Shown in pieces: positions 1 through 64,000 of a stretch of 64,000 nt of DNA. This stretch comes from Proteromonas lacertae (lineage: Eukaryota), in assembly GCA_002245135.1 (NCBI GenBank), contig NGBS01001164.1:1-64000 (forward strand). Reading direction: 5' to 3'. The notes under the pieces are model-generated. The model had not been told where the DNA came from, searched no databases, and saw only the letters and a program-made list of their open reading frames with translations. A program made the position numbers and the translations under genes. Within the stretch, counting starts at the first letter, position 1. The number at the start of each line of letters is the position of its first letter.

Positions 1-1089
1 AATCAAAGATACAATCATTAGAAGAAATAATTAAAATTCAAGATGCTAACAGAAATAATGAGGAATATATTTTACTAAATAAATGGAGAGAAAAAGTATA
101 TCAATTGTTAATACAAACTAAATTAAATGAGAAAACAAACAACAGAGAATTTATGACTTTAAAAGATGAAAATGAAAAATTGAAGAAAGAAAAAGAAGAA
201 ATGAAAAAAGAAATAAAAAAGCTATGAATATGTTCTACCATGGTTTTTCCGATATATATAGGCAGATTGTATAATAATTTATTTTTATTAATTTGTATAG
301 ATGATGTCATCTGATAGTATTATAACTAAATGCAATACTAAAATACATCAATTAACAGAATTCATCAATTTCAATATAAATCCTATATTTGAAAGGATAT
401 CAACTACAAATGATGGATTTAAAGATACAATAGATCATTTAGTGGAAGAAAATGAAGATTTGAAAGCTCAAATTAATCAATACCAAATAGAGCTAGATAA
501 TTTAACTCAAAAATTCAGTATAAAAGAGAAAGAATTGAACAATCAAATAGACAAAATAAACGAAATTTACAGACTAGAGAAATGTAGTTATCGAGAAACA
601 AGTAAATCAAATGAAGAATTACAAAATAGAATATCTCAATTAGAAAGTGATAATGAAGCTTTAAAAACAAAATAGATAGATTGAATGTAGAAAAACAATC
701 TTTAGAATGTAAGAGAAAAGATGATGAAAAGATAATTCAAAAACTAACCAAAGAGAATAAAAGATCTTTATATAGAGAAGGAATGAGATTAACAAATATG
801 TTTAAGAAGAACACCCTAATGAACAGAATGAAGATAATAAAGATAAAGAGAATGAAGATGATGATGTTGAATCTGAAGATAGTGTAAGTTCAGATTCACT
901 TAGTGATAGTGATAGCGATGATTATTGGTTAAATCGTAAGAAAAAAGTAAATTATAATATCAAAACAACAAAAGAAAAAGAAAAAAAGTAAAGAAAGAAA
1001 AAGCAATGAATGTTAGAAAAGACAAATATTTAAGCAGTGAAGAAGAATTGAAATTGCTTGATAAGATGGTAAAAATTATAAATAAATAA
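1..1089 (+). CDS. Coiled-coil protein with CCHCR1/HCR-like motif (5' partial; apparent frameshifts)
   Basis: Frame 3 from base 3 reads SKIQSLEEIIKIQD...LLNKWREKVYQLLIQ, resembling the HCR motif LLxRWREKVFxLxVQ. There is a GT-AG intron at 269-300. The ORF pieces (301-675, 681-~813, acidic tract ~814-985, tail to TAA 1087-1089) join if one A is restored in A runs at ~220, ~670, ~813 and ~985. Confidence 0.5.
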
Positions 1090-1187
1090 TAATTAATAAT
1101 TAATATGTATTTTAATGTTTTTTTGTGAATTGTTAAATTTTGACATTTACACAGTCATTAAGTGGTATTTTTCAGTTTTTTTATAAA

Positions 1188-2349
1188 ATGGGGAATAAAG
1201 AGACTAAGCAGGACGAAATAGCTTCTGAAAATCTAGTCATCAGTGAATTTACAAAAATAACTCCTCTTGAGAATAGACCATGTGGTAGTTTGTTTCTTGC
1301 TGTTCATACTAAACGTAATAATGGTATTAGTAATATATTATAGTGGTAAATATTGTGGACTTAAGAAATACGTGAAAACAGCTTTAATCACAGAGAATAA
1401 AATAAATGTGATATTAAATGAGAGATCGATAATGATACAGCTATATCACCCATTTATAGTTAATTTGTATAGCAGTACATGTAATTATTTAGAATGCACG
1501 CATTTCAAGACGATGATTATTGTTATTTTGTCGAAGATTATTGTCCAGGAGGATCAATGTCTTATCTCATCGATCATACATCTAACGGTAAATTATCAGA
1601 ATCAGAAGCACAGTTCTATATATGCTGTATATTATTTGCACTAGAATATATTCATTCAAAAGGAATTGTTCATAGAACATTAACACTTGATAATTTATTG
1701 ATTGATTATACAGGTTACTGTAAATTAACAAACTTTTATTATGCATGTGAAAATGGTAAACAAGCAGTTTCAATACCAAATGATAATCCCAATGTAAATG
1801 ATTGTTATATTGCACCTGAAGTAAAACAAATCAATAATCTTTCTTCATTTACTTCTGATTTCTATTCAGTTGGAGTTTGTTTGTATATATTATTAACAGG
1901 GAAAATACCAAAATCAAATCCTAAAAATGATCTTACGGTTATAAAATCAAGTTGTTCAACTGATGTGAATGATTTCTTGGAGAATATATTAGTAAGTGAT
2001 CAGTATCAACGATTAGGATGCAAGTATTACTATTTTAATATTATTTAATAGTAGTGGTATAAAACAGATTCTTCAACATCCATGGATAAAGGAATATACA
2101 TGGTCAAATGTGAGAAAGAAAGATCAAACACCAGCTATACATATTGATGTTTCACAAACAAGATATAATTCAGATAAAGTAGTTATTCCTTCAGTAATAA
2201 CTACTTCAAAACCTAATTTAAGCGATATTTTTAAAGATTATAATTACAAAGAAACTGTAAATGTTTCTGAAGAGCAACAATTGTCTGATTTGATAAAGTC
2301 AAGTGATATTACTGCTGAGTTTTATTCAGGTGGAATTAATCAAATTTAA
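1188..2349 (+). CDS. AGC-like probable pseudokinase, N-myristoylation-type start (MGNKET)
   Basis: Introns at 1315-1343 (needs one extra A before the donor to keep frame), 1467-1492 and 2024-2051. The kinase scaffold is recognisable (NERSIMIQLYHPFIVNL, AFQDD, YCPGG, YIAPE, RLG..HPW), but HRD reads HRT, DFG reads NFY and there is no Gly loop. Confidence 0.8.
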
Positions 2350-2376
2350 AAAAAATAGATTATATGTTTTGTTTAA

Positions 2377-3281
2377 TTAATTTCTTTTTATTAAACTCAC
2401 ATCAACATCTTTTACATTAATAATAAATTGAGGTTTAATTTTGACTGAATCTAATAATACATACTCATCCTTTTTAAACCTCCCTACATGTTTATTACAT
2501 TTAGGACAATCAATTTTATTAGCTTTTTCAATGAAGTAATTCTTAATCCTAAATCGAGGAACTATATAATACATATTATTAACCTTTGTTATTAGATTTG
2601 TATTTGCAAAAGGATAAAACCACATTTCTTACATTTATAATTATTTGTTACTTTACTATTATTTTCATATTTTTTACACATATCACAATTGTCTATTAAG
2701 GAAGCATCATAATCAATACTTTCTCTTAAATTTTGTATATTCTGAATAAGAAAAAGATGATACTAAATAAATTAATAAAAAGAAAAATACAATTTCAAAT
2801 CCAATTGATCTTTTTGCTAAAATCCATTCATAAACTAAAAGCTGTCTTTGAAATCCATCATTTACAAATATTTCATGATGTCTTGCTCTTATATATTCTA
2901 CTGCTTGATATGCTCCTAAGTGTTTAGATTGCATTAAATATGATGCAACTATAGTTACACTTCTAGATTGTCCATAAAAACAATGAACTAAAATTCCTTC
3001 ATCATGTTTAACAATTTTTTCTATAAATTCATTAGTTTTACAAAAATAAATAATTATAATGGTTGAATCTAAATCAAGAATGTCAATTAACAATCTATCA
3101 GCTGTCTAATTGAATTATAGAAATAATATACAAAATTATTTGGTAGTTTAGAATCAACAAGAGATACTACTGCTTTTATATTATTTTTCGTTATTAAATC
3201 GCTAAATAGTGAATCAACGCCTCCTACATAAATTTTATCGCATATTAAATCAACTGGATTTGTTTCATTGAAATCAGACAT
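2377..3281 (-). CDS. DUSP12: Dual-specificity phosphatase with C-terminal Cys-rich zinc-binding domain (DUSP12/YVH1-like)
   Basis: KIYVGG N-terminal motif, catalytic VHCFYGQSRS, NDGFQRQL, and C-terminal CxxC pairs (CDMCKK, KIDCPKCNKHVGRF). Spread over ORFs 3087-3281, 2713-3093 and 2377-2625, separated by short introns. Confidence 0.85.
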
Positions 3282-3662
3282 ATAAATTTTGAGATTTGTC
3301 TATCTGTCTTTGAATTAAATGAAAATTTTCAAAATAGATTATCAAACCTACAACAAATATATAGTCGTTTTTGAATTAATGTTTTATTAAATAATGAGAG
3401 ATAGAGAGAATAATTTGTATATTGATATTCATTTTGTTTAATGCATTGCAGGTATAAAGTAGTTGAGTATTTAATTGTTTGTTTATGTTGTTGATCTGGG
3501 TAGATTATTGGAATTAGCTGTATAACTAGCCAAAATGGATGTAATCATTAATATACTATATAGTAAACATTATATATTATTTAAATGTTGGGAATATGTA
3601 AGAACCATTTGTTCTGCTTCACTGTTCTATAGTACTTTTTTTTCTTCTTTTTTCTTCGCACA

Positions 3663-4664
3663 ATGAATTTTTTTATTTTATCAATAATATTTATAATTTC
3701 AGTTATTGCTAGTATATATCTACAACATATTTTACTTATAGATAATAATGAAACTGTTCAATGTATAGTAAGTCCAAGATCTTCAAGTTATTCTGTAGGA
3801 AGTGAAATAAAAATAAATGTAAAGTGTCCTAATAATCAAATGCCCCTTATATACCCACCATTACCAAGTTGGTTAAAGTACAATAAAGAATTCCAAATAA
3901 TCGAAGGAATATCGTCCAATGAGAATAATAGTTTTGACACTAATTTTTTCTATGTTGTAGCTCAAGGAGTTAATACACCATCTAGATTTTCATTGACTAT
4001 ATATGATGAAAAAACGTGTGATGCAGGAAATGTTGAAGAGACTGTTGAAACAAATAAAAATGATAAAAACAAAAAGAAAGTAAAAAAGAACAAAAACAAA
4101 AACAAAAACAAAAAAGAAAAGCATATAAGTTTAACAAAAGGGTTATATATGAATTTAACTGTAATATATTTGTATAATTATTGTCTTTTATAGATTGATG
4201 GATATAATAAGACTGTATTAAGTGACATAGATAATTACGAATTATTTACTTTATTGTCTACTTTAATGAATGTACCAACATCAAAAATAACAGTTGAAGA
4301 GGTCAATTTAATCAATAATAAACTGTCATATAGATTTTATATTAATGAAAATAAGAAAATATGTAAGGAAATTAGAAAATCAATGAAATGGGCATTTCCA
4401 AAAGGTGATTTACATCCTTTTATTCAACATTTTACATTAGGTGAACTAAGTAATACAAAAATCTCTATAAGATATCTTGGTGATGACTCTTCAGGTGGTT
4501 ATAAACTTTTATCATTCCATACATTAGGAGTTTGTCTACTTTATCTACTGTATTTATCAATAGTGCTGATTGTGATATACATGTCTTGTCTTTATATAGT
4601 TGGATGTTATTATATTGGAAAGAAATATATGATACCCTTTGTTAAATACTTAATTAAAACATAA
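3663..4664 (+). CDS. Membrane protein with one He_PIG-like Ig domain, a Lys/Asn tract, a SEA-like segment and a C-terminal TM helix
   Basis: Hydrophobic N-terminus, He_PIG-like motif PPLPSWLKYNKEFQIIEGI, intron 4161-4193 joining to the 4254-4664 frame, and a long hydrophobic C-terminal helix. Confidence 0.7.
4086..4115 (+). repeat. Coding hexamer microsatellite (AACAAA)n encoding KNKNKNKNK
   Basis: aagaacaaaaacaaaaacaaaaacaaaaaa read directly. Confidence 0.7.
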
Positions 4665-4765
4665 TTTTTGTTTTTTATATACACTACAACCTTTTTTAGT
4701 GTGATTTGACAATTTATCCAAAAACTGAACAAAAAAATCCCCATAAAATAAAAAAGAATAATTCT

Positions 4766-5350
4766 ATGGAATTGGTATTGTTATTTATTTCTATTTGTAC
4801 AGAATATTAACCATTTCAATGAAATAAAGAAGAAAATAATAGTTGCAATTAGTTTTTCATGTTTATCAGAAGTATTTTTTCTATTTACATTAAAAAAAAG
4901 GTATCTTCAATAGGATTATTCGTTTTAATGATTAGAAGTAACATGCTGTTTTCATTTTATTTGGGAACTGCTGCTATTTTTAGTTTTGTATCACCATGGT
5001 TTGGTTTACTGGTAATAAAATACCGACGTGCGATTATACTATCATGGGTATATAATTAAATTGTATATAAATTAGTTCAAATTTACAAATGTTGCTGTTG
5101 TTGTTCTATTCGTATTAATAATAGCATTATGTTTCTATTATAGATAATATACGCAGTAGTGGTATTTATAATGGAGGTTCAAAAAGATAAGTGGGATTAT
5201 TTAGGATTATACTTGTTACTCACGGCTTTTCCTATCATTTTTTCTGTATATTATAATAAATATGCTTTATTATTATAATAGACAGTTTCATTTTGTGTAA
5301 GTAAGAGTGTAAATATAGAAGAATCATATGTTCCATTAGATGATGATTAA
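4766..5350 (+). CDS. Small multi-exon membrane protein (~4 TM helices), function unknown
   Basis: Manual splicing of five short GT-AG introns (e.g. 4775-4802, 4872-4900, 5112-5143) gives one open frame: MELNINHF...VSSIGLFVLM...FKFTNVAVVVLFIIYAVVVFIM...LGLYLLLTAFPIIFS...EESYVPLDDD*. Confidence 0.65.
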
Positions 5351-5717
5351 ATTTTGCATATATAATAGTGATATTTGATTTATAACAATTTTATATATGT
5401 TCTTTATTACTTAGAATAAATAATGTAAATAATTACTAAAGTTGTATTTATTTATTATCAATTGTTGTGTATTTTTGGTGATACTTCTATAATAAATTCA
5501 TTTTCCATTGGAACAACTCAATCTTCCAAAGAGTGATTAAATCATAAAAAAACAGCTAAATTTCAATGCTTATCCCAATTTCTTTTCTCTTAAATAAATA
5601 TGCGAAAATTGATTTGTTACGAGATTCAATTCTATAAACAAAATATCTGAAAAAACAAAATTACATTTTGAAAATGATTAATTCAAAATAGATTTGAAAG
5701 AACAATTTTGATTTCTT

Positions 5718-7919
5718 ATGGGAACATCACCTAGTTTTATTAAAGAGTGCACTTACATCGTCCCAAATTCTGCAGACTATGAGCATGGATACGTATATTG
5801 CTTCATTTGATTTATAGGGACCGATCTACAGACATAGTGGTTGTGAAAATGGTTTGGTAGAAAATAAATGGCCTGACTGTTATACACTCTATGATTTGTT
5901 CAAGTATATAATAGTTGTTTCTTACTTCTTATAGTTATGGAAGTAAACATTATGGTAAAGAACCTTGTTTTGGTAGAAGACGTCTTATAGATGGAAAATT
6001 AGAAAGAGTCTTTACATTCTTTACGTATTGTAACTCATTTACAAATTATTTAGATATTTTGAGGTTGGACAAATGGTTAAAAGTTTTGGAAGTGGTTTAA
6101 AAAACCTAAAATTAGTAAATGCAATAAAAGGAGATGGAGTTCACAAGAAACAAGATGGTAGTGATTTTGAATGTATAGGTATCTACTGTCGTAATTGTTA
6201 TGAATGGTGTGTTTGTGAGTATGGTAGTTTCTATAATAACTATACAATTGTTCCATTATACGATACATTAGGAGCTGATGGTTTAAGTGTAATTTTAGAT
6301 GAAGTTGGTTTTAGTACGATAATGTGTGGTGAAAAGGAATTAACCAATTTAATCAACCTCTTGGAAACTCAAAAACATGATACTTTAAAGAATGTTATTA
6401 CTGTTGATGAATTATCAGAAGAATTAAAGAAAAAAATCAAAGATTTAAACTTGAATTTATTCACTTTCAATGATATAATAGAAAGTGGAAAAGAACATCC
6501 AATTAGTGAAAATGAATTGTCTTTACCAAAGAGAGAAGATACTGCATTAATTATTTATACAAGTGGATCTACTGGAACTCCAAAAGGTGTTGTTATCTAT
6601 CACAGATGTTTAGCTTCATTAGCTCAATCCAGTCAACTACATGATGATAGAACGATGGGTGTAACTGGTGATTTTTATATATCCTACTTACCATTACCAC
6701 ATGTATTTGAACAGTTTATTATTGGAAATATTCTAAGTGCTGGTGGTGCTATTGGTTTTTATAGTGGTGATAAGAGACTATTGATGGAAGATATATTTAT
6801 ACTAAAACCAACTATATTTGCATCTGTTCCAAGAATATTCAGTAGAATGAAAGATCAAATTGAAATGACTGTTAAGAAAACTGGTGGATTTGTAGAGACA
6901 ATGTTTAATAAGGCAATTACTGCAAAACAAGCTGCTTTAGATGATGGATACTTAACTAACAGACTATATGATAAATTGGTATTTTCAAAGATTAAAGCCA
7001 AGCTTGGATTTGACAGAATAAGATGGATAGTAAGTGGTTCAGCTCCATTACCAATTGATACTTGTAGATTCTTACGATGTGTATTTGGTTGTCCATTATT
7101 TGAAGGTTATGGTATGACAGAATCAGGAGGAGGTATTTGCTGTGGTGAATTAGACGATGTTTCACGATTTGGTAGTTGTGGAGGACCAACTCATTGCTGT
7201 GAAATGAGATTAGTATCAGTACCAGAGAAACATTATTCTGTTGAAGATAAAGAACATACTAGTAATACTGGTACAATAGTATGTGATGGAAGGGGTGAGA
7301 TATGTTTAAGAGGTTTTAATGTTACTCCAGGTTATTTTAATAGACCTGATTTAACTAAAGAGACTATAGATGAAGAAGGGTGGTTTCATACTGGAGATAT
7401 TGGTTTGTGGGATGATAAAGGAACAATCCATGTGATTGATAGAAAGAAGAATATATTGAAACTATCTCAAGGTGAATATGTAGCTATAGAATCATTAGAA
7501 AATGTATTTATATTTGTTATATTATTATTATTAATTAGATATATCAATCATCTCAATATGTTGATCAAATATTTGTATATGGTGATAGTTATAAGAGTTG
7601 TTTAGTTGCAATTATTGTTCCTGATTATGGTAGTTTGAAATTATGGTGCAAGGAGAAAGGATATAGAGAAGAAAGCTTTCAATCATTATGTCAGAGTGAT
7701 GCAGTTAAAGAATTAATACAAAATGACTTATTAAGAGTTTGGAAAGAAAAGAAATTGAATGGTATAGAAAGATTAGCTGCTATTAGTATTCATTCTGATG
7801 CTTTTACAGTTGAAGATAACTTATTAACACCTACAATGAAACTTCGAAGAAATGATTTATCATCTAGATATAAAACTGAAATTGATCAATTGTATGAAGA
7901 TGTAAAGAATAAAAAGTGA
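5718..7919 (+). CDS. ACSL: Long-chain acyl-CoA synthetase (ACSL/LACS)
   Basis: AMP-binding motif IIYTSGSTGTPKGV, plus SYLPLPHVFE, EGYGMTE, GWFHTGDIG, IDRKKNILKLSQGEYVA and C-terminal LLTPTMKLRR. The 5' exons (MGTSPSF...HGY|GPIYRH) are joined by short introns such as 5793-5817. Confidence 0.95.
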
Positions 7920-8067
7920 TTTTATTGTTGATATATATTATAAATAACATGTTATAAAAGGCTTTGTCTATGTATATGGATTTTGTTGTTGTTAATCTTA
8001 CCAAATTCAATTCCTTTAACAGTATAATCATATAAAATATGTATATAATAAATATATCTAACAATAA

Positions 8068-11000
8068 CTATTTAACATTTGCATATTCATTGGATGGAGT
8101 AACAATCAACATCTTCTCATGCAAAGCTGTTCTACTTGATTTAACAATCATATTCTTTGTAGATTCTTGACTCTCTTTATTTGATTCTTTTGATCCACCT
8201 GATTTAAAATCTTGAGATGCTGGTGTAAAATCTGATAAAGCCATTTTCAAACTTTGTTTTTCATTTCTACAAACATGGGCACTAGAATTGACTGAGAGAT
8301 TATATGATTCTGCTCTTGAACTACCACTCTTTGGGTATATATGTGAATTCTTCTTTATAAATCCAGATCTATATATATATGAATTAATAACAGTAAATAT
8401 ATATACGAAGAACCATTACTATCTGTTGGTGATATATCATCATTTACTTTCAATGTTCCATCTACGTTTTCTAAAACTGTTTTATCTTTTACATACACAT
8501 TACGATTCAATAATGACTGACAAGTTCCGTTTTCATCACTCTTTATATTCTCTAATCTTATCTTTTTGGATACTGGTATAACATTTCTTGATTCTTCATT
8601 TATCCCATGCAAATCTGTTCTTGGTGAATGCTTAGTCATTGATTTTGGAGGGAAAAATGGACTATATTTAGAAGAATCAGATGTCTTAGATTTAGATTCT
8701 TTAGCATTCTGAGCATTTAAATAATACAAATGTAATTTTTCTCCCATAATTATTACAGATATGAATGTAGAAACTAATGATATTCCCATTCCTATTAATA
8801 TTTTTTTCATACTGAAATCTGAAATAAACAAAGAGGAAGGAGCTATAATTAATACCCCAAATATTACAGAAAAATTAAAGATCTTAAATAATATGTATAG
8901 AAAAAGATATATATAACAATTGCTGAATAAGTTATACTCATCGATTCATTAAACTCTGGATCAGCATTTCTCAATCTAAAACTAGAGTAAAGCAGCATTA
9001 AATAAAATGTTAAAAACACAATTATTGCAATAACTCCAAGTGGAATATTAAATACACAACTCTTAATTATTACTGTTCTTTCTACTGTAGTATCATCTCC
9101 AACAATTTCTGTTTTTATACTATTAAATGAAATAATATATATTGATAATATACCTTGGCTGAACAGCGAAATTCCATATTATTGTGTATATTGTAAATAG
9201 TATAGTAATTATCATTACATTATAGAATAAATCGAACTGAGTCACTTTTACTTTTTTAATTCCTGTATTATTCAACACTTTATGCACTTTAAAAATCTTT
9301 ATAAATAAAGTTGATAGTAACAAAATTGCAGAAAAAAGGAAACAAATAATCTGCCCTATACAATGTGTTTCATTTTCAGGTATGATACTTAAATACATAG
9401 CCGAAAATGATAAAAATACTGAGGAGATTATTACTAAAATACAAAATACAGGAAAAGCTCTTCTTATAATCTTCGATTTTCTTTTCACTATTACAAAGAC
9501 TAAAAATGATAAGTTTAATAATCCATTTATTACATTAGCAGCATATATAATTTCATCAATCCCTTTTCCAGCACTAAATAACAAAATGGGAGGTCCATAA
9601 TATGGTAAATCATTTTGATCTTTTCTGTATGATGTTGGATATGTTGCAATTACTGATAATGTTAAATGATTATTAATTTGACTATAGTAATGATCATGAA
9701 TAATTATATTAGAAGTGGCAATACTTACCTGAACTCCATAATTTAAAAAACTGTTCTTGTACAACAGATACCTAAATATAGTCTTATCTATATTAACATA
9801 TTCCTTTTTATATCCAACACACAAATCTATTCCTTTAGATAACATTTTCATTGCTAATGATGAGTAATATATAAAATCATTCACATGAATTTGATTATAA
9901 GAATTATCTTTAATTAAATTGTTATAACTTTTTGTTACTAAATTGTAAGGCATATAAGAATAAATTACATAATGATGCTTTAATGTATTCTGATAATTAA
10001 GAAATACATCATAATCTGGAAATACGAAATGCATTGTAATAGATGAACTTGTCAACTCTAAATTCTCATATGCACTGATTATATTTCTCAAACATTCTTC
10101 ACCAAAGTGAATTACAATTACTATAACATTTATTATTAATTCATATAGATATTATACCTGCAATCTTTTCATTTGATGTTGAATATTCTCTAAACCTTTC
10201 TTTCACGATTTCTTCAGCATTTATACATTCATCAAGTACTATTACATCCAATAGATTATACTCATTTCTCATTGTTTTGTTCAACATATCCAATCTAAGT
10301 AGAATTAAGAAAAACAATCAAATCATCAAATAGAATAAAGAAAAAAGATATACAGGACATTTTGATAAACCAATCAAAATAACATTCTTCATCATCATCT
10401 TTTTAAATTGATCATCTATAATATCATACGCTACAGTATCAACAAACGAAAATGAAATGATATTACTTTGTAACAAACTCTGTTTTGTTCCACCTGTTAT
10501 GTGGAATAATAAAGTTCTATTAAAATCATATCTTACTTTTTCAAGATTATATGGGAATATAAAACCAACATATGCAAAATATTCATCTTGATTACTTTCA
10601 ACTATTTCTTTTAATTCATCTGTTGTAGTATAACTCTTTGAGAATAATTGAAATCTATAATCATATATTTTTTCTTTATTAATTTCATTCATTTGGTAGT
10701 AAAATGTTAAAAACATATTAATTGATATCATTGGTTCAACAGGAGAAAGAATAAACAATATCTTAAATACATATTGATCTTTAGCAGCAACATCTACATC
10801 TAATAAACATCTTTTGGTATTAGAATAAGGATTATAATTGTAAGGATATATCGGTGTTTCTTGTGAATATTCTAGAATGAATTTTGGTTTTCTATAAGTT
10901 GTTTTTATTTTTGAAACAAACAACAATTGTTCAGGTTTTCTACCTACTGTAATATATACTAAACCATATGGACTTATTGTCTTTAAATTATTGTTAAAAA

Positions 11001-14000
11001 CATACCATAAATGATCATTTATTTCAAGCCCATTTGCATCATTAAACAATCGATTCATCAATTGCATTGTCGTTATTGCTATATGTTGTGGATATTCAAT
11101 TATATAACTATCTGAATATATATGTTCATATGCAATTGATATATCTCGTGATACACTACTATATTTATAGTTCAAATCTGTATTACTAGTATTTGCTAAA
11201 CTATCAAAATATGGACTAATAATATAGAAATTATTTATAAGATATAAGTCTCTAGTTTCAATTTGTAAAGTACATAAATCTGTAACTATCATATTACTAC
11301 TACTATTAAATAATTTTATAAACCATTCAAATGTTTCAGCATCAATATGCAAAACAGGACCAAATAGTAATAGAATAACATCTGTATTATTCTTTAATAG
11401 ATTAATAATTGGCTTTTCTGATAATCTATTATTTAAATCAAACGACAAAGATCTAATATCTTTAAACGGATAGTTTGATAATTGAGGGTATAGAGATGTG
11501 AAATATCCTGAATATTCTTCATTATAAATGATTGTAATATATCTGTTTTTCTTTATCACGAAATTGGTGAAATGATATCCAAGTTCATATGGAAAATAAT
11601 TCATAAATAATATATTCTTTTCGCATACTTCTCCAGGATGAGGCAATAAGTATACAAGTATCTTATTTGTATGATATAATAGTGGCAAAAAATACTGTTG
11701 TACATATTTATAGTTCAAAACAGCAAGGAAAACTGTTGTTTTTATACTTTCAAAAGATGCTATTATATCTTTATAATAGTACATTTGTAAATGTATATAA
11801 TGATCTAAAATTCCACCTTTCATATTCATATCTCCTATATATCTGTTAACAGAAGATACATAAGCTCTTTCATAAGGTGTCATATCCACTAAAGGATTTT
11901 CTAATATTATTCCAAAGAAGAATAATTCCTTTACATATACATACTGCTTGCTAGGATCATCGTTATTATCACCACCTTCATTATAATCAACTACACTTAT
12001 TTTTCCTGATGTAATATTCTTTTTATGACATATTTCATGGAATTGTATTAGTCCATGTCTGATAGTATATTTATCTTCCTTATAATTAATAAAGTAAAGA
12101 TCTCTTTTAACAATATTTGAATGAGATATAGAAATAGTAGAATAAGGTGTTTCAATTGATATATTATACATTGGCAAATCTTTTATTGTGTAACTATTGT
12201 ATGAAAATAGACGCTTTATATATTCTACATATATCAATGCTACAAATGATTCTTCATTTTCTATATCTTTTTGATGTTCTTGTCCTTCTTTTGATTCACT
12301 ATATTTCTCAAAATATTCATAAACTAGATAATCTGTGATGTTATTATCAAATATATATCCTTGTTGTTGAATAGATTTATTAATACCATATTTGTCATAT
12401 GTTACAATTATATAATTACTTATTTCTGCTCTACATGAAGCTAATGCTGTTAATGACAGTCTTTCACTACATGTATAAAACACTTTGTTACGATGAAGGA
12501 ATAAATCATCTTCTTGACAAATACTATCAGCAAAATACTTTAAAACATGTTTGTATAAAAGACTAATAACATTGAAGGATTCTGTTCCAACATAATTAAC
12601 AATGAAATTATCTATATCCTTTTCATAATCTTCTTCATCCACTAAATAATATATCACATCTAAGAAATATAATTCAGCTTTTATTCTTTTAACTAATACT
12701 TCTGACATTTGACTATATATTACAATGATTTTATTATAATAATGATTATTGGTAATATATTCAACAGCAGGAAAAATGGCTTGTAATGCACTTGATGAGC
12801 ATATTAAATTCTTTGATACTATACAATCTATACATGGATATATATTAAAGTAAAGAATTTCAGTACCATCAACGTATTTTTTCACTAATTCAGTTTCATA
12901 TTTTGACATTCCTCCAATAACCACTTTCAATCTTTTCATACTTAAAAGTGATGTAAATGCTCGAAGAAAATCAGAATTTGTATAACAATCATAAGTTACA
13001 ATAAATGTATATAATTCTTCTATAAATAAAATAAATTTATATATAAATATACCATTCATAATATAGTAATTAATTGCGTTTACAATAGTCAATACAACTG
13101 GTCTTGTATAACTAATTAAATCATCATCATTAACACTAAATAACAATCCAATTATATTAAACTGAACTTTTGTTGTTGAAGTCTCTTTTTTATCATAATC
13201 CACTATACACAGCAATCCTGAATAAGTGCCCATATACCAAGGATAAGGATAGATATATGATTCAATTTCACCAGAATAAGCTTTAACAAATTTCAATTTA
13301 TCACTATCATCTACTAAAACTACATACAGATCATTTGTAGATGATAAATATTTATTTATATATTGTTCATGTAATCCAATTCTGTATTTCTTATTCACTA
13401 TCTCCTCTAAATTATACAACAAATTGAATTTTCCAATTGATTTAACAATAGTAAAATACAATTCCATAGCATTATATCCAATATAATTAAAATATGTTGG
13501 AGTTCTATTATACGACCTATAAAATCCATTTTCGAAATCCATAAAATTCAATTCCAATAAATCAGCAAAATATCTATCTATTGAAAAAACATTTCGTGTA
13601 TTATAACTAGCATTACTATAATATCTAAATAAATCTAATGTGCAGAATGAGAAAGTGTCTAATTTACTCTTTGATGATATATAGTTAAAAACTGATGGTG
13701 ATAAATATGGTATTGTATTTAATACTAATACATCACTATCAAATACTCCATCTAAAAAGTTTCTGACGCTGTTTATTGTTGGATTAACCAATATCATACT
13801 ACGAAATCCTAATATCTTGGAATAACTTCTGAATAAATTGGAATAGACATCATTTATATCTACAGCTAATAAGAGAATGTGTTTTACATTTTTTGCATAG
13901 AAATGATTTAACAATGTTGTCATGACATTAGCTTTATTCTTAACAGTAGAGAAAATATGAGTACTACAAGTTCCAACATCATCATTAAATGAAAATAACA

Positions 14001-17000
14001 CTCTATTATTCTTAGTGAGGAATGGCTCCATGAATATTGTACATTCCTTTGTAGTACATCCGAAGAATACTACCATATCAGATAAACTTGAATAATAGTC
14101 CAGATAATAATCTATAAGCGGTGATTCTATAAACGTAGTTGTCATTCCATTCAACATATTGTTATATTTATTCATTGTATAAGACATTCCTCTAAATATT
14201 TGACTTAAATTTTCTGAGCCATCATCTATAAAGACAAATACAACCATTTCTCCAAGATTTGTACCATAATACACATCACATTTTAGTTGATACAAAACAT
14301 TATGATTATAATGATAATAAGGATTTGCTTCAATGATATTACCAGATGTGTAAGCTAATTTAACACCTAACCTATTGGTGTTATTATAAAATCTTCCAAT
14401 TCTGATAGTTCTCGATATATGATTTGAATAATCTAACAATATTAATCCTTCTGGAGCTTCATATTCTAAAATAATTGGATCATTACCTATTGCTGTATGA
14501 GTCAAATAAAAATAAAACTCAAACATATAAGCGGCAGTAAAAGCAACAGAACTAACATTTGAAAGTTTTAAATAACTAAATACTGATTCATCAGTCCAAA
14601 TTGAATAATAAGGTAGATGATATTCAGGATGATAATTACATACAAAGTGATTATTGATTAAATATTCTATTGGATATTGCAAAGATGAGAAATAATCCAT
14701 ATTAATATCAAATATTTCATATTCAAATTCACTATACAATTTTGAATATCTATATAGCTCACCATAGAATTTTAAACTATTCGTTCTATTCAAATCTACT
14801 ATTAAAGCACATTTTGTATTTCTTAATCTAATCTCATCAAATATAACTCTATATTGTTTTTCATTAATATAATAAACCTCAGCATAATCAACATAATGCG
14901 AATTCATTGCACAATCAAAAAACTCAGATGAATACCATCCCTGTAAACTATCATCTTTATCAATGATTAAGTTAGTATTTGTGATTTTTGAAGAATCAAT
15001 AAAATCTCCAATTGTTACTACCTTTTGATGAAGTGGCATTCCTAAAATAATGAAGTTCTTATTATAACATTCCTGATAAGTTGTATCATACACATACAAA
15101 AATAATGTTTCTGTACTTTCCACTGCTTTTGATATAATTTCTCTTGCTCGTAATGATGGATATCCACCAAATATTGCAGTTACTTTATTATCAATTAATT
15201 CCTTTATTATACTATACAATTTCTGCATATCATCACCACAATCATAAGAACTGATGATATACTTTGTGTCATATGACAAAAAATAGGTAAAAAAGTCTGA
15301 AGATAATGTAAAAGCATATGCTACACTTGAATATATATCTTTGTATTTACCAGTAAAAGGATGAACAAAAGCAATACGAGTAGTATATGGAAATAATACC
15401 TTTTCAGCATTTTCATCACAATAATAAAAATTGTCATGATAAGTTATTGAAAAAGGATGTGGATAGTAATTATTAGCTTCTTCATTAAGTTGAACCAATT
15501 TCGTTCCTTCCTTATTGTAATATCTTATAATCACTTTTTGAGAAACATACAAATCATAAGTAATTGAAATAGAACCTAAAACAGTTTCATAATCTCTTAT
15601 TAGTGTTATTTCTTTAATTGAATTAAACGATATTGTATTTTCACTCAAATAATTTGAATATAATATTTGTGTTAATGCAAACAAAATAGCACTATTATCA
15701 TCGTATAACATTTCCATTCCAAAATAACTTTGAAGAAAATGAATATAACTAACAGTAAGAGTAAATGAACTCCTAGGATAAAAGTTTTCTAAATATAACA
15801 CCCTATTGTATACAATTGTATCTCTCAACTGTAAGTAAATAAATTCTGGTGAATTTTTAATCAGCATATAATACAATACATTATCATCACTTAATAAGTA
15901 TTTATATCCTAATCGAATTAATTCTTTATTTAAATTATCATCATCCACTAGTAATACAATTAATCCACCATATGGAATATCTCTTCTAATACCTTCGAAT
16001 AAATGGAAAATCTTTAATGTTGATGTATCAGAGGATGAAATTCTATATATCAACTCAGTGATATTATAATATGATAGTATCTTTATCACCATATCTATAT
16101 AAGTTACAGAATATTCACTATCATCTACAATAAAACAAATTGGTTTATCCCATTTCTGTAAATGTATAAACAAAGACATTATTTCTTGTGATGCTATACT
16201 TCCACCAAATATTCTAATATTATTATATAAACAATATATATTCTATACATATTATGAGGACACATTTCACCTATTGTTTGATATGGATATAAAAAAGGAA
16301 CATCTTTGCCAATTAAGTAAGATTGAAAAAATGTGATACATTCTTCATAATAACAACCTGCAATAGATGAAATAGTATAATTATTCAGATATTCATCTAA
16401 AACACCTTTATAATCATTAAGTTTCAATGGAGAATCATATTGTAACATCAAAATTCTCTATTGCATAATATTATTATGATAAATATATACCATTGTTACA
16501 TTGTGAGTCAATGACATATTATAAGTTGCAGATACATAACCTTGTAATGTAACAAAATCATGTAAATTATCACCATTGTATAAATACAGTAAATAGTAAA
16601 CTTTTGATTCTACTAATTCACCAAATTCACATCTATATACATCATCGTTCATCAATTCATTATTGGGATTTCTTATATCAAAAGGATGAATCATATTTCC
16701 TTTATTATTGAATTTTGTATTAAATAGCGGAGATATTAAGTTAGAATTTGTCCTATGACTTAATTTAAATTCTTTATTTATAATTTGAATTACATAAACA
16801 TTACTAGCTATGCTTTGAGATCTAGTAAACACAATACTATCTTTTGCACTATCTATCAATAGGTTATTTTTATTTCTTATAAACTGTATTGATGAGTATA
16901 AATCAAGAATATAGGTGTGAATATAAAATGAATTATTTACAGCGTATGGAAATGTATGGTTAAAAACTTCAAACTTTCTTCCATAATCTTCAAACGCAGT

Positions 17001-20000
17001 ATGAAGTTTAGTATTACTTTGTATATTTAAATTATTGTGATATGTTGAGATGATATAAACATTATCTAATTTGTCTAAATAGTGCAATACATCTGCTTCA
17101 TCATTCTTCACTATAACGAAAGTAACATCAGATAATAATGGAGATATTTGAGCATTTGTACCTGCTTCTAGTGTAGAAATAAGATATGATCCTTTACATT
17201 CTGCATTAATCTTTGGAATAGTAATAGTCAGAATATCATTATCTGAATAATAAAATAAAATGTTAAATCTAATGTAAAGTACATTTCCTTTTAAATGTTT
17301 GAGTAAATTCTTTGAATAACTATATAATATAAATTGCTACTTAATTATACATATCATCATAACCAATTATACATAAATTCATTTCTTTTCTTTCATACAG
17401 CGCTGTCAAAGATAATGTAACATTATTTATTCCAGCAATTGTCTGTTCTAATGAATCTCCCATCTATTATTAATATAATATTGATATAAATACATTTATG
17501 TAATTAGAATAGCATAATTTTTCAGAATAATACCAATAATTGACAACTAAAGAATCTGTGTCTTTTATATCATCTTTAAATTTATACATAAATTCATCTC
17601 TATAAACATATAACATAAATCGACATGAATATATACGTTAATGGAAGTATAAGGTAGGATATTTCACTTTTAATATGGTTAACTGTATTGAATACATTTT
17701 TCATACAGTTATAATCATCAATTCTACAAGAATAATAAAACAATTTTGGAAGAACTTCATTTATTCCCATTATAAACATGTCTTGAACTAAATTAAATAC
17801 AGAATAATAGAAATAGAGTGAATTCTCTGTTTGATGTGGAAATATTATATGAACATAAGCCATAGGCATAATACTTATCTTAGACTCTAATCCATCACAT
17901 TTTTCAATGGTTTTAGATGTGAAATTATAGTCATAACCATAAGTATTTTGAACAAATGGTGAAGTAACTATTGTTTTAATGTTATAATCATTATTAGTAT
18001 TATCAATTAAATAAAGAGATGTGAAGCCCATTGTATAAAAATTACTACCAATTGCTGTTCCATTTGCTTCTACATCTTCAACAGTAAAACAATGCTTATA
18101 CTCGTTTGAGTAATAGCTTGTACATCTCTTTATTGCATCAATTATCATTTTTACAGCATTTTTACCTATTCTGTAGTCAATTGTATATTTTGGATCGAAT
18201 TTTATATAATATTTGATGGGAATTACAGATTCATCAACGGGATTGTTACTATTCATTGAAATGAAATAGAAGTTATTAATATTAATCTTATAAGCAAAAT
18301 ATTTATAAGGTGATGAATGACTAAATGAAATGAATAAACTCAAATTTGGATTTCCATCATATAGTTTAAAAAACTCATATGAACATTTACCTTGAGCTCC
18401 ATGTAAGATAAGATGAACTATAAACAATATAAATATTATTATTATTATATATATACCTTTACTTTCTGCTTTTAATATATTCACAACTTCTTGAGTATTT
18501 GACAAGTCTTGTTTTAACTGATAGTACCTTACTAGATATATAATCATATAATCACTACTCTCAATCATATTATATAAATAATCACCATATCTTCCTTCAG
18601 AATAAACTACATATAATATTTTATAATCCAGAGTTTTAGGTATTCTATTATAATCAACAGAGATGAAGAAATGAAATTGTGAGTATATTATAGAATTGAG
18701 AAATACTACATGCGAATTACATATATTACCTTCTGTTTCTTCAACATCAAAAAGCAAAATATCCAATCTATCAAGAGTTGGTAGTATTTCAGAAAGTAAA
18801 TCACTTTCTATTGCTGCGAAAACTGTATCTAATTTGTACATAGATGAAAAGTTATTTAACTACATAATATAATAACAAAAACTAATTAAAATACTAATTC
18901 ATTTAATTCATCTACTGAATCTGGAATTGTCTTTTTTATAATCCTCAAAGTATATATGTTTTCACTTTTAGAGAAATATGTAAATTCTGATGCTATTACA
19001 TCCAGTGAAGATGCAATTCCATCAACTTTTTCATTCATATATTCACTGTACAGAATAGCTACATACTTTACATCTAATGTTTCTATATTACATAATTCTT
19101 GATGAGTTATATTCGATATTATTGGTGAATATGATCTATCATCTAAATCAGAATATACATTAAACTTCTGAACCATATCCAATTTATTTGCATTATTTAC
19201 TTTAAACAGATAATAATCAGAATAAAAGAAGTTATTCTCACTAAAATATAATATTGTCTCTGGAGTAGTAACATTCTTTCTATATTCCTTCTTTATAATA
19301 ACACCATCATAAAATACCATTTTATCAATACAATCAAGCCAATGTTTCATCATATAATATGTCATATACAGTGATATTGATATTGTATCTGAATCACCAT
19401 ATTCTGATTGATATAATTGTGTAAATTCTGATGATTCAATATCTTCAACATAATTCATAAATAAATAATTACTTACAGCATTTGCATTGGATGAATATAC
19501 ACTTTTTACTGAATCATCAAGTGAATAAATAACAACTCCATTAACACTTTCACTATTTAGTTTATTGAGTAGATTATCAGTGTCTGTTCCTATTAATGAT
19601 GAAACAATACTTCCTCCATTTGGTAACATTTGCTTGATTTTACTTACAGCATCATCTACAGAAGTGAATGTGATTGATCCACGATATTTAACACTTTTAA
19701 AATTGTAATTATTTGATGGGAGAAACAAATTATCAAAACCATCTGATAAATCACTTTCATAATTCAAAATTACGGTATTTCCATTCAATTGTGACAATAA
19801 CATATGAATTTCATGAATGAATGTACCAGCATATATTGAGTATTTACTACACTGCATGTTTGTATAAATATCTGGAATTATAAGCAGTACTTTACTATCA
19901 AGATTCATGTCATAAATTTGCTCCCGACATAGAGGATTTGAGTATAAAAATAAAAGATGTAGTGCTTTAGAATACACATAATCTGCTACAGTCTTACATT

Positions 20001-20214
20001 CATTAGCATTTGTTATATTCTTGTTTATAAATATAAAATTGTTACTATTTGATTGGTGTGTATGATTTGAAAATGCAAGATTAAAGGATTTATAAATTAA
20101 CTCTGACATCTTAAGATATGAAGGTGTAACATCAAGTACAACACCTACATTGATATTTTGTGTGATTAATGCTGATGAAAAAGTTAGATATATAAAGAAA
20201 ATTAACAAATACAT
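8068..20214 (-). CDS. Giant class C (GABA-B-like 7tm_3) receptor with ~9 tandem periplasmic-binding-protein type I (Venus flytrap; UrtA/AmiC-like) modules, ~3,900 aa
   Basis: Signal peptide MYLLIFFIYLTFSSA at 20214. Co-oriented ORFs 18886-20319, 17600-18841, 16458-17111, 16194-16451, 10318-16179, 9123-10091, 8355-8831 and 8068-8250 are separated by intron-like gaps (18860-18894 and 8369-8406 checked in frame). Repeated motif G(G/C)xxS..L(F/L)Y....xxC.xN. The 7TM region has KRKSKIIRRAFPVFCILVII, CIGQ...LFIKIFKVHKVL and FRLRNADPEFNESMSI, followed by a Ser-rich cytosolic tail. Confidence 0.85.
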
Positions 20215-20366
20215 AATGATAAAATATAACCGTTTCGTAACTATAAAAATGAGATATATAATGCTAAACCGAATAAAATTTGTTTTAGAGGATAAGACCA
20301 AACAAAAATATTGTAACAAATGTATATAGATTAAAATAATATTTACATAATTTATTAATCGCTATC

Positions 20367-23300
20367 TTACTCTACTTCATCCAAGTCGCTATTAAATAAT
20401 AATAATAATAATAATACTCCATCATATCCTCCTTAATAGCCTTCTTGATCAACAAATGCCTAACCAATAAACCAACACCAACTCCAATCACAAGTAAAAT
20501 AGCAAGCACTATCAAGGCAATATATCCAGGGTGTAGACCTTCATCATCTTTATGATATTGAACATCTGAAAAAGAAACTTGTACTTTTGTTACTGGTTCA
20601 TACAGCACATTACTACGTATTAGTTCATCTACAATATAATGTATAATAATAATATATACTTTGAAATTCTTCACTAATTAAATAACTATATGGATTGTCG
20701 TTTAATACATTACTTACATTATATCTATCATCAATAATAAACCGAATAGATAATGTTAAAGTATCACCATACAAAGATGTACTTGCAATAAGAACTTCCT
20801 CTAATGGCATATGCAAATTATCAGATACTATTTTTCTTATTGCCATTTCAGATTCATGATCATATATTGATCCTGTAATTATTGGAGAAAAAATAACTTT
20901 GAAATTCAAATTAATCTTTCCTTTAGCTGGATTTGAACTTAGTGATACACAATCAGATCTATCTATTTCATTCCATATTGGAGTAATATCATAATCATCA
21001 CCACATTTTCTCTTCTGATAACCAGCATAACCTCCATTACAATGAATTATCGCATAACTTCCTCTTTCAGTGTAATTCCAAACACCTTCAGCTTCACAGA
21101 CTATTAAATCAACTCTCAGTGTAAATGATGTATTGACAGAACCAATTGTATTTTTACCAATCACTGAATAAGTTGTATTTGGGTATGGAATTAATGGAGT
21201 GCCAACTAAAGAACCATATAATGGATCAAATTGAACACCATCTGGAAGATTTGGACTAATATAATACTTCCTAATTGAATTAATTACTGTTGGTTTTGTT
21301 TCATTCATTGTCACATTTCTATACAAGATTATTGGTGATTCATAAGTTAAATTCATTGGAGGTAATGCTTCACATTCTGATCTATCTATATCAGACCATT
21401 CAGGTTTATTATTCATCTCATTACGAATACAATCTCTCTTTTGAAAACCACTATAATCTATTCCACAATGTATTAAAGCTTTATTACCTATCATTGTTCT
21501 TGGCCAATCATCTGATTTTAAACATGCTACATCTTCTATTTGCATATATAAATATGTGAAAACAATTTCTATTCTTCCATTAACTTTATATTTTGAATTA
21601 CCTGCTGTTATATTAAACCATTGCCATCTCATTGAGCTTTTTGGTTTTCCTGTTATTTCTCCTGTTATAGTATTGAAGATTAATCCATCTGGTAAATATG
21701 GCTTTATTGAGAAAGAATCAGCATATCCTTTAATAATTGGAGCTGGAATATTAACCTCTTCATCAACATATAAATCAACATTACTTGGATTATAACTAAT
21801 AGCATAAGTTGATCCAGGAGTACAATCAGTTTCATCAGCTTCTTCCCAATAAGGATTCAATGAATCTTCACAATCTCTATATCTAGTTCCAATATAACCA
21901 GGAGCACATGGAATAACACATTTTGTGCCTCTTTTTGTTTCTATCCAACCATCTTCATCAGGTAAACATATATCCCATAAACTCATAACAAATTGTAATG
22001 AAGTTAAATGAATAATTGGATCACTATTTGTAGTGTCAATCACATCAAATAATATCTCATTGAAATATGTATTTATGCTACTTAATATTATGGTTGAATC
22101 AACTGTTTCATAAACATATCCTTTTTCTTCATTGATTGTTGTATATCTTTTTGCTGTATCATTTTTACCATAAATCACCCAATTATTTGGTGAATCTTCA
22201 TTCAATTTGGCTGTACTAATTATCATTTTATTCATATAAGATGCTCTTCGGAAATGACAATATATTTTCACTTTATTATAACCTTGTAAGTTGAATGTAT
22301 TAGAAGGATTATTATCAACCAAATTATTAGCATTTGTACTATCACTTTCAATTGATGAATTACATTTTACACCTTGAATCAATGAAGATAATCCTTCTGT
22401 CACTGTTACTTGCATATCAAACTGTAAAAATGAATTAATACTCTTCTCTCTGTATAATACAACACTTATACAATTCAAACCATCGTTTATATTATGCGAT
22501 ATTAACAGATCAACACCTGTGAATTTTACACTTCTTTCTCCTATTATTACATCATTATTATTGATTCTATCTCTCCATACTTCTATACCATTCATAAACA
22601 CTTTGATTCCTTCTTCATATTTGAATGATAAATGTAATGAATTATAACTCAATATACCAATAAGTCTAAATTCCTTCTTAAAATACATTTTTCTATTTTG
22701 TAATTGTGGGAATGAATATACAGTTCCTTCTTCCCAATTTGTTTTATCATAATTCAATTCCAGCCAATCATCTTCTGGCTCATTGTCTAAGTTATAATAA
22801 CTGATTTTATCACCAGGTATTACTATATTTGATAAAGTGAATGAATATGTTTCTTTTTCTTTAAACAAGCTAAATGTATGTTCTATTACTCCTCCTTCAT
22901 ATTTTATATATACTGGATTACTCCATCCGTTTGATTCACCTTCTAATGTCAATTCATAATTACCTTCCACTACACAATAATAATCAGTATATAGATGATT
23001 ATTCTCTTTATAATTAGATTCATATACTTCATTTGTATCTTTATTCACTAATTGATATTTCTCATTAATAATGTTTGTTACTCCAGTTTGATGTTCTATT
23101 ACTACATAAAACTTTGGCGATTTACATGTATCAACAGCTAACGCTAATGATTTACTTGAATTACCAATACTATTATACATTGTAAGTGTGTATTCTGATT
23201 TAGGGAAATAAACAGTTGGATTTCCTTTAATAATACCAGTTAAATTATCTAAATACAATCCATCTGGTAATTCTGGTTCAATAGTAAAATGTGATACACT

Positions 23301-26300
23301 GTTCTTATAAACTGGTTCAATTGGAGTAATTTCACTATATAATTCTACTGAGATATAATCAGTTTCATATTTTTCCACTTTAAATCCAATTAGTGAAGGA
23401 TATGGTAATTCTTCAACACCTATTTGAATTGAACTATGAAATTCTCTGTTGAATTTATCATTTCCATAAATCGTATAAGTTTTTAATTCTTGAATCTCTG
23501 TTGGAGTTCCTGTAATAATACCAGTTGTTTCATTTATAGTAAATCCTTTAGGTAATGCTGGAGTTACATAATATTTAATTAATCCATTAGTTCTTTTGAA
23601 TATAGGAGTATTTGGCACTATTTCTTCGTTCAATGTATAATAATTTAACAAATATGTATATGTTAAATCACCTATATCATCTGAAAACAGTGTCTTTGGA
23701 GCAATTTGTGGAGTTGGTTCACATAATTTATTTTGATATGTCAATATAATTCCATGATTACCAATTAATGAAAAATAATCAATTTTCAATTTATAAAATC
23801 CTTTTGCTCTAGCTGTATTGCCATCTTTATATTCATTTGTATGACATCCACTATTATCAACAATCACAGTGTCATCATCGACTATTGTTAATGTTGATCC
23901 ACTTGAACTTTCTAAGCCAAATATCCATTCTCCACTGCATGCTAAGTATATATTTGTATTCCAAACTACCCCAATATATTCATTCAATGATGCAGCAATA
24001 CCTTTCCATGCATTCTTATCGTTCATATTGAAATTGATATTCTCATCTATTCTTATAGTCTTTATTTTATTATCATCATAATGAGGCATTTCATCAATAT
24101 CACATACTGTTGAATGCAACTGATAATAAATTCCAGTCAAACCATAAAAGATATGTTCATGAACAACAATATAAATAACAATACTTGAACTTCCATACTT
24201 ACTTGAACCTGTTAATGTATATTTCTCATAACTTACTTCACTTGATTTTCCACTTATTTTACCAGAATTTTTATCTATTATTAAACCACTAGGTAAACTT
24301 TCAGCTATTTCATATGATGTAATTATTCCTCTTGTTACTGGTAATGAACTTTCACAATCAATTCCAATGAAGCAAATCATATCATCAAACTCTTCAATGA
24401 TTGGATAATTTACACCACATTCACTACTATCTATTATATCCCATTTACCTAATTCAGGTTGATAGATATTATCATTTGTTAAACATCTTCTTTTCTTCAT
24501 TGCAGTATTTCCTATTCCACAATTCACTGAAGCTGTTAAACCAACTTGTGTTTCTGGAAATCCTGAATTAGCTTTACATTTCTGATAATCAGATACAATA
24601 GTCAAATCAAACGTCTTTGTTGTATCTTCAATTGCTTGGATTGTTATTGATGTTTGAGTTTTTGCATTTACAATTCCAGTTATTGTTCCATTTCTATATA
24701 TTTTCAAACCATCTAATAATTTTCCTTTTGTCACTTCAAAGTTTGCTTGAACGATATTTCCTTCATAATATGGTCTTAATTCACAATATATACCAATATA
24801 ACATGATAACTGACTCTTTTCATACTCAAATCTGATTGGATGTTCTTCGTGACAGTTTGATATTTCTTCTGACCATTGTGGTGGTGATTGTAATAAACAT
24901 TCTCTATATCTTACTCCAACTAATGGCGATTTACAATCATTAATGTGCTTATTACCAACTTCAGTTTCTGGATAGTCATTATCAATACCACTACATTTTA
25001 ATTTGATGTATTTAATAGTAATTGGTGATGATTTTATTGATCCACCTGGATAATATCCTGTTACTACATGAGACTGTTGATTGATTATAATATCTTCATT
25101 TGGTATTTTTGATATAACACCATTCAATTCATTGAATTCTAAACCTGGTTGTAATGGTGGATCTATTGATAGATATTGTACTTTACCTCCACTGATTGTT
25201 ATTGCTTCTGATGGTTCATTCTCTATACCAATATTAAAACTAAATTCACTTTTTGAATAACTGATTGAAGTAGCATAACTTGATACTATTGAAATACTCA
25301 AAGTAACAACACTTGAGCCAGCTTCATTAGTTACAGTAATATTCACTTTAACATCATCTACCAAATCAGTTGGCTTTCCACTTATTATACCATTATTTTT
25401 ATCAACTGCTAAACCTGATGGTAGATTATCGCTTAATGATAATGATTTAACAATATTCTCAATTTTTGGGATTATTGGAGTAATTTGTTCGTTCTGTTTT
25501 AACACAATTCTATTATGTTCATATTCAATCGTTGGTCTTAATAAAACACAACCACTCTCATCTTCACTTGTCCATTTTGGTGGAAAACCATAAAGACATA
25601 ACATCCTTCTTTTTCCACTATATCCATAATCACAATCTGCATAACTAAAACTACCAGATTCTACACTATTGAATTGACCTTTCGTTGGACAGAATAATAT
25701 TTGAACAACAATAGTAAATGGGAATGCAACTATTGCATTAGAATGAGTTGAAATTAAATTACATTCAGTTACAATCTGTGAAGCTTCTCTTTGAACATAA
25801 CCAGAAATTGTTCCATTATTAGTAAATAAAACAATACCATTAGGTAATATACAACTAACATCATATTTATCAAATCCACCATCAGTTATTGGCGTATAAC
25901 TAACAACTTCATCATAATAGAAATACAATACATTACTTTCATAACGACTAATTGTACCTGGTAATTCACAATGATTTATAACATTTTCCCAAGTTCCTGT
26001 TTTACTACATTTACGTGTTCTATAACCAGCATATCCTTTTGTACAAGATAGTGTAACTGTATTTGATTGAAATGTTTCAGGCCACTCTTCATTAGCTGGA
26101 CAACCTAATCTATATTGATTCACAGCATGTAATTCAGCAGCTTGAAAACCAGAAGTATCAGCACCTCTCACTGATATTAATTCATATTTGTATGTTTCAA
26201 CTGACCTTTTAGTATAAATATCATAAGAATATTTTGATTTTCTTTCTACTGAATCAGGTATAAATGACTGTAGATGTTCTATTTCAAACCATTCTGGATT

Positions 26301-29300
26301 AGTCTGATCATAAGCACCATACAGTTTAAATGATATTGCATCTCTTTCTTTATTGGATGATGCTATTCCATACACCCAAGTATTAAAACCACATATCTTA
26401 TCAGGCCAAGAAAATGTTAATACTAAAGGATTATTATTAACATTCAAATCTGAAACATAATATTTTGTATTTAAATCATTATCAAATGAATGTGTAAGAA
26501 TATCACTATTACTATCTGAAGAGTGTGTTGATTCAGAAATCATATTATTAGGATTTGTTGATGAATATATATATGTTTGAATTACTGAAGTTGAACCACT
26601 ATTCCAATGAATTGATGTTAATACAACTTTGAATGGATCTTTCATCATTGCTGATTCATCTGTATTGACTATCATACTGATTGTATTTGTTCCTGATATT
26701 AATAAACTACTGATAATTTCAACAACAATTGTTTCAGGATTAAATATACACTGTCGTGTTAGTTTTCCATTCAATGACACATATCTTCTATACACTTCAT
26801 TATCATTAACATATAATATGAATGGACAATCATATCTTATTTCACATTTCAGATATTGCATTTGAGTTAGATCACCTGGAGCTTCAAATGATTTACGATA
26901 ATAATATTTATGAATATCAATCTTTCTTAATGGGAATAAATTAGTAAAATATTTATCCCAATTTGACTCGCCAAAGTTCATATTCCAACCATCTACAGGT
27001 CTATATTGCGAATATTGCCATAAACTTTCTTCACCAATTAATACTTCAGGAACTACCAGTAAATATGTTTTACTTTGGGTATATAAATCAAGTCTTTGAT
27101 GTAACAAAACATCATCGTTATAATAGAGAGTAATAGAACTCATTATATCCCATGCACTATTGATTGTACTACCAATATCTACATAGAATTTCTTTGCATC
27201 AGTACAATATCCTTTCCAATCTTCGTCATTATTATACACACCTTCATAATTGACTAGTTTATTACCAAATGAATCTTGTACTTTTATTATCATCGTATTT
27301 CCACTTTCTCCACTATTTATTCTTACTCTTAACACACCTTCTTTACTACACTTTGTTGTTGTAAATGATAATATCACTGTTTCACTCCATCCATAATCAT
27401 TAACAGCCTTCACATTGATATTTGTTGATATAAAATCAATTAATGATTGTATTGCTATACATCCTGTTTCATTATAGAATGTAAAACCATTTGGAATAAA
27501 TTCTGATTCAAATACAAAATAAGATGCACTATTCTTTATTGTTGGACATATAAATAATGGTATTCTTAATGTGATAATATAAGATTCTTTATCATACACT
27601 ATAATAGGTCTATCATTATGAATTTCATAAGATTCTAAGAAATTCACATTTCCATCTTCATATTTATTATATCGAATCAATTTATGATTTGCTTGAACAA
27701 CGTAATAACCACCATGTAAGGAATGACTTGACAATTTAAATGTAAATATTCCATCATCTTTCAAACATTTCGTTATAGAGAATGATGTAAATGGAGATGG
27801 TAAAGTTAAATGTGAAGTTTTTGATATTGAAGATTCTACTTGAAATTCTAAATCATTATTACCTGGAATTAACGACACTCTCAATAAAGACATTCCTTCA
27901 CTACAATCAGTTATTTCAAATTGAATTGGTATTGATTTTGTACCACTTGGATTAACACATATAACATTATGTTGCTTGGAATAAGATTTATAACCCATTC
28001 CTTCTATATTACCATTATTACTATTAAAAGTAAATGGAATTGGTAAATCTGGTAAAACATAGAAATAATAATTTGAAGAATCAGTATTTGTATTGTAAAT
28101 GATTGTTGGTGAGAATTTGTGATGGATATTTGTTCCTATTTGAATTGATATTGGAGGATATGTAAAATCAGGAGGTAAAATATATTTTTCAATTCCAATT
28201 GTTATTTTAGTTTTAACTAATAAATCAGTATTCATTTTTCTGCTGTATAATATGACTGTATATTCTGCTAATGATTGATAAGTTACAGTTGGAGTTCCTG
28301 TAATTATACCAGTGAATCTATCAATAAATAATCCTTCAGGCAATTCTGGAGTTATTGAGAATATAAGATCATCATATATCTCTAAACTATAACTAATAAT
28401 TGGTTTTATTGGCTTTATTTTAACTTGAGAAACGAATGTAACTATTTCATAATCATAATAAAACTCATTTGGTGGTAAATGATAGAACTTTGTATCAACT
28501 TCAATATCTTCATTATTACATGATATTTCTAAATCAATAAATGGTAATTTATCTTTATTCATATTCTTACTAACTATATCTATCAGATGATAACCACTCT
28601 TTAATGGTAAGGTAATACTGTACTTATTTTCATAACTATTAAGACATAAAACTACTTTACCATCAACTTTAAGTGTAGAATCAATAGTTGAATGTAGATA
28701 GAATACATATTCCCCAAATGCATTTGTATGGATAAAGCAATGCCATTTATAGTAATCTACTTTAGAATATTCTAAATATATTCCTTCTATCTTATTGAAG
28801 TAAAATGGTAATTCTCTATATTGTCTTAATACCACACTATCATTATTGTCTTTATTATTATATATTTCAAATATTAAACCTTCTTTAAAATATTCTCTGT
28901 TCTTATTATTAACTACTTGAATATTAAACTCCACTTTTATTGTTGATAATTGATTCTCAGCAGTAACTGTATATTTCATTGACTTCTTTTCTTCTAATGG
29001 AATACCGCTGATTATACAATTATTATCAATTATCATTCCATAAGGCAAATCAGGAGATATTGTACAACTCTCAGGAGTTCCAATTAATGATAATGGAGTA
29101 ATATTAGATCCAAAACCAACATAAAACACATACTGATATCTTTCATATACTAATTGCTGAATTGGTTCATTGAAATAATAGAATGCTGAATCTGGAATTG
29201 CTACTCCTTCATTTGAATCAGATGATACTATTCCTGCATCTATATTTTCCCATCTTATTCTTATACTATTCTCATGAACATCATCATCATTTTCATCATC

Positions 29301-32300
29301 TCTTCCATTTTCTACATAATATAATATACCAAATTTGTGATAACCTTCTGATAGGTTAATATCAGTTTGATTCTTTATATAATTATTACTATATACTATT
29401 GGTATATCCATATTATCAATGAACAACCACATATCTGAATTAGCAGTAATATACAACAGGTAATATCCAGGAATATCTATTTTTATATATCCTTTCCAAA
29501 CAGCTAAATAGTTTTTAGTTCTTCTAATATTCTCTGGAAATACAAATTCATTTTTGTATGAAAAATCGCATAAATTTGAAGGAGAATATCCTTTTTCATT
29601 TACTATTATTCCTGTTGATAAATCATGCCAATAGGGTGAATAAGATGATATTGTATTTGCATAACTCTCAGATGATGAATAAATGCCTTGTAATCTACTA
29701 ACAACGAAGTTTTTTATAAATATCTTTAGATTAAATGAAACAGTAGAACCAACAGAATTAGTTCCTTCAAAATTGATAGTTGTTCCAATACCATTCAACT
29801 CTGTTGGAATTCCATATATTCTACCTGATTTTTCATCTAATGATATACCTTTTGGTAAATTACCTGATTTTATTGATATTTTCTCAAATTCTGTATTACA
29901 TTTAGGTGGTAATAATTCAATAGGTATATTCAAATTCAATCTTACTTTATTATTATCAAATGGATAACTACAGAATGTTAAAGCTTCAACAACTCTTAGA
30001 GTAAAGTCTTGTTCATTATAACCATCACTTCCTTTCATAAATACAACATGATATATTGTAATTAGATGGATTACTGTTGCTTTTCCTGATATTACACCTG
30101 TATTACTATTATAAACCAAATTTCCAGGTAGTGATGGTGTAATAATCACAGTATCTGGAGCAGTTTTACATTTCGGATTAATTGTTGAATCTTTTCCTTT
30201 TGTAATTGATATTTCTGTAGTATAATAACATTCAGGAGATTCTCCTAATTTACACTGAGAGTTATCCCATTCTGTCCACTTTATTGTATTAGAGATAACT
30301 GTACAAACTCTACTTTGTCTTCCTGAATAACCACTGTCGCAGCTTTTATATTCAATTCCATACAATTCTTTATTAGGGTTAGTACAAGAAGCAGTTGTAA
30401 CGCTTATGGTAATTGTTGCACTTTGTAATTTCACTTTTGATGATGTTTTATATGACGTAATTGTATAACTAATAGCTGATGTGGTTACAGTCAATGGAAT
30501 TCCACTAATAATTCCACTTCTCTTATTAAACACCAATCCTAAAGGTAAAGATTCAGGTGATATAGAATAAGAATCAACAACTCCATTAACAATTGGTTTC
30601 TTTGGTGTAATATGAGCATTCTTATAGAATGTGAATGCAGTTGATTCATAGGATAATGATGATGAATATGATTTTGCAATACAATTTTTTGTTATTGAAC
30701 TCCATGATCCAACTGAATTGCATTTTCTATTTTGACTTCCTGTTGTTCCTTCATCACAGTTTATTGTAACAGTATCACCAACCCTTGTGATTGGCCAATT
30801 ATTGTCTTTTGCACAAACACCAGAGGAATATAAATAATAATTCAATTCTGTCAATTGTAACTTTCCACAACCAGCAGTATCTGGACCTCTAAATCCTTTG
30901 AATTTTATACCAAAACCATTATATAGATATGGATCTTTTGTTATATCAAACTTGATTGATGTTTTTCTATTGGTTGTTGTTGTATATGATGTTTTTGTAT
31001 CTAATACTATAATATCTCCATTATCTTTTATTCCATATACTTCCCATGAAACTGGATCACTAGATGGACAATTACTTCCAGTAACAATCTCATAATTCTC
31101 AATTGGTTTAGCCATTTCATTTGGGAAATTAAATTTCATTTCTATTTCACTATCAGTAGTTGTATAAACTAATTGACTATCTCTATTTCTGTCTATAACT
31201 TTGTATAACTCATCAGGGAAATCATCATCAATACTTGAATATAATTCTTTTGATGAATATTCTGATGGTAATAATAATCCATAATTAAATGTAATAGATG
31301 AATCAATTTCATATTTTAATACAAAGGAGAATGGATCAACGAAACTACTCTTTTCATTCATATGTGTTTCTATACCAATTATGTTTATATCATTTTTAAT
31401 CCAATTACTTGACAAATATAACTTATGTGTAGAAATATCAACTAATTTTGATGAATATGTAGTTGGTGTGATTGGAGCAGATGATACAAAGTTCTTTGAA
31501 TATATAATCTTACCATTTAAACGTATAATTATTCCACTATCATATTTAATATCAACAACAGCATCTATTAAATAACCTAAACTATCATAATCTCTTGTAT
31601 ATATTCTGTAATATCTTGTGATTTCACTTCTACTTGGCAAATTGGCTAATTTATATATCTTCCAACCTGTATTAACATTAGTATACCAATCAGTTTCAAA
31701 TTGATCAGATATTTCCCATCCTGTATTTTCATCAATTGTAGTTGTATCTAAATTCAATATATCAGCAATAATTGTTCTTTCATTTTTTGATATATGATAT
31801 ATTTTTCTTTCTCTTCTTTCACCTTCAATTATGATATAACTATTATCATCCCAACTAGATTGAGATATACTACTCATTACTAAACCATATTCACCTGATT
31901 TAAAACACTTTGTAATTCCATATATTTCATATGAATAAAAACCTTCATAATATACTAACTGATTGCTTTTATTATCTTCAATTTGGAACTTAATTAATGA
32001 TCCGTTATTTCCACCTATTACTCTATATCCAGCTAATGAATAACCTTTTGAACATTGTTCAATAATTGTGATAGTTATTTGCAGATTAGTTGTACCAGCA
32101 CTATTCATACAAGTAATAGTGAATGTATAACTTCCTTTGACAGTAATAACACCAGATATTACACCAGTTCTTGGATTAACATATAAACTATTTGGTAATG
32201 ATGATGATGATGTAACAGTCATTATACTATTAGCAATAATTTGTGGAATAATGTTTATAGTTTCTGTCTTCACAAATGTAAATGAAGTTGAAGAATAGGA

Positions 32301-35300
32301 AATTGATGGTTTATTATGTGATGCTAGGTTAATTGATTTTACTATTGAAGTTTTATCAAATTCTTCATAATCTAATAAATAATCATTAACAGTTCCTATT
32401 CTATAATATCCATGCCTTTGCTTATTATTACTTATTGTTACTTTAATATTTGATGTTGGTGAACATTTACTCACTTTATATTTTCCATCTATTTCATGTT
32501 GATCTTTGTAATAAATAATATTTGAATTAGAATCTTCTATAGCGATAATAAATGATTCTGATGTTCCTCTATATTCTATATCATATAAATAACCACTATT
32601 TCTACATCCATTTATAGTCATTCTTAAATTAGAACTTACAGAACCACCAGCATTTGAACATTTTATAATTATATTCTGATTTGATATTTCTTCCAATGGA
32701 ACTCCACTTATTTCACCTGTTACTGCATTTAATTTTAAACCTAATGGAAGAGGTGATGATGATGAATCAATAGTGAATTTTACATTTCCATCTCCTCCTG
32801 TGTATGTTGGAATGATTATATATTCTTCTCCTAAATAACCAGCTGGAACTGTAGCATAATTCAAATTAGATGGACCAACCATTGTTTTTATTTCTATTGT
32901 TACAGTTGTTACTAGTTTTACTGTTCCAACATTATCAGTAACAGTAATAGTATGAATTATACTTGATGATGATGCTGTTGTTGGAGTTCCAGTGATACAA
33001 CCAGATACATCAATTGATAAACCATTTGGCAATGATGGTTGTACTGTATATCTTGTATATTTATTCTTATCAACTTGATAATAAACTGGACAATTCCTTG
33101 TTATAGCTTGATTTCTAATATATTCCATTTTCTTATAAGTAAATTCAAACGTAGTTGTAGGAATATAATAGATATTATTATCAATAGAATAAGTGATTGT
33201 TGGATTTGATATTTCTATATATTCTATTTCAATATGTGGATGTGTAGAATCGTGTTTCTTAAAGTAAGAAATAACTAAATTGTTATAACCTTTATGAAGA
33301 TTGACAATTCCTGTTGTTGTAGTTTTATAACCACATTGCGATGTATATCTTTGATTCTCAATAATCAATTCACAAAATGTATCTGATTTAATGATGAAAT
33401 AATAATCACTAGTTTTACTATTATACAAATATCCTTCCCATTTTACATAGAATTCATCATCAAAACTATTAGTCAAATCATTCCATATTAATTCATTATT
33501 TTTATGTGTAATAGTTGTGTCTATTTTCTCTACTAATGATGATGTATGACCAGGTATTTTGCATTCACTACCAATACTTACAACATAATAATAACTGTAC
33601 AAACCTTTAATATAAATATCATTACTGTTACTATCACTAATCACTAAACTAACTTGAAATGACAATTGAAGTAATCCTTCTCCTTTAGCTATTACAGTAT
33701 AAGTAGTAAATGGAAGTGCATTTGTTGGTTTTCCACTAATAACTCCATATTTATCTATATCTATACCATTTGGTTTATTGTTCCATTCAAATGATTTGAC
33801 ATAACCATATAACTTCAATCTATAACTTGAATATTTGCTTGTTTGGAATAATAACACAATATTATTATTATCAGTGTTAGTGAATTGAATATATTGAATA
33901 GGAGGTGGATATGTTAATAATGAATTTGGTGTAATTGTATTACTCATTATCATATCATTATCCATTAATAATAAATACTGACTATTGTGCTCATTATAAC
34001 TAATAACCACAATTTGATGTTTTCCTGTAGTTAATTCAATATCTACTGTTGTAGCTTCATTTGGCTTACTTTCTAATTTATATTTACTCATATCATCAAT
34101 ATATAAGAATGCTTTATCATCAGCACTTAATGTGAATGTTCTCCTAACAGTAACTGGTTCATTAATCATTGTATTCCATTTACCTAACACTTGATTGATT
34201 TGATTGTTAGTAAATTCACATACGCTTGAACTTTCACATTTATAATTCACTTCATCGGATATTGTAGTGTAAAAATCATATTTCATATTATTAAACTTCT
34301 CCAATATATCATTTGGATTATTAGTTAATATGTCGCTACTTTCATATGACCATTCTACACTTACACCATTTACATAACTATTTGTTATTTCATAACTTAA
34401 AACAACATCTTTATTACTCTTTACATTACTCAATCTTACAGTAAAACTACCACTTCCTGTAGATATACTACATATTCCTGATATTGATCCTGTTGTATCA
34501 TTAATCTTTAAACCATTAGGTAATGATCCGCTACTTATAGTTGCAGTTGAATAATATGAGTTACATTGAGGAGGTAATACATTGAAATAAACGCTTTCTG
34601 GAATATAAAACTTCGATTGACCATAAGAACAAGATGATAATGTATCATATATAATAAATGAAGCAATAAATGTAATATATCTTTTATCTATAGTTTCAGC
34701 TGTAACACTGTATTGTAAATCCTTTGTTTCAAAGGGAATTGTACCTGATATAACACCATTAGAGTTAATACTCAAAGTTGGTAATAGATTTGGATAAACA
34801 GTAGTTGATACTATTTTCAATGTACAAGTTGGAGTTGCTGTGATTGGACTATTTACTTGATATACTAAAGGATATGTATAAGAACAAGTAGGTAATTCAA
34901 TAAAATTAATAATCTCAAATCTAACCGTTTGTGTTACAGTTTGATCTTTATATTTACAACTAATCTTTATATCTAATGGCGAAGTTGTACCAGTTGGAAT
35001 AACACCATATATTGTACCATTATCTTCATCAATTTTTAATGTTGTTATTGACATACTTTCGAATGAATAAGATTGATATTGAGGTTTAGTAATAACATGT
35101 CTATACACGTTGTGATTATAATAGAGTATTTTTACATCATAATCTAATGCAGTAGGTGTAGTATCATATATACCAATTGAAATAACAAATGGTTCACTCC
35201 AACCATTTCTATTCTTCACTTGAATTCTGAAATCTTGTCTTTCAACTGGAGTAGATGTTTTGCCACTTATAACACCATTTTCAGAGTTAAACAATAAGGG

Positions 35301-38300
35301 TAAATTTGGATATATTTTATATTCCAATATTTCATTAGATGGAGTTACAGTTGGTTGTAATGTTTCTACTTCTGTGTCTTTATAAAATGTTATATATTTC
35401 TTTGGATATTGAATAACTGGTAATGATAATCTACATTTCGATTTCCATTCCCATTTTATGTCGTTATTTACATAGCTACATAACTTTTCATTTCTTCCTT
35501 CATAACCAGCTTCACATGCTTTTGTTACTATTTCATTTGGAGCAGCTCTTCCCATTCCGTCATTCTCATCTTTACATTCATAGAACACCAATTGAATATA
35601 AGCGTTTACTTTAATATTATTATCATTATCACCAGCTTGTATTGTTAAAATAACATCTTTATCTGAATCAAGATCAAGTTTACCTGATAATTCACCTGAA
35701 TCAGAGTTAATACTCATTCCAGAAGGTAAATTATTACTTGTTACTTTATAATTAGTGTAAGGAATAATATCATCTCCAACTGGATGTTCTGGTAAATAAG
35801 AATTATAGATATTTCTAATGAACCTAATATTCTTTGGATATGAAAATGATGATGGGTTATAGTTATATATTCCAATTGATATAGATGTTTCATTACTATA
35901 ACCTCTATCATTCAATACTCTAATCTTAAATGTTTGTCTTTCCATTGTTTCTGTTGGAATTCCTGTAAATTTACATGTATTTGTATTGAATAAAGTAAAA
36001 GAGGGAACAATTTGACATTTAGAAAAAGATTTACTGTAAATTATTGGAGTGATTGTGCCAATGTCTTTATTAACATAAAACGTCTTATAATTAGATGGAT
36101 AAGTGATAGTTGGATATTTCAATACACATTTACTATTCCATCTCCATACAGCATCATTATTTTCAAACACACAAGTCTTATTATTATAACCCTCATAATA
36201 TTCTTTACATTCTTTTGATTTTGTTTCACCAACTGTTGCACTGCCTAAACCATCACCTTTATCAACACATATAACATTACTAATTACTTTATAAAGTATT
36301 GATACTGAATTACTATCAAATCCAATAACTAAATTACCTGTTCTATCATTACCAGTTGCTTTTCCACTGATTTTTCCAGTATATGCATCAATAGTAATTC
36401 CAGGAACAACACTATTTATTGTCCATTTTGAAACATAACCATCCATTTTTGTTGGTTTATATTCAACTGTTTGTTGTGTATAAAATATCAATGTATTTCC
36501 ATTATTATATTCTACAGATGATGCTGAACAACTTGTAGTTGGTTCAAAGGTTGTTGGATCAATACAAATAGTTTCAACAACTTCAATATAAACACTAGTA
36601 GAATAAGTATTTGATGAATAATATGAATTATATAACGATGCAGTTACTGTATAGTATGTTTTACTTTTCAATTCATAGGGAATTCCACTAATCTCACCAG
36701 TTGCTGTATTAAAGAATAAACCTAATGGTAATTCTTTATCAATTGAATAAGATCTTACAGCTTTATCTTGTTCAATACTTGGTTTAGTATTTCCATAATG
36801 ATTCTTAAATAATTTCACACTTAAAGGATTATAAACAAACTCTTGAAATTCAATTTCTTTACATGTATTAATAACATCACTATTCCATCTCGTTTCATCA
36901 TCACAATATTTACCTTTAACTCCTGAAAAACCATTATCACATGGAATATAAGTTACTTTACCTGTTCCACATCTTGGATATACACCAGTACTTGGACAGA
37001 ATGAACCACTCTTGTATTCAGGGAAGAATTCACTTACTGCAGTTGTACCAGGATTATAAGCTTCAGTGATTGTAAATATATACGCTTCAAAGGCTAATTC
37101 TGTGTTTGGATAGAAATCATAACTTATACTACCTACTCCACTTAAACCAGAATCAGTCATTTCATGAATAAGAACTCTATAATTTGTATTGATATTATTA
37201 CCATTATTATCAGTTACACCATATACTTTCCAACTTTTAAAAGGATTATTAGAAGCAGGAGAAGTATATATTTGATAAGAATCAATAAAAGAAGCGACAT
37301 CTTCAGTATAACCAACTATAAATGAAGTAGGAAGTGTAGTTGTTGTAAAATCTGTTCCAATTATAAAATCTGTAATTTCACAAGCTGTAGAAGCTGAATC
37401 ACTTCTTGCACATTGTAATTTACTATAATCTTTAAACACAACACCACCTTCATCAGCATTACCAAATAATAAATCTAATTTAAACTCACCAACTGTAGTA
37501 GATGAACTTTCTGAATGTAATTCAATACCAACATATACATATTTACTATTCAAAGCTCTTGGTGAAATGATGAATGAATATTGTTTAGGAGTAGCAAATG
37601 ATTGATAAGCATCAGTTGATGATGATGTATATGGCATATTCCTTCTATATATTTGTTCACCATTTATATACACAATAATACCACTTTGATAGGTTATTGT
37701 TCCTTTTACAATATGTCTATCAGTTGGAAATGAATCGTAATATAAAAATTTCCTAATATAAAGAACTTTCGTCGAACTAGTTTGAGGTAAACCAGCAACA
37801 TCACTTTTAGTCCAACTATCATCATCTTGAAATTCAATATTCCAATTATTCTCGTAATCAATTGAATATTCATATTCTTCACTATCAGAATATAATATCT
37901 GCGGAAATCTTATATTATCAATTTGTTGTATAGTATTTGATGAAAATGAATAAGTACTAATTACACGATTATCACCTTTTATTTCAATATTTGTACTATC
38001 TGTAGCATCAACTTTTGATCTAATTAAGGTAGATAAAAATAGTCCATGAGGTTTACAGAATGAATAATACTTAGTCTTTGAATTATCTAAAACCATAACA
38101 CTATACACATCTTCATTTTCATATTTCAATTCAAAAGATAAAAATGAATCACTATTTGTAGTTTCAAATTTCAATGTATAAAAAACATCTCTTTTATCTT
38201 TACATTTATCAGTTACTCTTATTATTACAGTTGTTACTTCACTTTCACCATTACCATTCTGTCCAGTTATTTTTAATGTTAAATCACCTAAAGCAGTTAC

Positions 38301-41300
38301 TAATCCACTTATTTCACCTGTAGTAGAATCAAATGATACTGTTGGAGGTAATGAAGCAGGTAATTTAAGATTATAGCCAGTAACTCCATTAACAGCATAT
38401 GGTGAAACGTAGAAATTTGAATTAATAAGTGAATCAATAACTGGATGAATGTATATTATATCTGGTTTATCATTGGTTGGTATTGTAAATGGTATTTCAA
38501 CAAAATCATTACCAAAAAACATTTGACCTTTCGTATATAGAATAGAATTGAAATATATTTCATAATCTGGTCCTTTTAATCCATTATTAGTAATTTGCAT
38601 TACATATTTGGATGTTGGAGGAGCACAAATGACAAAATCATATTTTTTGTTCTGATGATGATCTTCATTCTCATATATTACTTCATTAGTGGATGTAAGA
38701 TCAGAATATTCCATCAATTTCACTTTAAATAAACTATCATAAGATAAATAGCTGATTGTAGTTAATATTTCATTTGATTTACATCCTTCTAAATTAAGTT
38801 TCCAATCTGTTGAATAGGTCTTAGCATAAGTAGTGCATAATATCTTTATAGTACCAGAAATAGATTGTTTTGGAGATCCACTAATAACACCTGTATTATG
38901 ATCAATCTTAAGTCCAACTGGAGCACCACCATCAAAATCAAATGAAAATACAATTGATGGATTTGATACTGTTGGTTTTACTTCGTACAATTCTTCACCC
39001 ATCTTTAAGGATACTTCTGGATATGAGAATGTAAATGGTTCTAAAGCAGGAAGAATTCTCATTTTCACACTAAAAATATAATGTGAATCTGCACCTTTAG
39101 CTGTTATTTTAAACACAACAGGACTAGCTATTACTTCATTTGGAGTACCTTTTATTGATCCAATACTATCAAATGATAATCCAGAAGGTAATGGAGGTTC
39201 TGATGTAAAAGAAGTAAATCTACCAACCCATTCAGGTGGATAAGTAATTATTGCATTCTCTAAGATTTCAATACCTTGTTCATATTCAACAGATGAATAT
39301 GTATAATAAGCTTCAGGTGTAAGATTAATATAAGAATGGATGAAATAGTTTGTTTCAGTGATTGCATTGTTATTACTATATTGTGTTAATGTGAAATTGA
39401 TTGTATCTTGATCTGTACCTTTCCATATATAAAAATCGGTGTTCAAAAACTGCGGTTCTTCAAAAAATGATGATTTTGTTATAGTTTCTTTAGAACACAT
39501 ATTCTTATTCAATATCGCATTACCACCTGCAATAATAGCAGCTCCACCTGATGTTTCTACAACAAACTGTATATTTGTATCACTACAATACAACATAGTT
39601 GTATATTTAACTGCCCATGAACCAAAATACTCTCTTGTCAATTCTTTTGGTAACTTTGCGGTTTTAATTAATTCTGTATTATCCAATGCTATTGCTTTAC
39701 TTATTCTTGGTGTTAATGTGTTAATATAATCTACATTAATATCATCACACTGTTTATTCTCTATGAGATAATAATCTGCAAACATTCTATAACTAGTAGC
39801 ATAACCACCAGCTACAAATGATAAGGCATAACTAGCCGTTACAGTTATAATAGATCCAAGTTTAGCTGTCACTTTAACAGTTAATAATTTTCGATTATCA
39901 ATGTTAATATCTTTACTATTCAAAGCAGTTGTACCAAAATAATGAAAATGAGCCATTTCAGTTATATCATTATCCAATGAAGCAGGTTCATAAGTATATT
40001 CATTTAATGTACCAATAGTAATTGGAGTAATCTTTACTGGAGCATCAAAATTCACTTTAATTACATCACTTTCAAATGTAAAATCTTGTAAGGGTTGAAT
40101 ATCAGCGTAAAACGGACCATTTTTAGATATATAAGCAAAATCAGCATCATTTGGACCTTTATATGTAGCTTCAATACTTTGTTGTCCACTTTGAGCGAAA
40201 CCTAAGATTCTAATAGGGTAAAAACCAGGTTTCAAATTAACTGTGTATGTTTTATACTCATACCACCATTCAGTTATTAACTTTGGTTCTGTCATATCAT
40301 CAAAGAATACTGCACTACTATCATCATAATTAGTTGAAAACATATAAGTACCTTCCGTCGTAGCTTCAAATAATGCTGAGAATAAAACATAATCTTCCGT
40401 ATATCTATATGCAGTTTCAGGCATTTCAGTACCAACATAATACAACTCATCAATAATTCTTACACCTGAATTCCAAGTTCCATCTACAAATAAAGAATAT
40501 GAAGGTTCTACAGCAAATGTATTACCAACATTCTCTGGACCAACTCTCATTGTAATACCTTTAAAATCATGAGGATTAACTACATTGATATTCAATGTAA
40601 TAGTTTCAAATACTGAATTAGATATATCTCCAATAATAAAACTAACTTGACATACTTCAGTTATATATCTTGATACTTTTCCTTTAATAGTACCAATATC
40701 ATTATCTAATGTTAATCCTGGTGGTAAATATCCATCTTTGATAATTATAGTAAACATAGGTGTTGTACAAATTGGTTTTTTAAACGTAATAGGCATTATT
40801 GGACTTATATAGACTGGATCAATAATACTATAATAACAATGCAATTCTTTAATTGCAGAAATTGTTGTTTTGGTAGTGGATTTTGATTGATCATTGAAGG
40901 TGAATGTGAATGTATATTCAAATGGTTGATATTCATATTTCAATCCATTCGTTGTTAAAACTCCATTAGGAAATAGTTTCATTTCAACAGGTAAACTAGG
41001 AGATACTGTAGTACTAATTACTACATTATTACATCGAGGTATGACAGTTTGTGCTAATCCAACACGAAATTGGATGGTTAAATCAAATTTACATGACGGT
41101 GATACAGTATCTGGTGCAACTATTCTAAAGGATATTTTGGTGGTTAATGTAGTTTGATATGTTGCAGATATGGTTGCTTCTAATTTATCATACAATTTAG
41201 TGGGAGTTCCAGAAATAGTACCATTTGTTGATATTACCATACCTTCTGGTAAATTTGATGAAGAGAAAGTATATAAATTGTACGCTGGCTTTATATCTGG

Positions 41301-41635
41301 ATGAAGTGCTTGAAATGGGATATTTAAATATCCTTCAATATTATCATATGAATATTCAAACATAGTAGGATATGGATCATCTAAATAAATAGAAGATACT
41401 TTAATATACGACAATTAGTATCATCAATAACTTCCCAAGTAGCCAAACCATTTACATTTGCGCATAATCTTTGTCTAGTTCCAAACTTTCCATTTTTACA
41501 AGAAATAGATGCTACATGACCTTCTTCAGTAGCAGGCCAATTATCGATAGCGTCACATGATAGTGAGAAAGATTCATGAAAGCTTAATACGATAATGTAT
41601 ATGATATAATAAATTGATCTTCGTTTAAAGAGCAT
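20367..41635 (-). CDS. Giant single-pass cell-surface/adhesin-like protein (~7,060 aa) with He_PIG, PA14-like, jelly-roll/discoidin-like, HRM-like and SEA-like modules and a TM helix
   Basis: 6,929-aa ORF plus flanking exons. Introns 41381-41409, 20629-20659 and 20389-20417 keep the frame from signal peptide MLFKRRSIYYIIYIIVLSFHESFS to TM GYIALIVLAILLVIGVGVGLLV and tail MMDDLDEVE*. Many LPxGLxxxxxTGxISGxP repeats and CxxxxxWPxTxxG...C..G..G...R.C....W......C modules. Confidence 0.92.
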
Positions 41636-42259
41636 TACCTCAAAAAACAACTTTACTTGTTTTTATCAAAATAAATTGTCATTTAAATAGGAATTTTATA
41701 TTAAAATGAAAATTCTATTATGACAAGGATGAAATGTAGTTAAAAAGTAAGGTTAGGTGAAGAGAGATGAAATTTATAGAACAATATTCATAAATAGATT
41801 AATGATCTAGGTTTGATGAAAAAAAAAAAGAAGTTTAGAAAGACAAAATAATTTCAAATCTCTTTTTAGAAGGACACTATATTACCCAATTGTGTATATC
41901 ATTCTCAATGAGAATAAACTGATAAATATTATATTAATAACAAAACATGATACTATAACACAAATAAACGACATAATATTTCATCTAAATTCTAACTAAA
42001 TTAAGATAATTAGCAATTTCGAATTTAAATAAGCATAACCTCGCTGAATCTAAAGATATAAGCAGATCCAAAAATTACTAATCAGAAAACCATCAACCGA
42101 CATGATTTTTCATTGTCATTATTTTTTGGAATAGTTTGCTAGAAATCTCGGAATATTGAAGTATGATATAAATTAAATACGGTTCTTGCTTATTTGTGTT
42201 TTTTTCTTGCATTCTGCATTTTTAAATCCTATTTAAATTCTTTATAATCTATTGTTTAG

Positions 42260-43698
42260 ATGTCTGATACAGTTGAAGAACCAAAAGTTGAAAGTCCAGT
42301 AGACGATGCTGAGGAGAAACCAAAAAGACAGAATAATAAGCAAGAGCTACCAGAGAACTATATGACCTTAGATTGTGAAGCAGAAATTAAAAAATTAGTA
42401 AAAGTTGCTAAACCAGATCGAAACAAGCAAGCTGAGGAAAGCAAATCCATGCAAATGAGAATGGATAACTTGAAAAAAGAAATAGCTAATATTGACAAGG
42501 AAATCAAAGAGTTATTCGAAGGTAATAAAGGTTCTGAAAATGTATGAAATGAATGGAATTAATATTTTGATATAGGATCCAAAATATAAAGCAATCAATA
42601 AAATGAAAGAATTACAAAAGGAAATAGGAGAAATTTTAGAAACCAGAAATCACTTATACGAGCAAAAGGATAAAATGGAAGAACGAAGAGACGCTGAACA
42701 TGATGCTGCAAGAAAACAAAAGAGTTCATCAAAATACTCCACAATCGAACAAATCGATGAAAGAATTGCAGAAATTGAATATATACAAAGTATATACTAT
42801 ATATTTATTATTATTATTATTAGATTCATCTGAGCTATCCAAATTACAAGAAAAGAGTTTAATAAATGAATTAAAGAATTTAAATCAAAGCAAAAGAGAA
42901 TTAGAATTAACAAAGCCAAAGGTAGAAACTCCAGCAGTTACAGGATCTAACGATAAAGAGATCTTTAAGCAACTCCGTGAACAAATAAAGGAATGTAACA
43001 CAAAATTAAGTGAATTACATTCACAACAAGACGAACAACGTAAGATTTTAGACAGCATTCAAGAGAAAAAACAACAATCAAAGATCCCTCAATTGAAAGA
43101 ATTAAAGAAAGAAAAGAAACAACAAATGAGTGATTTGTACCAAGAAATGCAAGATAAGAGAAAGCAACAAAAGGTATTAGCTGATGAATATTATAAATAT
43201 TCAAGACAATTGAAGTATTGGCAACATATCCAATATGAACAAAAGAAGGAGATAGATAGAAAGAAGAAAGAAGAAGAAGAAAGAATAAGAAAAGAAATAG
43301 AATCAAAACTTAAACCATGGACAAAAGAAATCCAACAATGTGATTTATTAATTAAATATTTAAATTCTTATAAACAAAATGAAAACTCTGAAGCTGATGA
43401 AGAAAAACCAACTGAAGTTAAAAAAGAAATAACATTACCTAATGGTCAAGTAGTTCATTTGTTGGAAAAGAAAGAAACTGACTTCGTAAAAGCTGCTCCA
43501 AAGAAGAAGAGGAATCAAAAGAAAACTAGTCAACCAAAGAAATTAAATTTTGACCTTGAAATGATTTCTATTTTTGACAGTTTCCATATTCCCCTTCCTA
43601 AAACTTTTGATGTGATTGACGAGACAATAGCCAAACTTGAAGAGACTAAGAAATATTTTGATACTTTACCAAGAGAAGCAACTCCATTTGCTAAATAA
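42260..43698 (+). CDS. Bfr1 / proton-pump-interactor-like coiled-coil protein
   Basis: Introns 42542-42575 and 42790-42823 join the ORFs in frame. A long coiled coil is followed by KPWTKEIQQCDLLIKYL and LNFDLEMISIFDSFHIPLPKT..IDETIAKLEETKKYF, as recalled for the Bfr1/PPI1 family. Confidence 0.7.
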
Positions 43699-43849
43699 GA
43701 ATAGATTTATTATTGAATTCCAGGAAATCTAAGTAATATCTTTCAATACATATTGTATAATGTGTTTATTTTAATAATTCTTAATAAGAAACACAATGAA
43801 TGAAAAAAACTGTAATGAGAGTAAGCATTAAATAAAATATAAAGACTAA

Positions 43850-44692
43850 TTACACTTTACTGTCAAAGTTAACATAATCATATCCTTCGAAAGGGTTATT
43901 TTCCAATATTATTCCAGATCTATCTTGTTCCATTGGTTCTTCATCGTAAGGATCGAAATTAGAAGTATCACCAGCACTTGTTACTTTTGGTATATATATT
44001 GGTTTGACTTGTTTATTATACATATTCTCCCAATCAATTTTTGAATAGAAACTATGGGTTTTAATATCATCCACTCCATTCTTCAAACAACCTAATCTCT
44101 CAGTCAGATCTGATGATAATAACTTCTTTATCAAATCTCTTGTATTATCTTGGATGAATTTTGGCACTATTATTTTGTTTTTAACTATCAATTGATAAAC
44201 TTGCATTGGATCATCTGCATAGAAGGGCGGTTCTCCTACCATTGTTTCATAAATCAATACACCGAGTGTCCACCAATCAACACCAGTGCCATGACCTTTA
44301 TTTAGTATAATCTCTGGAGCTAAATATTCAGGTGTTCCACATAATGTGTAAGTTTTGAAATCTACTTTTTTAGCGAAGCCAAAATCAGTTATTTTGATAA
44401 ATCCATGTTTGTCAATTAATAGATTCTCTGGCTTTAAGTCTCTATATACAATATTCAGTTGATGTAAATAATCAAAAGCTAGGACTATCTGTGATGTAAA
44501 AAATGCTGTTTCATCTGCATCAAGCAATCCCTTGAGATTTAAATATGAAAAAAATTCTCCTCCAGGAACATACTCCATCAAAAGATATAAAGATTTGGCA
44601 TCTTGAAAAGCAGCTTTTGTTAAGACAATGAATGGATGATAAATTTGTACCAGTATATTTTTCTCATCCATGATATGTCTTATTTGCTTTTG
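43850..44692 (-). CDS. PKA-C: cAMP-dependent protein kinase catalytic subunit, 3' part (downstream of transposon insertion)
   Basis: QKQIRHIMDEK, MEYVPGGEFFSYL, YRDLKPENLL, TDFGFAK, TYTLCGTPEYLAPE and DTSNFDPY. The Gly loop and VAIK region are absent here and lie at 49645-49882. Confidence 0.92.
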   Translation of the reverse strand, partial: QKQIRHIMDEKNILVQIYHPFIVLTKAAFQDAKSLYLLMEYVPGGEFFSYLNLKGLLDADETAFFTSQIVLAFDYLHQLNIVYRDLKPENLLIDKHGFIKITDFGFAKKVDFKTYTLCGTPEYLAPEIILNKGHGTGVDWWTLGVLIYETMVGEPPFYADDPMQVYQLIVKNKIIVPKFIQDNTRDLIKKLLSSDLTERLGCLKNGVDDIKTHSFYSKIDWENMYNKQVKPIYIPKVTSAGDTSNFDPYDEEPMEQDRSGIILENNPFEGYDYVNFDSKV

Positions 44693-44694
44693 TT

Positions 44695-44713
44695 CACGAT
44701 AAGAATTTTCTAA
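44695..44713 (+). repeat. Left terminal inverted repeat of CACTA-like element
   Basis: CACGATAAGAATTTTCTAA pairs with the right end read as CACTATAAGAATT--CTAA. Confidence 0.85.
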
Positions 44714-45299
44714 GTGCTTTTTGTGACTTTAAATAGATTTTTCTCAATAACTATAAGGAATAAAATAGTAAAAATTTGTCAAACGATGTATCATGCTTTG
44801 AGCTTTATCATAGTATACTTAGTTTCATAATTACCTCTTTCATGTCATTCGTCTGTTTTTGATATGTTACATTATAATTGAATAACAACAAACATAAATA
44901 ATAACATTGATATATTTTTATTTGATTTATATCATTTATTAGCTTTAAAAACTATAATACATCTCGAACTGTACTGATTTTAAATACCACGTATTTGGCT
45001 AATAGGGACTGAAATATGTTAATAAATTTTATACGTAATCACTACCTATATACGATATGTATAGTATAGGAGTATTCCAGAAAGGACGATATTAATTTTG
45101 ACTAGGTAATTGAATGTAATCGTGATATTATGTGATTTTTGATGTATGTGTGTGTAGTTAAATAGAGCCATATTGCTATTTTTGACTAATTGCTTCTAAT
45201 TAAGAAGATATCAAAATATTTTTCATACCAGCACTATATGCTGTACTATTATGTTAATCTGAATAGCTAAACCCCATAAATACACTGTATAACATATAT

Positions 45300-46760
45300 T
45301 ATAGATAAATTACTGAATCAATATTCTTCTCCCCTGGAATTCTGTTGCTATTCTAATAAAATAACTATTAAAATATAAAAATAACTATAATACTTATATA
45401 ATCATCTATAATATCTATAAACATAATAACAAATTAAAACATACCAGTATAGCTTAACATGCACGTTGCTGATATTCTCTGCCTTTCATCGATTAGTACA
45501 ATGCTAAACAGCTATAATAAAATATAATATACTAAAATAGTTATACTTTTTCTAATTGTAAAATATAATATATAAACTGGATGTTTCTACTGTTCTTCAC
45601 CTGGAATTCTAATGCAATTCATCTAATGATAATATATAAATAAGAATATACTTTGAATTATTGAAATTATATTCAATACTCTACTAACAATATATAAATA
45701 AGAATAATATACTAATATACTTGTAAGAATATATTCATTTACCTATTATAAAATAATAAAAATAATACTGGATATACTAACTCAATAATACCACTATATA
45801 CAAATCCACCAAATGTTATTTTCATATAATGGAGTAAAAACTAATAGAGTAAATAATAGATCAAATACTTCTTAAATATAGGATTATCATTAACTTGATT
45901 CAATAAATACAATGATTGAACTGTTTCTAAATCAATTAATCCAGGAATAACATCAGCTAAATACTCTTGAATTGGAGATGGTTTAGAAGCTTCCAAGTTT
46001 TTTAATTACTATGAATAAATAAAATAAAATCAGAATATTCGTATCATCATACTTAATTTTGGTGTTCTCATCGAATGAATTGTTGTAATTACGATATATG
46101 TCTTTTCTACAGTTACTGTTTTGGCAACACCTGAAATCACACCAATTCTTGAATAAACATACCTAATAATTCATCCTAACAAAAATAATTATAAAAAATA
46201 TACTAATTCATCTTAGCTTCTTCATCATCAGACTTTACTATTTTATATTATAATAACAATTATACTTATTTGTATTTGTTGGATTAATCGTTGATGGTAA
46301 ACTTGGTTTATATTCTAATTATCCTAGTCTGACACCTAATTTAGATAATAAAATATATGATAATTGCTATAATACCAATATGCTAAATTAACAGAAATAG
46401 TTGAATTTCCTACTACTTATAACTTCAATAATATGTTGTATATCAAAAGTGCCAAATGTATTAGCAAGGTAAGAGTTTGTATATGTAGTTGATGAGCTTT
46501 AGTAAGACAGACTAAATCAAAGCTGATAGTTGTATTTTTTTCTTCAAATGTTCTTAATTCTTCCCTTAGTTATAATATCTTTGATTTTTAATTATTAAAA
46601 CTTTAATCTAATTAACATATATGATAATATTATACTTCCTTCAACAATTATAATCAATTCCTGCTCTTTGTATTGTTTTGTCTATTATTTATCTGTAATA
46701 ACAACACTTGTGCTACCATTGTTATATTCTATATAAAATTATATACTATATATACTCATA
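45300..46760 (-). pseudogene. Degenerate or micro-exon multi-exon coding sequence inside the transposon
   Basis: Short coding-like blocks alternate with host-style GT..TAG introns on the minus strand (e.g. KNLEASKPSPIQEYLADVIPGLIDLETVQSLYLLNQVNDNPIFK ~45870-46000; LLHYMKITFGGFVYSGIIELVYP ~45770-45838). A complete frame was not reconstructed. Confidence 0.4.
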
Positions 46761-47699
46761 ACACAACAGAAGAAAAAAGAATTAAAGTGTATTTCAAAAA
46801 TTATATTCGTTTCAGTTTTTAAGTTTTGAGAAATTAAATGAATGTATAAGTTTAGATTATTTTTATTATAGTGAATAGGTAATAATATATAGTGTACATG
46901 TCAATTTGATGTTTGATTCACATAAAGATGGTTGAAATAAATATCCAAGTAAAAATGTGAAGTGAAAGGTGGTTAAGAGAAAGTAAATATGCAAATTAAT
47001 CTATTGGCTATAAAAGTTATTGTCTAAAAAATCAAATTTCAATAGATTCAAGGAATTATTTTATATGTGATTGTATTTATACTAATGTTACAACAAATTA
47101 CTATCATGTGAGTAGAATGAGTATAGTAAGTAATTTTTCGACTTGATTATGCAAATTGTGAATATAGGAAGTGAAGAGAAGAGAGAATATGATAAACCTA
47201 AGAGAATATTACAATCTTCCACATGTTTATACTATTAATTCAGTAGTAAATGTTCGAATTGGATTTGTTTCTTATTTAGGTTGGATATTACAACAACTAA
47301 GATAACACCGAATATGTTATATGCAAAAGTATCATTAGCTAATGATTATTTGAATTACAATATTTGTGATTAAAAAACTGATGGATTTTGTGAAATAGTG
47401 TTATTATAAACTGATATACAGGTAAAGTGAAAGCTTCCTATGCATTTGATGTATGGTTATTATAATAGAAACAGATAATGGTGACTAATACTCATTATCC
47501 ATTATAAATGTAATAATAGATACCTAAGCCACTGACTATTAGTCAGGATAACGATTTTTCCCCCCTTTGGTTTAGGTAGTTTTTTATTGATGAATTAATT
47601 AATATATACAATAATAAGAAAGTAAATATATATTTTTAAACAGACAAACCATCCATCATCATTACATTGTTAAGATTTAATGTTATTATAATTAAAATA

Positions 47700-48900
47700 A
47701 TCAATTCATATCTACAAAAGTGGTTCAATATTACTTAAGACAAAATTTAGATAATAAAAATGAAGATTTTCTTTTCTATAATAATGAAAAAGATGTCATA
47801 ATGGATAAAGTAATTGATAACTTTCTATTTCTAGCTTTTATATATTTCAGTAAAGTAATTACTACAAATGTAGAAAGAAATATACCATTGTTTTATAAGT
47901 TAATTGATTGTTATAAAAGAATTAATTATAAATACAGAGGTTATAATAGAGAAATTATATTATCCTCAATTCTATAAAAGTTTTAATGTAATAAAGGGAA
48001 AAACAATCAATTATAATAAAAAAATGGTAAGTAGTATTAATGATATAGATTCTATCAATCCATTTTAATTCAAAAGAAATTATACTAGTAAAAAATCAGT
48101 GGAAGATATGGAATATTTGATTTTCCTTATTATTTAACACAAGTTATAATTGATAGAATATTGTCATATAATTATACAATACAAAGTAAAGGATATGTTA
48201 CAAGAGCAAGTAGAAACAATAAATCATCTGTTATAGAGTTTTTGAAAATTAAAGAAACAATTAATGAAGAATATAGAAAAGGTAACTACATTTTTCAATA
48301 CCTGTAGAAGATAAAGTTCATTATATTTCACTAGATGAAATAAATATTGATAGTGTAATGAATAGAGGAAAAAGAAAAAGAAGAGAAAAAGTAATTAATA
48401 AGAAGATACACACAATAATAAAAGAATAGATGTAGATAATAATAATATAATTACGAATATGATGATATTGCAGCAGATGGTTATGAAGATGAAACAGATA
48501 GTTGTGACAATGATGATAATACTAATGATGAAGATTATAATATTCTTAATATTATAACAAAGAATGACATTTCTAATAGAAATAATAATGTATATGATGA
48601 AGATAGTAATGATGGAGATGAAATTGAATTAGAAATAATGACTGATGATAGAGATAGTGAATATGAAGGTAGAAATGGCGATAGTGATAAAGAAAAATTA
48701 TTTTTATACTTATACTATTTCTTTCTGAAGAATTCTATATCTCAAGATAAAGTAAATAAGTTATTGAAACAATTAAACTCAATAGAAACAATAAAGAATT
48801 TACATTTAAAAGAAACATTCAAGCCTTTACGAGATTAATTAGCAAATATAGTCATGTTTAAAGATAATAAAAATGTTAAAATTACAAATTACAATCAAAA
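47700..48900 (+). pseudogene. Fragmented coding remnant inside the transposon, possibly the N-terminal part of a CMC/EnSpm transposase
   Basis: Broken ORFs with a basic patch (RGKRKRREK), an acidic tract, then LFLYLYYFFLKNSISQDKVNKLLKQL, loosely like the helical segment preceding the catalytic domain of EnSpm transposases. No DDE domain is visible. Confidence 0.35.
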
Positions 48901-49627
48901 TGGTAATATTTGAAATTATAATTAAATTACATTAAAAGATGACAATTACATGTATTTTTACTTCTTTTACTTTTTTTATTTTCTCACTTTTCTCTTCATA
49001 TACTAATGAATGTGTATTAATCTCTCTATTATAAATCAAATAAATGAATATTCATTCTGAAGTTATTTGTAATATAGGTTGCTTATCACTTTTTCTACAA
49101 TACTACTTAGATGCTGCATACAACACAATATAAATTATATAATTATACGTTTTAACATTAGATATAACTATATAACAACTAATTAGAATAGATCTTCAAA
49201 TTTTGAAATGTCATTTATATACAAGGAGATATTTTCTTAGCTTTACTCACATAGATTTACAATTTATATATTATCTATAAAAATAATTCAAGAACTCTAT
49301 TAAGTCTTCGGTACAAAGTAATTGCCCAGTGTTTGATAGTTTACTAATAGCAAGCGAATTTAGTTATGAAATATTACTTAATTTAGAAATATTGTTGGTT
49401 CTGTCGAGTTGGAATTTCTATTAAAAGTCTATCTAAAAAGCATTAAAATTTGATATTTTTAATTTATAGCTAAATACAAACTTCAACATGTAATTAATAG
49501 ATGTGTAGAGTATTGGCTTTTTATTCAAACTTAAAGACAATTAAAAAACGAAAAGAAAATGGTGTTAAAGTCAAAATTCAACGAGCCCAGCTTGGGTCAA
49601 GTATATAAGTCCTATTTGCAAAATAGA

Positions 49628-49644
49628 TTAGAATTCTTATAGTG
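49628..49644 (-). repeat. Right terminal inverted repeat of CACTA-like element
   Basis: TTAGAATTCTTATAGTG ends in the canonical TAGTG. Confidence 0.85.
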
Positions 49645-49882
49645 TTTAATGATTTTTTCTTTCTTCATTGTTTTTAAAGCGAATACTTCACTTGTTTTCT
49701 AAAACAAAAAATATTAATCGTGAAACTATACTTTATGTTCCACAACTCTTACTATTCCAAATGATCCAGTTCCGATTGTAGCGCCAATCTCATAGTCGTC
49801 TAAGTTGCTATATTTCTATAAACAGGTAAATAGAATTAAAAATAAATACAATATCATTGTCGTTTTGATTCTCTTCACTCAT
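49645..49882 (-). CDS. PKA-C: cAMP-dependent protein kinase catalytic subunit, 5' exons (not in ORF track)
   Basis: Exon 1 49850-49882 MSEENQNDNDI; intron 49816-49849; exon 2 49732-49815 KYSNLDDYEIGATIGTGSFGIVRVVEHK; intron 49699-49731; exon 3a 49645-49698 KTSEVFALKTMKKEKIIK. Confidence 0.92.
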
Positions 49883-50016
49883 TACTAATCTAACGACAGA
49901 TCAAAAGTCAAAGATTCAACAAGCCTCTTCAAGCCTTGTTTTCATACACCCAAAAATGGTAAAAATATATAAAAAAAACACATAATTATATTTAGATTTA
50001 TCTTAATGAATTATTG

Positions 50017-51165
50017 CTACATCTGGTCCTTCATTTTTGGCTCTAAATCATAACCTGCTGTTGATAATAAATCATAAACTGGTTGTCCATTCTCATCTAC
50101 TTCAACCTTAGTATTGTAATTATAGTTTGCAAATAATTCTTGATGTTCTGGTGATAATTTCTCCTTTGGGGCTTCTTCCACATCAAATGCATCACCTAAA
50201 TCATTCTTACCAGTATCACAATTGGCTTTCTTTATATCCGGTTTAAATGGTGCATCCATATCCTTCTTTCTAAACGAAGCCCAATCAAAATGACTAAACC
50301 ATTCATGTTCAATTAAGTCTTTCACTCCATTCTTATGTCCTAATCGTGTATGACAATCACTCTCTAAAGTTCCAACTAAGAAAGAAGAAGCAGCTGGTGA
50401 TAGTTCAACTCCCATTCTTTTAACAGCATCACTAGGATCTAATTGATCATTGGAATGGCCTTGAAACTCGAATGGCCATTTACCACAAAGAAATTCATAG
50501 GTAACTATTCCAACTGAATAGAATTCTGATATTCGGTTATGTTTATGATCACTATGTAAGATCTCTGGTGCCATATAGGCTCTAGTACCACTACCAGCAT
50601 AACAATAACCATCTTCTTTCAATTTCTGAGATATACCAAAATCGGTTAGACGAATATAACCATTTGCATCTAATAACATATTATCTGGCTTTATATCTCT
50701 ATGAATTATATGTTTTGAATGTAAATATTCTAATGCTAATAATAAGCAGGCTATGTAGAATTTGGTAGATTCTTCGTCAAAATGACCTTGTGGATTATGT
50801 CTTAATTGATATCTTAAATCTCCACCTAAACAGAGATCCATTACCATATAACAATTATTATCATCTTGAAATGCATAAAACATATTTACAAGGAAGGGAT
50901 TATGAACATCTACCAATAGATTCCGTTCATTCATGATCATATCTGCATTTTGTGTCTTAATAACCTCTAATTTTTCTAATGTTTTAATTGCATACCATTT
51001 ACCTCTATACATATTATTAAATATGATAATTAAATACGTCGGCTTGTGAACACAGGCATTAACCTTACCAAAACCACCTTGACCAACTACTCTTTCAATG
51101 CTGAAATGTGTTTTATTAACATGTGTTGGATCTATTATTTCTTCAGAACTAGAACCGCATCCCAT
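50017..51165 (-). CDS. AGC-family Ser/Thr kinase (STK32/YANK-like) with N-terminal acylation motif MGCGSS
   Basis: VGQGGFGKV, YAIK, MDLCLGGDLRYQL, HRDIKPDN, TDFG, GTRAYMAPE and KANCD. A 33-nt in-frame intron at 51005-51037 is read through in the ORF track. Confidence 0.92.
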   Translation of the reverse strand: MGCGSSSEEIIDPTHVNKTHFSIERVVGQGGFGKVNACVHKPTYLIIIFNNMYRGKWYAIKTLEKLEVIKTQNADMIMNERNLLVDVHNPFLVNMFYAFQDDNNCYMVMDLCLGGDLRYQLRHNPQGHFDEESTKFYIACLLLALEYLHSKHIIHRDIKPDNMLLDANGYIRLTDFGISQKLKEDGYCYAGSGTRAYMAPEILHSDHKHNRISEFYSVGIVTYEFLCGKWPFEFQGHSNDQLDPSDAVKRMGVELSPAASSFLVGTLESDCHTRLGHKNGVKDLIEHEWFSHFDWASFRKKDMDAPFKPDIKKANCDTGKNDLGDAFDVEEAPKEKLSPEHQELFANYNYNTKVEVDENGQPVYDLLSTAGYDLEPKMKDQM

Positions 51166-51536
51166 TATACTTTTTTTTTCTATTAGAAAAATATTAGAAA
51201 AGAAGGAAATAGAAGATTTGAAGTTTTATTAATAAAACATAACAAAATAAATAAACGTAAAAATATATTCATACTGATAAATAGTGAAATATTGAGATAA
51301 ATAAGTTTAAAACGAGAGAAAAAAACAAAAACGATGTTTCTGTTTGTTTGGCTTGATATTTTCAGTTATTCTACTTTTTTATAAACACATGATTATTTTG
51401 ATGGATAGTGTGTGAAAATGGTTTGAATTTTTGAATCTAATTATAAAATTATTCTAATATTTAATTAAAAACACTGTTATATCATTTTATAAAATGAAAA
51501 TATATTCGTTTCATTATTTTTTGATTTTTTATTTTG

Positions 51537-52569
51537 ATGGAATATCAGATATATTTTGATGAAAATATTATCTGGAAACCTTCATATCATAGAAATTTCA
51601 AAAATAAAACATCAAAGAATATTCTATGCTTTCCAGATCATAGTATTGGAGGACATTTTGTATTTAAAGTCTTAATATTATCTATAGAACACTAGATTTT
51701 GTGGAAGGCCTATAATTGCAAATACATTCTGCCCAACGAATACTAGTGTTTTAATTTGTGGTGCTTTTGGTCGTGCTGATGAATTTGGAAATGTTTATCA
51801 TATTGGTGATGTAGTTGAAGAAGAAAAACTAAAAAATAATAAAAGAAGTGAATATAAAATATTCATTGGTAAAGAAGTGATTCCATATAAGAAATACGAA
51901 ATAAATTCAGAACTTAAAGCATGGTCAATGAATGATCGACTTAGTAAACACTCTCCTCAATATTTATTTGTCATATATTTATTTTTGAAAATGAAGGATA
52001 AATCAAAAAAATATAAATGTGTTAGTGTAGCTAAATCTCCTCCATTTAACATATATTCATCAAGACAAAATAGAATAATTAATAAACTAATAAAATTAGA
52101 GAATAACTGTAATATAATGAGTAATGAAGAATGTGAAGATGAGAATATTTTCTTAGAAAGTTTAGAAAAGCTAAAAAAAACAATAAATCCCAATTCATTT
52201 AAATATAAGAAACTAATGCCTCATATCTATGATAGTTTTAAAGTATTGAACAAAAGTTATAAAAATCATGTAAAAAAAGAAGAAAAAAGTAGTGCATTAT
52301 ATTCAATGGAATCGTTAATAAATTCATTGAAAGAGTTTTCTATATCTGAACCAAATACAGTGTTTAAAGTTAATGCAGATCCTTTTTCATTTGAAGTTAG
52401 GATTGTTGAGAGAATTGATAAGAATAGAGAAGAAATTACATATAACGGAATGACAATGGAAGAAGCAATAGAAGAGTTAAAAAAGGGATTTGAATATCTC
52501 GATAGATGTGGAAATATTCGTAGAATTAAACCATCACCAGATGATATTGGTTTTCCTGTATATGAATGA
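51537..52569 (+). CDS. Hypothetical protein
   Basis: ATG 51537 (MEYQIYFDENIIWKP) and intron 51660-51687 join in frame to ORF 51877-52569. No recognisable domain. Confidence 0.65.
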
Positions 52570-52613
52570 AGTGTGATTTAATTTAATTATATGAAAATAT
52601 TTTATGTAATGAA

Positions 52614-55600
52614 TTATTTGACATTAAACATTTCTTTCTTTTCTTCTTCTGAAATTCCATCTATTTGTATTACTCTAATAAATGAAAATGTAACTAAAAA
52701 TTCTTTTAATACTGATTTATCAATGTTCTCTTTCACTGTTATATCCAATTCAATTGTTTTACTAAAGATATAGTAATTTTCTATTATTAATCTTATTCCA
52801 ATTTCATTTAATACATTTCCTGATAAATTTATATAGTTTAATGGTGTACAGTCTTTTAGATTTTGTATTAATATTTTCAATCCTTTTTCACTCATTCCTA
52901 TATCTATTCATTCATTAATATATACTATATTCATAATATACATGAAAGATTTAAATAATATTTGCAATAAGTTAAATTATCTGCTTCTATAAATTTATAT
53001 AAATTCTTACATATTATCTCTACTCCTTCATCTCCAATTGGATTGTTAAATATGGAGATATTATAAACATCTTCTAATAAAGAATCTGTTAATTCTTTTA
53101 ATCCTTTGTAACTGATTTTATTGTTTGATAAATTAAGATAAAAATTATTTACATGTTTAATTAATGAAATGCGAGAATCATTGATGTTTAAATCTATTTT
53201 ATGAGAATCTAATAGACTATACCTGAAAAATTGTAGCACATTCTTTTCTTTTTTATATAGTAGTTTAAATAATATTCCAATTTTTCATTTGTCCACGATG
53301 AATTATTCATTTGAATAATTGGATATTCTTCTTTTTCTAGTGATTTTGAACATATAGCTTTTAATCCATTCATTCTGATATTATTTCCTTTTAGATTTAT
53401 TTTACAATATTCTTCAACTGAATCTATTTTATCTGCTAATAACATTACACTTTCATCATCTATTAAAATATTACTCAAATTAATTTCACTCCAATTTATT
53501 AACTCTTTTAGCTTATGTAATAAGTTTTTAAATCCATTATTACGAATTGGATTATCTATTACATAAATATAAATTATAAAGTTGAATATACTATGAATTT
53601 TTATACTATAAATATTACGATTTTCTTTCATAAAATTCATCAAGTATTCTATGCCATTAGAATCTATTTCATTATCGCTAATATCAAGCTTGATTCTCAT
53701 ATTAGTATTTTTTAAACCATCTAACAAATATTTCAACCCAATTGAAGACAATCCTATTTCTAGTCAAATATTAACAGAAATTATTATACTAGAACATTTC
53801 AATGTGCTGAATGAATCTTCTAATAAATGTAAATATGGCGATAACATTTTCATTCCTGTGTCTCCTATTTCATTTCCATATAATTGAAGATGTTTAAGAT
53901 TTGAAAATGAAGGTAAACTATCTATTAATATTTCTATATTTTTAAGAGTTAGTCTATTATCTATATAATAGAAAACTATCAGATTATACTACTCAAATCT
54001 AATCTTTTTATTTTTCCTAACTCATTTAATCTAAACAAAATGAATGATTTGATAAAATCATCATCAATTTCAGAATTACTCAAATTTAATCCATTTTCAT
54101 CTAAATAACCTTGGTTAATGTATGCTATTATTTTTGGAATATCTTTATCCACTAATAATTCTTTACTTTTATTAAGATCAAATTCTATTTTTGAAATTGG
54201 AAATTTGGAGAATAATGCTTTTAATCCAATGGAATGAATATAACTGTTTTTTGTTATATCGATTTTGTAAAGACTTTGATATTTATATAATTCTTCTGAT
54301 AATAATATCATTGATTCATCATTTAATCCCATTTCATAAAGATCTAATTCATTTTTTTGTTGATTAATAAATGTAAATATGGAATTAATAATTTGAAGCC
54401 TTTTGAACCAATTGGATTATCTATATCAAATAATAAGAAAATATTAAATACATCTTAGATTTACATATTTTAATTTAATCATGAATGGAATTGATTTAAC
54501 AAATGATTGAATGAAATGAAAAGTAAGATTACAACTATATAAATCTAATTTTTGAAGATATGATAATCGGTTAAAAAATAGTCCAAATAATGATTGGAAT
54601 TGAAATGGGATGTTAACCTCATCTAAATTATAAAAACGGTTAAAATTATACCAAATCTTAGTTTTATTGGATTAATTAGTTTCATTATTCTCAACAAATA
54701 ATTCATTCCTTCTTCACATAAACATACACAACTTGGACTTATTGTGACTCTTTTGTTATCACATTCATTATGTTCTGCATTAAATAGCATGCAATCTAAA
54801 TAATAATCTTTTCTTTCTTTACATGTATGATAAATATGAAATTTCAGCTCATATTTTATATACCAATCATTATTGTATAACTTCATCATTAACAATATTG
54901 AAAATATTCTGTCATTTGGTTTATTATTGTAAGAATCTGTAAATCTGTTTCTAATTTCATGCCTTTTTTTACTTTCAAGATAATATTCTGTTGGATATGT
55001 TATTGGTAATATAACAATAAATTCATCATCATAATGTAACATTTCTTTTCTTTCTTCACACATCATTAAACAATCTTCATCATCTCTCAATATTTCACTC
55101 ATCTTTATCATCTCTTTTTTCAACTCTTTTAAACTCAATTTATCTTCACTTCTTATTTTTAACATTCTATCTACCATTTCTTTCATTCTATCATCACATT
55201 CTACTTCAAAACTGTATTTACATCTCTGGATATTATTCAATGTTTTATTCACATTATTATCTTCATTGAATGGTAATTTCTTACAAATCATCTCATATAA
55301 TATACATCCAATTGACCAAATTACACTTCTCTCATTACATTCTAATCCATTCAACTCTTCTGGACTTTTGAAACACAAATCATAAACTCTCATATCTTCT
55401 TCTTTTCTCAAATTATTTAAGAATAAATCACACAACTTGATACTGTTATCCATTATTATGTTTGAACTTTCAAATTACTTATCACTAAATCATATTCGCT
55501 CAATATCAACAATATATCACATACTGGATATATTACTGTGAAAATTTCAACACTTGATAGAGAGTCACTCTGAATTATCTCTTCTAAATCTACAGAATAA

Positions 55601-55812
55601 TAATTTCTTTCTAATGTTATTATATTATCCCCGGAAAAGTGGATTTGATAAGGTGAAGTAAATGAAGAACAACATTCTAACAACAACGAGTTATTCTCTA
55701 AAAAATTCGTTATTTGTTTTACTCTTATTCCACTAATATTTATAGTTTTCACCTTTCTTGTATGAATCTGATTCTTTTTAACTAAAACATTATTTTCTAC
55801 TTTCTTTTTCAT
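52614..55812 (-). CDS. Degenerate kinase domain fused to RNI-like leucine-rich repeats
   Basis: Kinase C-lobe motifs SPEELNG and SVIWSIGCILYEMICKKLPF, with a degenerate catalytic loop (ISNLKV..NIIMD, IKLCDLF). Downstream LRRs include LDISDNEIDSNGIEYL, INLKGNNIRMNGLKAI, LNLSNNKISYKGLKEL and NNPIGDEGVEII. Many short introns and two apparent one-A frameshifts. Confidence 0.8.
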
Positions 55813-56057
55813 CTATAAGTGTTAAATACAAAAAATACCTTTGTGTCAGATGGTAATATTAAGCTTAACACTCTATCTATTAAAGATTTTCAGCAAAATA
55901 TATTTCAAACTCGTTTGATGTTTCAAAATATTTACTCGTTTCATTATTTCTGTTTTTCTTAAAATAAACATACACAGAAGTTTAATTATATTTAATAATA
56001 CTCATTTCAAACTCAATAATATCAATAATAATATATTCAATTAAAAAATCTATGTTT

Positions 56058-57432
56058 TTAAGCATAATACATCAAAGAGGCTTTCTTCTTCGAAGCTACT
56101 TGATTTATACCTTCCATAAAATCTTCATGTTCTATTGAATTGGCATTTCGTCTTAAAGCCAACATTCCAGCTTCTACACATACTGCTTTTAATTGAGCTC
56201 CATTATAATCTTCAGTACATCGAGCCAATTCTTCATAATTCACATCTATTTATTATATTATATTATATATACTATCTTGATCTACATTCATCTTTCGACT
56301 GTGAATTCTCAAAATTCGAGCTCGAGCTTCTTCAGTGGGTAAAGGCAATTCAATCTTTCGATCTAATCGACCACTTCTCATCAAAGCAGGATCTAATATA
56401 TCAGGACGATTAGTAGCAGCTATCACTTTGATTTTATTATTAGTTGTAAATCCATCTAATTGACTTAACAACTCTAACATTGTCCTTTGAACTTCTCGAT
56501 CTCCAGATTGATCACTATCAAACCTCTTTGTACCTATTGCATCTAACTCATCTATAAATATTATTGCACCACTTCGACCAGCTTCTATCTTCTCTTTAGC
56601 TAAAGCAAACGCATCTCGAATCATTTTTGGACCATCACCAATAAATTTTTGAACCAATTGAGGACCAGCTAATTTTAAGAATACTGCATCTGTATCTTTA
56701 GCACAAGCTCGAGCTAATAATGTTTTACCTGTTCCTGGAGGTCCATGTAACAACACACCTTTTGGAGGCTTAATTCCTAGTTTTATAAATGCATCTGCTT
56801 GTCTTAATGGTAATACAACTGCTTCTATTAATTCTTGGATTTGTTTATCTAAACCACCTATATCACTGTATTCTTCTTGAGGCTTTTCATCTACTTCCAT
56901 CGCTTTTACACGACTATCATATTCTACTGGTAGTTTATCCAATATTAAATAAGAATCTTTATTCACTCCTACTAAATCATTAGGTTCTAATGTTTTTGGA
57001 TCTACTAAACCGACAGCTGGTAAAAATATTGTTTGTCTGCTCGTAGTTTTGATTACTGCACTTAGATTGTTACCTTTTATTTCTTCATCGATAGCTTGGC
57101 CATCTTCTTCTACATCATCTTTTAAATCAAGAAGCTAGTGATATAATAACATATAGAAGATATAGAAAATATATACTTCAACAACATTTGATACTAAAAA
57201 AGGTAATAGTTTATTGGCTTTGATCTTTGCTTTATTCTCTTCACCTTCTTGCTTGTATTTTCGAATTTTCATAGTGATGGCATGAATATTTGAAGACATG
57301 ATTGAAATTTCACTATCTAAAAGCATATTCTTCTGTCTTATGTCATCGTTAGTCATAGCAGCTAACTCTGTATCGAAATCAACAGATGGTTCTATGCGGA
57401 TATAAAATAAAAATAATTATACCTGTTTCCAT
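56058..57432 (-). CDS. RPT5: 26S proteasome AAA-ATPase subunit Rpt5 (6A)
   Basis: [73 protein letters not shown] and C-terminal HbYX tail LMYYA. Three short introns. Confidence 0.97.
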
Positions 57433-57518
57433 TGAATGTAAGAAAGAAGAAAGAAAAAATGCTTATGGTGTTTGAAACAGATTTTTTCACTAAACCAGAA
57501 AATTTAAAAATATAAAAA
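57433..57518. promoter_or_regulatory. 86-bp divergent intergenic region (candidate bidirectional promoter) between RPT5 and NPHP4
   Basis: Head-to-head ATGs at 57432 (-) and 57519 (+). Confidence 0.5.
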
Positions 57519-60500
57519 ATGAACAACATAAGAGAATGGATTGAATACTCCAACATTCATCTATCTCTTAAGTTTCCAAAAGCTACTGAAGAAGGTATCG
57601 TTACTAGAAGAAAAATATACACTTATCAAGTCATCATTGGTATAGCTGATAGTTTAAGACCTATTAATTCATCTGTACCTGCTTCACAAGATGCTCATTA
57701 TAGTTTTAATATTATGTTCTACTCACAAAAGACAAGAATGTTTTATGGAAGGCAATTCTTTAGCAAATCAATCTATTCACCAAATCCAGATAAAGTTATG
57801 TTTGATCAAACAGTGTTTTTTATTTCAAGATACGATGATCCTTCGTGTATGGCAATAATCGAATTTGTAGTAGAAGACGAAGGAAATATAAAGTCATGTG
57901 GTTATAGTGTACTACCTATATTTGATAATCCATCATCAGGTGAAATGAGACCAATTTATGGTGAATCTGTAAGATCCTTATTATCTCCAGACCATACAAC
58001 AGTAGGACATCAATATTCACAGATTAATATATCAGCTAGACGTTATGATTCAAAGGGACATATACTAAAATGGTATATACCTGAGAATTGTCCATTTTCA
58101 AAGTATGATTTTCCACCAGGAATTGAATTTGATGGAAAAGGAAATGAGATTGAAGATATCCATGAAATATCATTATTTTCATTACAATTAGCTACAGTAA
58201 TGGTACAAATCCCATTGCAATTTGATCAAACGATAGTTTCATATATACAAGATGAATATAAAACATTAGATCTACCAACAGTGAAGGAAAGAATAGCCTA
58301 TATATATCTACACAACGGTTGGACAATAGTTGGACCAAGAAAACAGATTATATTAGAAAATAAGAATTCAGATTTGTTGGTAGGATATGGACATGTTGAA
58401 TTACAAAGGTTTAATAAAGATATAAAAACAGCAATCATTTATGAATTGGTATATAATATCCTTATTAATGGAGAAATAAAGTCAATTAGTTGTGGTTGTG
58501 CTATTTCATTACCTAATTTACAGAATCCAAATCCACCAGTTGATACTAGTAAAGACTTGCAAGGTTGTAAACATAAAGCATTCTTTTGTGTAGAGGAATA
58601 TCCACCATTCTATAATCAACACTTCAAATTCTCAGGTCAATTTTTGATAGGTTTTGATATTAGCAGAGGTGACTTAGCAGAAGGAAAAGAAGAAAGTGGT
58701 GGTTCATCGGAAGAAGAAGAGGAAATGAAATTTGAAATATACAAAGACAAAACAGCTGTAAAACCAAGAAGAAGGCCAGTTGATCATTCTCCAATAACAA
58801 GACCTGGTGATAGATATGAACCAACGAAACAAGAGACTAAAACATCAACAGCATCACCAACAAGAGATGATTCAGGCAAAGCATATCCATCCAAACCAAC
58901 AGAAATAATAAAGAAGGAAGAATCAAAACCAGTAGAAGTAATAAAGAAAGAACAAGTAATTGAAGAGAGAAAAAGAGATGAAGATGAAGGAAGAAGGCCA
59001 AGTAGAAGAAGATATGATGATGAAGATGATGATGATTATTATTATAGAAGAGATAGAAAGAGTAGAAGAAGTAGAAGACCAATGTCATCATTATCTCCAT
59101 CAGATTATTCACCATTATCATCACCCTATAAACCATCCAAACATAGAAAAGATGATGATTTTGAAGTAGAATCAGATAGTGGAGATGATTTAGAAGATCA
59201 GATGTTGACTAATCCATTCTTATCCAAAGCAATGAAGACTTTATTACAACCAAAGAACTTAGCTGATACAACACAACCATTTCTATTACAACAAGTTAAA
59301 CATTATACAGCTTATCAACCACCAATTATTGGAACATGGGATAATGGTGCTGATTTGAATATTACTACAAATTATACAAAACCAATGACCAGAGCTGCTA
59401 AAGCTGAATTAGCAAAGTATGGAATAACTGGTACAAGTGGAAATAATCCATTTTATACAAATTCAACAAGAAATATTCAACCAATTACTCCTGAAATAAG
59501 TACTCAGTTTCAATTAGAAGAAAGTGATATAAATGTAAGGAATTTAATAACCATTCATTTCTCAATGATTGAGACAATTGATGATGTAAAATTACCATCT
59601 TCACTCTATTTTCAATTCAAATTTTATACTTTTGACGAATTCACAAGTAAGAACCATTATCTTCAAAGAAAGAATGATAATTTATCAATGTTAGTAAGTG
59701 ATATGTCATCTGTTAATCCACCAGTTTGTTTACCTTACAAATCAATCATTGATTATTCAGAATTACCATCTAATGAATTATCAATGTATTACGACTATAT
59801 GACATCCAAATCATTATATATAAATGTATATGATGGAGAATCAAAACTGTTTATAGGTTATATGTTATTACCATTAAAACAGTTATTAAGACAACAAAAA
59901 CCATACATTTCAACTTCACAATATTATACAATTAATGCAGTTATATCCAATGGCGATTCTCCAATAGAAATCACTAATAATGCAATCACACATCCTGTAC
60001 TTGGTAAAGTTGTAATAACTACATGCTGTACTGGTGAAAAGGGTAGAAATAATGGTAATAATAATGGTGAATCAAAGACAGGATCATCCTTATCATCATC
60101 TGTACCAATTCATTCAATTACAACAAATAAAGAATATTTCACTAAATCATATGGTGTAAAGAGTGATGTAAAAATACCAATTAGAGTAAGATTAATGGAA
60201 GAAGTTGATCCAAACTTAAGAGAAACATTAACACGATATAGAACTGAGAATAATGTTCCAAATCCAACAATACATTCTGATGAATCTGAAGTACCATTTT
60301 CTACATTAGATATAATAATGCAAAGGTATAGAAATCAAGACCAACCACATACAATGAGTGCTCAAAGGTTATACAGAGTAATAATAGCATTAACAACCAC
60401 TAATACTGAAAGTAAAAATGATTTAGAATCTACCTTAGGTATAATGTATAAACAGATGAATAGAGCAAATACAATAGAAGAGATAAGAAATGCATTTTTA

Positions 60501-62508
60501 GAATTTGATAGAAGATTGTTAGGAGAAGTATCAAAATCACAATTTACTAGGGTGTGTGAAAATTTTGGCTTAGAATCTGTTGATTTAGTATATGAATTAG
60601 AACCATATTTAAAGGTATTTGGTAGTAATCAGTGGGATTATGAAGCATTCCTTTGTTTGTTATTAGAACAACATTCTAGAGAACTGCACAATATAATTCA
60701 AAGATTTAAGAATATGAATTTTGGTACTAAACTAATTAAAGAGATATTTGATAGTTGTATTGGTAGATGTAATGATCATTTAACCAAAGATGATCTTATC
60801 TTTTTATTGGCTCAATTTAACTTCAAATTTGTACAGAACTTTGAGAGTGGTACATTAGTTACATTTAAGGAGAATCAAATTAAAAGAATTAAAGAGAGAG
60901 AAATGAGAAATGTATATATTTGTATAATAATTATAATTATTATAGAGTACAAGATCAACACATAAAACATACAGAGAAGAATCACTTCAATTAATAAAAG
61001 AAGCAAGAGAAAGGCAAAAGCAAGAAATCTTAAGATCTTTAATGAGAGAAAGAGAAATTGATATAGTACAAATACATCCATTTATGGGACAATTATTCTT
61101 CTTTGAATGGAGATTTAAGAATCCGTCATCATCAGAAGAATTATTTGAAATTGAAATAGTAAATGATAGAAGTTTGCAATTGATATTGAATAGAGATGAG
61201 TGGAAATATTATAAACAAAACTGCAAACAGAGTGAAAATGAAGTTCCAAGTATAGATAATATTAGCTAAATATAATTATATATCTTTATAGCAACAACTG
61301 TTGAAGATGGATTAATTACATCAGAGAATATATTGTATATGCATTCAAATGAAACAGTTTATATTCCATTCAAATATATAACTTACAATTCACCAAGATT
61401 AACTCCATACAAAACAAAATATGAAGAAGAGAATGATGTTAAAGATATTAAAGTAGTATTTAGAGGCAGAAACAGTGGAATGTCAATCTCATTGACTGTT
61501 AGAGTATATCCAGTCAAAACAGTGATAAATCGACATATTATATTATCATCACCAGAAAATGAAGTGTTAAGACAAAACTTTGTTATTAAAAGTCCTTCTA
61601 CAGTATATTTATATATATATATATTCTTTTTTATTAGAATTTAATGGATGATAATAATATAAATAATATCAAATTTGCATTTAGTCCTTCAGATAATGCA
61701 TTAGTTCAATGGTCAGAACCAATTGTATTTATATATATTATATTTTTATTGATAGGGTCCTCAGCCACAAATTATCCATATGAAATACAGATGTGGTTCA
61801 TTAAAGCAAGGTAAAGATGTGTTTTATATATTCATTTATGATGATGAGTTACACACTCAATTATATGAAATTTGGAAGATTACAATCAATATAGTTGAAG
61901 ATTGTTCATTTATATTGAAATTAGGACAAATACAAACAAGGGAATTACACTTTCAGACAAATGGTTCAAGAGTTGTCCAAGGATTTGCAAATGATAATAA
62001 ATTCATTAAAGTATATATCATAATTATTTAATTTGTTGAATAGTTTTTACCAGATACAAGATTCAGGACTAATACTGGTGATAATATACTAAAAGTAATA
62101 TTGCATCCACTACAATATGAAACATTTGTAAGGAATATCAATATAATTGATGTTGATACTGGAGATAGGATTGGTAGTTGGAAATTAGTAGCTGCAATTC
62201 AACCACCACCTGTAACAAGAGAATATAATATTAGATTAGACTTATATAAACCAGCCAAAAGAATTATCCAGTATCTTAATCCATGGAAACAAAATAGAGC
62301 ATATCATTTATTTTCTAGTGATGAATCTTTGTTGAGAGTAGAAGCTAAAGAGTTTAGAGTGGAAGCTGGCCAATCTGGTGAAATTAGGTTATTTTTCCCT
62401 GCTCAAGATGTTGCAAGAAGTGCTACTGTTTATATATTTGTGAATGGTGAAGCAGAAAAGACTGACGAATGCTTACAAGTAAACATAGTTGTTGGATCTA
62501 TTGTATAA
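57519..62508 (+). CDS. NPHP4: Nephrocystin-4 (ciliary transition-zone protein) with EF-hand-like insert
   Basis: Collinear NPHP4-like blocks: FYGRQF, FDQTVFF..AIIEFV..SCGYSVLPIF, YLHNG, YFQFKFYTF, VYDGESKLFIG..LPLKQLLRQ, GQLFFFEWRFKNP, ETVYIPFKY, KRIIQYLNPW and YIFVNGEAEKTDECLQVNI. The 3' exons are joined by short introns (60912-60945 checked). Confidence 0.88.
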
Positions 62509-62667
62509 CTAATAATAATAATATCATGTTTATTTTTCTTCATTTAATCCAAAAATAAAACAAAATAAATCATTGATACAACTGTTAATTAACAAAAACA
62601 CTTTACATTTTAAAACAGCAAGCTTTAGGCTTGAACTTGGTTTGTTATATCATCTCTCTCATTAAGC

Positions 62668-64000
62668 ATGTATCGGATTGATGTAAATGAAGATGAAAAG
62701 TATTGATTTTTTAATTTATTCGATATAGTGCAAATAAAACTGAGGTAGAAAGAACATCGGGGATAAATACAGAAACTCCGTATTTCTACTTTTCATTATT
62801 GCTTTTAGAATAAATACAGAGATAAACCTAAAATTTCCAACGTATATAGCTCAGATTATTTTTTCTTAGAACTTTTCCGACTATTACTTCATCTGGAATA
62901 AATAGTTTCTCTGTGACAAGTATAATATAACCATTTAATTTGAACCAATAGGCAGCAATAGAAAAGATTCCATAGTAACTATAGGAAGTGATACTTGCTG
63001 TATATTATCACCTGAAGATCGAGAAATCTGTGAAAACAATAAGAAATATAAAAATGATCCTTTAAATCACTTAGTAAGTGAAGTCTATAAGAATACATTT
63101 GTAATTGTTGAAGACACAATAACGATACAAGATGCAATATGTTTGTTGTATCAAAAGAAGTATAATTATCTATATTAATGCATGATATAGGTGTGATTCA
63201 CTGTTAATTACACATCAAAAGGCATATGTAAAATCATTGTCACGGACAGATATAGCTTGTTCTGTATTATCGAATGGTTTACTTCATGAAAACAAAACAC
63301 TTGAAGAAATAATTAAATTAGAAGAATCTGATAGTTGTAAAACCATCAGTTCATCAGCTACAATATTAGAATGTATGAGAAGGATGAAAAAAGAAGTATA
63401 AATTACATTATCATTATCTCTATTATAATAGGAAACAAATTATTTATTAGTGGAAGAAGGATCAAGTGGTTTAAGTGGAATAATAACTGAACATTCAATA
63501 TTTAATTATATTGGAGAACAGTTGGCTAAAAGTGTAGTATCCAATGGTGAAAATATGAGTCATTATGGATATAAAATAAAGAAATTTTTAGATTCATTAT
63601 GTATATATATATATTTCATTTTAATTATATATTTTCTATAGATTATCAATTTTTTATTCTTTTATTTCTCTTAGTAAATATCGCAATATTTATATCATCA
63701 TTCACATATATGAATTTCGATTTAGCAGTTATTATGAATTTACCATTCTCTGTAATTTTATTTATTGAATTATTAATAAGAATTAAAATCACTGGTGTAA
63801 AACATATGTGTAAAATAGATCTAACTGCAGGAATATTAACTGTACTCGCACTTCTAACAGGTATAGCATCAATAAAAGTAACAGACACATATGAAAGAGC
63901 AAGAATGGGAGTATATATAGTGAATATAGTGGTAACTACGTTGAGAGCTTTTGTATTAGGAATTATAAAAGCAATTCAATATAAAAAGAAAGTAATAAAA
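62668..64000 (+). CDS. CBS-pair plus voltage-sensor-like (S1-S4) membrane protein, 3' partial
   Basis: Manual splicing of seven short GT-AG introns gives one open frame from MYRIDVNEDE to the window end. CBS-like segments are IVEDTITIQDAICLLYQKKCDSLLI..LSRTDI and ISSSATILECMRRMKKEETNYLLVEE..LSGIITEHSI. These are followed by KKFLDSLYYQFFILLFLLVNIAIF (S1), ILFIELLIRI (S2), IDLTAGILTV (S3) and VTTLRAFVL (S4). Confidence 0.72.

Follow-up and report, generated by a model that had tools for sequence, protein, structure and literature searches.

Class C receptors are taught as having one flytrap per chain, and GPR156 has no flytrap. Tandem flytraps occur in other receptors: trypanosome receptor adenylate cyclases carry two on a single-pass protein with cyclase output, and the flytraps of the BvgS sensor kinases belong to another class of periplasmic binding protein (PBP). 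Modulators of BvgS, which has two tandem flytraps, bind the membrane-proximal one, and its authors remark that distal signals may dissipate along linear chains (PMC4352136). Stramenopile receptors pairing a class C seven-helix domain (7tm_3) with a type I PBP (PBP-I) module exist in diatoms and are 300 to ~1,000 aa long (PMC3727952). Here we describe, in a 64,000-nucleotide window of Proteromonas lacertae DNA, a predicted single gene in which a module array and a seven-transmembrane (7TM) domain together would encode a GABA-B-like membrane receptor of ~3,900 residues.

The gene model starts at an ATG at 20214 and ends at a TAG at 8068-8070, with 13 introns between (Table 1). The predicted protein runs from a hydrophobic N-terminus through nine ~380-aa modules and a class C 7TM domain to a Ser/Thr-rich tail, and the nine module starts and 7TM motifs picked out in the first-pass annotation all fall in one minus-strand spliced frame. 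The repeats, the seven hydrophobic helices with class C features and the Ser-rich tail described there hold up, the helices by both hydropathy and Pfam. Its sizes, ~3,500 aa of ~390-aa units, are revised to an ectodomain of ~3,410 aa with modules of 362-401 aa (mean ~379), and of its signal peptide the hydrophobic N-terminus stands by hydropathy, the peptide itself being likely. The module introns, eight in modules 2-7 and two in module 9, all lie inside modules (offsets 39-196) with none at a boundary, which makes a mistaken joining of neighbouring genes unlikely. A first automatic splice search found no complete path through the gene because it permitted only 26-51-nt GT-YAG introns. No single exon holds the complete module 9 and 7TM domain; exon 10120-9154 encodes the C-terminal half of module 9 and TM1-4 in a single ORF, as in four ortholog clusters. 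The upstream neighbour of the receptor gene is another giant repeat surface protein. An NPHP4-like gene had neither a Pfam nor a PDB match, and an Rfam search returned 0 matches.

Table 1. Predicted features of the receptor gene, in window coordinates
Feature	Coordinates	Strand	Basis
Whole gene model	8068..20214	-	14 predicted exons, 3,886 aa, one terminal stop; predicted from DNA
Exons 1-7 of gene model	20214-18895, 18859-18457, 18417-17637, 17599-17494, 17463-17351, 17319-16491, 16457-16249	-	predicted from DNA
Exons 8-14 of gene model	16213-13053, 13019-10352, 10294-10158, 10120-9154, 9119-8911, 8863-8407, 8368-8068	-	predicted from DNA
Likely signal peptide	20170..20214	-	hydropathy only (1.67 over aa 1-19); first ATG of ORF
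Module 1, PBP-I, UrtA-like	19078..20163	-	TIGR03407 UrtA E 2e-5, far under cut-off; PDB UrtA 7s6e E 0.0022
Module 2, putative PBP-I (two introns)	17870..19077	-	weak to moderate support
Module 3, putative PBP-I (three introns)	16611..17869	-	moderate support; Cys pair
Module 4, PBP-I (two introns)	15391..16610	-	leave-one-out HMM 31.6 bits
Module 5, UrtA-like PBP-I with conserved remodelled cleft	14257..15390	-	Pfam PF13458 (Peripla_BP_6) E 2.8e-9
Module 6, PBP-I	13168..14256	-	AlphaFold model and VIA-align; ortholog P0011 TIGR03407 E 5e-10
Module 7, PBP-I (one 33-nt in-frame intron)	11932..13167	-	hhalign match to module 5, 90-92% (142 columns)
Module 8, PBP-I	10780..11931	-	leave-one-out HMM 25.7 bits; VIA-align
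Module 9, juxtamembrane, putative PBP-I	9573..10779	-	371 aa; without Cys pair
Class C (7tm_3) seven-helix domain, GABA-B2/GPR156-like	8737..9572	-	Pfam and PDB profile matches
Cytoplasmic Ser/Thr-rich tail (one intron)	8068..8736	-	212 aa, 22% S+T
Predicted minor (U12)-type intron, 57 nt, AT...AG	10295..10351	-	joins halves of module 9
Second candidate minor-type intron, 47 nt, AT...AA	8864..8910	-	in TM6; donor ATATCTTTT

The 7tm_3 family (PF00003) matches two exons (E 3e-12, 47.2 bits against a cut-off of 33.5, and E 4.1e-5) and ortholog P0031 (E 7.9e-19, 68.7 bits). The best PDB matches of the 7TM profile are GABA-B2 (9jqx, E 2.9e-4) and GPR156 (8yk0, E 2e-3), and the TM5-6 exon searched alone had no PDB match. 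Hydropathy places the seven helices at aa 3436-3678. Among orthologs ICL1 and TM3-ICL2 are nearly invariant, the TM3 motif K-I-F-K-V-H-K is kept in 7/7 rows save an F/W change, the acidic F-N-E of TM6 is also found in P0031 and P0033, and a Cys precedes TM3 in all rows, with an ECL2 Cys in the window and P0031. Together, the 7tm_3 matches, basic TM3 and acidic TM6 residues and extracellular Cys pair are features of a class C GPCR, as judged from sequence. TM7 departs from the class C family: the P-K motif (PMC3727952) is absent and the window reads G-E-K-L, with the Lys there and the Pro missing. Between flytrap and TM1 there is no Pfam match to the NCD3G cysteine-rich domain and no Cys cluster. 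A 7TM search among longer proteins, a weak test covering 600-2000 aa only, gave 0/620 candidates.

Four of the nine modules have direct matches to type I PBPs, by family for modules 1 and 5 and by fold, from predicted models, for modules 6 and 8. Module 1 reaches 0.96 to Peripla_BP_6 clusters in the ESM Atlas and failed both leave-one-out HMM tests. Module 5 scores 37.5 bits against a cut-off of 31.7 for Peripla_BP_6, which, like 7tm_3, is among the families that the first-pass annotation had named for checking; its ortholog profile gives full-length matches to UrtA structures (E 1e-8 to 7e-7), its Atlas value is 0.94 and its stem is the shortest of all in the module tree. By VIA-align, the AlphaFold model of module 6 aligns with 4maa (Z 22.3, rmsd 3.9, 306 aligned) and UrtA 7s6e (Z 20.7, rmsd 4.7, 331 aligned), and module 8 aligns with GluK3 6jfy (Z 15.2, rmsd 3.7, 295 aligned) and GABA-B2 (Z 14.6). 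The fold prediction suggested earlier thus gives a match for these two modules, in models of low confidence (mean pLDDT 53.5 and 49.8; pTM 0.38 and 0.35).

Internal similarity and a Cys pair support modules 2, 3, 4 and 7 as predicted PBP-I domains. Leave-one-out HMMs score module 2 at 1.7 bits (shuffle maximum -6.0, control-protein maximum -2.1) and module 3 at 8.5 bits (-10.5 and -0.6); modules 5, 6 and 7 exceed shuffles yet not control proteins, and modules 1 and 9 do not exceed their own shuffles (module 9, -17.9 bits against -12.0). Smith-Waterman comparison of modules 2 and 8 gives z 5.1, and hhalign is high only for pairs 4-5 (88% and 40% in the two directions) and 5-7, with modules 1, 2, 3 and 9 at ≤11%. 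Module 7 shows a beta-alpha pattern in both AlphaFold models, and ortholog P0009 has a gap at the 33-nt intron of this module. Self-BLASTP of the predicted protein detected no repeats. A Cys at offset 97-108 followed by another at 350-381 recurs in 8/9 modules (modules 1-8), against a maximum of 6 across 300/300 shuffles with freely placed windows, and the repeats therefore exceed chance. Module 9 did not pass any of the HMM, hhalign or Pfam tests, leaving the tandem UrtA/AmiC-like array proposed earlier without sequence evidence at this one module; its position, and an N-terminal half with the predicted strand-helix order of modules 6 and 8, suggest that it too may be a PBP-I domain.

Colinear orthologous exons in six sequence clusters (26-64% identity) indicate that the array is old and maintained. 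In the module tree modules group by position, not lineage (modules 4, 6, 7 and 8 at 100/100, module 5 at 87/93), which suggests that each has its own long-standing role, and invariant-column fractions are alike in modules 4-9 (0.13-0.22), which argues against distal modules being freely drifting spacers. Conservation is highest at module 9 and the 7TM domain; module 9 is 73-81% identical to its closest orthologs versus 53-66% for modules 4-8, which points to one transducer module and not nine equal inputs. The large-exon ortholog P0005 and the 7TM-exon ortholog P0030 each list a 10,726-bp contig, probably the same one.

The urea pocket of UrtA comprises W120, S122, Y141, Q144, E146, Y190, N246 and S274 (PMC10392092). 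Module 5, the module closest to UrtA, keeps three of these eight conserved residues (S, Y, N), so the urea pocket is not intact: the columns at W120, S122, Y141, Q144 and N246 read Y, S, Y, D and N in the window, and the Y141 column and the Asp are invariant in 6/6 orthologs covering both. A motif match over three positions shows that module 4 retains both the Tyr and the Gln of Y-x-x-Q in UrtA, and in alignments judged by eye UrtA pocket motifs are absent from the remaining modules. Module 5 is thus the best candidate for a ligand-binding module.

We lean, with slightly better than even confidence, towards a long antenna with few live pockets and a juxtamembrane transducer, its nine modules probably descending from a UrtA/AmiC-type binding protein of bacteria. 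A few modules would bind small solutes, module 5 foremost, with a ligand that may be polar and amide-like, and the others would form a stalk and dimer scaffold. As a disulfide, the Cys pair could tie the C-terminal linker of each module back to its N-lobe and stiffen the chain; dimerisation may occur as in other class C receptors, and module 9 would relay the change to the seven-helix domain. Signalling output could depend on a heterotrimeric G protein, or on an arrestin-like adaptor bound to the Ser/Thr-rich tail; against the G protein, G-alpha is found in 0/8 published Blastocystis genomes.

The first-pass annotation envisaged nine pockets multiplexed onto one output. The predicted array ahead of a single 7TM domain is supported, but this support does not extend to nine working pockets: only module 5 shows a conserved remodelled cleft. 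We regard it as unlikely that the majority of the nine modules, if not all, each have their own solute and that a dimer integrates these into one 7TM output: early divergence with conservation by position, the similar invariant fractions of modules 4-9 and BvgS homologs with 1-5 tandem flytraps, proposed to integrate several signals (PMC4352136), would fit, but only module 5, with module 4 in part, carries a conserved pocket-like motif, the strongest conservation lies in module 9 and the 7TM domain, and coupling over eight hinges has no precedent that we found in the literature. Equally unlikely is a single ancient receptor of gut stramenopiles that senses several gut solutes together, using a disulfide-braced chain of nine domesticated bacterial urea/amide-binding domains. 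Were the host a Blastocystis lineage, this receptor would signal without a G protein, in a genus from which all class C receptors and G-alpha subunits have reportedly been lost; it would have escaped notice because two non-canonical minor introns break the gene models. Published Blastocystis proteomes list neither a class C receptor nor G-alpha.

We consider it quite improbable that the chain binds no small solutes and instead crosses the surface coat to grip bacteria, mucus or neighbouring cells, a pull activating the 7TM domain. An extended length of roughly 50 nm (an estimate), a urea pocket that is not intact, 30 N-glycosylation sequons, the giant repeat surface protein encoded upstream and the reported force activation of GABA-B (PMC12595035) would suit such an adhesion or mechanical sensor, whereas the polar cleft residues of module 5, invariant across 28-64% identity, would be needless in a pure spacer.

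The junctions at 10351 and 8910 are best read as non-canonical introns. Minor (U12-type) introns have an ATATCC/TTT donor and a branch point near the 3′ end. The putative module-9 intron keeps frame, with donor ATATCTTT and a branch-point-like TTCTTAAT 10 nt before its end; such a motif also occurs at 9/49 donor-like sites in the window. No frame-keeping GT/GC-AG intron of <93 nt was found there, frame is likewise preserved by GA-AG introns of 30 or 33 nt, and an AT-AC intron (10351-10299) was rejected as out of frame. Orthologous ORFs end P-I-Y-L/H-F at this junction, compatible with an AT donor and incompatible with GT. At the TM6 junction, where a 35-nt GT-AG or 41-nt GC-AG intron also preserves frame, ortholog P0031 retains I-Y-I-F-F, and at the residue for which a GT donor (8917) demands Val it has Leu. 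No snRNA was found within the window. Searches of relatives' metagenome DNA gave 82 and 590 pattern matches, 0 of them confirmed, so ortholog splice sites are predicted from ORF ends, not DNA. Very unlikely, finally, is a secreted 8.4-module protein ending at a TGA near 10320 beside a separate short 7TM gene, or a broken gene: the junction has no short in-frame GT-AG intron, four orthologous ORF clusters likewise stop just past it and merged adjacent genes are a known annotation error in Blastocystis (PMC10690189), but the break would halve a module and leave the 7TM part without a signal peptide, conservation reaches the junction and resumes beyond, ortholog ends vary like intron (V/I among near-identical members) and share the Y-L/H-F of the minor-intron donor, and the exact TGTTTGTT end motif occurs at 0 junctions (one-mismatch matches lie near 18894 and inside the 10351 intron, with one further out near 13052).

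In agreement with the first-pass annotation, we did not find a nine-flytrap class C receptor described in the literature searched. GABA-B2 and GPR156 are the closest 7TM matches and share basic residues at the end of TM3 and acidic ones (FNE) where TM6 begins, activation residues according to PMC3727952, as well as a TM1 without a cysteine-rich domain before it, joined here to the predicted PBP-I module; GABA-B2 has one flytrap versus nine here, and these are nearest by sequence to UrtA, not ANF-type. UrtA (TIGR03407; 7s6e, 7s6f, 8hic, 8tg1) and AmiC (1pea) are the top sequence matches of modules 1, 5 and 6, and module 6 aligns structurally over more residues (331-332) with UrtA than with other proteins; E-C and E-G motifs are in common. 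Both are soluble single domains, and TIGR03407 scores module 1 at 23.7 bits and P0011 at 38.7 bits, against a cut-off of 492.75. The array would show that a bacterial urea/amide-binding protein was recruited independently to form the ectodomain of a GPCR, and it bears on whether Blastocystis and relatives sense the gut chemically. Diatom receptors show the same domain pairing, in far shorter proteins. PMC10690189 file 7 gives 116 family-3 C-terminal and 182 PBP-I entries for Proteromonas lacertae, and other multi-module receptors could exist in this species. Trypanosome receptor adenylate cyclases likewise place tandem flytraps in a protist receptor, two versus nine here. BvgS-family kinases also feed tandem flytraps into one output and have a special proximal domain (PMC4352136); they are bacterial histidine kinases that cross the membrane once. 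Their homologs have the highest tandem flytrap number that we found in print, five versus nine here, and a nine-module receptor colinear at 26-64% identity would be a naturally occurring case in which to test the reach of clamshell allostery.

Our splicing model resolves the receptor region, which maps as a minus-strand run of open reading frames interrupted by AT-rich introns, into 14 exons predicted from the DNA to encode a 3,886-aa protein from an ATG at 20214 to a single terminal stop, a TAG at 8068, with 11 GT-AG introns of 30–39 nt. By hydropathy, the protein has a hydrophobic N-terminus and then seven helices. The first-pass annotation had proposed a class C output domain, and Pfam bears this out with 7tm_3 matches on two exons (E 3e-12 and 4.1e-5). 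The nine module-start motifs that it counted each open a module, with lengths of 362–401 aa, and the 7TM domain follows directly on membrane-proximal module 9 with no intervening cysteine-rich domain.

The modules are very divergent from one another, and self-BLASTP detected no repeats within the receptor. External comparisons identify module 5 as a Pfam Peripla_BP_6 match (E 2.8e-9), with an ortholog profile that matches structures of the bacterial urea-binding protein UrtA over its full length (E 1e-8 to 7e-7), and connect module 1 to UrtA family TIGR03407 (E 2e-5), UrtA structure 7s6e (E 0.0022) and, in the ESM Atlas, Peripla_BP_6 clusters (0.96). AlphaFold models whose overall confidence is low (pLDDT 53.5 and 49.8) match type I periplasmic binding protein (PBP-I) structures for module 6 (Z 22.3, rmsd 3.9, 306 aligned; longest structural alignments to UrtA) and module 8 (Z 15.2, rmsd 3.7, 295 aligned). 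Internally, hhalign gave 88% in one direction and 40% in the other for the module 4–5 comparison and 90–92% for 5–7, against a maximum of 6% in 81 reversed controls. In leave-one-out HMM searches modules 2, 3, 4 and 8 scored higher than shuffles and control proteins alike, modules 5, 6 and 7 exceeded shuffles only, and modules 1 and 9 exceeded neither. Modules 1–8 share a Cys pair at offsets 97–108 and 350–381, observed in 8 of 9 modules compared with at most 6 of 9 in 300 shuffles whose windows could be placed freely. Neither Cys occurs in module 9, which failed sequence tests for repeat homology; in a low-confidence model its N-terminal half is predicted to follow modules 6 and 8 in the order of strands and helices, so its PBP-I fold is inferred. 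The proposed PBP-I fold is supported by external matches in modules 1, 5, 6 and 8 and by internal similarity in modules 2, 3, 4 and 7.

Among relatives of the receptor, the 1,974-aa exon matched 2 proteins among 7,986 candidates (63%), and the module-9/7TM exon matched 4 of 2,666 (50–79%). Scanning 1.84 billion representatives by HMMER, with modules 5–7 as the query, returned 5 matches, all of them colinear fragments of this one gene (28–63%), with no paralog family and no bacterial match at E 0.001. Identity to the nearest orthologs is 53–66% for modules 4–8, 73–81% for module 9 and 61–74% for the covered part of the 7TM domain. Modules 4–9 are colinear in orthologs P0001, P0009 and P0010; since all relatives are assembly ORFs ending at introns, the nine-module count is complete for the window only. 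A tree of 31 module sequences (fragments below 280 aa excluded; modules 1, 2, 3 and 9 one long-branch row each) groups them by position and does not resolve the order of duplications.

At the UrtA urea contacts W120, S122, Y141, Q144, E146, Y190, N246 and S274, listed in the available text of PMC10392092, ortholog-profile alignment places Y, S, Y, D, T, D, N and N in module 5, where the Tyr141 equivalent and the Asp do not vary in any of the six orthologs that cover them. Module 4 retains the Tyr and Gln of the UrtA motif, and the remaining modules lack UrtA motifs as judged by eye. Urea is therefore an unlikely ligand, and module 5 likely carries a remodelled polar pocket. We lean slightly towards a reading in which the receptor would be a dimer, module 9 its transducer, each distal module tied to its linker by the Cys pair, and ligand binding limited to a few modules. 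Full multiplexing, the original proposal, is unlikely; it also predicts the similar invariant-column fractions across modules 4–9 (0.13–0.22), which count against restricting binding to a few modules. Adhesion or force sensing by the receptor is a somewhat poorer prospect still.

That the region holds two genes instead of one is very improbable; all 10 ectodomain introns cut within modules, and at both odd junctions, in module 9 and TM6, other introns also preserve frame, so the predicted protein stays uninterrupted whichever of several readings is taken. After K-C-P in module 9 a TGA interrupts the frame, and 93 nt is the shortest length at which a GT/GC-AG intron would keep it. A candidate 57-nt intron (10351 to 10295) opens ATATCTTT, has TTCTTAAT 10 nt upstream of the AG at 10295 and keeps the frame. 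ORFs of three other ortholog clusters end P-I-Y-L-F or P-I-Y-H-F and diverge afterwards; their Ile makes a GT donor impossible there, and the donor pattern x-x|A TAT C-x-x TT is compatible with all ortholog ORF ends. A second such donor lies in TM6 at 8910, where ortholog P0031 retains I-Y-I-F-F without the Val required by the GT option, and an intron ending AA at 8864 places a Pro 22 residues beyond the Phe of the FNE motif, as in class C receptors. AT-AG is a minor-intron terminus. The gene carries two candidate minor-spliceosome introns, 10295–10351 (AT-AG) and 8864–8910 (AT-AA), with apparent conservation in orthologs. The consulted portions of two reports describe minor introns in the hundreds and rare GA-AG introns in Blastocystis ST1 (PMC5608401, PMC10639083) and AT-AA as the commonest non-canonical minor-intron terminus (PMC5608401).

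Neighbouring features of the receptor gene
Feature	Position	Strand	Remarks
AMP-binding enzyme	6034-7919	+	Pfam E 2.9e-63; probably long-chain acyl-CoA synthetase
Giant single-pass surface protein	20372-41660	-	~7,000 aa (one 6,929-aa ORF); many putative-Ig (He_PIG), PA14, HRM-like repeats
Protein kinase ORF	1485-2048	+	
Protein kinase ORF	43850-44728	-	presumably PKA catalytic subunit
Protein kinase ORF	50017-51225	-	
Protein kinase ORF	54623-55474	-	
Kinase-like domain, then leucine-rich-repeat exons	52614-55812	-	
26S proteasome AAA ATPase subunit	56058-57416	-	
Nephrocystin-4-like gene, multi-exon	57516-62508	+	no match in Pfam or PDB

The giant surface-protein gene shares the receptor's strand and ends 155 nt upstream of it, and the AMP-binding enzyme gene lies tail-to-tail with the receptor gene, ending ~150 nt from the receptor stop. 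The 26S proteasome ATPase gene could serve as a marker for phylogenetic placement. The PKA-like ORF is notable because Blastocystis is reported to be without nucleotide cyclases, and we take the gene at the far end to resemble nephrocystin-4, a ciliary transition-zone protein. The window has short introns and 26.7% GC, which, with the 155-nt spacing and the giant surface-protein neighbour, suggest an organism of the Blastocystis/Proteromonas group. GC is 27.0% for Proteromonas versus 21–23% for tortoise and 39–55% for human Blastocystis. The sections of PMC10690189 available to us give Proteromonas 116 family-3 GPCRs, 7 G-alpha and 1 nephrocystin-4 versus none of each in eight Blastocystis proteomes. 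A flagellated relative possessing G proteins and a Blastocystis lineage that has yet to be sampled are thus about equally probable as the host.

The receptor is a real, conserved and apparently undescribed variant of class C receptors, with a 7TM domain nearest to GABA-B2 and GPR156 by structure-sequence comparison. The literature searched yielded no class C receptor that carries multiple flytraps; the accessible text of PMC3971589, PMC3727952, PMC12716839, PMC12842992 and PMC12965686 treats class C or flytrap receptors and does not mention tandem arrays, and supplementary figure S3 of PMC3971589, on species-specific architectures, may bear on the point. Other receptors probably also combine tandem PBP modules with a 7TM domain, and Proteromonas may encode further proteins of similar kind. 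Nine UrtA-like modules on one receptor appear unique, compared with the one to five flytraps of each BvgS homolog in the excerpted text of PMC4352136.
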